Below, in pieces: positions 1 to 32,000 of a stretch of DNA of 32,000 nucleotides. Numbering within the stretch: the stretch's first letter is position 1; the number at the start of each line of letters is the position of its first letter. The notes beneath the pieces were generated by a model. It saw only the letters and a list, made by a program, of their open reading frames with translations. It did not search any database and had not been told where the DNA came from. Origin of the DNA: Candidatus Saccharimonadota bacterium (GTDB taxonomy: Bacteria > Patescibacteriota > Saccharimonadia > Saccharimonadales > UBA4665); contig CP065016.1 in assembly GCA_016700375.1 (NCBI GenBank), forward strand, positions 540,001 to 572,000. The letters run 5' to 3'. A program made the position numbers and the translations under genes.

Positions 1-345
1 TATCTCGCGGCGACGCTCTTCGGTAAGTGCTGGTATGGGTACTCGCACAACCCGCCCGTCGTCGCTTGGGTTCAAGCCCAAAGACGGGTTATCGCGTATA
101 GCACTGGCGATTGCTTGGAGGTTGCTTGGGTCAAATGGGGTTATTTGCAACAGCTGTGCCTCTGGGGCAATCACATTTGCCACCTGGTTCAGTGGCATGG
201 GCGTGCCGTAGGCTTCAACTATGACGCCGTCGAGCATAGCCGCACTGGCCCGCCCCGTACGCAGACTTTTAAGCTGCTCGTGATAATGCTCTACCGCCCC
301 CGCAAACTTCTTTTTCGTTTCGTCAACAACACTCTGTGGGTTCAT
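1..345 (-). CDS. frr: ribosome recycling factor, first 115 codons (3' end runs off the left window edge)
   Basis: Absent from the ORF track because no stop lies in the window. Reverse complement from ATG at 345 reads MNPQSVVDETKKKFAGAVEHYHEQLKSLRTGRASAAMLDGVIVEAYGTPMPLNQVANV..., a typical RRF N-terminus. AAGGAG (350-355 on +, as ctcctt) lies 4 nt upstream of the ATG. The + strand ORF 115..540 overlapping it is spurious. Confidence 0.85.
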   Translation of the reverse strand, partial: MNPQSVVDETKKKFAGAVEHYHEQLKSLRTGRASAAMLDGVIVEAYGTPMPLNQVANVIAPEAQLLQITPFDPSNLQAIASAIRDNPSLGLNPSDDGRVVRVPIPALTEERRREI

Positions 346-393
346 ACAGCTCCTTCTCTTATGCTCTCAGTAGTATACAAGAAATTTGGCACA

Positions 394-642
394 CTAGAAA
401 TCGCGATAGGTTTGGTCGTCGCGTTTGCCTACGTTCAAAATACGGTTTTCGCCAGCCGCCATTACGTAGAATACTATTCGATAACTACCCGCCCGAACTC
501 TAAAAAATCCTCTGTGTCCTCTGAGGGGCTTGCAGTCTAAGCCCGCCAGATCATTTCGCTCAATTTTGTCCATATACGGCAGAACGTATTCCAGCTGTTT
601 TTTGGTCAGCTTACGGAGAAATTTCTTGATATCATCAGTCAT
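394..642 (-). CDS. relE: RelE/ParE-family type II toxin (mRNA interferase-like), 82 aa
   Basis: Small basic protein with ...LRGHRGFFRVRAGSYRIVFYV...ILNVGKRDD.Y, the RelE/ParE core pattern. Its start lies 3 nt after the stop of the upstream RHH gene, the classic antitoxin-toxin order. Confidence 0.75.
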   Translation of the reverse strand: MTDDIKKFLRKLTKKQLEYVLPYMDKIERNDLAGLDCKPLRGHRGFFRVRAGSYRIVFYVMAAGENRILNVGKRDDQTYRDF

Positions 643-645
643 GCA

Positions 646-924
646 CTATTTTTCAGCTATTATTTCTTCTATAGCATGAACGACATCGCGCACAGGCACG
701 CCGTTGGCGTTTATTTCTCGAAAGTCTACCAGCGTAGTCCAATCACCATCGTCACCCCATTCATCGACAGAAGTTTGCTGTTTCTGGGCTCGGATTCGGT
801 GTAGTAAAGTCTGCCGGATGATATCGCTGCGAGAGGTATAGTCTCGCTTCGCGATGGCATCTATCTCTTTCAGAAGAGCTTTCGGGAGGGTTATGTTGAC
901 TGTTTGGCTCTGCTTATTACTCAT
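646..924 (-). CDS. ribbon-helix-helix (CopG/MetJ-like) antitoxin, 92 aa
   Basis: N-terminal TVNITLPKALLKEIDAIAKRDYTSRSDIIRQTL matches the RHH beta-strand plus two helices pattern. The C-terminus is acidic. It is tightly coupled to the RelE-like ORF. Confidence 0.7.
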   Translation of the reverse strand: MSNKQSQTVNITLPKALLKEIDAIAKRDYTSRSDIIRQTLLHRIRAQKQQTSVDEWGDDGDWTTLVDFREINANGVPVRDVVHAIEEIIAEK

Positions 925-1017
925 ACATAAAATGTATCACATACATACACTTTATGTCTATACGTGTACAGTATAGGCATAGCCGATCTCGGCTTGTGAT
1001 ATGTGCAAAACAGACGA

Positions 1018-1560
1018 CTAATCTCCACTACTAGCCCATGGACCCACGCCAAACACAGAACCGAGTGGATTTAGTGGATCTGCCCCGATTTGTGAAATAT
1101 TTCTTGGTTTTGTCCCTTGAGGAGTATTATCCAGAACCAAATTAGCAATGTCTGGGTGTGTTATGACAAATGCCCCGTCTTCAGGATAGAGAGGAAGGTG
1201 TGCAATGACTTCTTCACCGTTCCTGAAGAATCTAAGCCTAAAGAGTTCTTCTTCGGTTGCGTCCGGCCCAAGAGCTGTTTTTTGGTAGAGCCCACCTAGT
1301 ATCCCCGTGGCTCCGATTCGGCTAATGACTTCCACAGATATCGCGGCCGTCTGACTATGAACATTCTCGTTACCCAGAGCCATACGGATAATCTCCAGAA
1401 CCGCAGTGGGAACCGCCGGGAAATCATATACCGGCGGCTGCCCAGTCACATTCTTAGATGCCCAGGCAGCAGACATCTCTACCCAAGATGCAACCTGAGT
1501 GCTGGTTGGCTGTACTGAATGTTCGGCTCCCTTGGGGCGATGTTTTCTGAAAATACCCAT
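1018..1560 (-). CDS. hypothetical protein, 180 aa, no motif recognised
   Basis: Long ORF on the same strand, starting 12 nt after the tsf stop with an AGGG-type RBS-like stretch. It occupies the position where pyrH usually sits between tsf and frr but does not resemble UMP kinase. Confidence 0.55.
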   Translation of the reverse strand: MGIFRKHRPKGAEHSVQPTSTQVASWVEMSAAWASKNVTGQPPVYDFPAVPTAVLEIIRMALGNENVHSQTAAISVEVISRIGATGILGGLYQKTALGPDATEEELFRLRFFRNGEEVIAHLPLYPEDGAFVITHPDIANLVLDNTPQGTKPRNISQIGADPLNPLGSVFGVGPWASSGD

Positions 1561-1572
1561 ACGCGTACCCTA

Positions 1573-2166
1573 CTATTTTTCTCCGAGGGCGATGCGGTTG
1601 AAGCGGCGGACGACGATGTTTTCGCCAAGACGAGCATTGTGGTCTTTTACGTAGTCGCCAACAGTTTGGTCGGGGTTTTTTATGAACGGCTGGTCAAGCA
1701 AGCACAGCTCGGCAAAGTATTTCGACAGCTGGCCTTCGACAATTTTTTCCGCCATGTCAGCTGGCTTGCCCTTTAGCGCATCGCCCGCGAGTAGTTCCTG
1801 TTTTTTGGCTTCGCGGTCTTCGGCTGGAATGTCATCTGCCTGCACATGTGCAGGATTGCTGGCGGCAACATGCATGGCAATATCTTTCACGAGGTCTTGG
1901 AAAATTTCGTTGCGGGCAACAAAGTCTGTTTCGCAGTTTACCTCGACAATGACACCTATGCGACCATCATGGTTGTAGGTGCCGACAAGTCCTTGTCTCG
2001 CCTCGCGCTCGCCGCGTTTTTCGGCCTTGGTTAGGCCTTTTTTGCGCATTTCTTTTAGGGCAGCGTCGAAGTCGCCGTCGCTCGCTTCAAGCGCTTTTTT
2101 GGCATCGGTCATACCGACACCGGTAAGCTCACGCAGTCTCTTTATATCTTCAATTGTAATTGCCAT
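1573..2166 (-). CDS. tsf: translation elongation factor Ts (short 197-aa form)
   Basis: MAITIEDIKRLRELTGVGMTDAKKALEASDGDFDAALKEMRKKG is the UBA-like EF-Ts N-terminus. VEVNCETDFVARN is the conserved core. AGGAG lies upstream (2172-2180 region). It sits downstream of rpsB as usual. Confidence 0.95.
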   Translation of the reverse strand: MAITIEDIKRLRELTGVGMTDAKKALEASDGDFDAALKEMRKKGLTKAEKRGEREARQGLVGTYNHDGRIGVIVEVNCETDFVARNEIFQDLVKDIAMHVAASNPAHVQADDIPAEDREAKKQELLAGDALKGKPADMAEKIVEGQLSKYFAELCLLDQPFIKNPDQTVGDYVKDHNARLGENIVVRRFNRIALGEK

Positions 2167-2184
2167 ATTGTAAATCTCCTGATT

Positions 2185-2291
2185 ATCCTGTTACGTGTAA
2201 CATGTAACATTGGTGTAACGATTGTCCTGTCACGATTGCCGCTGCAATTGTTACACGTCACATGATAATTCTATGTGACATGTGACAGGAT
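2185..2291. repeat. dense array of GTNAC pentamers, tandem heptamers and an outer imperfect inverted repeat in the rpsB-tsf spacer
   Basis: Nine GTNAC sites in 107 bp: GTTAC, GTAAC x3, GTCAC, GTTAC, GTCAC, GTGAC x2. Tandem heptamers GTGTAAC-ATGTAAC (left) and ATGTGAC-ATGTGAC (right). Outer arms ATCCTGTTACGTGTAACAT (2185-2203) versus the reverse complement of ATGTGACATGTGACAGGAT (2273-2291) match at 16 of 19 positions. ACGATTG is repeated at 2218 and 2232. Confidence 0.8.
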
Positions 2292-2296
2292 ACAGG

Positions 2297-3010
2297 TTAA
2301 TCTTTTTTGTCTTCTGGTACTTTGCTTTTGGCCTTGCCTGCTTCTACGGCCGCCTGGAAGTAGTCAGCCAGGAGCTCCAGCGCCTTGATAGCGTCGTCGT
2401 TGCACGGAATTGGGTGGGTAATACCTACGGGGTTAGCGTTCGTATCGCACACACCAACTATCGGCAGTTTTAGCTTCTGGGCTTCTTTTACCGCGTTCGT
2501 ATCATGAACAATATCAAATACAACAACCACACCCGGCCGAGCATTCAGCTCTTTTATGCCACCGTAAAGCACGTTCATGGCATCGATTTCTTCTTGGAAG
2601 CGCTGAACCTCAAGCTTGTTGAATTTATTTGCCAGCTCACCGCTCGCCATCTTGGTTTCAAGGTCAACCAGGTGTTTTATTTGGGCACCCACGGTGTTCC
2701 AGTTGGTTAGCATGCCGCCAAGCCAGCGTTCAGTAACATACGGCTGCCCTGTCGCCTCGGCAAGATTTTTTACAATATCTTGCGCCTGTTTCTTGGTGCC
2801 TACGAACAGGACTTGCTTATTCTTGCTGGCGGCGTCCTCGACGGCTTGGAGGGCCTCTTCAAGCTTTACGACTGTCTTAGTGAGGTCTATGATGTGGCTA
2901 CCACCACGCTTGCTGTGGATATACTGCGCCATTTTCGGGTGCCACCGCTCTGTCTTGTGGCCAAAGTGCGCCCCAGCCTCTAGTAATTGTTTGATATCTA
3001 CGTCTGCCAT
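2297..3010 (-). CDS. rpsB: 30S ribosomal protein S2
   Basis: MADVDIKQLLEAGAHFGHKTERWHPKM...HIIDL...LFVGTKKQAQ...WLGGMLTN are canonical S2 motifs. It has a short Lys/Asp-rich C-terminal tail. Confidence 0.97.
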   Translation of the reverse strand: MADVDIKQLLEAGAHFGHKTERWHPKMAQYIHSKRGGSHIIDLTKTVVKLEEALQAVEDAASKNKQVLFVGTKKQAQDIVKNLAEATGQPYVTERWLGGMLTNWNTVGAQIKHLVDLETKMASGELANKFNKLEVQRFQEEIDAMNVLYGGIKELNARPGVVVVFDIVHDTNAVKEAQKLKLPIVGVCDTNANPVGITHPIPCNDDAIKALELLADYFQAAVEAGKAKSKVPEDKKD

Positions 3011-3014
3011 GCAG

Positions 3015-3036
3015 ACTCCTTTCTTACGAAAGGAGT
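3015..3036 (-). promoter_or_regulatory. perfect 9-bp hairpin sequestering the rpsB Shine-Dalgarno sequence
   Basis: In mRNA sense: ACUCCUUUC-GUAA-GAAAGGAGU, then CUGC, then AUG. The stem pairs CUCCUUUC with the SD GAAAGGAG, and the loop is a GNRA-type GUAA. Confidence 0.5.
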
Positions 3037-3063
3037 AGTTGGTAGTTGGTAGTTGGTAGTTGG
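3036..3063. repeat. 4 x 7-bp perfect tandem repeat (TAGTTGG) in the rpsB 5' leader
   Basis: tagttgg tagttgg tagttgg tagttgg read directly. In mRNA sense (CCAACUA)x4 can pair imperfectly with the upstream GGUUGUAGGUAGUAGAUAGGG (plus strand 3066-3100). Confidence 0.85.
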
Positions 3064-3200
3064 GATAACCCTATCTACTACCTACAACCTTCTATCTACT
3101 AACCCCAATCCTTATACACCGGCCGGGTCACCACAAACGCGCTTGCAAAGCCACGCCGCAGAGGATTTCCACCCGCACCTGCTTAGTTAATTGCCAACGT

Positions 3201-3209
3201 ATTATAACA
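3201..3209 (-). promoter_or_regulatory. candidate extended -10 promoter for rpsB-tsf
   Basis: The minus strand reads TGTTATAAT (TGnTATAAT). This implies a leader of roughly 180 nt before the rpsB ATG. No good -35 is seen. Confidence 0.35.
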
Positions 3210-3244
3210 TGCCCTCACAAAATATCTACCAGCAGAATAGTTTT

Positions 3245-5134
3245 TTATATAAACAATTCTTCTGTTTTTGATGATCTGAGCCACGGAGGTGTCGAATTTC
3301 GATAATTTTCTGCAGCTCCAGCTAAGCCCTCAAGAAAAGCATCGTTCGATACCCCTCCCTGTTCATAACTAGTTTCAGGCATCGCATCAAATTCCTCAGG
3401 CGTAAACAATATTTTTCCTTTGTTATCAATCACAGGAATATACATTTTATTTTTGGCAATTTCCTTCTTTAATTCATCCAACGAGGAACCTTGATGACAT
3501 ACGATTGCTTTTACTTCGGTAGAAGGGACAGCTCCAAGTATTAGTCTGTGGCGGTTATCATCACCTGCAGTAACATCGGCTAACCTATCAGGATAGTGTG
3601 TCTGTGATTCAGCATCTCGTGAAAGCACAAATGTTACCGAACGTTCATGCACGCGGCTACTTACCGCACTAACCACGTCAGGAAAGTTCACTGCAACATC
3701 GTCAATTCTATAGAAGTCGACATTAAATGGAAATGCATCTGCGTCTGGTACTTCTGCGGCCAGCTCTCCGCATACTAACCCACTCTGAAGAATGTTTCTG
3801 GTAACGACATCGCTTGTTGTATGTATCAAATCCCCTTCTTGAATCAAACGCGCACCAGATTCTACGTTTTCTCTATTTGCCTGTGACCGTTCTGCCTTCT
3901 CCCGCTGTGATTGACTTTTTTCGTACGCATTTTGAACACGTTCCCCTAGCACAAGTTCCTGGTATTCTCCCCTTAGGTCAGACAGGGAGGCACCTTCGAC
4001 CTCTATTCGCCCGTCCGTACCCTTATGCACTTGGACATATTCGTCCTTCAGGCAGATTGTACGCTCTTCATCGGTCATGGTTGTTAGTGATTTTTCGGGA
4101 ATATCGCCTGCTGTGCGTAAAGATTCAGGGAGACGCGAAGCCAAAGGAACAGGAACATCGCGCAGAACATTTTGTTCCGGTCGATATGTTGTGACCGCAC
4201 CATGCGCAACACTTCCATATGTAATTTCGCCGATTTCTTCAGTGCGGCCAAGTCGCAAGATACTATTGGCAAAACGCCTTGATACCTCTGTGGCTCGCGG
4301 ATTATTTAGAACATCTATATAGTGAAGCATGCGCGAGCGTCTGCTTTCATCTGGCTCATCCTCGTATAACTGTGCGGCCGATTCAACTGCCGTACCATGC
4401 CGTAAGAACATATTCGCTGTGCTACTAAGCAAATACGATTTCGTCGCGGCAAGCTTGGCTATCTCGTCTGGGTACTTAAAGTGTGCTGCCATGAACCCAC
4501 TATCAGTTGCAGTTTCAGGGAAACGACCTAGTGCCCTCCACATGTCATTCGGCAGCCCAGTAGTCGCGATTTTTTCAACAATCCTCCGAGCAATATCCGC
4601 GCTCACGGGTGGTATCATGTCGATATAGCCTGCAAGTTCGGTGGCGTTAGGAGATGCATCTAAATAGGCGGCGAGTATAGAATCGTTTCCATCTGTTTCA
4701 ATGGCCTTTTTGCTTTCGAGTGTTGCGCCTTTAGGTTCCATCCCCTCATGAAAAAATGGACCACGCCTTCTTGCTTGCTTGCCAGGAGGAGGATTTATTC
4801 CCGTTCCTTTCAGCACAAAACGTCCCTCGTCTATTATAGTTTCGAGTAGCGCCCGCTCACCCTCGGATCTTGTATTGAAACCTGGGTCAGCTTCGGCGGC
4901 CTCGGCAGCATCTGCCACTTCATGTTCTGGACGAAGTTCTTGACTACGAAAAGTAGCTAGAGCTTCTTGGTTATGACCCATAATATGTTCTGCTTCTAGG
5001 GCAGCGGGTAATTCTATGCCCCCAACGAACTCATTTACGGCACTCTCGGGTTTTAGCGTTATTTTTTGCGTCATCAGATCTTGCGCTTCAACAAAGTTAT
5101 TGAAAGTATTTGGTTGCTGTTCGGCTGGAGACAT
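3245..5134 (-). CDS. hypothetical 629-aa protein with a possible ADP-ribosyltransferase-like C-terminal region
   Basis: Uninterrupted ORF with ATG start, no signal peptide and no TM segment. Residues about 435-545 read LIHTTSDVVTRNILQSGLVCGEL...FNVDFYR...RLILGAVPSTEVKAIV. This recalls the H-x-[ST]...NIL..GL, aromatic Y and E pattern of H-Y-E ART/PARP/DarT folds. The match is weak and motif-level only. Confidence 0.6.
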   Translation of the reverse strand: MSPAEQQPNTFNNFVEAQDLMTQKITLKPESAVNEFVGGIELPAALEAEHIMGHNQEALATFRSQELRPEHEVADAAEAAEADPGFNTRSEGERALLETIIDEGRFVLKGTGINPPPGKQARRRGPFFHEGMEPKGATLESKKAIETDGNDSILAAYLDASPNATELAGYIDMIPPVSADIARRIVEKIATTGLPNDMWRALGRFPETATDSGFMAAHFKYPDEIAKLAATKSYLLSSTANMFLRHGTAVESAAQLYEDEPDESRRSRMLHYIDVLNNPRATEVSRRFANSILRLGRTEEIGEITYGSVAHGAVTTYRPEQNVLRDVPVPLASRLPESLRTAGDIPEKSLTTMTDEERTICLKDEYVQVHKGTDGRIEVEGASLSDLRGEYQELVLGERVQNAYEKSQSQREKAERSQANRENVESGARLIQEGDLIHTTSDVVTRNILQSGLVCGELAAEVPDADAFPFNVDFYRIDDVAVNFPDVVSAVSSRVHERSVTFVLSRDAESQTHYPDRLADVTAGDDNRHRLILGAVPSTEVKAIVCHQGSSLDELKKEIAKNKMYIPVIDNKGKILFTPEEFDAMPETSYEQGGVSNDAFLEGLAGAAENYRNSTPPWLRSSKTEELFI

Positions 5135-5179
5135 ATGAGATCTTTATTTGTATTATATATGCTTTATTTTACTCCTATA

Positions 5180-5208
5180 TTGCGAACTGCCAACAGAGGT
5201 GCTACAAT
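5180..5208 (+). promoter_or_regulatory. sigma70-like promoter upstream of rpmE
   Basis: TTGCGA (5180-5185), a 17-nt spacer, then TACAAT (5203-5208). About 95 nt of leader precede the rpmE ATG. Confidence 0.45.
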
Positions 5209-5307
5209 ATGGACTAACTGTTTGGGATAGGTCGGACTGCAGCACGCCCACTGCTAACCCGAAGGCCAAACATACTAACCATCATTTTACGGGCAGAGGT
5301 TATACCA

Positions 5308-5652
5308 ATGAAAAAGGATTTGCATCCGAAAAACTATCGACTGGTTGTGTTCCAGGACCTAAACAACAACCACACCTACCTAACGCGTAGTACGGTCGCC
5401 ACAGACGAGACTATCACACTCGACGGTGTGGAGTATCCGCTGGTGAAAGTGCACATTACCGGCTCGAGCCACCCGTTCTTTACCGGCGAAGAGCGTGTTC
5501 TTGACATTGAAGGTCGCGTCGACAAGTTTAAAGCCCGTGCCGAAGCTGCTGCTAAGGCCAAAGAAGCCCGTATGGCCGCCGCCAAAAAAGCCAGCGCCCG
5601 TGCAGAGAAAAAAGCCGAAAAAGCAGCCGACGAAAAGAACGACGCCAAGTAG
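5308..5652 (+). CDS. rpmE: 50S ribosomal protein L31, type B (no CxxC zinc motif) with a Lys/Ala-rich C-terminal extension
   Basis: MKKDLHPKNYRLVVFQD...LDGVEYPLVKVHITGSSHPFFTG is the L31 core. No cysteine pairs are present, which is type B-like. After RVDKFKAR comes a tail of about 40 aa: AEAAAKAKEARMAAAKKASARAEKKAEKAADEKNDAK. Confidence 0.9.
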   Translation: MKKDLHPKNYRLVVFQDLNNNHTYLTRSTVATDETITLDGVEYPLVKVHITGSSHPFFTGEERVLDIEGRVDKFKARAEAAAKAKEARMAAAKKASARAEKKAEKAADEKNDAK

Positions 5653-5667
5653 CTGCAACCCGCTAAA

Positions 5668-5700
5668 GCCGCTGAAAGTACGACACTTTCGGCGGTTTTG
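5668..5700 (+). terminator. rho-independent terminator after rpmE
   Basis: GCCGCTGAAAGT-acgac-ACTTTCGGCGG (11 of 12 bp paired) followed by TTTT. Confidence 0.6.
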
Positions 5701-5718
5701 TTTATACTAGGAGAAGAT

Positions 5719-6777
5719 ATGGACCAGAAAGAGCAAGCCCTCCGAGATGAATTCACTGACCTACAGCTAAAATTGCAGGATTCTTCAGTGTATGCTGACC
5801 CTTCCTATCCAAAACTCGCGAAACGGCAGGCTTACCTTGAAGGTATTGTTTTCCTATTTGATGAAAAAAAGCGTTTGCAGAAAGCTTTTCGTGAAGCCTC
5901 AGAGATGACTAGTAGCGACGATACTGAGCTAGCAGCACTCGCACAGGACGAACTGGCTTCTACTGAGTCCGCACTCAATATAAATGAAGCAAAGCTCATT
6001 GAGTCACTCACCCCAAAAGATCCAAATGACGAAAAAGACATAATAATCGAAATCCGGGCTGGTGCGGGTGGTGACGAATCAAGCCTCTTTGCCGCCGAGC
6101 TTTACCGCATGTACGTAAGATGGGGTGAAATAAAGGGCTATAAAACAGAGCTCGTAAGCGAAAGTCCAAGTGAAGTCGGCGGTTTTAAAGAAATTATATT
6201 TGCTATGCGCGGTGATGATATGTACAAGCACCTCAAGTTTGAGGCTGGCGTTCACCGCGTGCAGCGTGTACCCGCCACCGAGTCACAGGGCCGCATCCAT
6301 ACCTCGACTGTCACGGTAGCTGTACTGCCCGAGGCAGAAGAAACCGATATAGAAATCAACCCAAATGACCTACGCATAGATGTGTACCGCAGTGGCGGCC
6401 ACGGTGGCCAAAGTGTAAACACCACCGATTCAGCCGTGCGTATTACGCACTTGCCTACGGGGCTTGTGGTGGCCAACCAAGACGAAAAGTCTCAAATAAA
6501 AAATAAGGCGAAAGCGCTCAGCGTTCTACGTTCCCGTCTGCTCCAAATGAAAATAGATGAAGAAACCAAACAGCTCAGCGACGCCCGAAAAAAGCTGATT
6601 GGCAGTGGCGACCGCAGTGAAAAAATACGCACCTACAACTTCCCACAAGACCGCATAACCGACCACCGCATTGGCTACAGCCGTAGTAACATCCCAGGTG
6701 CACTAGCCGGCCAAATAGATGACCTCATAGAAAAACTAGCCGATTATGAACGCCAGCTCATCAATAACGATAACTGA
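5719..6777 (+). CDS. prfA: peptide chain release factor 1
   Basis: PAT tripeptide ([13 protein letters not shown]) and GGQ motif ([24 protein letters not shown]). I prefer ATG at 5719, with GGAG 7 nt upstream, over the TTG at 5698 used by the ORF track. Confidence 0.95.
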
Positions 6778-6911
6778 CCATTTAACTAGTTGCGTGCCGT
6801 AGTTTAACTCTCCACTCTACCCGCAGCCAAACCTATCAAGCCTCAAGCGTAAATACTGGACTAGGCGGTATCATAAAAAATGGCTAACTAAAAGCCTAAA
6901 AAATGATTAGC

Positions 6912-7322
6912 CTACACATCCGCTTGCGGTGTTGGAGCTCCAGCATCTTGCGCGGCTTCTACGGCATGGTAAAGTGAGGAGAGGTCGCTCCCCATTGGAT
7001 AGAAAAATTGCACTAACGCACCACCATCTTCAACAAACTGCCTTGCCGTATGGCCATAGTCAATTGGATTAATCTTACGGTCGGTTATTCCGTTATGGAT
7101 GTTTCTGTGAGCTTGTGCTTCATATATAGTTGCCGCTGTGTCTGGATCGGTAATGACGACTGCACGTATTCCATGCTGTGGCGCAAGCTCCGCCAATAGC
7201 GCCGCCTCTCCGGCCAAATAATATATATTTGCATGAACTACCAGCTTAGAAGCTTCACCGGAACCTGGATCAGTAACTTCGTTTAATCCTACAGATGGAA
7301 TTGAAATGTTTTTGCTGGACAT
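6912..7322 (-). CDS. hypothetical protein, about 136 aa from ATG 7322
   Basis: ORF 6912..7355 in the track starts at a TTG inside a GA repeat. The ATG at 7322 (MSSKNISIP...) is more plausible. No motif recognised. Confidence 0.5.
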   Translation of the reverse strand: MSSKNISIPSVGLNEVTDPGSGEASKLVVHANIYYLAGEAALLAELAPQHGIRAVVITDPDTAATIYEAQAHRNIHNGITDRKINPIDYGHTARQFVEDGGALVQFFYPMGSDLSSLYHAVEAAQDAGAPTPQADV

Positions 7323-7336
7323 AATAACGTATGATA

Positions 7337-7353
7337 CTCTCTCTCTCTCTCTC
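7337..7353. repeat. (CT)8C dinucleotide microsatellite, (GA)n in the sense of the adjacent minus-strand gene
   Basis: ctctctctctctctctc read directly. It lies 15-31 nt upstream of the ATG at 7322. Confidence 0.9.
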
Positions 7354-7387
7354 AAGATTTGTCAATAGTTTTCACACTTTATTTTGG

Positions 7388-7432
7388 ATTTTGCAAATTT
7401 TGCTTGCAAAATGTAGCTATATTAGCTAGAAT
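7388..7432 (+). promoter_or_regulatory. promoter plus operator-like palindromes of the phd-vapC operon; mRNA probably leaderless
   Basis: ATTTTGCAA-n7-TTGCAAAAT is a perfect 9-bp inverted repeat (7388-7412) overlapping TTGCAA (7404-7409). A 17-nt spacer leads to TAGAAT (7427-7432). A TAGCTAtatTAGCTA palindrome lies in the spacer. The ATG at 7439 is only 6 nt after the -10 and has no SD. Confidence 0.45.
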
Positions 7433-7438
7433 GTAACT

Positions 7439-7693
7439 ATGACGATAGCAAATGTTCACCAGGCAAAGACTAACCTTAGTAAGCTGCTCGACGAGGCAGC
7501 TGACGGGAAAGAGGTCTACATAACCCGACGAGGACGTAAAGGGCCAACTCGTTTCATGCTAGTTGCGGAACAGTGCTCCCCAAAACGACCTAGCCCCTTC
7601 GGGATGCTAGAGGGCAAAATAAAGTTCGCCGACGACTACGATAAAGCTGATGAGCAAATTATGGCTATGTTTGATAAAGACATTACTGAATGA
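7439..7693 (+). CDS. phd: Phd/YefM-family type II antitoxin
   Basis: MTIANVHQAKTNLSKLLDEAADGKEVYITRRGR is the typical Phd/YefM N-terminus. It overlaps the downstream PIN gene by 4 nt (ATGA). Confidence 0.8.
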   Translation: MTIANVHQAKTNLSKLLDEAADGKEVYITRRGRKGPTRFMLVAEQCSPKRPSPFGMLEGKIKFADDYDKADEQIMAMFDKDITE

Positions 7694-8085
7694 AACTGCT
7701 TCTAGATACCAACGTTTTGCTCTGGGCTTTGAGTAATAGTCCTCGCCTAAAGCAAGATGTGAAGGATATAATACTAAACTCCAATATTGGAACAACCGCC
7801 GATGAAGTGATCATTTCGGACATATCACTCATGGAAATAAGTATTAAGGTAAATATTGGCAAGCTAGAGCAATCAATGGACGAACTATTTGATAGCATTA
7901 AGCAGCTAGGTTACCGGAGACTAGCTATATCTGATTCGGCGCTCCGAGAACTGACACTGCTTCCCCTTCTGCACCGAGATCCATTCGACCGAATGATTGT
8001 CGCGCAGGCCAAAGTCGAAAAAGCAACCCTGATAACTGGCGACGAAATTCTGGCAAAGTATGGCATCAAATCTATCATTATTTGA
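7690..8085 (+). CDS. vapC: VapC-family PIN-domain toxin
   Basis: MKLLLDTNVLLW carries the first acidic residue. SLMEI and HRDPFDRMIVAQA...LITGD are typical PIN/VapC motifs. Confidence 0.85.
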   Translation: MKLLLDTNVLLWALSNSPRLKQDVKDIILNSNIGTTADEVIISDISLMEISIKVNIGKLEQSMDELFDSIKQLGYRRLAISDSALRELTLLPLLHRDPFDRMIVAQAKVEKATLITGDEILAKYGIKSIII

Positions 8086-8248
8086 TTGACTCTCTTCGGC
8101 CAAGCGGACGTTACGCGGCGCAACCGTAGATACCGCGCTAATCCACTGGTTGGTCCTGCTGAGAAATGATTGGACATGATAAATCAGACCGTGGATAGTC
8201 AAAACCAAGCACCAGTTTACCAGCCTGCTAACCTAGCTCCTCGTCAGG

Positions 8249-8884
8249 CTATTTTGAGGGCATGGTTGGAACAGTAATACTGGTTATTCCGCCGTTGTCC
8301 ACGGCATTTGCGATGGCTATAGAACAGAAATTGGCTATTGCGCCAGCCTGTACGGCCCGCGGCGAACCCTCGTTACCAATATCGGTTCGTAAACCTGGCA
8401 TTTCTCTTAGACTTCTCTCCATGCCAAGCCATGTTTCATAATCATTAAAACCATCTGGTGATTTGCTAAGCGCGCCACTGAGCAGTGCGGCGCTACATAA
8501 CCCCGCTCTTCCCTGTCGTCCGTATGTGTATGTGCGACCCCTACTTTCGTAGATAGTTGCCTTTAGTATGGTATCTGCCAGAGCCCCACCAAGGGTATAT
8601 TTCACGCCCGGTTGTTTCGATGCATTAATTTCGTTGACAGCAGTGTACTGGTCTAAAACCTGAGGGCTTTCAGTGGTCAAAACCCCGGGCTTACCAGGAA
8701 ACTGTGATGCCACGCAATCTAAAACGGCATGTTTCGCCCCTTCTGGGCCGGCACCGCCTAACGCAGAGTCTACCACATGTTCATACCCAGTATCTGCTAC
8801 TTCTGCCATTTGTTTGCCACCGCAACCTGTTAGCGCAAGTGCCAATCCTACTCCAACCGCTACATCTTTTATACCTCTTCTCAT
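8249..8884 (-). CDS. putative lipoprotein, function unknown
   Basis: From ATG 8884 the protein starts MRRGIKDVAVGVGLALALTGCGGKQ, a signal peptide plus lipobox L-T-G-C. AAGGAG lies 6 nt upstream. The track's longer ORF (to 8920) is probably over-extended. Confidence 0.7.
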   Translation of the reverse strand: MRRGIKDVAVGVGLALALTGCGGKQMAEVADTGYEHVVDSALGGAGPEGAKHAVLDCVASQFPGKPGVLTTESPQVLDQYTAVNEINASKQPGVKYTLGGALADTILKATIYESRGRTYTYGRQGRAGLCSAALLSGALSKSPDGFNDYETWLGMERSLREMPGLRTDIGNEGSPRAVQAGAIANFCSIAIANAVDNGGITSITVPTMPSK

Positions 8885-8912
8885 CGTTCTCTCCTTATGT
8901 ATTAATATACTG

Positions 8913-9347
8913 TTATTCAATTTCTAGTGACCGCTCGATCGCCCACCCTACCACAGCTCGACATGCAAGATCAGGTTGCCAGCCAGCACAATCCATAGCC
9001 GCAACACCAAGCTTGTGTTCAGGTGGTAATAGCGCTTTTATGGCATCGGGTATTTCGTCGCGAAAATCTAAATAGGCGCTTTCCCGCAATGATCCCGGCT
9101 TATACCCCTTAGCTGTGTCAAGCAGCCCCTTCACAACGTGGCGAGCCATGTCTAAGAAGTGCAGATCGGGATTTGGCTGCAGATCCCGATCTTGCAACTG
9201 GGTAAGCAGCTCTTTGCCCAACTTAAAGGTTGTGTAATCGGTGGGCGGATACCCAACCCCTAGAACACTCTGAAATGCTCTCTTAAGCGAGCCATCCATT
9301 ACATACGGCGGCGGCCAAGCAAGATTACCAGTATCTCCGTGCGACAT
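8913..9347 (-). CDS. hypothetical protein, 144 aa
   Basis: ATG-initiated ORF ending 28 nt upstream of the lipoprotein start on the same strand, so probably co-transcribed. No motif recognised. Confidence 0.55.
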   Translation of the reverse strand: MSHGDTGNLAWPPPYVMDGSLKRAFQSVLGVGYPPTDYTTFKLGKELLTQLQDRDLQPNPDLHFLDMARHVVKGLLDTAKGYKPGSLRESAYLDFRDEIPDAIKALLPPEHKLGVAAMDCAGWQPDLACRAVVGWAIERSLEIE

Positions 9348-9562
9348 TATTTTCTCCCTTTAACCATGCCTTTTATCTCGGCATATTCATTTTCATAATT
9401 TAGTGACTAATAATTGGTTATTTTTTGGTTTGATTGTATAATACTAAAAATACGTTTTTCTGTCAATAGTATACAATTTGCGAAAGAATTTTATCTGTTA
9501 CTGTTGCATATAATTGTCAAAATGATATTTACAATAATTATTTCGTGTATTAAAATTTTTTC
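9348..9562. promoter_or_regulatory. AT-rich divergent promoter region between the 144-aa gene and the TrmB-like gene
   Basis: Plus strand has TTGGTT (9414-9419), a 17-nt spacer, then TGTATAAT (9435-9442, extended -10). A second TATAAT lies at 9509-9514. Confidence 0.35.
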
Positions 9563-10327
9563 ATGGACAACGTCATACAAACACTCAGACACGCCGGGCT
9601 TACCGAAGCACAGGCAAAGACATATTTTGCACTATTGCAACAAGGCCCGTGCGAGCCCGTTCAGCTCGCCGAAAGCACCGGAGAATCACGCACGAATACG
9701 TACATGCTCTGCGAGAGGCTGATGGCACTTGGTTTGGTCGTAAAGATTGATGGCAAAAAAACCACCTACGAAGCTATCCACCCCTCTGCCTTAGAGACAC
9801 TGGTGGAAAAGCGGCGAAAGCAAGTTCAAAAAAGCGAAAAACTTGTACACGAAAACGTGGCAGAACTTATCGACACCTTCTTTAAAACACGCAATACCCC
9901 AGGAGTTGTAACCCGTTTCGGGCGCGAAGGCATAGCTGCCGTATATGATGAAATCATAGAATGTGGTCAAGATCAGCAATATTTACAATCGCCAGACGAC
10001 AGCGCTTACATGGGTGAAGAATTTTACAAAGATTTTGGCGTCAAAAAACGCAGTCGGGGCATACAATCTAGAGTCATTTCGGTAGCAGATGCAAAAACGC
10101 GCTCTGCCCATCCAAAAGAACGAGAACTCATGGAAGGCATAGCTGAGAGAACGTGGCTGATACCAGGTTCGTATACTGCCCCCGTAGAGTGGGTCGTCCA
10201 AGAAAACAAAGTGACAATCATTACCTTCAAGGAACAGCCTATAACACTCACAATTCATAGCGAGCAGATAGCCGATTCGGTTCGCCAACTATTTGACCTG
10301 GTCAGAAAAAACCGCACGACTGTTTAG
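9563..10327 (+). CDS. TrmB-like winged-helix transcriptional regulator
   Basis: The N-terminus LTEAQAKTYFALLQQGPCEPVQLAESTGESRTNTYMLCERLMALGLVVK matches the TrmB-type wHTH pattern. A C-terminal domain of about 170 aa follows. Confidence 0.65.
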   Translation: MDNVIQTLRHAGLTEAQAKTYFALLQQGPCEPVQLAESTGESRTNTYMLCERLMALGLVVKIDGKKTTYEAIHPSALETLVEKRRKQVQKSEKLVHENVAELIDTFFKTRNTPGVVTRFGREGIAAVYDEIIECGQDQQYLQSPDDSAYMGEEFYKDFGVKKRSRGIQSRVISVADAKTRSAHPKERELMEGIAERTWLIPGSYTAPVEWVVQENKVTIITFKEQPITLTIHSEQIADSVRQLFDLVRKNRTTV

Positions 10328-10347
10328 AATACTGGTATAGTAGCCGC

Positions 10348-11172
10348 ATGGCGGTAAGCATTGATCGGTTTTTACGTGAGGCAACTAACCAGTTGCATAT
10401 GTGTGGCATCGAGACCGCGCGGCTCGACTCGTTGGTGCTGCTAAGCGATGAACTTGGGCACGATAAAGCATGGGTTTTAGCGCACTCCGAGTACTGTATA
10501 CAGGGGTCGGTCTTAAAAAAATTGAATATAAAAATTGCTCAAAGGAGTAAGCATATACCTCTTGCCTACATTCGCGGGAAAAGTGAATTTTATGGCCGTG
10601 AGTTTATGGTGAATAAACATGTGCTTGTACCCCGTCCCGAATCTGAAAGCATGATTGACTTACTAAAACGATTCGTGGGCCCAGACTCACGAACCACAAT
10701 TATCGATGTCGGTACTGGTAGCGGATGTCTTGCTATAACGGCCAGGTTAGAGCTGGCAAACAGTACGGTCGTAGCACTCGATAGTAGCCATGAATGCTTA
10801 CGTGTCGCAAAACAAAATGCAACGAAACTAGTCGCAGATATCACATTCCTTGAGAGTGACTTACTAAACAGTATGCAAGATTCAAGCTTCAAGATTCAAG
10901 ATTCAATTCTCCTCGCCAACCTACCATACGTTCCAAATGATTACCCGATTAACAATGCTGCCACCCATGAACCAACCCTTGCCCTATTTGGAGGCAGTGA
11001 TGGACTAGAACTTTTCCGCAGACTTTTCTCGGAAGTAAAAGGGCTAGGAGCTAGGTGCATTGTTACCGAGTCACTTACCGAACAACACGCCCAGCTTGCA
11101 CAAATTGCCAGAAATAATTCGTTTAGGCTAACCGCTTCGGATGGTCTTGCCCAGCTGTTTCTAGCCGACTAA
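10348..11172 (+). CDS. prmC: release-factor glutamine N5-methyltransferase
   Basis: SAM motif IIDVGTGSGCLAI and catalytic LANLPYVP (an NPPY variant). The N-terminal HemK-type helical domain is present. Confidence 0.88.
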   Translation: MAVSIDRFLREATNQLHMCGIETARLDSLVLLSDELGHDKAWVLAHSEYCIQGSVLKKLNIKIAQRSKHIPLAYIRGKSEFYGREFMVNKHVLVPRPESESMIDLLKRFVGPDSRTTIIDVGTGSGCLAITARLELANSTVVALDSSHECLRVAKQNATKLVADITFLESDLLNSMQDSSFKIQDSILLANLPYVPNDYPINNAATHEPTLALFGGSDGLELFRRLFSEVKGLGARCIVTESLTEQHAQLAQIARNNSFRLTASDGLAQLFLAD

Positions 11173-12368
11173 CTTACCGGTGCAACACCAAGCTTCACAT
11201 TCACTGTTTTGGTGCTACTACCACGTACAATAGTAAGTTCTACGTTGTCACCGGCTTTATGCTTACTCAAAACAGAGAGCAGGCTAGATTTTTCATTAAT
11301 CGCAACGCCGTCTATTTTTGTGATGATGTCGCCCTCCTGTATATCTGCGTCTGCAGCTGGACCATCTTTTAGAATAGTCTCACTGCCCATATCTTCTGCC
11401 TTAGGAATATAAGCTCCTCGGTTGACGCTAAGATTATACTCTTTTGCAATATCATCAGTAAGCATCACATAGACAACACCAAGGTATGGTCGCTCTAGCT
11501 TGCCACTTTTCTTCACATTGTCTATGAGGCCCTTCACATTGTTGATAGGAATAGCAAACCCAACCGTTTGGGCATCACTGGCAATTGCTGTATTTATCCC
11601 TATTACTTCACCATTCATATTTACCAGCGGTCCACCCGAATTACCTTGGTTTATCGCCGCATCGGTCTGAAACATATCGTCAAGATTTTCTGCCCCGCCA
11701 CCAGACTCATCTCCTGCAACCAGGCTTCTCCCGTAGCCCGAAATAATGCCGCTCGTCACCGTGTTCTGGAACTGACCAAGCGTATTGCCAATCGCCACAA
11801 CTGCGTCGCCAACCTGCATCTTACTTGAGTCGCCAAGTTTGGCAGCAACGAGCTTCTTCCCTTCATCATTTTCAACCTTTAGAAATGCGATATCAAGGGT
11901 ATCGCGCGTGTTGGTCCGCGCAATAACCTTTACCTTTTCTAGCACCGTACCATCGCTCAGCGTAACGCTGACATCGGTCGTACCCGCTGGAACTACGTGT
12001 CGGTTTGTCAGTATGAGCCCGTCGGAGCTAAGTATTACACCGGTACCAGCACTTTCTTGCGTATATGGACCATAACCAAACCCAAAAAAACCTCCATAGG
12101 TTGAACCCGTCGACTGCGAGGTAACATTAACAGAAACGACACTTTCGCCAACCGTTTCGGCAATGGAGCTGACGAGGTTTGCCGTACTTGTCACGACTTT
12201 CTTTTGTTCTGCAATAGCACGCGTATCGCTGTCGTTACCATAGCTTGCTGCGCCCAACCACCCACCGCCAAAGCTAACTGCTAAGATAATAAGCCCTATC
12301 AGTATTCTGCTGAGGACACTCGCCTTTTTACTGTCTCTGTCGGCTTGCATTATTTGATCTCTATCCAT
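11169..12368 (-). CDS. htrA: HtrA/DegP-family serine protease with C-terminal PDZ domain and N-terminal membrane anchor
   Basis: Catalytic triad contexts are TNRHVV (His), DIAFLKV (Asp) and GNSGGPLVN (Ser). A PDZ-like IQEGDIITKIDGVAIN is present, and the TM segment is ILIGLIILAVSFGGGWLGA. ATG 12368 with GGGGGG RBS is preferred over TTG 12386. Confidence 0.92.
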   Translation of the reverse strand: MDRDQIMQADRDSKKASVLSRILIGLIILAVSFGGGWLGAASYGNDSDTRAIAEQKKVVTSTANLVSSIAETVGESVVSVNVTSQSTGSTYGGFFGFGYGPYTQESAGTGVILSSDGLILTNRHVVPAGTTDVSVTLSDGTVLEKVKVIARTNTRDTLDIAFLKVENDEGKKLVAAKLGDSSKMQVGDAVVAIGNTLGQFQNTVTSGIISGYGRSLVAGDESGGGAENLDDMFQTDAAINQGNSGGPLVNMNGEVIGINTAIASDAQTVGFAIPINNVKGLIDNVKKSGKLERPYLGVVYVMLTDDIAKEYNLSVNRGAYIPKAEDMGSETILKDGPAADADIQEGDIITKIDGVAINEKSSLLSVLSKHKAGDNVELTIVRGSSTKTVNVKLGVAPVS

Positions 12369-12408
12369 ACACCCCCCTTGTAACAATTTTTCCTGAAACT
12401 ATGCTGAA

Positions 12409-13161
12409 TTAGATAGTTTTATCACCCCAATCCGAAAAAGCAATAATTACGAGAAGTACCGTAATAAGTATAAATAAAACTTCTCTACGAACCAGCTTCG
12501 ACAGTTTATCGAAGTGGTCTAAGTAATACAAAGTCCCAATACTAAATGCCATAGCCGAAAGTATAAGGGTTGGCTGTGCAACCACCCCATAGTAGTACAC
12601 GAGCCAGTGGCCTAAAATCCATGTAAGCGCCGCTCCAAAATATGCCCATATGTAGGCAAGGAGCCGAATATGCGTTTCTTCGAAGCTATAGAAAAAGTGG
12701 TGAGCGGCAAAAAAGCAAATAAAACCAACCGCCGCTATTAATCCCATAAGGGATATATAGTCCCACGCCGAAAAAACTGCCATCAGGCCGACGACTTGGC
12801 CAAATAACGCCTGCAAAGAAACCCAAAACACGTCATGCTTCGGCTTTACAAAAACAAGCCATAGCACCCACGCACTCACATAAACAGCCTGCAACCACAT
12901 CGTGTCAGTACCGTCCATAAGCGCTAGCGCCGAAAGCCCCACAATGATATCGATGGCATTTGTTCGAATGTTTGCAAGCCAAAAACGCGGTCGAACTGCA
13001 AACATACGCCATTTGCTGAGCAATATTACTACAAGAGCAACCTGCTCAAACCCGGAACGTACCAACGCAAATACTATAATCGGAAGCAGAACATTGAGCA
13101 GCAGATAAACCGCGTGAGAAAAACCCTTACTGGGCTTCAGTTTTGTAATTAGTGGCCTCAT
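12409..13161 (-). CDS. polytopic integral membrane protein (about 7-8 TM), function unknown
   Basis: Highly hydrophobic 250-aa ORF. It overlaps the LCP gene stop by 4 nt and ends 22 nt before the htrA RBS, so it is probably in the same operon. Confidence 0.75.
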   Translation of the reverse strand: MRPLITKLKPSKGFSHAVYLLLNVLLPIIVFALVRSGFEQVALVVILLSKWRMFAVRPRFWLANIRTNAIDIIVGLSALALMDGTDTMWLQAVYVSAWVLWLVFVKPKHDVFWVSLQALFGQVVGLMAVFSAWDYISLMGLIAAVGFICFFAAHHFFYSFEETHIRLLAYIWAYFGAALTWILGHWLVYYYGVVAQPTLILSAMAFSIGTLYYLDHFDKLSKLVRREVLFILITVLLVIIAFSDWGDKTI

Positions 13162-14753
13162 GTACCTATTATTATAGCAAACTGCACACCAACCGGAACG
13201 TTTACGCCTTGAGGTAATTCGTCAACAGCAGCAATACCATATCTATCCTGTAGGTAATGCTGAGTGTATGGCTTTGCGCCATCAGTTAAGTCGACAATCG
13301 TTGTCCCGACGGGTATGCCTTGAGTAGTTGTGGAGCCAGATACAGCATACCCATACCCGCTCAACATATCGGTTGTAGACATACGAAGCTTCTCCGAGGC
13401 GGCAACAATATACACATTTGCCCGTTCTTTCACAAGATACCCGTCTTGAAGCTGCGAGCGAACATATGACTGAATATCACTATATGTGTCAAAACCCGCT
13501 TTAGGCCTCACGACAGAGCTGTCGCCAACCCGGTCTGTTGTAACAAGATTATTCGGCGATGTTAAGCTCAACGATGCAATTTCACTGTCCTCTATGCCTC
13601 GCATAATTGACACAAGGCGGTTCGCTGCTTGGGGGCTTAGGTCTGTACGGACGTTATCACCGAACGCATTTAACAAACCATCTATCTTTGCAGGGCTACT
13701 CAACGTACCCATTGTAAGCACCTTCTGCTTGAGTGCGATTAACAGCTGTCGCTGTCTTTCTGAGCGTGCGAAATCTGAACTAGTTTCACGAGACCTAGCA
13801 TACATTAGTGCTCGTTTCCCACCCATATTTTGAATACCTTGTGGCGCAAGAACCGGGTTATTTGTATTCTCCCAAGCCATGGTTGGGTCATAGAGCTGCT
13901 CTTTTACATCAAGCGTGACTCCACCAACCGTGTCCACCGCTTGCTCAAATGCCTGAAAGTCGACAAGCACATGATAGTTGATATTAATGCCCAAGACCCC
14001 GCTAACTGCCTCGCTTACCGACGCAAAACCTGCCTCTACCGCTTGCTGGTTATTATTTGACATGTCATTTTTTCCGAGGTATTTGTATTTTCCACTACTG
14101 TAGGCGGCGTTGATTTTCTGGTATGAACCAAAATAGTTAACCGGCATTTTTACCCATAAGTCACGGGGCACGCTGAGCATTGCAGCTTTATTATTTACGG
14201 GGTCAACACTGAGCACCATGAGCGTGTCCGTCAGGTCACCACCGGGGTGATTCTTGCCACCAACACCCATCATTAGTATATTTACTCGCCCGTCACCCTC
14301 ACCGCTAAGCAGTTCTGGCGCAACTTTTTCTGCACTTAGGGCTGCAACCGTGTTCGTACCTTGAAAAACACGATGCAAGTTGGTATATCCTCGCCAAAAA
14401 AGCACCCCACCAAAAACAATAGTCAGGCTGGCGCTAACTGCTGAAAACTGCAATAGACGTCGCCGCCATTGGGTTTTCTTGCGAACGAGTTTCAGGGGGC
14501 GTACCGGGGCAACGTAGCGAGGCAAATCAAAATGTTGCATTGTATTTGATTCCTCCTGAAAAACTCCTTCAAATATGGGTTTTTGCGTCGAAGTTGCCTT
14601 CTTGGAAGTAGCAGGGAGTGGTAATTGCACCTTATCGACTGTAATGGAAGGCATGGCCTCATATTCAGGCGCCGCGTAGTTACGCCGTACCCCAATAAAC
14701 CCATCTAGGTTGGCACGGGAAATACTATCTTTTTGATGTCTCTTTGTATTCAT
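13158..14753 (-). CDS. LytR-CpsA-Psr (LCP) family cell-envelope phosphotransferase
   Basis: RVNILMMGVGG...DLTDTLMVLSVDP...AMLSVPRDLWV...INAAY is the LCP core. A single N-terminal TM segment (LLQFSAVSASLTIVFGGVLFW) is present. ATG 14753 (MNTKRHQKD) is preferred, because the track's 14876 start would overlap lepB. Confidence 0.88.
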   Translation of the reverse strand: MNTKRHQKDSISRANLDGFIGVRRNYAAPEYEAMPSITVDKVQLPLPATSKKATSTQKPIFEGVFQEESNTMQHFDLPRYVAPVRPLKLVRKKTQWRRRLLQFSAVSASLTIVFGGVLFWRGYTNLHRVFQGTNTVAALSAEKVAPELLSGEGDGRVNILMMGVGGKNHPGGDLTDTLMVLSVDPVNNKAAMLSVPRDLWVKMPVNYFGSYQKINAAYSSGKYKYLGKNDMSNNNQQAVEAGFASVSEAVSGVLGININYHVLVDFQAFEQAVDTVGGVTLDVKEQLYDPTMAWENTNNPVLAPQGIQNMGGKRALMYARSRETSSDFARSERQRQLLIALKQKVLTMGTLSSPAKIDGLLNAFGDNVRTDLSPQAANRLVSIMRGIEDSEIASLSLTSPNNLVTTDRVGDSSVVRPKAGFDTYSDIQSYVRSQLQDGYLVKERANVYIVAASEKLRMSTTDMLSGYGYAVSGSTTTQGIPVGTTIVDLTDGAKPYTQHYLQDRYGIAAVDELPQGVNVPVGVQFAIIIGT

Positions 14754-14854
14754 AGGTCGGTAACACATAATTATACCGGTAATGCTTTTGCCAGTAAACC
14801 CTTGTTGTTGACAAATTTTGCGCAAATCCGGTAGTGCAGTATAGTTAATACAAC
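14754..14854. promoter_or_regulatory. divergent LCP / lepB promoter region; both mRNAs with very short or no leader
   Basis: Minus strand has TTTACT, a 17-nt spacer, then TATAAT (plus 14770-14775), about 16 nt before ATG 14753. Plus strand has TTGCGC (14818-14823), a 16-nt spacer, then TATAGT (14840-14845), 9 nt before the lepB ATG 14855. No SD is seen for either gene. Confidence 0.4.
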
Positions 14855-15502
14855 ATGGACCAACAGGACTCACCAATTACATCAGTTGACTCATCGGATG
14901 CTTCCGGCTCAAATGAATCAAACGGTCTACGAGGTATTATTTCCACGGTAGGTATTCTGCTTCTCGCACCAATTATCGCAATCCTGCTAACACTATTTGT
15001 CTTCCAGTCATACCAAGTAGACGGCCCAAGCATGGAACCAACCCTACAAAATAATGACCGCCTGATTGTCTGGAAACTTGGTCGCACATGGTCAAAAATT
15101 ACTGGCCACCAGTACGTCCCTAACAGGGGTGATATTATCATATTAAACGAGTCCGGACTGGCAAGTTTTGGCAGCGGCAGTGACGAAAAACAGCTTGTGA
15201 AGCGTGTTATCGGCCTTCCCGGTGACCATGTCGTCATAAAGAACAATGTAGTTACGGTATACAATACAGAGCATCCTCAAGGGTTTCAGCCAGATGTATC
15301 CTTACCATATGGCAGCAAAACCGCCATACCCCCTACAACAGACGATGTTGAAGTAACACTTTCAGATACCGAGTTATTCGTGTGTGGAGATAACCGACCC
15401 CAGTCACTCGATTCAAGACGCTTTGGACCGATTCAAACAAGCCAAGTTGTTGGCAAACTTGTTGCCAGAATACTTCCCCTGAACGCCATAGAAAAATACT
15501 AA
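14855..15502 (+). CDS. lepB: signal peptidase I
   Basis: GPSMEPTL carries the catalytic Ser and KRVIGLPGD the catalytic Lys. GDNRPQSLDSRRFG is present, and there is an N-terminal TM anchor. Confidence 0.93.
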   Translation: MDQQDSPITSVDSSDASGSNESNGLRGIISTVGILLLAPIIAILLTLFVFQSYQVDGPSMEPTLQNNDRLIVWKLGRTWSKITGHQYVPNRGDIIILNESGLASFGSGSDEKQLVKRVIGLPGDHVVIKNNVVTVYNTEHPQGFQPDVSLPYGSKTAIPPTTDDVEVTLSDTELFVCGDNRPQSLDSRRFGPIQTSQVVGKLVARILPLNAIEKY

Positions 15503-15518
15503 GGTGATTTTGTTAGGT

Positions 15519-16382
15519 CTATGATACAGATAGCTCGTTAATAAGGCGGCTTAGGTCTTCGTCCGAACTGAAGTACAGCTCAAGACGTCCACCTTTTGCA
15601 GTTCGGTATATTTTGACCGGTGTTTTGTATCGCCTACTAAGTGAAGCTGTCTCTTTATTCTCAACCCCGACCGCTCGACGAGTACTACTCTCGTTGTTTT
15701 TACCTGACTTAAGCGAATTTACAAAACGCTCAGCCTGTCGCACATTCAAGTGCTGAGTCGTAATCAGCCTAAGGAGTTCTTCTTGTTTTTCAGCTTGCCC
15801 TTTCAGTGCAAGAATTTGCCGCGCATGCCCTTCACTAATTGCTCCCGACTGAAGAGCCTTTTTTGCTGCTATCGGCAGCTGTAACAAACGAATTGTGTTG
15901 CTGATGGTTGGCTCTGATTTTCCGAGACGCTTGGCGATCTCGCTATACGCCAGATTAAACTGCTGATGTAAGCGTTCAATCGATACCGCTTGTTCAAGCG
16001 CATCCAGGTCAACCCGCTGGACATTTTCTATAAGTGCCACTTCAAGCTGTTCCTGTTGTTGCATACTTCTGACGATAACCGGTACGGTTTTAAGTCTAGC
16101 CCGCCGTGCAGCGCGCCACCTTCGTTCGCCAGCTATGATCTCATAGCCGTCTCCTACTTCGGTCACCACAAGCGGCTGGACGATCCCATGTCGTTTTATG
16201 CTCGCCGCAAGTTCATCGAGCGCAAGCTCGTCGAAGGTCGTCCGCGGCTGTTGTGGATTTGGCGCGAGCTTTTCGGGCGATACTTGCAATACACGCTCTC
16301 CCGCCTCAAGCAATACTTCCGTGTCGAAATCTTGCGGTATAAGCGCTCCGAGTCCCTGTCCTAACCCCGATTTAACACTCAT
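15519..16382 (-). CDS. parB: chromosome partitioning protein ParB/Spo0J
   Basis: GLGQGLGALIP, GIVQPLVV, IIAGERRWRAA (ParB box) and the HTH EIAKRLGKSEPTISNTIRLL. Confidence 0.95.
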   Translation of the reverse strand: MSVKSGLGQGLGALIPQDFDTEVLLEAGERVLQVSPEKLAPNPQQPRTTFDELALDELAASIKRHGIVQPLVVTEVGDGYEIIAGERRWRAARRARLKTVPVIVRSMQQQEQLEVALIENVQRVDLDALEQAVSIERLHQQFNLAYSEIAKRLGKSEPTISNTIRLLQLPIAAKKALQSGAISEGHARQILALKGQAEKQEELLRLITTQHLNVRQAERFVNSLKSGKNNESSTRRAVGVENKETASLSRRYKTPVKIYRTAKGGRLELYFSSDEDLSRLINELSVS

Positions 16383-16460
16383 AGCACTTGCCCCCTAAAG
16401 TCGCGAAACTGTTGGTAGCTCTGCAAAGCCCAATTCTTATGAGCTTTCACCGGAAAATTA

Positions 16461-17243
16461 CTATAAATTACCACGTTTCACCACCTCCTGAGCCAGCGCC
16501 TTATATGCACGCGCACCCTTGCTCCACCTATCGTGTTCAAAAATTGTTTTCCCGTAGCTAGGCGCTTCGGCGAGTCGAATATTACGCGGGATAACACTAT
16601 GAAAAACCTTATCTCCGAAGTGTTTTTCTACCTCTTGCTTTACCTGCTCGCTGAGTACCGTACGCTTGGTAAACATGGTAAGTACGACACCGAAAATATG
16701 CAGGCCGGGATTCAGGCTACGCCTTACGAGCTGCATAGTTTGCATGAGCTGACTTAAACCCTCGAGGGCAAAATACTCTGCCTGTACCGGTATGATTACA
16801 CTATGTGCAGCAGTCAAAGCGTTTATGGTCAAAAGTCCTAGAGCCGGTGGGCAATCTATAACGACCACTTCAGCATCGACGTTCTTCATTACTTCCTTGA
16901 GCCGAGTTTCACGGTTCTGCACATCGACGAGTTGAACCTCTGCCTGTGCCAGCGAAGGACTAGCCGGTAACACAAAAAGATTATGGGTTTTTGTTGTCTT
17001 CACAATATCTGCCGTGTCTACCCGGCCAAGTAGTACGTCGTACAATGAATTAGCAAGGGTGTTTTTGTCTATCCCCAGACTACTTGTGCTGTTTCCTTGG
17101 GGGTCTAAGTCTACTAACACAACTCGCCGCTCATTTGTGGCAAGCTGAGCAGCCAGATTTATAGCGGTGGTTGTTTTGCCGACACCGCCCTTCTGGTTTG
17201 TGATGGCTACTATATAGGCCAAACGATTACCCTCTTTTCTCAC
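16461..17243 (-). CDS. parA: ParA/Soj partitioning ATPase
   Basis: Deviant Walker A IVAITNQKGGVGKTTTAINLA, then VLVDLDPQGN and VIIDCPP. The track start (GTG 17243) may be too long. TTG at 17222 has GAGGG 6 nt upstream. Confidence 0.95.
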   Translation of the reverse strand: MRKEGNRLAYIVAITNQKGGVGKTTTAINLAAQLATNERRVVLVDLDPQGNSTSSLGIDKNTLANSLYDVLLGRVDTADIVKTTKTHNLFVLPASPSLAQAEVQLVDVQNRETRLKEVMKNVDAEVVVIDCPPALGLLTINALTAAHSVIIPVQAEYFALEGLSQLMQTMQLVRRSLNPGLHIFGVVLTMFTKRTVLSEQVKQEVEKHFGDKVFHSVIPRNIRLAEAPSYGKTIFEHDRWSKGARAYKALAQEVVKRGNL

Positions 17244-17710
17244 TCTAGCGTATCAGATGTAAGCCTCGTCGTAAACCAGAAGTCTCCATCGTACATAACC
17301 CCATAATACCAGCCTTTTAATCTTATTTACTTTATTAGCTCCATAATACCCATGACCTCGAACGGTCTATGTACCTGTTATCACCTTAGCAATCCCTGTA
17401 AATTCCTTCTGTATACGGCTAACCTTCCAAAAAATGGGGGGTGCATTTTTGTTATATGTGTATTCCATGCTAGCTTTTCCCGACAGATCTAACCAAATAG
17501 GTTTGGAATGATTAGAAATTGTACGAAATTGAAAAATTTGTCACGGTCCTTGCATAGGTCTGGTTGCTAGCCGAGTTGCGGTTTGCTACTGCGCTTTAAC
17601 TAATGAATTCACTTATACATCTAAGCGCCCCCTAGCACCTACCATCTTGCTTAAAAAACTACGTTTCGTTCATTCTATTTATATTTCGCCTAAAATGCAT
17701 TTAAGGTACT

Positions 17711-17748
17711 AAAAAAGCAGGCCTTGCGAGAGTGCCTGCTTTTCGTTT
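17711..17748. terminator. bidirectional rho-independent terminator-like hairpin
   Basis: AAAAAAGCAGGC-cttgcgagagt-GCCTGCTTTTCGTTT has an A-run on one side and a T-run on the other. On the minus strand it would end the transcript coming from the 18043..18555 gene. Confidence 0.55.
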
Positions 17749-17873
17749 GATACGTTTTTGTTTTTGTTTGGTTTGAAGTTTTTGATTTCTCCGCAAAGTA
17801 CACGGGAAATCTGCAGACAAGTATGCGCTAATGCTTTTGCAAATGCAATACTTTTTGTGCACATTTTTTGCTC

Positions 17874-17907
17874 AAACTGTGGATTTTACCCCAGTTATCC
17901 ACAGTTT
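17874..17907. promoter_or_regulatory. perfect 11-bp inverted repeat containing a consensus DnaA box
   Basis: AAACTGTGGAT-n12-ATCCACAGTTT. The right arm contains TTATCCACA (17895-17903), the 9/9 consensus DnaA box. The left arm contains TGTGGATTT, which is 7/9 in the opposite orientation. Confidence 0.45.
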
Positions 17908-18042
17908 CTTCGTTGTTCGTTACGCATAACTCGGGTTCAACATAAACATCAAGCCCTTGTCCTCACCCAAATACTGTTCTGCCCGCTTGCTGACACGTAG
18001 CGGTACTACGTGCTTATGTCCGGCCACGGCTACACTAGGATA

Positions 18043-18555
18043 CTACTTCTCGGCTCGGAGCGTACTAAAGAGCAAGCCCCAATCATCTTGCGTAATTGGG
18101 TCAGGAGGATGCGCAACCAGCAGAGTCCCCTGTGCGGCAAGGATAGCTGAGTCTCCACCTGGCGTGTACGTCCCCACCTCAACCATACGCACAAGTGAAA
18201 CCGTCCCAAGTGGACTACGAAAGTTTGCTACTGGCTTCAACGAACCAATGAAGCGGTCGTAGGCCGCCCTATCATCCCTGTACTGTAGTGGCAAAGCCTG
18301 CTCTGTGAAAACAACCTTTTGGTTATTGACATATGCAACAAAACTAACAGTTTGGTCGCTAGGGTTATAATACCAGTCTTGCAAGCGTATCGACTTGTTT
18401 GTGGGCAATAACACCGCGAATGAAGCCTGCAGGCGAATGTATTTAGGCGAACGAGGTGCTGGGTGGAGAAAATACCATCCTGTGCAAGCAATAATAAGCA
18501 ACACGAGCACAATTCGTAATGTGTTGACCACGACCGTCTCTGCTCTTGTAGTCAT
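18043..18555 (-). CDS. single-pass membrane protein, paralog of 28918..29691
   Basis: From ATG 18555: MTTRAETVVVNTLRIVLVLLIIACTGWYF (TM), then an extracytoplasmic domain of about 135 aa. It shares VVFTEQALP / LTVDQQAVP, FRSPLGTV / FTTTLGAV and a C-terminal ..DW.....[ST]L pattern with the 257-aa protein. The IS left end lies 8-12 nt upstream of this ATG. Confidence 0.7.
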   Translation of the reverse strand: MTTRAETVVVNTLRIVLVLLIIACTGWYFLHPAPRSPKYIRLQASFAVLLPTNKSIRLQDWYYNPSDQTVSFVAYVNNQKVVFTEQALPLQYRDDRAAYDRFIGSLKPVANFRSPLGTVSLVRMVEVGTYTPGGDSAILAAQGTLLVAHPPDPITQDDWGLLFSTLRAEK

Positions 18556-18562
18556 ACCTGAA

Positions 18563-19643
18563 TTATACACGAGTTTCGCACTCCCCAATTCTTTGCTAGC
18601 CTAGAAGCATGACGTCAGTCATGCTTTTTCGTAAACAAGGAAAATAAACATGTCTCGTTCAAAATGTTCTCGTGAGCTGTACTGCTCATTCCTGGAGGTC
18701 ACCTCCTCACGGTATTCTGCGCTCAGCTTGAGCGAAGTAGCCCCAGACAATGCCATGCTCTCTCACGACAGCGTCTCCCGTTGGCTAGCATCTGAAAAGA
18801 TACAGCCCAAAGACCTGTGGCAAGCTGCCGCTTAAGGAAGTTCGCGCCACTCCTGGCATTTTGGTCTTCGATGATGTCGTCATCGACAAAAGCCGAAGCG
18901 GCAAGATGGAGCTTGTGAACTGGCAGTATGCGGGAAGTAAGCATGACATCACCAGAGGGATTGGCGTTGTAAATGCGTTGTGGCAAGTAGATACAGAACA
19001 CTACATTCCTATGGACTACCGCATCTGGAACCCGCCAGAAGACGGCAAGACTAAGAATGATCACTTCCAGGATATGCTGAGTAGCACAAGACAGAGAGGG
19101 CTACGCCCGGAGATGGTTGTTGCGGATAGCTGGTACGGCTCTCTAAAAAACCTTAAGGCAGTTCGCTCTCATGGCTGGGACTGGGTCATGGGGCTGAGGA
19201 GCAACCGGTTAGTCGGTAAGCCACATATCCAGCTCAGAGAGTTAGATATACCAGATACAGGCTTGGTGACATATCTGAAAGGCTATGGGTGGATCAGAGT
19301 CTTCCGGTTTGAGGCCAGTAACGGCCGCACGGATTATGTTGGTACAAGTCGTACTGACCTCACCCGCGAACAAGTCAAGAAATACTTCGAGCGCCGTTGG
19401 AGTGTCGAGGTACTGCATCGAGAACTCAAACAAACCTGTGGCTTATCCCGCTGTCAGGCCAATCTTGGCCGAGCCCAAAGAAACCACATTGGGTTAGCTT
19501 TGCTTACCTGGGTACGAAAACATAAGAGAAGGCTAATTGACCAAACGACGCTATACCAACAAGATTGGGAGGTCATAAAACCAGGCATCCAGCTTGCGCT
19601 GGCTGCCCGGTTGAATGGGTGAAAGTGCGAAACTCGTGTTATA
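18563..19643 (+). mobile_element. insertion sequence of about 1.08 kb with terminal inverted repeats, IS4/IS5/IS701-like DDE type
   Basis: ACACGAGTTTCGCACT (18567-18582) is the perfect reverse complement of AGTGCGAAACTCGTGT (19624-19639). The match extends to about 20 bp with one indel (TATA). TAT flanks both ends, a possible 3-bp target duplication. A DDE transposase is encoded between the repeats. Confidence 0.8.
18650..19622 (+). pseudogene. DDE transposase split into two ORFs (61 aa + 253 aa) by a frame change near 18830-18860
   Basis: ORF1 ends ...SHDSVSRWLASEKIQPKDLWQAAA*. The next frame (+1) reads LKEVRATPGILVFDDVVIDKSRSGKMELV..., so the protein is contiguous apart from the shift. DDE contexts are VFDDVVIDK, VVADSWYGS and RRWSVEVLHRELKQTCGL. 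No A-rich slippery heptamer lies at the junction. Confidence 0.7.
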
Positions 19644-20036
19644 CCATCTGCCCCTGATGAAAAACACCTGCTCCTAACCCACGCGGACGTTTTGGGTGTC
19701 ATCTTGAGCACTGAAATGAATTCAGTGTTAAGTCCGTAGAAAGATCTCAACATATTTGCATCTAGCAGGATCCCAACATGGAGTCTGCCCTGTGGGGTCG
19801 GGACGACGATGGAACAAAAAAGTATGGGTGGGATCAGCACCGGCTCTATAGTGCGGGCTGACCGACCGCCTGAAGGTTGGCTTGAGCATACAATCTAGGA
19901 GCAACCCAGCAAGAGCATAACAAGATACTCAGTGCACTCACTAATGACCAGCCCGATGTATGTCGGCTATGCCACGGTATTACGCCACGGCTGTAGTAGG
20001 ACACGCAAGGCACACAAATAGTGTGGTTCGCCCGCG

Positions 20037-23000
20037 CTACCAGCTGATGACCCATATCTTACCGACACCGCCTGCACCGCCTGCACCGCCCGCGCCATAG
20101 CTGTGCGCACCACCGCCACCGCCACCGCCACCGCCCGCACCGCCTGCACCGCCTGCATTGCCATTGCTACTGCCGCCGCCACCGCCACTTCCACAGGCGG
20201 CCGACGTGGCCGTACTACCGGCTGTACCTGGAGCGTTAGTGCCACCGGCACCACCGCCGCCAGCCGTATAGCTACCGCTCTTTCCGCCAGACCCTCCGAC
20301 AAATCCAGACGTAGTACCGCCACCGCCACCGCCAGCACCATAACCAGCGCTCCCACCAGTACCCCCGTTTGCACCTGCGCCTGCCTTATTGCCGCCGCCG
20401 CCACCACCATATTCAGCATTGTATCCGGGGGTGCCGTTGCTAGCACCTTGCCCCCCTAGAGCATCTGCATTGGATGTTGCTGTCTGGCCACTAATTGTAC
20501 TACCTCCGCCACCCCCGACACCCGAGGTATTTCCACCTGTGCCCCCACCAGCAAAAGCATAGCCACCAAATGTCGAGGCACCACCGGCACCACCGGCACC
20601 ACTACCCGCCGTACCTGCGCTACCGCTACTGCCGACCGTTGCGGTCACCGTTGCGGTCAAATCAGCAGCCACAAACATCCGCTCTACATGCGCACCACCG
20701 CCACCGCCACCGCCAGCAGCAAGCCCGATGTTTTGCCCACCACTACCGCCGCCGCCGCCGCCGCACATAATGACCAGCACAGCAGAAACACCACTCGGTT
20801 TCGTCCAGGTGTTCGCGCCTACGGTCGAATATACTTGCACATCGACACCGGCTTGCATGCCAACCCACGTACCATTCTGGCAGAAACGGAATTGGTTGGC
20901 GTTAGAGTTATAGTACATACCACCATTTGTACAGGTAGGATCGCCAGATGTGTTTTTGGTATCCAGCACCAACACTGTCGCCGTCGCATCCACTGCCCCT
21001 ACAGTGATGATATTACCAGAGGTATTAATATTGAGAACATTTGTGCCACTGCCGTTTTGTACCTGAAATGCCGTTGTCGTGTCGCTAGGGTTCTTTATGG
21101 TCAGTCCTGGGCTGGCAGAGATGACACCGTCTGAGTAGATGGTGCTACCAGCACCCGTGACGACACCGCCAGTAAAGTAGCCCTGGAAGAAACGGTTACC
21201 CTGCGTTGTGTAGTCTGTAGTAGTTGCACCAATGTTCTGGATTGTGTACTTTGTGACCGTAATAGATGCGTCGTATGAAACAGCTGGGGAGACTGTATAG
21301 GTACCATTGGCATTATCTACCGTGACCCTCGTGTAGTAGTCTTGACCAGCGTTGTTGAAGAAGATGACATCGTTAACACTGAAGGCATCTGTTGTCAGGG
21401 TAATGGCAGTGACGTTGGTACGAGCAGTGGCTTCAGTGGTACCAGTAGTGGCCGTGGCAACACCACCAGCCAGCAGGTTACCATCTGTATTAATTTTAAT
21501 CGTAGCGGTAGCTGAACTATTCTGGAACTGAAGTAGGTCAGCAGTCTGTGACCCAAGCTGCTTTACGACTGCTGTAACGCTGCCTACAGCCGTGCTCTGG
21601 ATGTTGAAGTTGGCACTCGTTTGGGTTGTCGTAGCGTTCTGAATGTAGCCGGCACCACCAGTTGCTGGTGCACAACCACTCCAACCTAGCGTACTGGTAG
21701 ACCCAGCTACTGTGGTGCTGAGACACTGCCCTGTCGTACCAACCGCTGTCGGAAGAACGAGGGAGTAACTCGAGCTGGTGGTACCAGTTTGGAGAGTGAC
21801 GGTGTTGGCGTTGGTAGAGTTCCTGAGCACAAGGGTGCCGTTAGTGGTACTGGCGGTACCAAGAGTGAGTGAACTACCACCCTGTATAGTACCGGTAAAG
21901 GTAGCTGAACCAGTGGTGTTGGTGGTTGGTGATGAACCAGAGGCAGCTAGGCCAGTGTCATTGGTTGTTTGAGTGGCACCGAGTTTGGTGGTGACGGTGG
22001 TTATGAGACCTTGCGTCGCACCACCAACCGTACGGTAGACTTTGTAGCTGGTGGCACCTGAGATACTGTTCCAGGTGATGATGGTATAGTTACCAGCAGT
22101 CAGGGTTGCGTTACCAGTAGCGGTAGAGCCAGCAGATGAGGCAATAGTCTCGCCGACGCCATCGAGAGCCGTGATAGTGTAGCTGTAGGTTGTACTACCA
22201 GCTGTACCACCAGTCGTAATGGTGGGAGCGGAAGGAGTTGGGAGTGCTGCTGCAGTCAAACCACCTTGGAGACTGAGAGTGCCAGAGACGGTCGAGGTAC
22301 CAACGGTCAAAGCACCCATGCCTTTGTTGATGAGGTTACCTGCGCCGTCCATTTGGTTAGAGTAGCGGGTGCCGGTACCAGCGTCGTTGATGGTGGCGGT
22401 GTTGGCAGCCGTACCGGAGAAGGTGTTGGAGGCGAGGTAGTTGTTCGTAGAGCCGGAGTCGATGATGCTGATGGCGTAGCAGGTACCGGTACAGCTGGTG
22501 TCAGTGATGTCGTTGCTGGTGATGGTGTTGGAGGATGAGTTGTTTATGTAGATAGCGTTGTTCGCCGTAGCGCCATTATTGTCATGGAATTTGTTGGCAC
22601 CAACGGTATTATTTGATGAGGTGGTGATGTAGATGCCGTAGTTAGAATTTCCATATATGGTGTTGCCTGTAAGGGTGTTGTTGTTGGAAGATGACAATTC
22701 TATACCTTGGATGCTATTCCCCTGCGCAGTGTTACCGGTGAGGGTGTTGTTGGAGGAGGAGGAGATGGTGAGACCGTAGTTATTCCCCTGCGCAGTGTTA
22801 CCGGTGATGGTGTTGTTGTTGGAGGAGGAGGAGATGGTGAGACCGTAGTTATTCCCCTGCGCAGTGTTACCGGTGATGGTATTATTTGAGGAGGTACTGA
22901 GGAAGATACCATAATTGGTATTCCCTTGAGCAACATTGCCAGTGAGGGTGTTATAGCTGGAGGAGGAGCTGACGGAGATACCATAATTGGCATTCCCTTG

Positions 23001-26000
23001 AGCAACATTGCCAGTGAGGGTGTTATAGCTGGAGGAGCCGAGGTAAATACCGTTGACAGAATTCCCTTGTGTTGTATTGCTCGTAAGAACATTGTTAGAG
23101 GAGGAGCGGAGACAGATACCATTTCCATTCTGACAATTTGACCCACCCGAGGCATACCAGTTATTCGCCTGCACGTTAGATATGCGTGCACCTTGGCGAG
23201 CACTGGCTCCACTGCCGCCACCCATGTTAAAGAAGTCAATACCAGCCATACCAACAAAGCCGCTTTGGTTGGCTTTATTGCCATCAAGCTTTAAGTCTCT
23301 TAGGGTGACGTTAGTCCCCGTAGTTTGGTCGGTGTTTATGATGGCACTGAAGTTCACATTCAATGCGTTCGGAATAGTGATGAGGGTGCCTTGCCCTATA
23401 CCACTGAGGGTTGTGTTGTTCGGAACTGAGATGCTGGAGTCGATGGTGTAGGTACCGGCCAGGAGGACAACTTTCTTGCCGGTGGCAGCAGTGAGGGCTT
23501 GGTTGATCTGGACTTGGTCCCCGTCAGCCGCTGCACCAGTGTTACCATCACCCAGGTAGTCAGCAGCTGCTTTGTCTGAGGCAGAACTGTTACTGGCAGC
23601 CACAAGGATAGCTTCACTCTTGTCAGCTTGCCATTTGGTGAGAGTAGCGTTGTAGACCAAGAGTTGTTTGGTGTCGGTGTCGTAGTAGAGCATGCCGTCG
23701 GTGGGGCTCGCAGGACGGGAGGCGGTGTTACCGCCGGTGATGGTGATGCTCTTGCCCGCAGCCAGGACGGTATTGTTCTGCAGATTGATGACGCCTGTGG
23801 CGGCTGGGTTAATGTTTATGTTACCGCTGGTGGTGGTCTGAAGCGTGAGATTACCGGCGGTGGTATTGAGAGCGGTGTTTATGTTAGTACTGGCAAGGTT
23901 GCTTAAGCTGGTGTTGGCACCGCTCAGGGTTCCAGAGCCGGCAATTGTCCAGTCGGCACCGTTCCAGATGAGGGTAACAGCACTGGTTGGGTTCACGACG
24001 CTAGTAAGAGCACCAGCATTCATTGAGATAGTGAAGTTGTTGGTTGTGCTCGCATTGGTGATGTAGAACATACGGCCAGCGGTCGTAGAGGTTGGGTCTG
24101 GGATAGTGTAGGTGCGGGCAGCAACCGTTGGAGCGATTGAGGCAGCGGTATATATGTCGACCGTAGCAGCGGCGGTACCAATGGCACCGGCTGCGAGGTC
24201 ACCCAGAGCCAGGGTGCCATTGAGCGTAGCACCGTTGTTAGTGAGAAGTTGGTTGGCGCCAACCAGGAGACCACCGTTGGCAGTAATAAGGCCAGAGAAG
24301 GTTGGGTTGTTGACGACGCTTACAGTTGTGCTGCCACCAAGTGCAACACTGCCACCACCACTGAGGTTTGTACCGGCGGTGACGGTAAGACTAGAGTTCA
24401 CAAGGTTAGCATTGGTAACGGTTGCAGAGCCAATGTCTGTACCAGAGACAGTGCCATCAAGGATGTTGGTGCTGGTCACACCACCTGTGCTAATGTCCCC
24501 GGTGGCAATAGTGCCATCAAGAATCATGGTAGAGGTAACCTTACCAGTGCCAATGGCGTAGGTTAGGGTATTGCCACTGACGGTACCAGTAACGTCACCA
24601 GCCGTGGCAGCATTGGCCCAGTTCGTACCGTTGTAGACAAGCAGGTTGTTGGTAGCGAGCGAGGTGTAGGTTACCGTCTGACCGTTTATCTTTGCAACTG
24701 TTGGGTTTGGATACGTGCCAGAAAGATCGCCACCAGCGCTACCACTCGGTGCACCGCCACAGGCTCCCCAGGTCGGTTGACCGGTACCGCCCGTACCGCT
24801 CTGGAGACATTGGCCAGCACTAACTGTAGTGCCACTGTAGACATACTTTGTACCATCACTGTAGACAACACTGCCTGCTCCGCCAATGGCACCATTGTTG
24901 TTGGTACCACCATTGGCTATGGGAAGAGTGCCAGTGAAGGTAATGTTACCTGCAGCAGACAGAGCAATGTTACCAGAAGCACTGACGGCTAGCGTACCAG
25001 AAGCGTCAGGCAGGGTGTAGATTCGGGCGGCGGTGAGGTCAGCGTTGGTGATGGTACCGTCGAAGCGGGCAGCGCCAACCGCAGCGGCAGATATGAGGAT
25101 ACGGTCTTGGGTACCAGTGGCGGTATCTACAGTAATACCGCGGATGGTAGCACCACCCGTGAAGGAAGAAGCAACTGTTGTAGTCGCACCACGGTTGGTC
25201 ACCGTCTGCAGGGTATCTGCTTCAGCACTAATACCACAGCTGCCCCAACTTGGTGCCACACCGACACCATTAGATATGAGGCAGGAACCAGAAGCGACAG
25301 CGGCAAGCTTACTGAGAGTAGTCGCACCAGAGGCGTAGATAAGGTCACCGGTGGTGTAGCTGGTAATACCAGTACCACCGTAAGCTGCGCCAACGGCAGT
25401 TCCCTGCCAGGTACCGGTGGCAATGGTACCGACACTGGTAATACTGGTTGTGTTACCGGTGGTAATAACAGTACCGGAGACATCGGGGAAGGTCCAGGTA
25501 CGGTTGGCAGTCAGGTCAGCGTTGGTAATGGTACCAGTGAAGCGGCCTGCCCCGCCGGTGGTAACGGCGACAGATATAAGGTCGTCGGTGGCAGTGGCGG
25601 TGTCTACCGTCAGGGTACGGATAGTAGCTCCACCCTGGAAGGAAGAAGCTGTTGTGGTAGTAGCACCACGGCCAGTGACAGTGGCGAGAGTATCTGCCTC
25701 CGCCGTAATACCACAAGAACCCCACTGGATGGTGGTGGCATTGCTGGTCAGACACTGACCATTGGTTCCTCGGGCGAGACGAGTACTGTTGGTACCATTG
25801 TGGTAGAGGAGGTCACCGTTGGTGGTCAGGCCTGAGAGATTGTTTATGGCACCTTGGGCGGTGGTGGCGTTCGTACCACCATTGGCTATGGGGAGAGTGC
25901 CGGTGACGTTTGTAGTCAGGTTAATCTGGTTGGCGGTAATAGCCTGCCCCGTGAGACTGAGGTAGTTCTGACCGCTGACGGTGACATCGCCGGTGTTGGT

Positions 26001-28601
26001 ACCCGTAAGATTACTGCCACTGACTGTACCTGTGGCAGAAATATTGCCAGTGACGTTCGTGTTATCTTGCAACTCTATGGTGCCAGCACTGTTGAGGACT
26101 ATGTTCCCACTAGTGGTAGTAGTAATGTTCAGGTTGTTGCTGGTGCTGTTCAGGGCGGTGGTGCCAAGGTTGACGGCTGAGAGATTGCTTAAGCTGGTGT
26201 TGGCACCGCTCAGAGTGCCCGAGCCGGCAATTGTCCAGTCAGCACCGTTCCAGATGAGGGTAACAGCGCTGGTTGGGTTCACGACGCTAGTGAGAGCACC
26301 GGCATTCATTGAGATAGTGAAGTTGTTGGTTGTGCTCGCATTGGTGATGTAGAACATACGGCCAGCGGTCGTAGAGGTTGGGTCTGGGATAGTGTAGGTG
26401 CGGGCAGCAACTGTTGGAGCGATTGAGGCCGCGGTATATATGTCGACCGTAGCAGCGGCGGTACCAATGGCACCGGCTGCGAGGTCACCCAGAGCCAGAG
26501 TGCCATTGAGCGTAGCACCGTTGTTAGTGAGAAGTTGGTTGGCGCCAACCAGGAGACCACCGTTGGCAGTAATAAGGCCAGAGAAGGTTGGGTTGTTGAC
26601 GACGCTTACAGTTGTGCTGCCACCAAGTGCAACACTGCCACCACCACTGAGGTTTGTACCGGCGGTGACGGTAAGACTAGAGTTCACAAGGTTAGCATTG
26701 GTAACGGTTGCAGAGCCAATGTCTGTACCAGAGACAGTGCCATCAAGGATGTTGGTGCTGGTCACACCACCCGTGCTAATGTCCCCGGTGGCAATAGTGC
26801 CATCAAGGATCATGGTAGAGGTAACCTTACCAGTGCCAATGGCGTAGGTTAGGGTATTGCCACTGACGGTACCAGTAACGTCACCAGCCGTGGCAGCATT
26901 GACCCAGTTCGTACCGTTGTAGACAAGCAGGTTGTTGGTAGCGAGTGAGGTGTAGGTTACCGTCTGACCGTTTATCTTTGCAACTGTTGGGTTTGGATAC
27001 GTGCCAGAAAGATCGCCACCAGCGCTACCACTCGGTGCACCGCCACAGGCTCCCCAGGTCGGTTGACCGGTACCGCCCGTACCGCTCTGGAGACATTGGC
27101 CAGCACTAACTGTAGTGCCACTGTAGACATACTTTGTACCATCGCTGTAGACAACACTGCCTGCTCCGCCAATGGCACCATTGTTGTTCGTACCACCGTT
27201 GGCTATGGGAAGAGTGCCGGTGAAGGTAATGTTACCAGCAGCAGACAGAGCAATGTTACCAGAAGCACTGACGGCGAGCGTACCAGAAGCGTCAGGCAGG
27301 GTGTAGGTTCGGGCAGCGGTGAGGTCAGCGTTGGTGATGGTACCGTCGAAGCGGGCAGCGCCAACATTTGCAGCCGCTATTAATATACGATCATACGCCG
27401 TATTGGCCGATGCAAGTGTCAGGCCATCTTGAAATGTTTTATTTCCAGCAAATGTCTGAGCGGCCGTACCGACAAGCCCGGGTTTGTCAACCTGGGCGGT
27501 TTGCATATATATAGACGTACCACTTATGACAGCGCCATCGTTTGACTTTGACTGCGAGTCAATGGTACCGACAGATGTTACCCCAGAACCACCGCCAGCA
27601 CAACTCCCGAAACTCAGCTGCCCTGCACCGTCAGTGAGAACACAATCACCGTTGCTGCCATTCGAAATCGGGAATGTAATGGTTCGGTTTGCGGCAGAAG
27701 CACCTGCTTTGAGAGTGGTCGTAAAGCCATTGCCAGCATGCAACACCATCTGCCCTTGGGTACTGGCGCTACCGACCGTCACTGTTGTGTTTGCTAGGAA
27801 CGTGTTTACTTGACCACTCCCTGATATGCGAAAACTGGCACTTTGGTCAGTGGCAGTTTGGTTCTGGATATAGCTAGCGTTTGCCGCCGAACCAGTCAAT
27901 AGCGTATACGTCCCCCCAGCTCCTTGGTCAGGAACCTGGAATATCTGGTTGCCACCGGTTGGTGCTTGGATGCTAAGGGTTGAGTTGAGTGCTCCTGATG
28001 TGGTCAGTAGCTGACTCGCCGTCTTAGCATTAAACGCATAGGGTACTGCGGTGAGCTTGAGTCTTGGGGACATCTCTCCGTCCCAGGTGGGAGTAGCGGT
28101 TTGGGTGGTACCACCAACGTTCATGGTGAGGTAGAGCTGTTGGTCCCAGGGCATCGTACCGGGGAAAGCTGTTTGGGAGCCAAGGTTAACGGTAACGTAG
28201 CCATTGGCTACTCGGACACGGTTGTCGTTACCTGCTGTACCACCATTGCTGTCGTAGTAGGTTTCAGTCCAGAGGAGAGCACCACCACTCAGGGCATCGT
28301 AGAGCTTGAACTGGATGTTGTAGTAGCCGTCTGGGGCAATGGCACCAGCAGCTGTTTCCAGACGAGCCTGGAAGTTTAGGTTGTCACTGGTGGCGGCATA
28401 CGCGTGTGGCACGCCTACGCCCCCGCGCGTGAGGAAAAACAGGGGGAGGAGGAGCAAGGTGAACACCAAAATTGTACGGATGGGCTGAGCGATAGCCTGT
28501 ACATTCTGCCACGAGCGGTACACTGACACGACAAATCCCCTGAGCGGTATACGCTTCAGGGTGCGCCGGAACAGTACGAGTTTTTTGCCCTGTCTATGCA
28601 T
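20037..28601 (-). CDS. 2854-aa secreted giant surface protein (tail-fibre-like repeats, parallel beta-helix, FN3-like module, glycine-rich C-terminal domain)
   Basis: Single uninterrupted ORF. The N-terminal hydrophobic segment IRTILVFTLLLLPLFFL is followed by PHAYA-AT, which is signal-peptide-like. Motifs LPIANGGTN, RTYTLPDASGT and G-x-C-L...W-G-x-C recur. PbH1-type 22-24-aa units occur (NTLTGNVAQGNANYGISVSSSS...). An FN3-like GATSYKVYR is present. The last 247 aa contain about 106 Gly. Confidence 0.9.
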   Translation of the reverse strand: MHRQGKKLVLFRRTLKRIPLRGFVVSVYRSWQNVQAIAQPIRTILVFTLLLLPLFFLTRGGVGVPHAYAATSDNLNFQARLETAAGAIAPDGYYNIQFKLYDALSGGALLWTETYYDSNGGTAGNDNRVRVANGYVTVNLGSQTAFPGTMPWDQQLYLTMNVGGTTQTATPTWDGEMSPRLKLTAVPYAFNAKTASQLLTTSGALNSTLSIQAPTGGNQIFQVPDQGAGGTYTLLTGSAANASYIQNQTATDQSASFRISGSGQVNTFLANTTVTVGSASTQGQMVLHAGNGFTTTLKAGASAANRTITFPISNGSNGDCVLTDGAGQLSFGSCAGGGSGVTSVGTIDSQSKSNDGAVISGTSIYMQTAQVDKPGLVGTAAQTFAGNKTFQDGLTLASANTAYDRILIAAANVGAARFDGTITNADLTAARTYTLPDASGTLAVSASGNIALSAAGNITFTGTLPIANGGTNNNGAIGGAGSVVYSDGTKYVYSGTTVSAGQCLQSGTGGTGQPTWGACGGAPSGSAGGDLSGTYPNPTVAKINGQTVTYTSLATNNLLVYNGTNWVNAATAGDVTGTVSGNTLTYAIGTGKVTSTMILDGTIATGDISTGGVTSTNILDGTVSGTDIGSATVTNANLVNSSLTVTAGTNLSGGGSVALGGSTTVSVVNNPTFSGLITANGGLLVGANQLLTNNGATLNGTLALGDLAAGAIGTAAATVDIYTAASIAPTVAARTYTIPDPTSTTAGRMFYITNASTTNNFTISMNAGALTSVVNPTSAVTLIWNGADWTIAGSGTLSGANTSLSNLSAVNLGTTALNSTSNNLNITTTTSGNIVLNSAGTIELQDNTNVTGNISATGTVSGSNLTGTNTGDVTVSGQNYLSLTGQAITANQINLTTNVTGTLPIANGGTNATTAQGAINNLSGLTTNGDLLYHNGTNSTRLARGTNGQCLTSNATTIQWGSCGITAEADTLATVTGRGATTTTASSFQGGATIRTLTVDTATATDDLISVAVTTGGAGRFTGTITNADLTANRTWTFPDVSGTVITTGNTTSITSVGTIATGTWQGTAVGAAYGGTGITSYTTGDLIYASGATTLSKLAAVASGSCLISNGVGVAPSWGSCGISAEADTLQTVTNRGATTTVASSFTGGATIRGITVDTATGTQDRILISAAAVGAARFDGTITNADLTAARIYTLPDASGTLAVSASGNIALSAAGNITFTGTLPIANGGTNNNGAIGGAGSVVYSDGTKYVYSGTTVSAGQCLQSGTGGTGQPTWGACGGAPSGSAGGDLSGTYPNPTVAKINGQTVTYTSLATNNLLVYNGTNWANAATAGDVTGTVSGNTLTYAIGTGKVTSTMILDGTIATGDISTGGVTSTNILDGTVSGTDIGSATVTNANLVNSSLTVTAGTNLSGGGSVALGGSTTVSVVNNPTFSGLITANGGLLVGANQLLTNNGATLNGTLALGDLAAGAIGTAAATVDIYTAASIAPTVAARTYTIPDPTSTTAGRMFYITNASTTNNFTISMNAGALTSVVNPTSAVTLIWNGADWTIAGSGTLSGANTSLSNLASTNINTALNTTAGNLTLQTTTSGNININPAATGVINLQNNTVLAAGKSITITGGNTASRPASPTDGMLYYDTDTKQLLVYNATLTKWQADKSEAILVAASNSSASDKAAADYLGDGNTGAAADGDQVQINQALTAATGKKVVLLAGTYTIDSSISVPNNTTLSGIGQGTLITIPNALNVNFSAIINTDQTTGTNVTLRDLKLDGNKANQSGFVGMAGIDFFNMGGGSGASARQGARISNVQANNWYASGGSNCQNGNGICLRSSSNNVLTSNTTQGNSVNGIYLGSSSYNTLTGNVAQGNANYGISVSSSSSYNTLTGNVAQGNTNYGIFLSTSSNNTITGNTAQGNNYGLTISSSSNNNTITGNTAQGNNYGLTISSSSNNTLTGNTAQGNSIQGIELSSSNNNTLTGNTIYGNSNYGIYITTSSNNTVGANKFHDNNGATANNAIYINNSSSNTITSNDITDTSCTGTCYAISIIDSGSTNNYLASNTFSGTAANTATINDAGTGTRYSNQMDGAGNLINKGMGALTVGTSTVSGTLSLQGGLTAAALPTPSAPTITTGGTAGSTTYSYTITALDGVGETIASSAGSTATGNATLTAGNYTIITWNSISGATSYKVYRTVGGATQGLITTVTTKLGATQTTNDTGLAASGSSPTTNTTGSATFTGTIQGGSSLTLGTASTTNGTLVLRNSTNANTVTLQTGTTSSSYSLVLPTAVGTTGQCLSTTVAGSTSTLGWSGCAPATGGAGYIQNATTTQTSANFNIQSTAVGSVTAVVKQLGSQTADLLQFQNSSATATIKINTDGNLLAGGVATATTGTTEATARTNVTAITLTTDAFSVNDVIFFNNAGQDYYTRVTVDNANGTYTVSPAVSYDASITVTKYTIQNIGATTTDYTTQGNRFFQGYFTGGVVTGAGSTIYSDGVISASPGLTIKNPSDTTTAFQVQNGSGTNVLNINTSGNIITVGAVDATATVLVLDTKNTSGDPTCTNGGMYYNSNANQFRFCQNGTWVGMQAGVDVQVYSTVGANTWTKPSGVSAVLVIMCGGGGGGSGGQNIGLAAGGGGGGGAHVERMFVAADLTATVTATVGSSGSAGTAGSGAGGAGGASTFGGYAFAGGGTGGNTSGVGGGGGSTISGQTATSNADALGGQGASNGTPGYNAEYGGGGGGNKAGAGANGGTGGSAGYGAGGGGGGTTSGFVGGSGGKSGSYTAGGGGAGGTNAPGTAGSTATSAACGSGGGGGSSNGNAGGAGGAGGGGGGGGGAHSYGAGGAGGAGGVGKIWVISW
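22690..23050. repeat. DNA-level tandem units of 66, 69 and 72 bp encoding parallel beta-helix turns
   Basis: attcccctgcgcagtgttaccggtga recurs at about 22716, 22782 and 22851. gataccataattggNattcccttgagcaacattgccagtgagggtgttatagctggaggag recurs at 22905 and 22977. Confidence 0.85.
23899..25079. repeat. intragenic direct repeat, copy A (1181 bp)
   Basis: Aligns base-for-base with 26185..27365 at a constant offset of 2286 bp. I count about 22 mismatches by hand. Confidence 0.9.
26185..27365. repeat. intragenic direct repeat, copy B (1181 bp)
   Basis: See copy A. The encoded segments of about 393 aa differ at only two residues (V/A in NW[VA]NAAT, T/I in AAR[TI]YTLPD). Confidence 0.9.
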
Positions 28602-28896
28602 AGCTTCTTTTGTTTTGGTTTTTGAGAGTTTTTGTTTGTATCAGTTTGTTTTGTTTTGCCGATACGTAGCTAATTGTGCGCGTCTTTTGCTACAAAAACA
28701 AGACAGCTTAGGCCTATTCTCTAAAGCAACAGAATGGGGAGGTTTTATGTATGCAATTCATATCAATATGTTATTATAAATACAGCAGAATACCTTAAAA
28801 TAGTGTAAAAATGTTGTTATTTTACCTCATATATTTGTTCCTTGAAATCAATTTAGAGTTGTTAAAATATCAACAATAGTAATAATACTGTCCAGG

Positions 28897-28905
28897 TTAT
28901 CCACA
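28897..28905 (+). promoter_or_regulatory. second perfect DnaA-box 9-mer in the AT-rich region upstream of the giant gene
   Basis: TTATCCACA in context CCAGGTTATCCACAGG. The other copy reads CCAGTTATCCACAGT. Confidence 0.3.
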
Positions 28906-28917
28906 GGCATACATACC

Positions 28918-29691
28918 TCACTGCAGGCTTTGAATGTACACCACCCAGTCTGTATTTGGCAGTGTCTTGGTGCTCTGTATAAACATAAGCATTTTGTCAC
29001 TTACGAGCATCATTCGCTGCGTGTTTGCGTCTTCACTACTTGATATGTAGACCGCCCCTAGGGTGGTCGTAAATGTATCATTTGCACCTATGCTAGTTGC
29101 AAGCTCGCGCACAGCTGTTTTACTGGTTTTGAGTTTTTCTGGTACGGCCTGTTGGTCAACAGTGAGGTTTGCACCTTTATAGGAGTCATAGAAAGAGTAT
29201 AGTTTTTTTGCCTCATCATACTTTGGCGGTGTTGCCGTCACCTTCCCGGCCACAAGCTGAACCGATTGCAACGGTTTATACCCCAACTCGGCCTGTACGA
29301 TTGTGGGTGCTTTCGGTGTTGGTGCTGACTTTTGTGTCGCGCCAAGGAGCATCTTTCCCCCAAAAATACCGACAAACACTACTACAGCCGCAAGCAACCA
29401 TGGCCGCAGCCGAGCAAACGGGATACGGGGGACATGCAATTGCGGCATATGAATTTGGATAGATACAGTCGGCTGTTCGCCATGTTTCGGCGGCAGCACC
29501 TCCGACCGCCGCAGACGACGTTTCACCTGGGATGCAGTAAATCCCTCTGTGGATTTCACTTGGGATGGCGAGGTGTGGCGTATGGCCTTCGTTGGGGGCT
29601 GGTCAGGAGATGTGTCATCACGCAGCCACGCCGGCAGCGCATCGTCATCGTCGAAATCAATCGTTTTAAACTTACCGACGTCCATAGACAC
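28918..29691 (-). CDS. single-pass membrane protein, paralog of 18043..18555
   Basis: An acidic or basic cytoplasmic N-terminus of about 95 aa, then the TM segment WLLAAVVVFVGIFGGKMLL. The extracytoplasmic domain shares motifs with the 170-aa paralog. It starts 6 nt after the Kelch-like gene stop. Confidence 0.75.
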   Translation of the reverse strand: MSMDVGKFKTIDFDDDDALPAWLRDDTSPDQPPTKAIRHTSPSQVKSTEGFTASQVKRRLRRSEVLPPKHGEQPTVSIQIHMPQLHVPRIPFARLRPWLLAAVVVFVGIFGGKMLLGATQKSAPTPKAPTIVQAELGYKPLQSVQLVAGKVTATPPKYDEAKKLYSFYDSYKGANLTVDQQAVPEKLKTSKTAVRELATSIGANDTFTTTLGAVYISSSEDANTQRMMLVSDKMLMFIQSTKTLPNTDWVVYIQSLQ

Positions 29692-29697
29692 TCCTCA

Positions 29698-32000
29698 TCA
29701 TGGTAACGGACAGTTGTAGTTCGGATCACCGGGCGATGCGCTCCCACGGCGGCACGGGGTGTCGAGCGGCTGCTGCTCACCGCCGGTAAATGTTTTTCCG
29801 TGCAGCATACGCTTGCTGGGGTCGGCCGTGTAAAACAACGAAAGGTCGGTGATAGTTGGCCCGCGCGTGACGTCCTCTGGATAGCCAAAGGCCTGCGAGC
29901 TATCGATATTGACCGAGAAGTAGTAGTAGCGTGCGCAGTTTGTGTTTGTGCCACTCCCATCACGAGGAACTAACGTGCCAACATTCCCCAGCGTGACCTC
30001 GCCGTGATTATACTCCTGCCCCCATGTGGTCATATCGACCACGCAATCGGCCGTCACGCCATCTATGTCTGTCATACTCCGGTAGCGGAGGTACCAACGT
30101 GCGCCAGTCGAGTTATCGACACCATTCAAAAGCCAGCTGTTTGGAAATACATCTGTGTCGGTATCTATCATGCGCGAATACTTTGCAACTTGCGGCTGTG
30201 ATTTTATGGACGAATAGAAATGCCTGCCACTGCTGAGCGGTGCCGTACAGCCACCACCCATAACAACTATTTTGCCGCCCACATAGGAAACCGCCGCACC
30301 GTATCTGTCGCCGCTGTAGCGTTTATTTGTTTCATACCAGTCGCCAATGCCAGTTGGGTTATTGCCGCTCGCCACCGTTGTGTTGGCGCTGATGGGTGTC
30401 ACGAGCGTATTTGGCGCACAGGTACTGGCGGCCGAGCGGCCAGCTACCAAATAGAGATAGCCATTGGCGGCAAAGCCCTCAGCTTCACTGATTGGCCCCG
30501 GAAGGCTTGTCGTAAACGTCCATGCGTCGACCGTTCCGTCGCTGTTAATCTGGGTAAACTGTGCATCATTAAAATACTGGGTACCATTGTTGCCGCCAAA
30601 AGTGTACAAATTATTGGCATACGCTACCACTGTGTTACCACGCCGAGCAACATCTGGCACGTCTGTGTCTTGCGCCCAGCTATCGGCCGCAATATTGCCG
30701 CCGCTACTCAGCTGCGGGCTTATGTAGACCGTGTTGGTGTTCGCAGCGCTACCATCTAAGCCTCCGACAACATATATGCGGTTGTTCCATACCGCCGCGC
30801 CGAATCGAGTCCTGGCTTGTGCAGCTTGTGCAGCTGTATCACCTATACCTCCTGAAGCGGTTGACCAAGCTGTGGCAATGTCTCCCGAGGAAAAACTATT
30901 TGCATAGAACACAGTCGATTGCTCGTTAGTGGCTGTGTCGTCTTGACCACCAAGATAGTACAGGTTTCCACCGGCAACCTCCAGTTGCCCCCAAGTTCTA
31001 TCAAACGGCAGACCATTTGTGGCCGATGCCCATGTACCAATTGTTCCATTCGATGTATCGATTGGCGCGTACTGCACGTTACTGGTTGCATTTGTACAGT
31101 CCGTCGCACTAATACAACCGCCCGCCACATATATATAGCCATTCAACACAGCCGAGCTTGCACCCCACCGATCGGTATCGGCCGCAAACGTGTCATCTGA
31201 CAGCGCCGTGTAATCTACCGGCGCACCACTATCGTTATTGTAAAGCTGGAATGTCTGAATCTCTGGCTGCATACTCGTGCAGCCAGCCGGTGCCGCCCCT
31301 GCCGCACAACCGCCAATAGCATAGACATAGCCATTACCCACAATAGCACGCAAATCCCAGCGAGGTGTCACTACCACACCAGAGCTATCAAACGTGCCCA
31401 TATCTCCTGTTGTCACGTCTATTTTTGCAAACAAAAGGTCTTGAAGCGAGGCAGTGCCGCTATACCCAGCAAGCGAATATATGTACCCGTTGTACCCAAA
31501 AGCCACGGCGCGTCGGCGCACAGGATCCATGAGCCCTGTCGTAAATTTCCAACTGCCTGTTGATAGACCCGTTGTATTATCGACAATGTTATTGCTATCA
31601 TCAATTTTTGCGTATATGGTGTCGCGACGGTTTGCGGCAAAGTTGGGGCCACATGGATAGTTATCGTCACCGGTTCCCCCAGCATTAATAACCGAGCACG
31701 AGCCACCAACAAGGTAAATTCGATTTGCATATATTGTACCAGCCATTAGGCCAAGCCCCTGAGAACCAGTGTTGAGATTATCGGCGTCAATTTGAAGCTG
31801 ACCTGCGGTATCACAGTCAGTCGCATTGGCCTCTTCCAATGCCCCGCTGGTCATAATATTACACTTATATACTTCTGTGAAATACGTGCTACAACCTATG
31901 CCATCATCACCTGTGCCCCCACCAGCTATATAACATCCGCCCAACACATACAGGTTGCCCGGGTAGGTTGCCGCATTGGCTGGGTTAGACCTGGTAAAAC
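29698..32000 (-). CDS. Kelch-repeat-like beta-propeller protein, at least 767 aa (5' end beyond the right window edge)
   Basis: At least 10 blade signatures: GNLYVLGG (at the edge), NRIYLVGG, GYIYSLAG, GYVYAIGG, GYIYVAGG, GNLYYLGG, NRIYVVGG, NNLYTFGG, GYLYLVAG, GKIVVMGG. The track's start at 31947 is a TTG. The frame stays open to position 32000 (..FTRSNPANAATYPGNLYVLGGCYIAGGG), so the gene is truncated by the window. Confidence 0.85.
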   Translation of the reverse strand, partial: FTRSNPANAATYPGNLYVLGGCYIAGGGTGDDGIGCSTYFTEVYKCNIMTSGALEEANATDCDTAGQLQIDADNLNTGSQGLGLMAGTIYANRIYLVGGSCSVINAGGTGDDNYPCGPNFAANRRDTIYAKIDDSNNIVDNTTGLSTGSWKFTTGLMDPVRRRAVAFGYNGYIYSLAGYSGTASLQDLLFAKIDVTTGDMGTFDSSGVVVTPRWDLRAIVGNGYVYAIGGCAAGAAPAGCTSMQPEIQTFQLYNNDSGAPVDYTALSDDTFAADTDRWGASSAVLNGYIYVAGGCISATDCTNATSNVQYAPIDTSNGTIGTWASATNGLPFDRTWGQLEVAGGNLYYLGGQDDTATNEQSTVFYANSFSSGDIATAWSTASGGIGDTAAQAAQARTRFGAAVWNNRIYVVGGLDGSAANTNTVYISPQLSSGGNIAADSWAQDTDVPDVARRGNTVVAYANNLYTFGGNNGTQYFNDAQFTQINSDGTVDAWTFTTSLPGPISEAEGFAANGYLYLVAGRSAASTCAPNTLVTPISANTTVASGNNPTGIGDWYETNKRYSGDRYGAAVSYVGGKIVVMGGGCTAPLSSGRHFYSSIKSQPQVAKYSRMIDTDTDVFPNSWLLNGVDNSTGARWYLRYRSMTDIDGVTADCVVDMTTWGQEYNHGEVTLGNVGTLVPRDGSGTNTNCARYYYFSVNIDSSQAFGYPEDVTRGPTITDLSLFYTADPSKRMLHGKTFTGGEQQPLDTPCRRGSASPGDPNYNCPLP

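Follow-up and report, generated by a model that had tools for sequence, protein, structure and literature searches.

Two tandem pairs of giant-protein and small membrane-protein genes in a Saccharibacteria genome

The DNA analysed here, a stretch of 32,000 nt (the window), is from a Candidatus Saccharibacteria genome and carries two tandem gene pairs, in each of which the gene for a giant secreted protein is followed by the gene for a small membrane protein, called here its partner. Both small proteins belong to one previously undescribed superfamily. Across related loci (numbered L002 to L025), the partners are homologous, the adjacency of giant and partner is conserved, and the subfamily of the partner corresponds to the type of C-terminal module carried by the giant. 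We give an even chance to the reading that this is a conserved Saccharibacterial surface region in which the partner docks or assembles the C-terminus of its giant. The partner may accordingly bind the giant physically, serve in its anchoring or assembly, and be used in host-cell contact. The pairing probably helps build the cell surface used to contact other cells.

Layout of the window

All four genes described in an earlier note on this DNA (a Kelch-like gene and those for proteins of 257, 2854 and 170 aa) are on the minus strand, as the ORF layout confirms. In the direction of transcription of these genes, the features are:

29698 to >32000, minus strand: Kelch beta-propeller giant, C-terminal 767 codons; the ORF runs off the window end
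28918 to 29691, minus strand: K-type small partner, 257 aa (34 homologs, alignment A1, AF2 model)
28602 to 28917: AT-rich spacer of 316 nt that follows the K-type partner and precedes the fibre giant
20037 to 28601, minus strand: fibre-type giant, 2854 aa (Thr 16.5%, Gly 15.8%, Ser 9.6%)
27837 to 28601, minus strand: N-terminus of the fibre giant (hydropathy, HMM of the N-terminal domain)
26179 to 27378, minus strand: internal direct repeat, first copy counted from the N-terminus (aa ~408-807)
23893 to 25092, minus strand: internal direct repeat, second copy (aa ~1170-1569)
22632 to 23204, minus strand: right-handed parallel beta-helix segment (aa ~1800-1990, NosD/Beta_helix)
20040 to 20846, minus strand: glycine-rich C-terminal module of the fibre giant, ending GKIWVISW-COOH
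19645 to 20036: spacer of 392 nt between the stop of the fibre giant and the insertion sequence (IS)
18569 to 19638, plus strand: IS701-family insertion sequence (transposase profile, inverted repeats, target duplication)
18043 to 18555, minus strand: G-type small partner, 170 aa (A2 profile, predicted structure)

The earlier note read this layout as two anchors bracketing one giant, which was not borne out. The Kelch giant is followed by the K-type partner and the fibre giant by the G-type partner, and the same order of giant and partner recurs across the whole superfamily, with the other neighbours changing. The cluster itself is conserved in other genomes when synteny is followed across relatives. 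The genes are chromosomal; the window copy adjoins parAB, and this neighbourhood is conserved.

Within the first pair, the Kelch stop is indeed 6 nt from the 257-aa ORF if the GTG start is used, and 12 nt from a conserved ATG at 29685, which gives a protein of 255 aa and the MD start used by all homologs. The 316-nt spacer is AT-rich as described, with 31% GC vs 49.5% across the whole window. The fibre giant presumably has its own promoter within this spacer; promoter and terminator scans of 28602-28917 returned nothing beyond chance. A single perfect DnaA-box 9-mer is present there, at 28897.

The second pair is interrupted. The "about 400 bp plus an IS insertion" said to precede the 170-aa gene are the 392-nt spacer, which resembles nothing among the sequences compared, and an IS701-family element of 1070 bp; elsewhere this interval is 151 nt at most and can shrink to a 1-nt overlap of stop and start. 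The element matches the transposase profile NF049921 (274.2 bits, cutoff 250), has perfect terminal inverted repeats (16/16), and is flanked by a 6-bp target duplication, TTATAC, at 18563-18568 and 19639-19644. The reading frame of its transposase is broken in two (18650-18835 and 18861-19622), so that the enzyme may be inactive or need frameshifting. The element lies 13 nt upstream of the ATG of the G-type gene. L025 is an IS-free allele with an empty site, where the protein is 99% identical; the IS is thus strain-polymorphic. The insertion is recent, and it probably uncouples the partner gene from the fibre giant. A natural IS-disrupted allele and an intact one are available for comparison.

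The small partners and the giants

The earlier note proposed, from short motif pairs, that the two membrane proteins are paralogous. Direct BLASTP of the 257-aa against the 170-aa protein gives no significant match (E 3.1). Profile-profile comparison by hhalign of alignment A1 with A3, made after enlarging the 170-aa family, establishes the relationship (99.3% probability, E 2.8e-20, 133 columns), and the quoted motif pairs fall in register of this alignment. The A1 HMM recovers about 140 of the 150 best A2-profile matches, down to E 1.7e-19, the K/G cross-matches are reciprocal best among all locus ORFs, and the AF2 models of the two types have the same order of secondary-structure elements. 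Both proteins fit the family in having one N-terminal TM helix and a shared ectodomain of about 130 aa.

That each is a single-pass protein was also claimed, and hydropathy agrees, with one hydrophobic segment at aa 92-119 of the 257-aa protein and one at aa 4-34 of the 170-aa protein. The K-type partner has ~95 aa of cytoplasmic tail, then a TM helix (aa 96-118), and finally ~130 aa outside the membrane that form an alpha/beta domain, modelled by AF2 with pLDDT >90. The tail carries two motifs conserved in alignment A1, MDxGKFK..DDDDxLPxWL and PTVSIQIHMP. The 34 K-type homologs are from Saccharibacteria, all unnamed or "hypothetical". In the G-type partner, a short N-terminus and a TM helix (aa ~4-30) precede the ~130-aa extracytoplasmic alpha/beta domain. 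The superfamily comprises at least 398 clusters at 50% identity (A2 profile, E<=1e-3), most of its members being 165-180 aa long with only ~5-20 cytoplasmic residues; some others have long N-terminal tails.

The ectodomain motifs are (E/Q)Q..P, LG.V, GTL.F/KMLMF, and a W near the C-terminus. Only Q, P, G, T, L, and W are near-invariant, indicating that the ectodomain is non-enzymatic. The partner is thus a protein with a cytoplasmic N-terminus and a non-enzymatic alpha/beta domain outside the membrane. The superfamily has no match in Pfam, NCBIfam, or PHROGs and no sequence match to any solved structure. A fold search against the PDB gave nothing significant (best Mog1, YbjN, SciW, and RseB, all E>0.01), and the fold therefore offers no clue to function.

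Up to base 31998 the Kelch ORF stays free of in-frame stops, and its homologs are 1958-2222 aa long with an N-terminal hydrophobic segment; it is thus a second giant (~2000 aa), truncated by the window. Pfam supports the Kelch repeats above the gathering score (PF24681, 60.1 bits, cutoff 50; PF01344, 55.1, cutoff 20.1; PF13964, 44, cutoff 25.3). The propeller was also called Cys-rich, which is true to a modest degree only (16 Cys in 767 aa, 2.1%). Its conserved C-terminal module has the final residues ...PLDTPCRRGSASPGDPNYNCPLP, and the last ~190 aa are 53-89% identical in six other genomes.

The N-terminus of the fibre giant has a signal-type hydrophobic segment (aa 34-64, by hydropathy), then AYA|A, and after it a domain at aa ~60-255 that is conserved. 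An HMM built from the latter matches the large protein upstream of G- and C-type partners (E 1e-22 to 1e-81; L006, L007, L008, L011, L014, L016, L018, and L023). The two copies of the internal repeat are 97.3% identical at an offset of 2286 nt; both align to one region of the L011 ortholog, which suggests copy-number variation. The beta-helix segment is above threshold for PF05048 NosD (116.7 bits), PF13229 Beta_helix (95.5), and TIGR03804 (97.2).

The DPTCTNGGMYYNSNANQFRFCQNGTW motif precedes the glycine-rich C-terminal module of the fibre giant; G-type and C-type giants have a conserved DP.C..G.YYN...N.FR.C.NG.W ahead of their C-terminal modules. Giants that precede G-type partners in L006, L012, L016, and L018 carry the same glycine-rich module, with the ending (E/K)(V/I)WV(F/I)SW; in L014 the module is present in an ORF without this ending. 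Against PF21722 Gly_rich_2 (cutoff 24.3), the module of the window giant reaches 10.3 bits (E 0.68) in an alignment that spans profile positions 2-223 of 226, and orthologous modules score 36.4 (L012), 21.1 (L016), and 20.0 (L006). Sortase anchoring is not supported: neither the Kelch giant, ending ...DPNYNCPLP, nor the fibre giant, ending ...GKIWVISW, has the C-terminal hydrophobic segment that would follow an LPXTG motif.

Pairing of giants and partners across loci

In 17 of the 18 distinct pairs, the gene directly upstream of the small one is on the same strand and encodes a large secreted protein; the shortest of these has 747 aa by gene call, and the others have 935 to >3311 aa. In L022-L024, giant and partner overlap by 1 nt (stop/start). 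What lies downstream varies by locus and may be a fibre giant, ParA, an IS200-like gene, or an FN3/redoxin protein. Proteins with dCache and HisKA sensor domains are encoded downstream in L018, L022, and L024. The giants and their neighbours carry Kelch, beta-helix, CBM_4_9, FN3, and Big domains, which fit a surface context. The locus may also, as the earlier note suggested, serve in glycan degradation.

The ectodomains fall into three clusters, with 41-91% identity within and 11-38% between them, and these three partner subfamilies (K, G, and C) match three types of C-terminal module of the upstream giant one-to-one. The K-type partner is always downstream of a Kelch giant. In L006, L012, L014, L016, and L018, a G-type ortholog is encoded immediately after a giant whose C-terminus is glycine-rich. 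G-type and C-type giants have a common N-terminal domain and different C-terminal modules. Either pair can occur alone. In L006, L016, and L018, a G-type partner and its giant are found without any K-type partner or Kelch gene. In L004, the K-type pair is kept, the downstream gene encodes a 661-aa beta-helix protein without the fibre N-terminal domain, and there is no G-type partner. Two further results qualify the pattern. Between L011 and the window, the Kelch C-terminus is 89% identical but the partner ectodomain only 54%, which tight co-evolution would not predict. Opposite-strand genes between the Kelch giant and the K-type partner in L007, L010, and L011, together with the gap of ~400 nt plus IS in the window, indicate that strict co-transcription is not universal.

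A mechanism can be proposed as follows. Each giant would be exported by Sec, the fibre giant having a signal-peptide-type segment and the Kelch homologs an N-terminal hydrophobic segment. The ectodomain of the partner would recognise the C-terminal module of its own, upstream-encoded giant, and would either tether that end to the membrane or help folding or assembly. The propeller, beta-helix, and fibre-repeat parts would then be left displayed on the surface. As a counterpoint, the glycine-rich end of the giant could be the distal tip that binds a receptor, as in phage gp38-type polyglycine domains, and not the anchored end.

The giants combine a conserved N-terminus with a stalk of repeats and exchangeable C-terminal modules, and the small gene directly downstream at times overlaps the giant gene and is of a type that tracks the module. 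This also recalls a polymorphic toxin delivered to neighbouring cells at the C-terminus of the giant, with the small membrane protein protecting the producer. The conserved DP.C..G motif even resembles a pre-toxin boundary. However, the small proteins are all homologous, whereas different toxins normally have unrelated immunity proteins. No toxin family was detected in the C-terminal modules (G-type aligns with PF21722, above cutoff in L012; K- and C-type have no match), they are conserved across genomes at 53-89% and not hypervariable, and no orphan-module or immunity arrays were seen in the loci. We therefore consider toxin delivery improbable, and two further alternatives, equal to each other, marginally more so. 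One is that the partner, through its ectodomain, monitors the surface protein or a cue from outside and signals inward, like an anti-sigma factor. The K-type tail with its motifs, the long tails of some other members, and the dCache/HisKA neighbours fit this role, but the few cytoplasmic residues of most members do not, no known anti-sigma or signalling domain was found, and no sigma factor or regulator is consistently adjacent. The other is a general envelope housekeeping protein (a wall, division, or secretion accessory), its adjacency to giants reflecting operon history. No function is known for the superfamily, the family is widespread, and the window copy adjoins parAB, all of which would suit housekeeping; yet members of at least three subfamilies stay beside a large secreted protein as their other neighbours vary, the subfamily tracks the module, and within 12 kb two paralogs each follow a different giant. 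Least probable is that two paralogous anchors jointly hold both ends of the 2854-aa giant: the window keeps the order K-partner, giant, G-partner, and a K-partner is followed by a fibre giant in L002, L007, L008, and L011, but each pair occurs without the other, and the K-type partner lies 6-20 nt from the Kelch stop vs 258-393 nt from the start of the fibre giant.

Docking or assembly of each giant by its own partner thus remains our preferred reading. More tentatively, Saccharibacteria, and possibly other Patescibacteria, may build their contact surface by a dedicated, undescribed two-component scheme. Each fibre or propeller giant would have a cognate membrane-tethered partner of the one superfamily, matched by subfamily to the C-terminal module that it docks or assembles, and the conserved K-type tail would couple a giant to a cytoplasmic component. 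The giant-partner rule is widespread and usable for annotating Saccharibacteria surface systems, the partners make up a new protein family whose ectodomain is modelled with confidence, and the correspondence of subfamily and module is a testable specificity code.

Comparison with known systems

The earlier note recognised no named system, and none emerged from curated families or PHROGs. The closest arrangement in phages is a tail fibre with a downstream chaperone or adhesin (T4 gp37/gp38, lambda Stf/Tfa), where a long fibre gene also precedes a small gene that tracks the C-terminal domain of the fibre; the glycine-rich module, above the PF21722 cutoff in L012, is a further likeness. However, none of the four window proteins has a PHROG match at E<=1e-3, and the partner is membrane-tethered, would act outside the cytoplasm, and is chromosomal, conserved beside parAB. 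The polymorphic toxin/immunity modules CdiA/CdiI, Rhs, and LXG similarly have a giant followed by a small cognate gene, and modular C-termini, but differ in that here the partners are homologous and the C-terminal modules, in which no toxin domain was detected, are conserved and not hypervariable.

In the WxL/WxLIP (Csc) system of Firmicutes, the C-terminal domain of a large secreted protein is held by a co-encoded membrane-anchored partner (PMC10599100; PMC1534035). The present locus is likewise a monoderm surface cluster, in which the giant is encoded together with a non-enzymatic partner anchored in the membrane. Unlike WxLIP, the partner is anchored N-terminally, has ~130 aa outside the membrane, and is unrelated in sequence. 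Proteins of 320-350 aa with a WxLIP-like architecture (signal peptide, ~300 aa, C-terminal TM helix) do occur in L016, L018, and L022-L024; against PF06030 WxLIP_PGBD, three of these score 27.8 (at the cutoff of 27.3), 22, and 21 bits. No WxLIP-like gene is present in the window or in L002-L012, and no WxL domain was detected in the giants, the C-terminal modules, or the ~350-aa secreted proteins, even at E<=10.

How ultrasmall epibiotic CPR bacteria recognise and hold their hosts is largely open, a question on which the locus bears. Beyond type IV pili, Tn-seq gives only assorted "adhesins", essential ones in Southlakia epibionticum (PMC10633639). In Vampirococcus lugosii, membrane or surface proteins that are very large and carry interaction domains have been linked to host contact (PMC8080830). 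Although these two studies describe no paired small membrane partner, the giants of the window resemble those proteins, by description only, in being very large surface proteins of a Patescibacterium.

Organization of the locus

All four genes of the cluster lie on the minus strand, and both their arrangement and the gap sizes reported for the window's ORFs in an earlier note on this DNA were confirmed. In minus-strand order the features are:

29698 to beyond the window end, minus: Kelch-repeat ORF
28918-29691, minus: 257-aa ORF
between the 257-aa and 2854-aa ORFs: spacer of 316 nt (31% GC, versus 49.5% across the window)
20037-28601, minus: 2854-aa ORF, the fibre giant
between the 2854-aa ORF and the IS701-family element: spacer of 392 nt
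18569-19638: IS701-family element, with perfect terminal inverted repeats and a 6-bp duplication, TTATAC
18563-18568 and 19639-19644: the two copies of the target-site duplication TTATAC
18043-18555, minus: 170-aa ORF
after the 170-aa ORF: AT-rich intergenic DNA of about 800 nt
after the intergenic DNA: parA and parB

The Kelch protein is no mid-sized propeller: its ORF has no stop codon up to the window end and its homologs are 1958-2222 aa long, so it is a second giant. The guess that the DNA might come from an epibiotic Patescibacterium was right, since IPP75_03005, a protein of a Candidatus Saccharibacteria bacterium, matches the 257-aa ORF at 100% identity. This population is present in activated-sludge samples (Logan runs SRR28060533 and SRR28060557).

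An Rfam scan of the window gave no match, and promoter and terminator scans gave matches not above shuffled expectation. The 392-nt spacer 3' of the fibre giant resembles none of the sequences compared. Two perfect DnaA-box 9-mers (TTATCCACA) are present (17895-17903 and 28897-28905; 0.30 expected, and two reached in 4 of 100 shuffles), both in AT-rich spacers. One of them lies in the intergenic region between the 170-aa gene and parA (17244-18042; 799 nt, 41% GC), which is a possible candidate origin region. Elsewhere in the window, minus-strand ORFs of 180-629 aa have no Pfam match (3245-5134, 1018-1560, 8249-8920 and 12409-13161), and the 250-aa one among them, beside a LytR-family gene, has a conserved position in another locus, L004.

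Paralogous small proteins and their giants

The two small membrane proteins had been proposed to be paralogs. Direct BLASTP between them is not significant (E 3.1), though the match falls in the proposed register. A first hhalign comparison of the 257-aa family (alignment A1, 27 homologs) with the 170-aa family (A2) gave 43% probability and E 2.4e-4 over 118 columns in exactly that register; it was weak, with just 9 sequences in A2, and was replaced by a comparison with an enlarged alignment, A3. An exhaustive search with the A2 profile returned 398 clusters at 50% identity (E<=1e-3). Of the 150 top-ranking clusters, the A1 HMM matches about 140 across the transmembrane (TM) helix and the ectodomain, the lowest E being 1.7e-19; none is a true A1 member, because these matches score at most 64 bits whereas true members score 325-392. 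A3 (111 sequences) aligns with A1 at 99.3% probability and E 2.8e-20 over 133 columns. The AF2 models agree: both show one TM helix followed by strands and helices in identical order. Ectodomain pLDDT exceeds 90 in the 257-aa model; in the 170-aa model it is roughly 60-88 except at aa 113-128, where confidence is low. The paralogy is thus settled.

The small proteins thus define a new superfamily. Searched against Pfam, NCBIfam and PHROGs, neither they nor their families gave a match. With Foldseek neither AF2 model matched anything in the PDB below E 0.01, the top folds being Mog1, YbjN, the Eag chaperone SciW and RseB, all at E>0.01. Two phage 'lipoprotein'-type models in BFVD came near E 5e-4 and were set aside as architecture-level matches because of their TM-scores (0.2-0.3) and rmsd (17-27 A).

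Adjacency was judged in those of the 25 compared loci that have enough upstream DNA (genome-collection and metagenome scans contributed five loci each). A superfamily member lies directly 3' of a large same-strand protein in 17 of 18 distinct pairs; by gene call these large proteins measure no less than 747 aa, all but the shortest being 935 to more than 3311 aa long. In the exception, L020, a 342-aa pentapeptide-repeat protein separates a giant exceeding 5278 aa from the small gene. At one extreme the paired genes have a 1-nt stop/start overlap (L022-L024), at the other they stand 151 nt apart. What follows the partner differs between loci and may be ParA, an FN3/Big/redoxin protein, IS200-like genes or a fibre giant. 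A Kelch giant precedes the 257-type partner in every case, and the 170-type follows a fibre giant in L006, L016 and L018 with neither a Kelch gene nor a 257-type partner nearby. The unit is therefore a giant and its downstream partner, and the window carries two units in tandem. The interpretation in the earlier note is partly supported by these results, with its bracketing of one giant by two anchors recast as two giant-partner units. The giant-plus-partner rule is conserved in Saccharibacteria; literature searches found no description of such a pairing.

The partner ectodomains form three clusters (41-91% identity within clusters, 11-38% between them), and these correspond one-to-one to three types of C-terminal module in the giants upstream.

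Partner subfamilies and the giants that precede them
K (257-type): Kelch giants, ending ...PLDTPCR..DPNY..CPLP
G (170-type): glycine-rich C-terminal module, ending (E/K)(V/I)WV(F/I)SW
C (P0065-like): Cys-containing C-terminal module, ending ...NC..S.....R

The G-type module of one ortholog passes the PF21722 (Gly_rich_2) threshold, whereas that of the window giant scores below it. Sequence searches of the PDB with the N- and C-terminal modules of the 2854-aa giant gave no match. G-type and C-type giants have a common N-terminal domain but different C-termini, and hence the partner tracks the C-terminal end. Mainly on this basis, it is proposed that the partner ectodomain recognises the C-terminal module of its giant. 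In G- and C-type fibre giants a conserved Cys-containing motif, DP.C..G.(I/M)YYN...N.FR.C.NG.W, precedes the C-terminal module (window 20846-20960; giants of L006, L012, L016, L018, L023 and L024), placed like a stalk-head junction.

Variation within the locus

Several observations count against tight coupling of giant and partner. The Kelch giant is separated from its partner by an opposite-strand gene of about 210 aa in L007 (9299-9931, resembling an IS200/RAYT-type transposase by eye), L010 (9193-9819) and L011 (8920-9552), the genes in the last two being related to each other. In the window, a spacer of about 400 nt and the IS element separate the fibre giant from its partner. The mosaic of L011 also counts against it: compared with the window, its Kelch C-terminus is 89% and its giant N-terminus 86% identical, and the small partner between them only 41% (54% for its ectodomain). 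L007 shows identities of 98% for the Kelch protein, 82% for the partner and 62% for the giant N-terminus. Mosaic conservation of this kind, in L011, L007 and L008 against window 18043-32000, suggests that lineages have recombined within the locus.

The IS701-family element, whose transposase is divided between two frames, is inserted 13 nt upstream of the ATG of the 170-aa gene and probably affects its expression. The insertion is recent. It is also strain-polymorphic, since the IS is missing and its site empty in L025, a related sample's contig whose 170-aa protein is 99% identical.

The fibre giant gene contains 1.2-kb direct repeats, each encoding about 400 aa (23893-25092 and 26179-27378; 97.3% identical, 2286 nt apart). 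A single copy is apparently present in the L011 ortholog, which suggests that giant length varies by recombination; assembly collapse or expansion is a possible alternative. Giant genes are split into several ORFs in some metagenome contigs (L011 11075-12484; L014 6819-7193 and 7267-9846), through either frameshifts or sequencing errors.

Possible role of the partners and comparison with known systems

The one hydrophobic segment of each small protein is preceded by basic residues, so the conserved domain should face outward; this ectodomain covers aa 125-257 of the 257-aa protein and aa 35-170 of the 170-aa protein. Only Q, P, G, T, L and W are conserved superfamily-wide, which favours a binding or structural role of the domain over an enzymatic one. 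In the leading model, plausible as a proposal, the giant would be exported by Sec and the small protein, tethered to the membrane, would dock it or assist its assembly.

A signalling role is conceivable for the K-type proteins, whose N-terminal ~95 aa (window 29400-29691; A1) form a conserved, predicted cytoplasmic tail with the motif MDxGKFK..DDDDxLPxWLRDD, which may resemble the C-terminal FtsZ peptide (D-I-P-x-F-L-R); A1 also has a juxtamembrane motif, PTVSIQIHMP. However, the many members that have next to no cytoplasmic residues are unlikely to signal. A toxin/immunity pair, the giant carrying the toxin and the small protein being its immunity partner, is compatible with the gene architecture, but this reading is weakened by the homology of all partners to each other, the conservation of the giants' C-terminal modules and the failure to find a toxin domain.

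Docking or assembly by a tethered partner has a counterpart in the WxL/WxLIP proteins of Firmicutes, where the proposal is that a protein with a TM anchor binds the C-terminal WxL domain of large surface proteins and stabilises it (PMC10599100). The likeness lies in a membrane-tethered partner for the C-terminal end of the giant, as modelled for the window pairs. In some related loci, WxLIP-like genes (signal peptide, ~300 aa, C-terminal TM helix; weak PF06030 matches) are encoded upstream of the giants, as are ~350-aa secreted proteins ending ...DYxDT(I/L)T(I/V)xxAG(S/N)F (L016 18-4189, L018 214-1173, L022 2980-3960, L023 598-5019, L024 102-3847). Those loci also encode, downstream of the giants, a dCache protein and a conserved ~750-aa FN3/Big/redoxin protein. 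All these genes make up a larger surface cluster, conserved but missing from the window. The window pairs are not assigned to the WxL system, because no WxL domain was detected in any protein scanned from the window or the related loci and the window has no WxLIP-like gene. A second likeness is to phage tail fibre genes, which have a downstream chaperone, as each giant has its downstream partner.

Follow-up and report, generated by a model that had tools for sequence, protein, structure and literature searches.

The window, by which we mean the whole 32,000-nt stretch of DNA that was analysed, carries on its minus strand an ATG-to-stop ORF at positions 20037..28601, which stays open over 8,565 nt and encodes a giant protein of 2,854 aa. 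A first-pass annotation of this DNA had claimed such an ORF, and it is real: its coordinates are confirmed and an identical product is found in public collections (GenBank QQS70078.1, Candidatus Saccharibacteria), in a record that consists of a single 1,256,494-bp (1.26-Mb) contig. The protein is composed largely of Thr (16.5%), Gly (15.8%), Ala (11.9%), Ser (9.6%) and Asn (8.9%). Its 20 cysteines fall into 10 consecutive pairs, 9/10 of them spaced by 4-17 residues, a pattern compatible with local extracellular disulfides.

Directly upstream of the giant lies the gene for a single-pass membrane protein of ~260 aa (QQS70079.1; 28918..29691, minus strand), and next to it a second giant, from a different family, of which at least the C-terminal 767 aa are inside the window (29698..32000, minus strand). 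The latter carries Kelch repeats recognised by Pfam and runs past the window end, its frame showing no stop up to position 31998; its homologues measure 1,916-2,222 aa, begin with an N-terminal signal-anchor and share the same ...GDPNYNCPLP end. The neighbours further include rpsB, tsf, prfA, prmC, htrA, LCP, parA and parB. The lone mobile element found in the window is an IS-type DDE transposase, and neither a tRNA gene in the window nor a phage-like gene among its scanned ORFs (the larger ones, about 25) was detected.

A conserved locus and its variable slot

The gene order at this locus is conserved in Saccharibacteria and reads Kelch giant, ~260-aa membrane protein, variable giant, parA, parB, S26 signal peptidase (14855-15502 in the window, E 6.3e-36) and LCP. 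Loci L001-L004 and L089 retain the full order, while L088 retains 'Kelch giant, small protein, giant' and ends inside the giant. In each of these loci (L001-L004, L088, L089), the ~260-aa protein sits in the same place, flanked by the Kelch giant and the variable one, at identities down to 46-49%. It has no Pfam or NCBIfam match and may be considered a candidate partner of the giant. The first-pass annotation had suggested that membrane proteins nearby might help to anchor the giant, a role for which this strictly syntenic protein would be a candidate.

The slot itself holds proteins of 2,854, 2,234, about 3,000, 3,910 or 661 aa across genomes. On this comparison, the giant is one allele of a chromosomal 'variable slot' that is filled with different giants in different genomes. 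It is 97% identical to allele P0002 over aa 59-848 and 91% identical to P0001 over aa 37-1226, and the alleles diverge beyond these points. At the DNA level, the gene's 5' part is 96.9-99.4% identical to the related contig L002, as against 81-88% for parAB and LCP. The segment at window positions 26185-28682, which includes the stalk segment termed block A below, is 96.9% identical to L002, and block A', the second copy of this segment, is 99.4% identical to the single copy in L002, the match extending over the downstream junction (window 23656-25079). Such alignments provide evidence of recent segment exchange between lineages. Comparisons of homologues and of alleles thus bear out the mosaic make-up that had been claimed for the protein, and the order of modules read earlier from the translation is indeed present in it.

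Export, family and stalk

All parts of the giant described from here on lie on the minus strand of the window. The protein opens with a Sec-type signal peptide (aa 1-69; 28395..28601), in which a basic n-region with a K..VLF.RTL-like motif (aa 1-41, with 9 K/R and zero D/E) is followed by the core LVFTLLLLPLFFL and an AYA-A site at aa 67-70. The hydrophobic segment at ~aa 34-64 is the only one in the whole length of the giant. Similar starts are found in the homologues: NFQ[AG]R occurs in 94/121 family members examined, at a median position of 56, a strong hydrophobic window lies upstream of it in 84, and an AxA-type site stands 5-7 residues ahead of it in the family members listed. The claim of secretion is therefore upheld, with signal and AxA site kept across the family, and the signal peptide, which is probably cleaved, marks the giant as a substrate of Sec export.

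Behind the signal lies the domain that defines the family (aa 70-203; 27993..28394; NLNFQARL...PDGxYNxxFKLY...LWTE...), a beta-sandwich followed by a short helix, with an AlphaFold2 pLDDT of ~90 for aa 72-187. No Pfam model matches it, and a Foldseek search of the PDB returned weak, generic Ig-like matches (E>=0.03). Among 373 giant homologues found, the best 120 measure 1,622-4,984 aa, and 96 of these 120 have the N-terminal domain. A search of 1.84 billion representatives with this domain gave 5,512 clusters (50% identity) at E<=1e-3, of which 415 match at E<=1e-30; in the 150 best listed of the 5,512, the match begins within ~130 residues of the N-terminus. Species-representative genomes contain 486 family loci, several genomes having more than one copy, and 78 of the best 80 loci come from entries titled Saccharibacteria, Saccharimonadales, Saccharimonadia or Patescibacteria, the other two being titled only "bacterium" (MAGs). 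The giant carries both marks of the family, a Sec signal that includes an AxA site and, behind it, the conserved ~130-aa N-terminal domain with its NFQARL motif. Its sequence places it in a family of giant surface proteins that is large, unstudied and not covered by any Pfam model, and whose members are mosaic downstream of the N-terminal domain.

As to how such a protein might be held at the surface, an LPXTG-type motif with a hydrophobic tail, a second hydrophobic segment and a lipobox element were sought in the giant and not found, and Pfam gave no SLH or choline-binding (CW_binding) match. The earlier statement that no recognisable wall anchor is visible thus agrees with the motif, hydrophobicity and Pfam checks, and a Gram-positive surface protein anchored to the wall through LPXTG, SLH or choline-binding elements is ruled out for want of motif, tail and Pfam match. 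An autotransporter adhesin, the JGI label on some homologues, was also rejected, there being no autotransporter Pfam family in the query and a glycine-rich domain, ending in ...GKIWVISW, at its C-terminus. The giant would presumably be retained at the surface, and it could also merely be released.

The stalk begins with a proximal part (aa 204-412; 27366..27992) that holds the first 'NRTITFP / GxC...C' module together with YIQNQ and NKTF motifs and is common to ~40/120 homologues. It continues with block A (aa 413-806; 26184..27365), which contains RTYTLPDASGT, LPIANGGTN, GQCL..W..CG, GGDLSGTYPNPTV, LVYNGTNW, short 'ILDGT..' repeats and a globular-looking terminal part. Block B (aa 807-1174; 25080..26183) consists of further stalk modules, which the L001 allele has and the L002 allele lacks; block A' (aa 1175-1568; 23898..25079) repeats block A; and a linker (aa 1569-1664; 23610..23897) contains the first 'P..GMLYYDT...L.VY....W' motif. 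A distal stalk (aa 2226-2539; 20985..21926), which lies beyond the beta-helix described below, has two 'ADLLQFQNS... / AFQVQNGSGTNVLNINTSGN' units and a further 'SYSLVLP / GQCL..W..C' module; it has no significant PDB relative, and its aa 2255-2388 are 79% identical to P0002. AlphaFold2 monomer models of the stalk, its proximal part included, reach a pLDDT of 45-70, values compatible with an oligomeric fold and likewise with a shallow alignment.

Blocks A and A' stem from an internal duplication of 1,181 nt, in which ORF nt 1237-2417 correspond to nt 3523-4703 (aa 413-806 and aa 1175-1568) at 98.1% identity. The copies differ at 22 nt, and their codon differences comprise 20 synonymous and 2 non-synonymous ones. 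The recurring motifs of the first-pass annotation are present, namely RT[YWI]T[LFI]P[DI] with 6 occurrences in the giant, TGTLPIANGGTN with 3 (aa 461, 900, 1223) and LVYNGTNW with 2 (aa 559, 1321), and their recurrence in the stalk is in part due to this duplication. Three others occur as well: GKKVVLLAGTYTI at aa 1708, LRDLKLDGN at aa 1767 and YTIITWNSISGATSYKVYR at aa 2172.

The same annotation had likened these ~1,500 aa of Thr/Gly/Ser/Asn-rich modules to tail fibres, and it is here that it misplaced the phage likeness, as the stalk is almost without phage relatives by PHROG, tblastn and PDB searches. No PHROG matches aa 68-806; block A found nothing by tblastn against 50,697 phage records and no relative among solved structures in a sequence search of the PDB. 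In block B, the only PHROG found, phrog_30390 (function unknown), matches aa 1025-1120 (E 2.3e-13), and tblastn against phage records gave three short and weak matches. For the linker, PHROG families of virion structural and of tail spike proteins match weakly, with E-values from 3e-4 to 1e-2.

Beta-helix, connector and tip

Between linker and distal stalk lies a right-handed parallel beta-helix of the CASH / pectate-lyase fold (aa 1665-2080; 22362..23609), capped at its N-terminus by ADYLGDG...GKKVVLLAGTYTI and with 9 regular turns of the PbH1 type spaced by ~23 aa (aa 1836-2031). Its E-values are 1.3e-33 for Pfam NosD, 3.3e-27 for Beta_helix and 3e-28 for TIGR03804, and the bit scores of these models (PF13229 / PF05048; TIGR03804) compare with their curated cut-offs as 116.7/23.6, 95.5/25.9 and 97.2/19.45. 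The beta-helix proposed at first pass, with about 10 turns, therefore stands well above curated thresholds, with 9 turns counted. The cap matches PF12708 (rhamnogalacturonase/epimerase; E 0.0011), and PDB relatives include NosD (7o0y, E 7.7e-6) and the mannuronan C5-epimerase AlgG (4ozy, E 4.2e-5). These NosD and AlgG matches are driven by the repeat pattern alone; membership of the NosD family proper (TIGR04247) was rejected at 49.9 bits against a cut-off of 300.

An FN3-like module had been suggested for the segment that follows (aa 2115-2225; 21927..22259). It has a W..GA.SY.VYR signature and one marginal PDB match, to 3mpc_A, a 'Fn3-like protein' (E 0.025), and to that extent the suggestion is weakly supported. 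However, Pfam gives nothing at E<=5 for the region, and the usual strand order A-B-C-C'-E-F-G is apparently rearranged, an F-G-like hairpin aligning upstream of the B-C signature.

The distal stalk leads into a conserved connector (aa 2540-2584; 20850..20984; LVLDTKNTSGDPTCTNGGMYYNSNANQFRFCQNGTW), which precedes the tip and lies 275 aa before the end of the giant. Its pattern, 'LVLDTK..DP...G.MYYN....FR.C.NG.W', is present in the giant, and in 22/121 family members it is found 147-375 aa before the C-terminus. By BLAST, the sequences behind it group into at least 12 unrelated clusters. One alternative tip has a ConA-like lectin fold (Laminin_G_3, E 1.8e-6), and for another the C-terminal domain of BclA is a weak match (E 8e-4). 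The second ORF of the L001 allele has the same tip type as P0002 and a CBM_4_9 match somewhere along its length.

The tip of the giant is a polyglycine-rich domain (PGD), Gly_rich_2-type in Pfam terms (aa 2585-2854; 20040..20849), which spans VDVQVYSTVGANTWTKPSGV to GKIWVISW. The glycine-rich end reported earlier is plainly there, with glycine making up 43% of aa 2625-2854 and 8 runs of at least four G within aa 2585-2854. It had been left uninterpreted, and yet it is this part that carries the phage likeness, in profile as well as in fold. The PGD matches phrog_863 at E 2.6e-22. Against PF21722 (Gly_rich_2), it covers profile positions 2-223/226 at E 0.0039, its 17.7 bits falling below the gathering threshold of 24.3. 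In alignment A1, which comprises 52 sequences (the query fragment and 51 homologues found with it), PF21722 matches at E<=0.001 in 43/52 rows, that is, in 43/51 homologues (best E 2.9e-26), the query fragment not being among them. The giant has several glycine-rich motifs of the GGGGxGG type, and it shares conserved ends with the homologues, 'F..SGTWTKP.G' at the start and '..V.V(I/W)(S/T)(W/Y)' at the end.

The AlphaFold2 model of the PGD (pLDDT 89.8, pTM 0.83) has strands at the start and end alone, with long high-confidence stretches between them that DSSP assigns no structure. In the PDB, Foldseek ranked first 9d93_Qa of the mycobacteriophage Bxb1 tail tip (E 4.5e-8), followed by 7ypx_A of the cyanophage Pam3 fibre (E 7.7e-6), with 9d93_Qa/Qb and 7ypx_A at probability 1.0; TNF-like/glycine-rich domains of ALK/LTK matched at E ~1e-2. 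A search of BFVD gave 245 viral matches at E<=1e-3, the best at E 2.7e-22 and TM 0.73. By sequence profile and predicted fold, then, the giant ends in a tail-fibre-tip domain of the phage type.

The closest sequence relatives of the PGD are proteins of 250-545 aa. Both of the contigs of such relatives that were inspected are phage-like, one with the gene beside Mu gp45 and baseplate J genes and the other with the gene downstream of a capsid gene, and partner domains in the relatives include Mtd_N, collagen and DUF2793. Viral PGD proteins come from phages of mycobacteria, cyanobacteria, E. coli, Achromobacter and other hosts, and also from megaviruses; given this range of carriers, the PGD is uninformative about the organism bound. 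Within the giant family it is rare, being C-terminal in 2/120 best homologues (P0105 and P0111). Host binding has been assigned to the loops that end the polyglycine bundle in S16 gp38 and Pam3 gp24, and proposed for mycobacteriophage PGDs (PMC9608196; 10.64898/2026.07.24.740622; PMC13252515).

Proposed function and known systems

The reading we favour, and hold to be somewhat better than an even call, is that the giant is a surface fibre that has a swappable tip and that binds glycans in another cell's envelope, and perhaps degrades them. Signal peptidase I would cut it after AYA (aa 69), and the N-terminus would lie proximal and the tip distal. Cysteine-stapled modules rich in beta structure, about 1,450 aa in all, would form a long stalk, beyond which would come the CASH-type parallel beta-helix and a short further stalk. 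The connector would then bear the exchangeable distal tip, in this case a PGD of the type found where phage tail fibres and tail tips end. This tip and probably also the beta-helix would attach to glycans or lipids on the surface of another cell, which for an epibiotic Saccharibacterium would most plausibly be its host, and the beta-helix may also cleave polysaccharide. Recombination among the repeated stalk modules and among alleles would reshuffle the stalk and swap the tip, as in phage receptor-binding proteins. Several surface adhesins are required for epibiotic growth of Saccharibacteria (PMC10633639). A phage-type tip on such a giant hints at how these epibionts may recognise the cells they live on.

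Alternatively, the giant could mainly be a secreted or surface polysaccharide-degrading enzyme, in which the beta-helix would do the work, as a lyase, hydrolase or epimerase acting on glycans of the host's wall or matrix, and the other modules would be spacers and carbohydrate-binding accessories, so that the giant would serve feeding or penetration and not recognition. Of all curated matches in the giant, that of the beta-helix is the strongest; its cap resembles PF12708 and its solved relatives are NosD and AlgG; a beta-helix occurs in many family members, and NCBI names one homologue 'glycosyl hydrolase family 28-related'. Phage tailspikes, moreover, unite this fold with depolymerase activity. 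However, many family members have no beta-helix match on record, and in several of these its place is taken by Kelch, peptidase G2, CBM, FG-GAP or LVIVD modules; the beta-helix would therefore be interchangeable cargo and not the point of the family. Since tailspikes bind as well as cut, an enzymatic role is also compatible with the recognition fibre proposed above, and we consider a mainly enzymatic giant unlikely, albeit worth keeping in view.

A structural component of the Saccharibacterium's own envelope, S-layer-like or sheath-like and with no role in cell contact, seems to us a good deal less probable. Members of the family are very numerous, with several to a genome, and the giant's composition rich in Thr, Gly, Ser and Asn and its beta-rich fold would suit such a role. 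SlpA domain II matches aa 238-313 below threshold (E 0.0031) and the S-layer chain 7qeh_A matches very weakly (E 0.41), but both matches are non-significant, and neither SLH nor another wall-binding module was found in the giant. Extreme allelic variation, swapped tips and tips that resemble lectins or phage receptor-binding domains would be unexpected in a protein that forms a lattice.

It would be more surprising still if the gene were an assembly artefact or a pseudogene, with the A-B-A' arrangement merged from strain variants and no 2,854-aa protein made. Near-identical 1,181-nt copies that lie 2,286 nt apart are the type of repeat that misleads assemblers, L002 has a single copy and the L001 allele is apparently split by a frameshift. 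Against this, the frame is open throughout and 20/22 copy differences are synonymous. The A-to-B and B-to-A' junctions recur in the independent assembly P0001/L001, which is collinear through aa 1226, and the A'-to-downstream junction recurs in the independent L002. The record is a single contig, which may derive from a Nanopore-plus-Illumina project on activated-sludge MAGs that yielded 30 circular Patescibacteria genomes (PMC8012365). Least credible is a phage or tailocin tail-fibre gene inside a prophage, for which the phage-type C-terminal domain and the weak PHROG and tblastn matches of two stalk segments might speak, but the scanned ORFs hold nothing phage-like, virion proteins have no Sec signal peptide, and the locus with its housekeeping flanks is conserved over distant Saccharibacteria, so that the identity of the giant as a phage gene is ruled out.

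The recognition fibre that we favour invites comparison with several known systems. RTX-type adhesins such as LapA, SiiE and MpIBP, and the MSCRAMM-like fibres of Gram-positive bacteria, have a cell-held end, a long repeated beta-rich stalk and far ligand-binding modules, and the giant resembles them in overall layout, a likeness drawn from general knowledge. Unlike the former, it would be exported through an N-terminal Sec signal and not a C-terminal T1SS signal; unlike the latter, it has no LPXTG sortase signal. Its repeats, moreover, belong to none of the Ig, BIg or cadherin Pfam families, and its tip is a phage-type PGD. With the CASH beta-helix proteins (NosD, AlgG, pectate lyases, GH28), the giant shares the fold, the 9 PbH1 turns and the PF12708-like cap, whereas its helix accounts for ~415/2,854 residues. 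In the polymorphic systems CdiA and Rhs, a conserved N-terminal bulk and a short junction motif are followed by unrelated C-terminal domains in each allele. The giant family is similar, again from general knowledge, in its conserved bulk and junction and its variable ends; however, no immunity gene is apparent for the giant, and the ends resemble binding domains (PGD, ConA-like lectin, possibly TNF/C1q-like) and not toxins.

The closest parallels lie with phages. The PGDs of the Bxb1 tail tip (Qa/Qb, 9D93), Pam3 gp24 (7YPX) and Salmonella phage S16 gp38 (PF21722, phrog_863) have the same fold as the tip of the giant, with a small beta-sandwich (TNF-like) core that, in the model, likewise bears extended glycine-rich segments, and as in phage fibres, the PGD stands at the C-terminal, presumably distal, end of a long protein. 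Phage PGDs, however, sit on virion proteins of 250-550 aa encoded in a tail module, whereas that of the giant sits on a 2,580-aa Sec-exported bacterial protein in housekeeping surroundings. In contrast to phage tail fibres and tailspikes, the giant has a signal peptide, neither a virion-attachment domain nor a phage context, and shaft modules essentially without phage homologues; what it shares with them is their logic, in which a conserved N-terminal portion is followed by a mosaic shaft, by a beta-helix with the tailspike fold, and by swappable tips behind a conserved junction.

Integrity and mosaic history of the giant gene

The giant gene begins with an ATG codon, lies on the minus strand (20037..28601) and encodes a protein of 2,854 amino acids in which Thr, Gly, Ala, Ser and Asn predominate. 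The same protein sequence is deposited as QQS70078.1, under the title 'right-handed parallel beta-helix repeat-containing protein' from Candidatus Saccharibacteria. All the motifs listed in the first-pass annotation, together with its order of modules, were found in the translation. Their recurrence results in part from a 1,181-nt internal duplication, in which residues 413-806 (block A) are repeated as residues 1175-1568 (block A') with 98.1% identity, on either side of block B (residues 807-1174). The local GC peak of 0.617 at 20-21 kb is attributable to the glycine codons of the C-terminal domain.

Several observations bear on whether such an ORF could be an assembly chimera. The two copies of the duplicated block differ at 22 codons, 20 of them synonymous. 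On the related contig L002, block A is present as a single copy (96.9% identical to the first copy in the window and 99.4% to the second, at the DNA level), while block B is missing there and is found on L001, another related contig. Since the junctions of the gene are split between the matches to L001 and L002, every junction occurs in at least one independent assembly. The record itself is one contig of 1.26 Mb, which we infer to come from the Nanopore-plus-Illumina study of activated sludge that closed 30 genomes of Patescibacteria (PMC8012365). Taken together, these points make a chimera unlikely.

Alleles of the giant are similar over their N-terminal parts, with 97% identity to the homologue P0002 over residues 59-848 and 91% to P0001, encoded on L001, over residues 37-1226, and diverge beyond. 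When window positions 13941-32000 are compared with L002, DNA identity is 81-88% in the LCP-family gene, parB and parA and 92% in a neighbouring Kelch-repeat giant and the small protein beside it, and rises to 96.9-99.4% over the 5' third of the giant gene. That this 5' part is nearer to L002 than the flanking parAB and LCP genes suggests a recent exchange of segments inside the giant gene between lineages.

The L001 allele (L001 10001-19424) has peculiarities of its own. P0001 (2,010 aa) has an odd terminal tail, …GQRIRYHQPKQPVWR, and the 986-aa ORF that follows it, with a CBM_4_9 match, starts in the middle of a stalk module and ends in the tip type of P0002. Both ORFs seem to be parts of a single gene of ~3,000 aa that a frameshift or a sequencing error has broken in two.

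A conserved base, mosaic shafts and exchangeable tips

With the whole giant as query, 373 homologues were retrieved, the best 120 of which are 1,622-4,984 aa long and, where named, belong to Saccharimonadales or Patescibacteria. The first ~200 residues are common to 96 of these 120, as against 4-40 for any other 200-aa window. This shared part opens with a basic n-region that often includes a K..VLF.RTL-like motif, and continues with a hydrophobic core and an AxA-A site placed 5-7 residues ahead of an invariant NFQ[AG]RL motif. The domain that follows (residues 70-203) is matched by no Pfam, NCBIfam or PHROG model; its predicted structure is a beta-sandwich (pLDDT about 90) for which the PDB offers only weak Ig-like matches. 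Searched alone against 1.84 billion cluster representatives, it matched 5,512 clusters at E<=1e-3, of which 415 reached E<=1e-30, and in the 150 best listed matches it starts no more than ~130 residues from the N-terminus of proteins of up to 6,397 aa. It is encoded at 486 loci in species-representative genomes, and the best 80 of these fall nearly all in metagenome-assembled genomes titled Saccharibacteria, Saccharimonadales, Saccharimonadia or Patescibacteria (two carry just the title 'bacterium'); single genomes often have several copies. Among the loci inspected, the NFQARL family is confined to Saccharibacteria and other Patescibacteria. The literature searched, with incomplete coverage, contained no description of such a family of giants in Saccharibacteria, or of a polyglycine-rich domain on a giant cellular protein.

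Beyond this base, modules of about 50-160 aa recur to make up the stalk. Each has a pair of cysteines 13-17 residues apart, and the 20 cysteines of the giant form 10 consecutive pairs. These modules had been called tail-fibre-like. The label finds no support: the modules are practically devoid of phage homologues, no solved structure matched them significantly, and AlphaFold2 predicted the stalk as a monomer with low confidence. The model covers residues 68-530 and was built from N-terminally anchored fragments; an alignment of homologue fragments over residues 68-830 was left out, as MAFFT had put internal fragments at the wrong end.

The proposed parallel beta-helix, on the contrary, is solid, spanning residues about 1665-2080 with a PF12708-like cap and with NosD and AlgG as solved relatives. 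In the family as a whole several modules alternate in the central position, and the beta-helix is one of them; among the rest are Kelch, CBM_4_9, FG-GAP, LVIVD, peptidase G2 and peptidase S74. The call of an FN3-like module downstream is weak, with one PDB match (E 0.025) in its favour; against it, there is no Pfam match and the recognisable segments stand in an unusual order.

Towards the C-terminus, a connector (LLVLDTK..GDPTG.NG.MYYNS...FRCY.NG.W) is conserved in many members of the family, located 147-375 aa ahead of the end and at residues 2540-2584 in the giant. The tip domains beyond it are unrelated to one another and, in 22 proteins, fall into at least 12 clusters by BLAST. Of ten alternative tips scanned with Pfam, only one matched significantly (Laminin_G_3 / SO2946-like_C) and one weakly (BclA_C), and most of the others are without any Pfam model; in the C-terminal 230 aa of the homologues P0052 and P0102, the two matches correspond to a ConA-like lectin domain and to a weak likeness to the TNF/C1q-like C-terminal domain of BclA. 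Overall, the members of the family are built like receptor-binding fibres, with a conserved base, a mosaic shaft, a conserved junction and swappable tips.

The tip of the giant itself, a glycine-rich domain (residues 2585-2854), scores below the Pfam threshold for PF21722 as a single sequence. It has 78 sequence relatives, mostly proteins of 250-545 aa with PF21722, one of them named 'minor tail protein'. Both relatives whose contigs were inspected are in phage-like surroundings, with Mu gp45 and baseplate J genes adjoining one and a capsid gene upstream of the other. phrog_863 ('tail fiber assembly') is matched by each of the 52 aligned sequences, including the query (E 2.6e-22). The AlphaFold2 model derived from this alignment (pLDDT 89.8) finds its best solved matches in the tail tip of mycobacteriophage Bxb1 (E 4.5e-8) and the fibre gp24 of cyanophage Pam3 (E 7.7e-6); ALK and LTK give weaker matches with their TNF-like/glycine-rich domain. 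The search of BFVD matched 245 viral proteins, the best with 41% identity and a TM-score of 0.73. As judged from the predicted structure and the PHROG profile, the C-terminal domain is a member of the PF21722 fold family. This fold, named the polyglycine-rich domain (PGD), sits at the ends of phage adhesion devices, where its distal loops have been proposed to bind the host (PMC9608196, PMC13252515, 10.64898/2026.07.24.740622).

A tblastn search with the PGD against 50,697 phage genomes gave no match; given the many relatives returned by the PHROG and BFVD searches, this is probably an effect of the low-complexity filter. The query is 47% identical to the PGDs of two other giants (P0105 and P0111) and 43-49% identical to those of small phage-like proteins, so that the giants are no nearer to it than the phage-like proteins and the identities favour neither direction of transfer. 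Because cultivated Saccharibacteria have Actinobacteria as hosts, a specific link of the tip to actinophages was considered; it was rejected, the best viral matches being uncultured freshwater phages and the remaining BFVD matches coming from phages of mycobacteria, cyanobacteria, E. coli and Achromobacter, or from megaviruses.

A variable position beside parAB

The window is an ordinary stretch of bacterial chromosome, with rpsB, a short tsf, prfA, prmC, htrA, an LCP-family gene, parA and parB. It also encodes an S26 signal peptidase I between parB and the LCP gene (14855-15502, +; in the same place in L002 and L089), an IS-type DDE transposase of 253 aa (18861-19622, +; with only 24% identity to the IS that takes the corresponding place in L002) and a type II toxin-antitoxin pair (7439-8085, +) of an 84-aa Phd/YefM antitoxin (E 1.9e-9) followed by a 131-aa PIN-domain toxin (E 2e-15). 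A 629-aa ORF adjoining rpsB (3245-5134, -) has no Pfam or NCBIfam match. No phage-like genes were present among the window ORFs scanned, the window contains no tRNA genes, and a scan for promoters and terminators 3' of the giant gene found none.

In the related contigs L001-L004 and L089 a full conserved order is seen, namely a Kelch giant, a single-pass membrane protein of ~260 aa, a variable protein, parA, parB, S26, LCP, HtrA and PrmC (the L088 contig stops within its giant), and this order is kept even where the membrane protein is only 46-49% identical. At the variable position stand the 2,854-aa giant in the window and, elsewhere, proteins of 2,234 aa, ~3,000 aa or 3,910 aa (the last with a peptidase G2 domain), or a 661-aa beta-helix protein. 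The Kelch giants (1,916-2,222 aa in relatives) form a family of their own, in which the N-terminus is long and basic, a signal-anchor is present and the C-terminal end is conserved as ...PLDTPCRRG...GDPNYNCPLP; in the window, at least 767 aa of the C-terminal part are encoded at 29698-32000 (-) and the gene continues past the window end. The L088 orthologue also has a weak PF21722 match, and a second Kelch giant, found after the variable giant in L001 and L002, is absent from the window.

Directly upstream of the giant gene lies that of the 257-aa single-pass membrane protein (QQS70079.1; 28918-29691, -), which has no family match and stands between the Kelch giant and the variable giant at every related locus examined, down to 46% identity. 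A second small ORF, of 181 aa (18043-18588, -), has one predicted transmembrane segment and likewise no family match; kinship between the two was rejected, as their sequences are unrelated. The region 17244-20036 looks rearranged.

Proposed function and comparison with known systems

The evidence supports a giant that is exported by Sec to the outside of the cell, belongs to the family, is mosaic and has a beta-helix and a PGD as its two recognisable domains; cleavage by signal peptidase I is probable. The conserved N-terminal domain would form the cell-proximal end of a protein that may stay on the surface of its producer, while the PGD and the beta-helix could bind components in the envelope of another cell, most plausibly the host in the case of an epibiont, and may also cut them. 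Surface retention is the weakest link of this mechanism: no known type of anchor is present in the giant, and the first-pass annotation had likewise seen no LPXTG, choline-binding or S-layer-type anchor. Position alone makes the ~260-aa membrane protein, which is kept in synteny, a candidate partner.

How ultrasmall epibiotic Patescibacteria choose and hold their hosts is largely unexplained, and genetic work on attachment has so far pointed only to Type IV pili and unnamed 'adhesins' (PMC10633639, PMC11665869). The giant points to a very large family, and one of the swappable tips in it is a domain known elsewhere from the tail fibres of phages. A wider reading, which we put forward tentatively and consider rather unlikely, is that Saccharimonadia run a phage-like host-recognition system of chromosomal genes, in which the tips of exported giant fibres set the host range. 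A large family of Sec-exported fibres would share a conserved cell-proximal domain, and recombination, among paralogues as well as across lineages, would reshuffle their shafts and their distal tips, the tips including PGD receptor-binding domains in common with phages. The tip repertoire would decide to which bacteria the epibiont can attach, the conserved variable slot beside parAB would be a host-range locus, and epibiotic bacteria and phages would use one common pool of receptor-binding modules. If the tips do set host range, the family offers concrete candidates to test and links host recognition by phages and epibionts; if the giant is merely a secreted glycanase or envelope protein, the outcome is an ordinary improvement in annotation. 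The significance is therefore moderate at present and would be considerably greater in the former case.

The known systems that the giant most resembles in its presumed mode of action are phage receptor-binding fibres and giant bacterial adhesins. It nevertheless falls outside the class of phage tail fibres, because its genomic context, its signal peptide and its shaft all differ from theirs.
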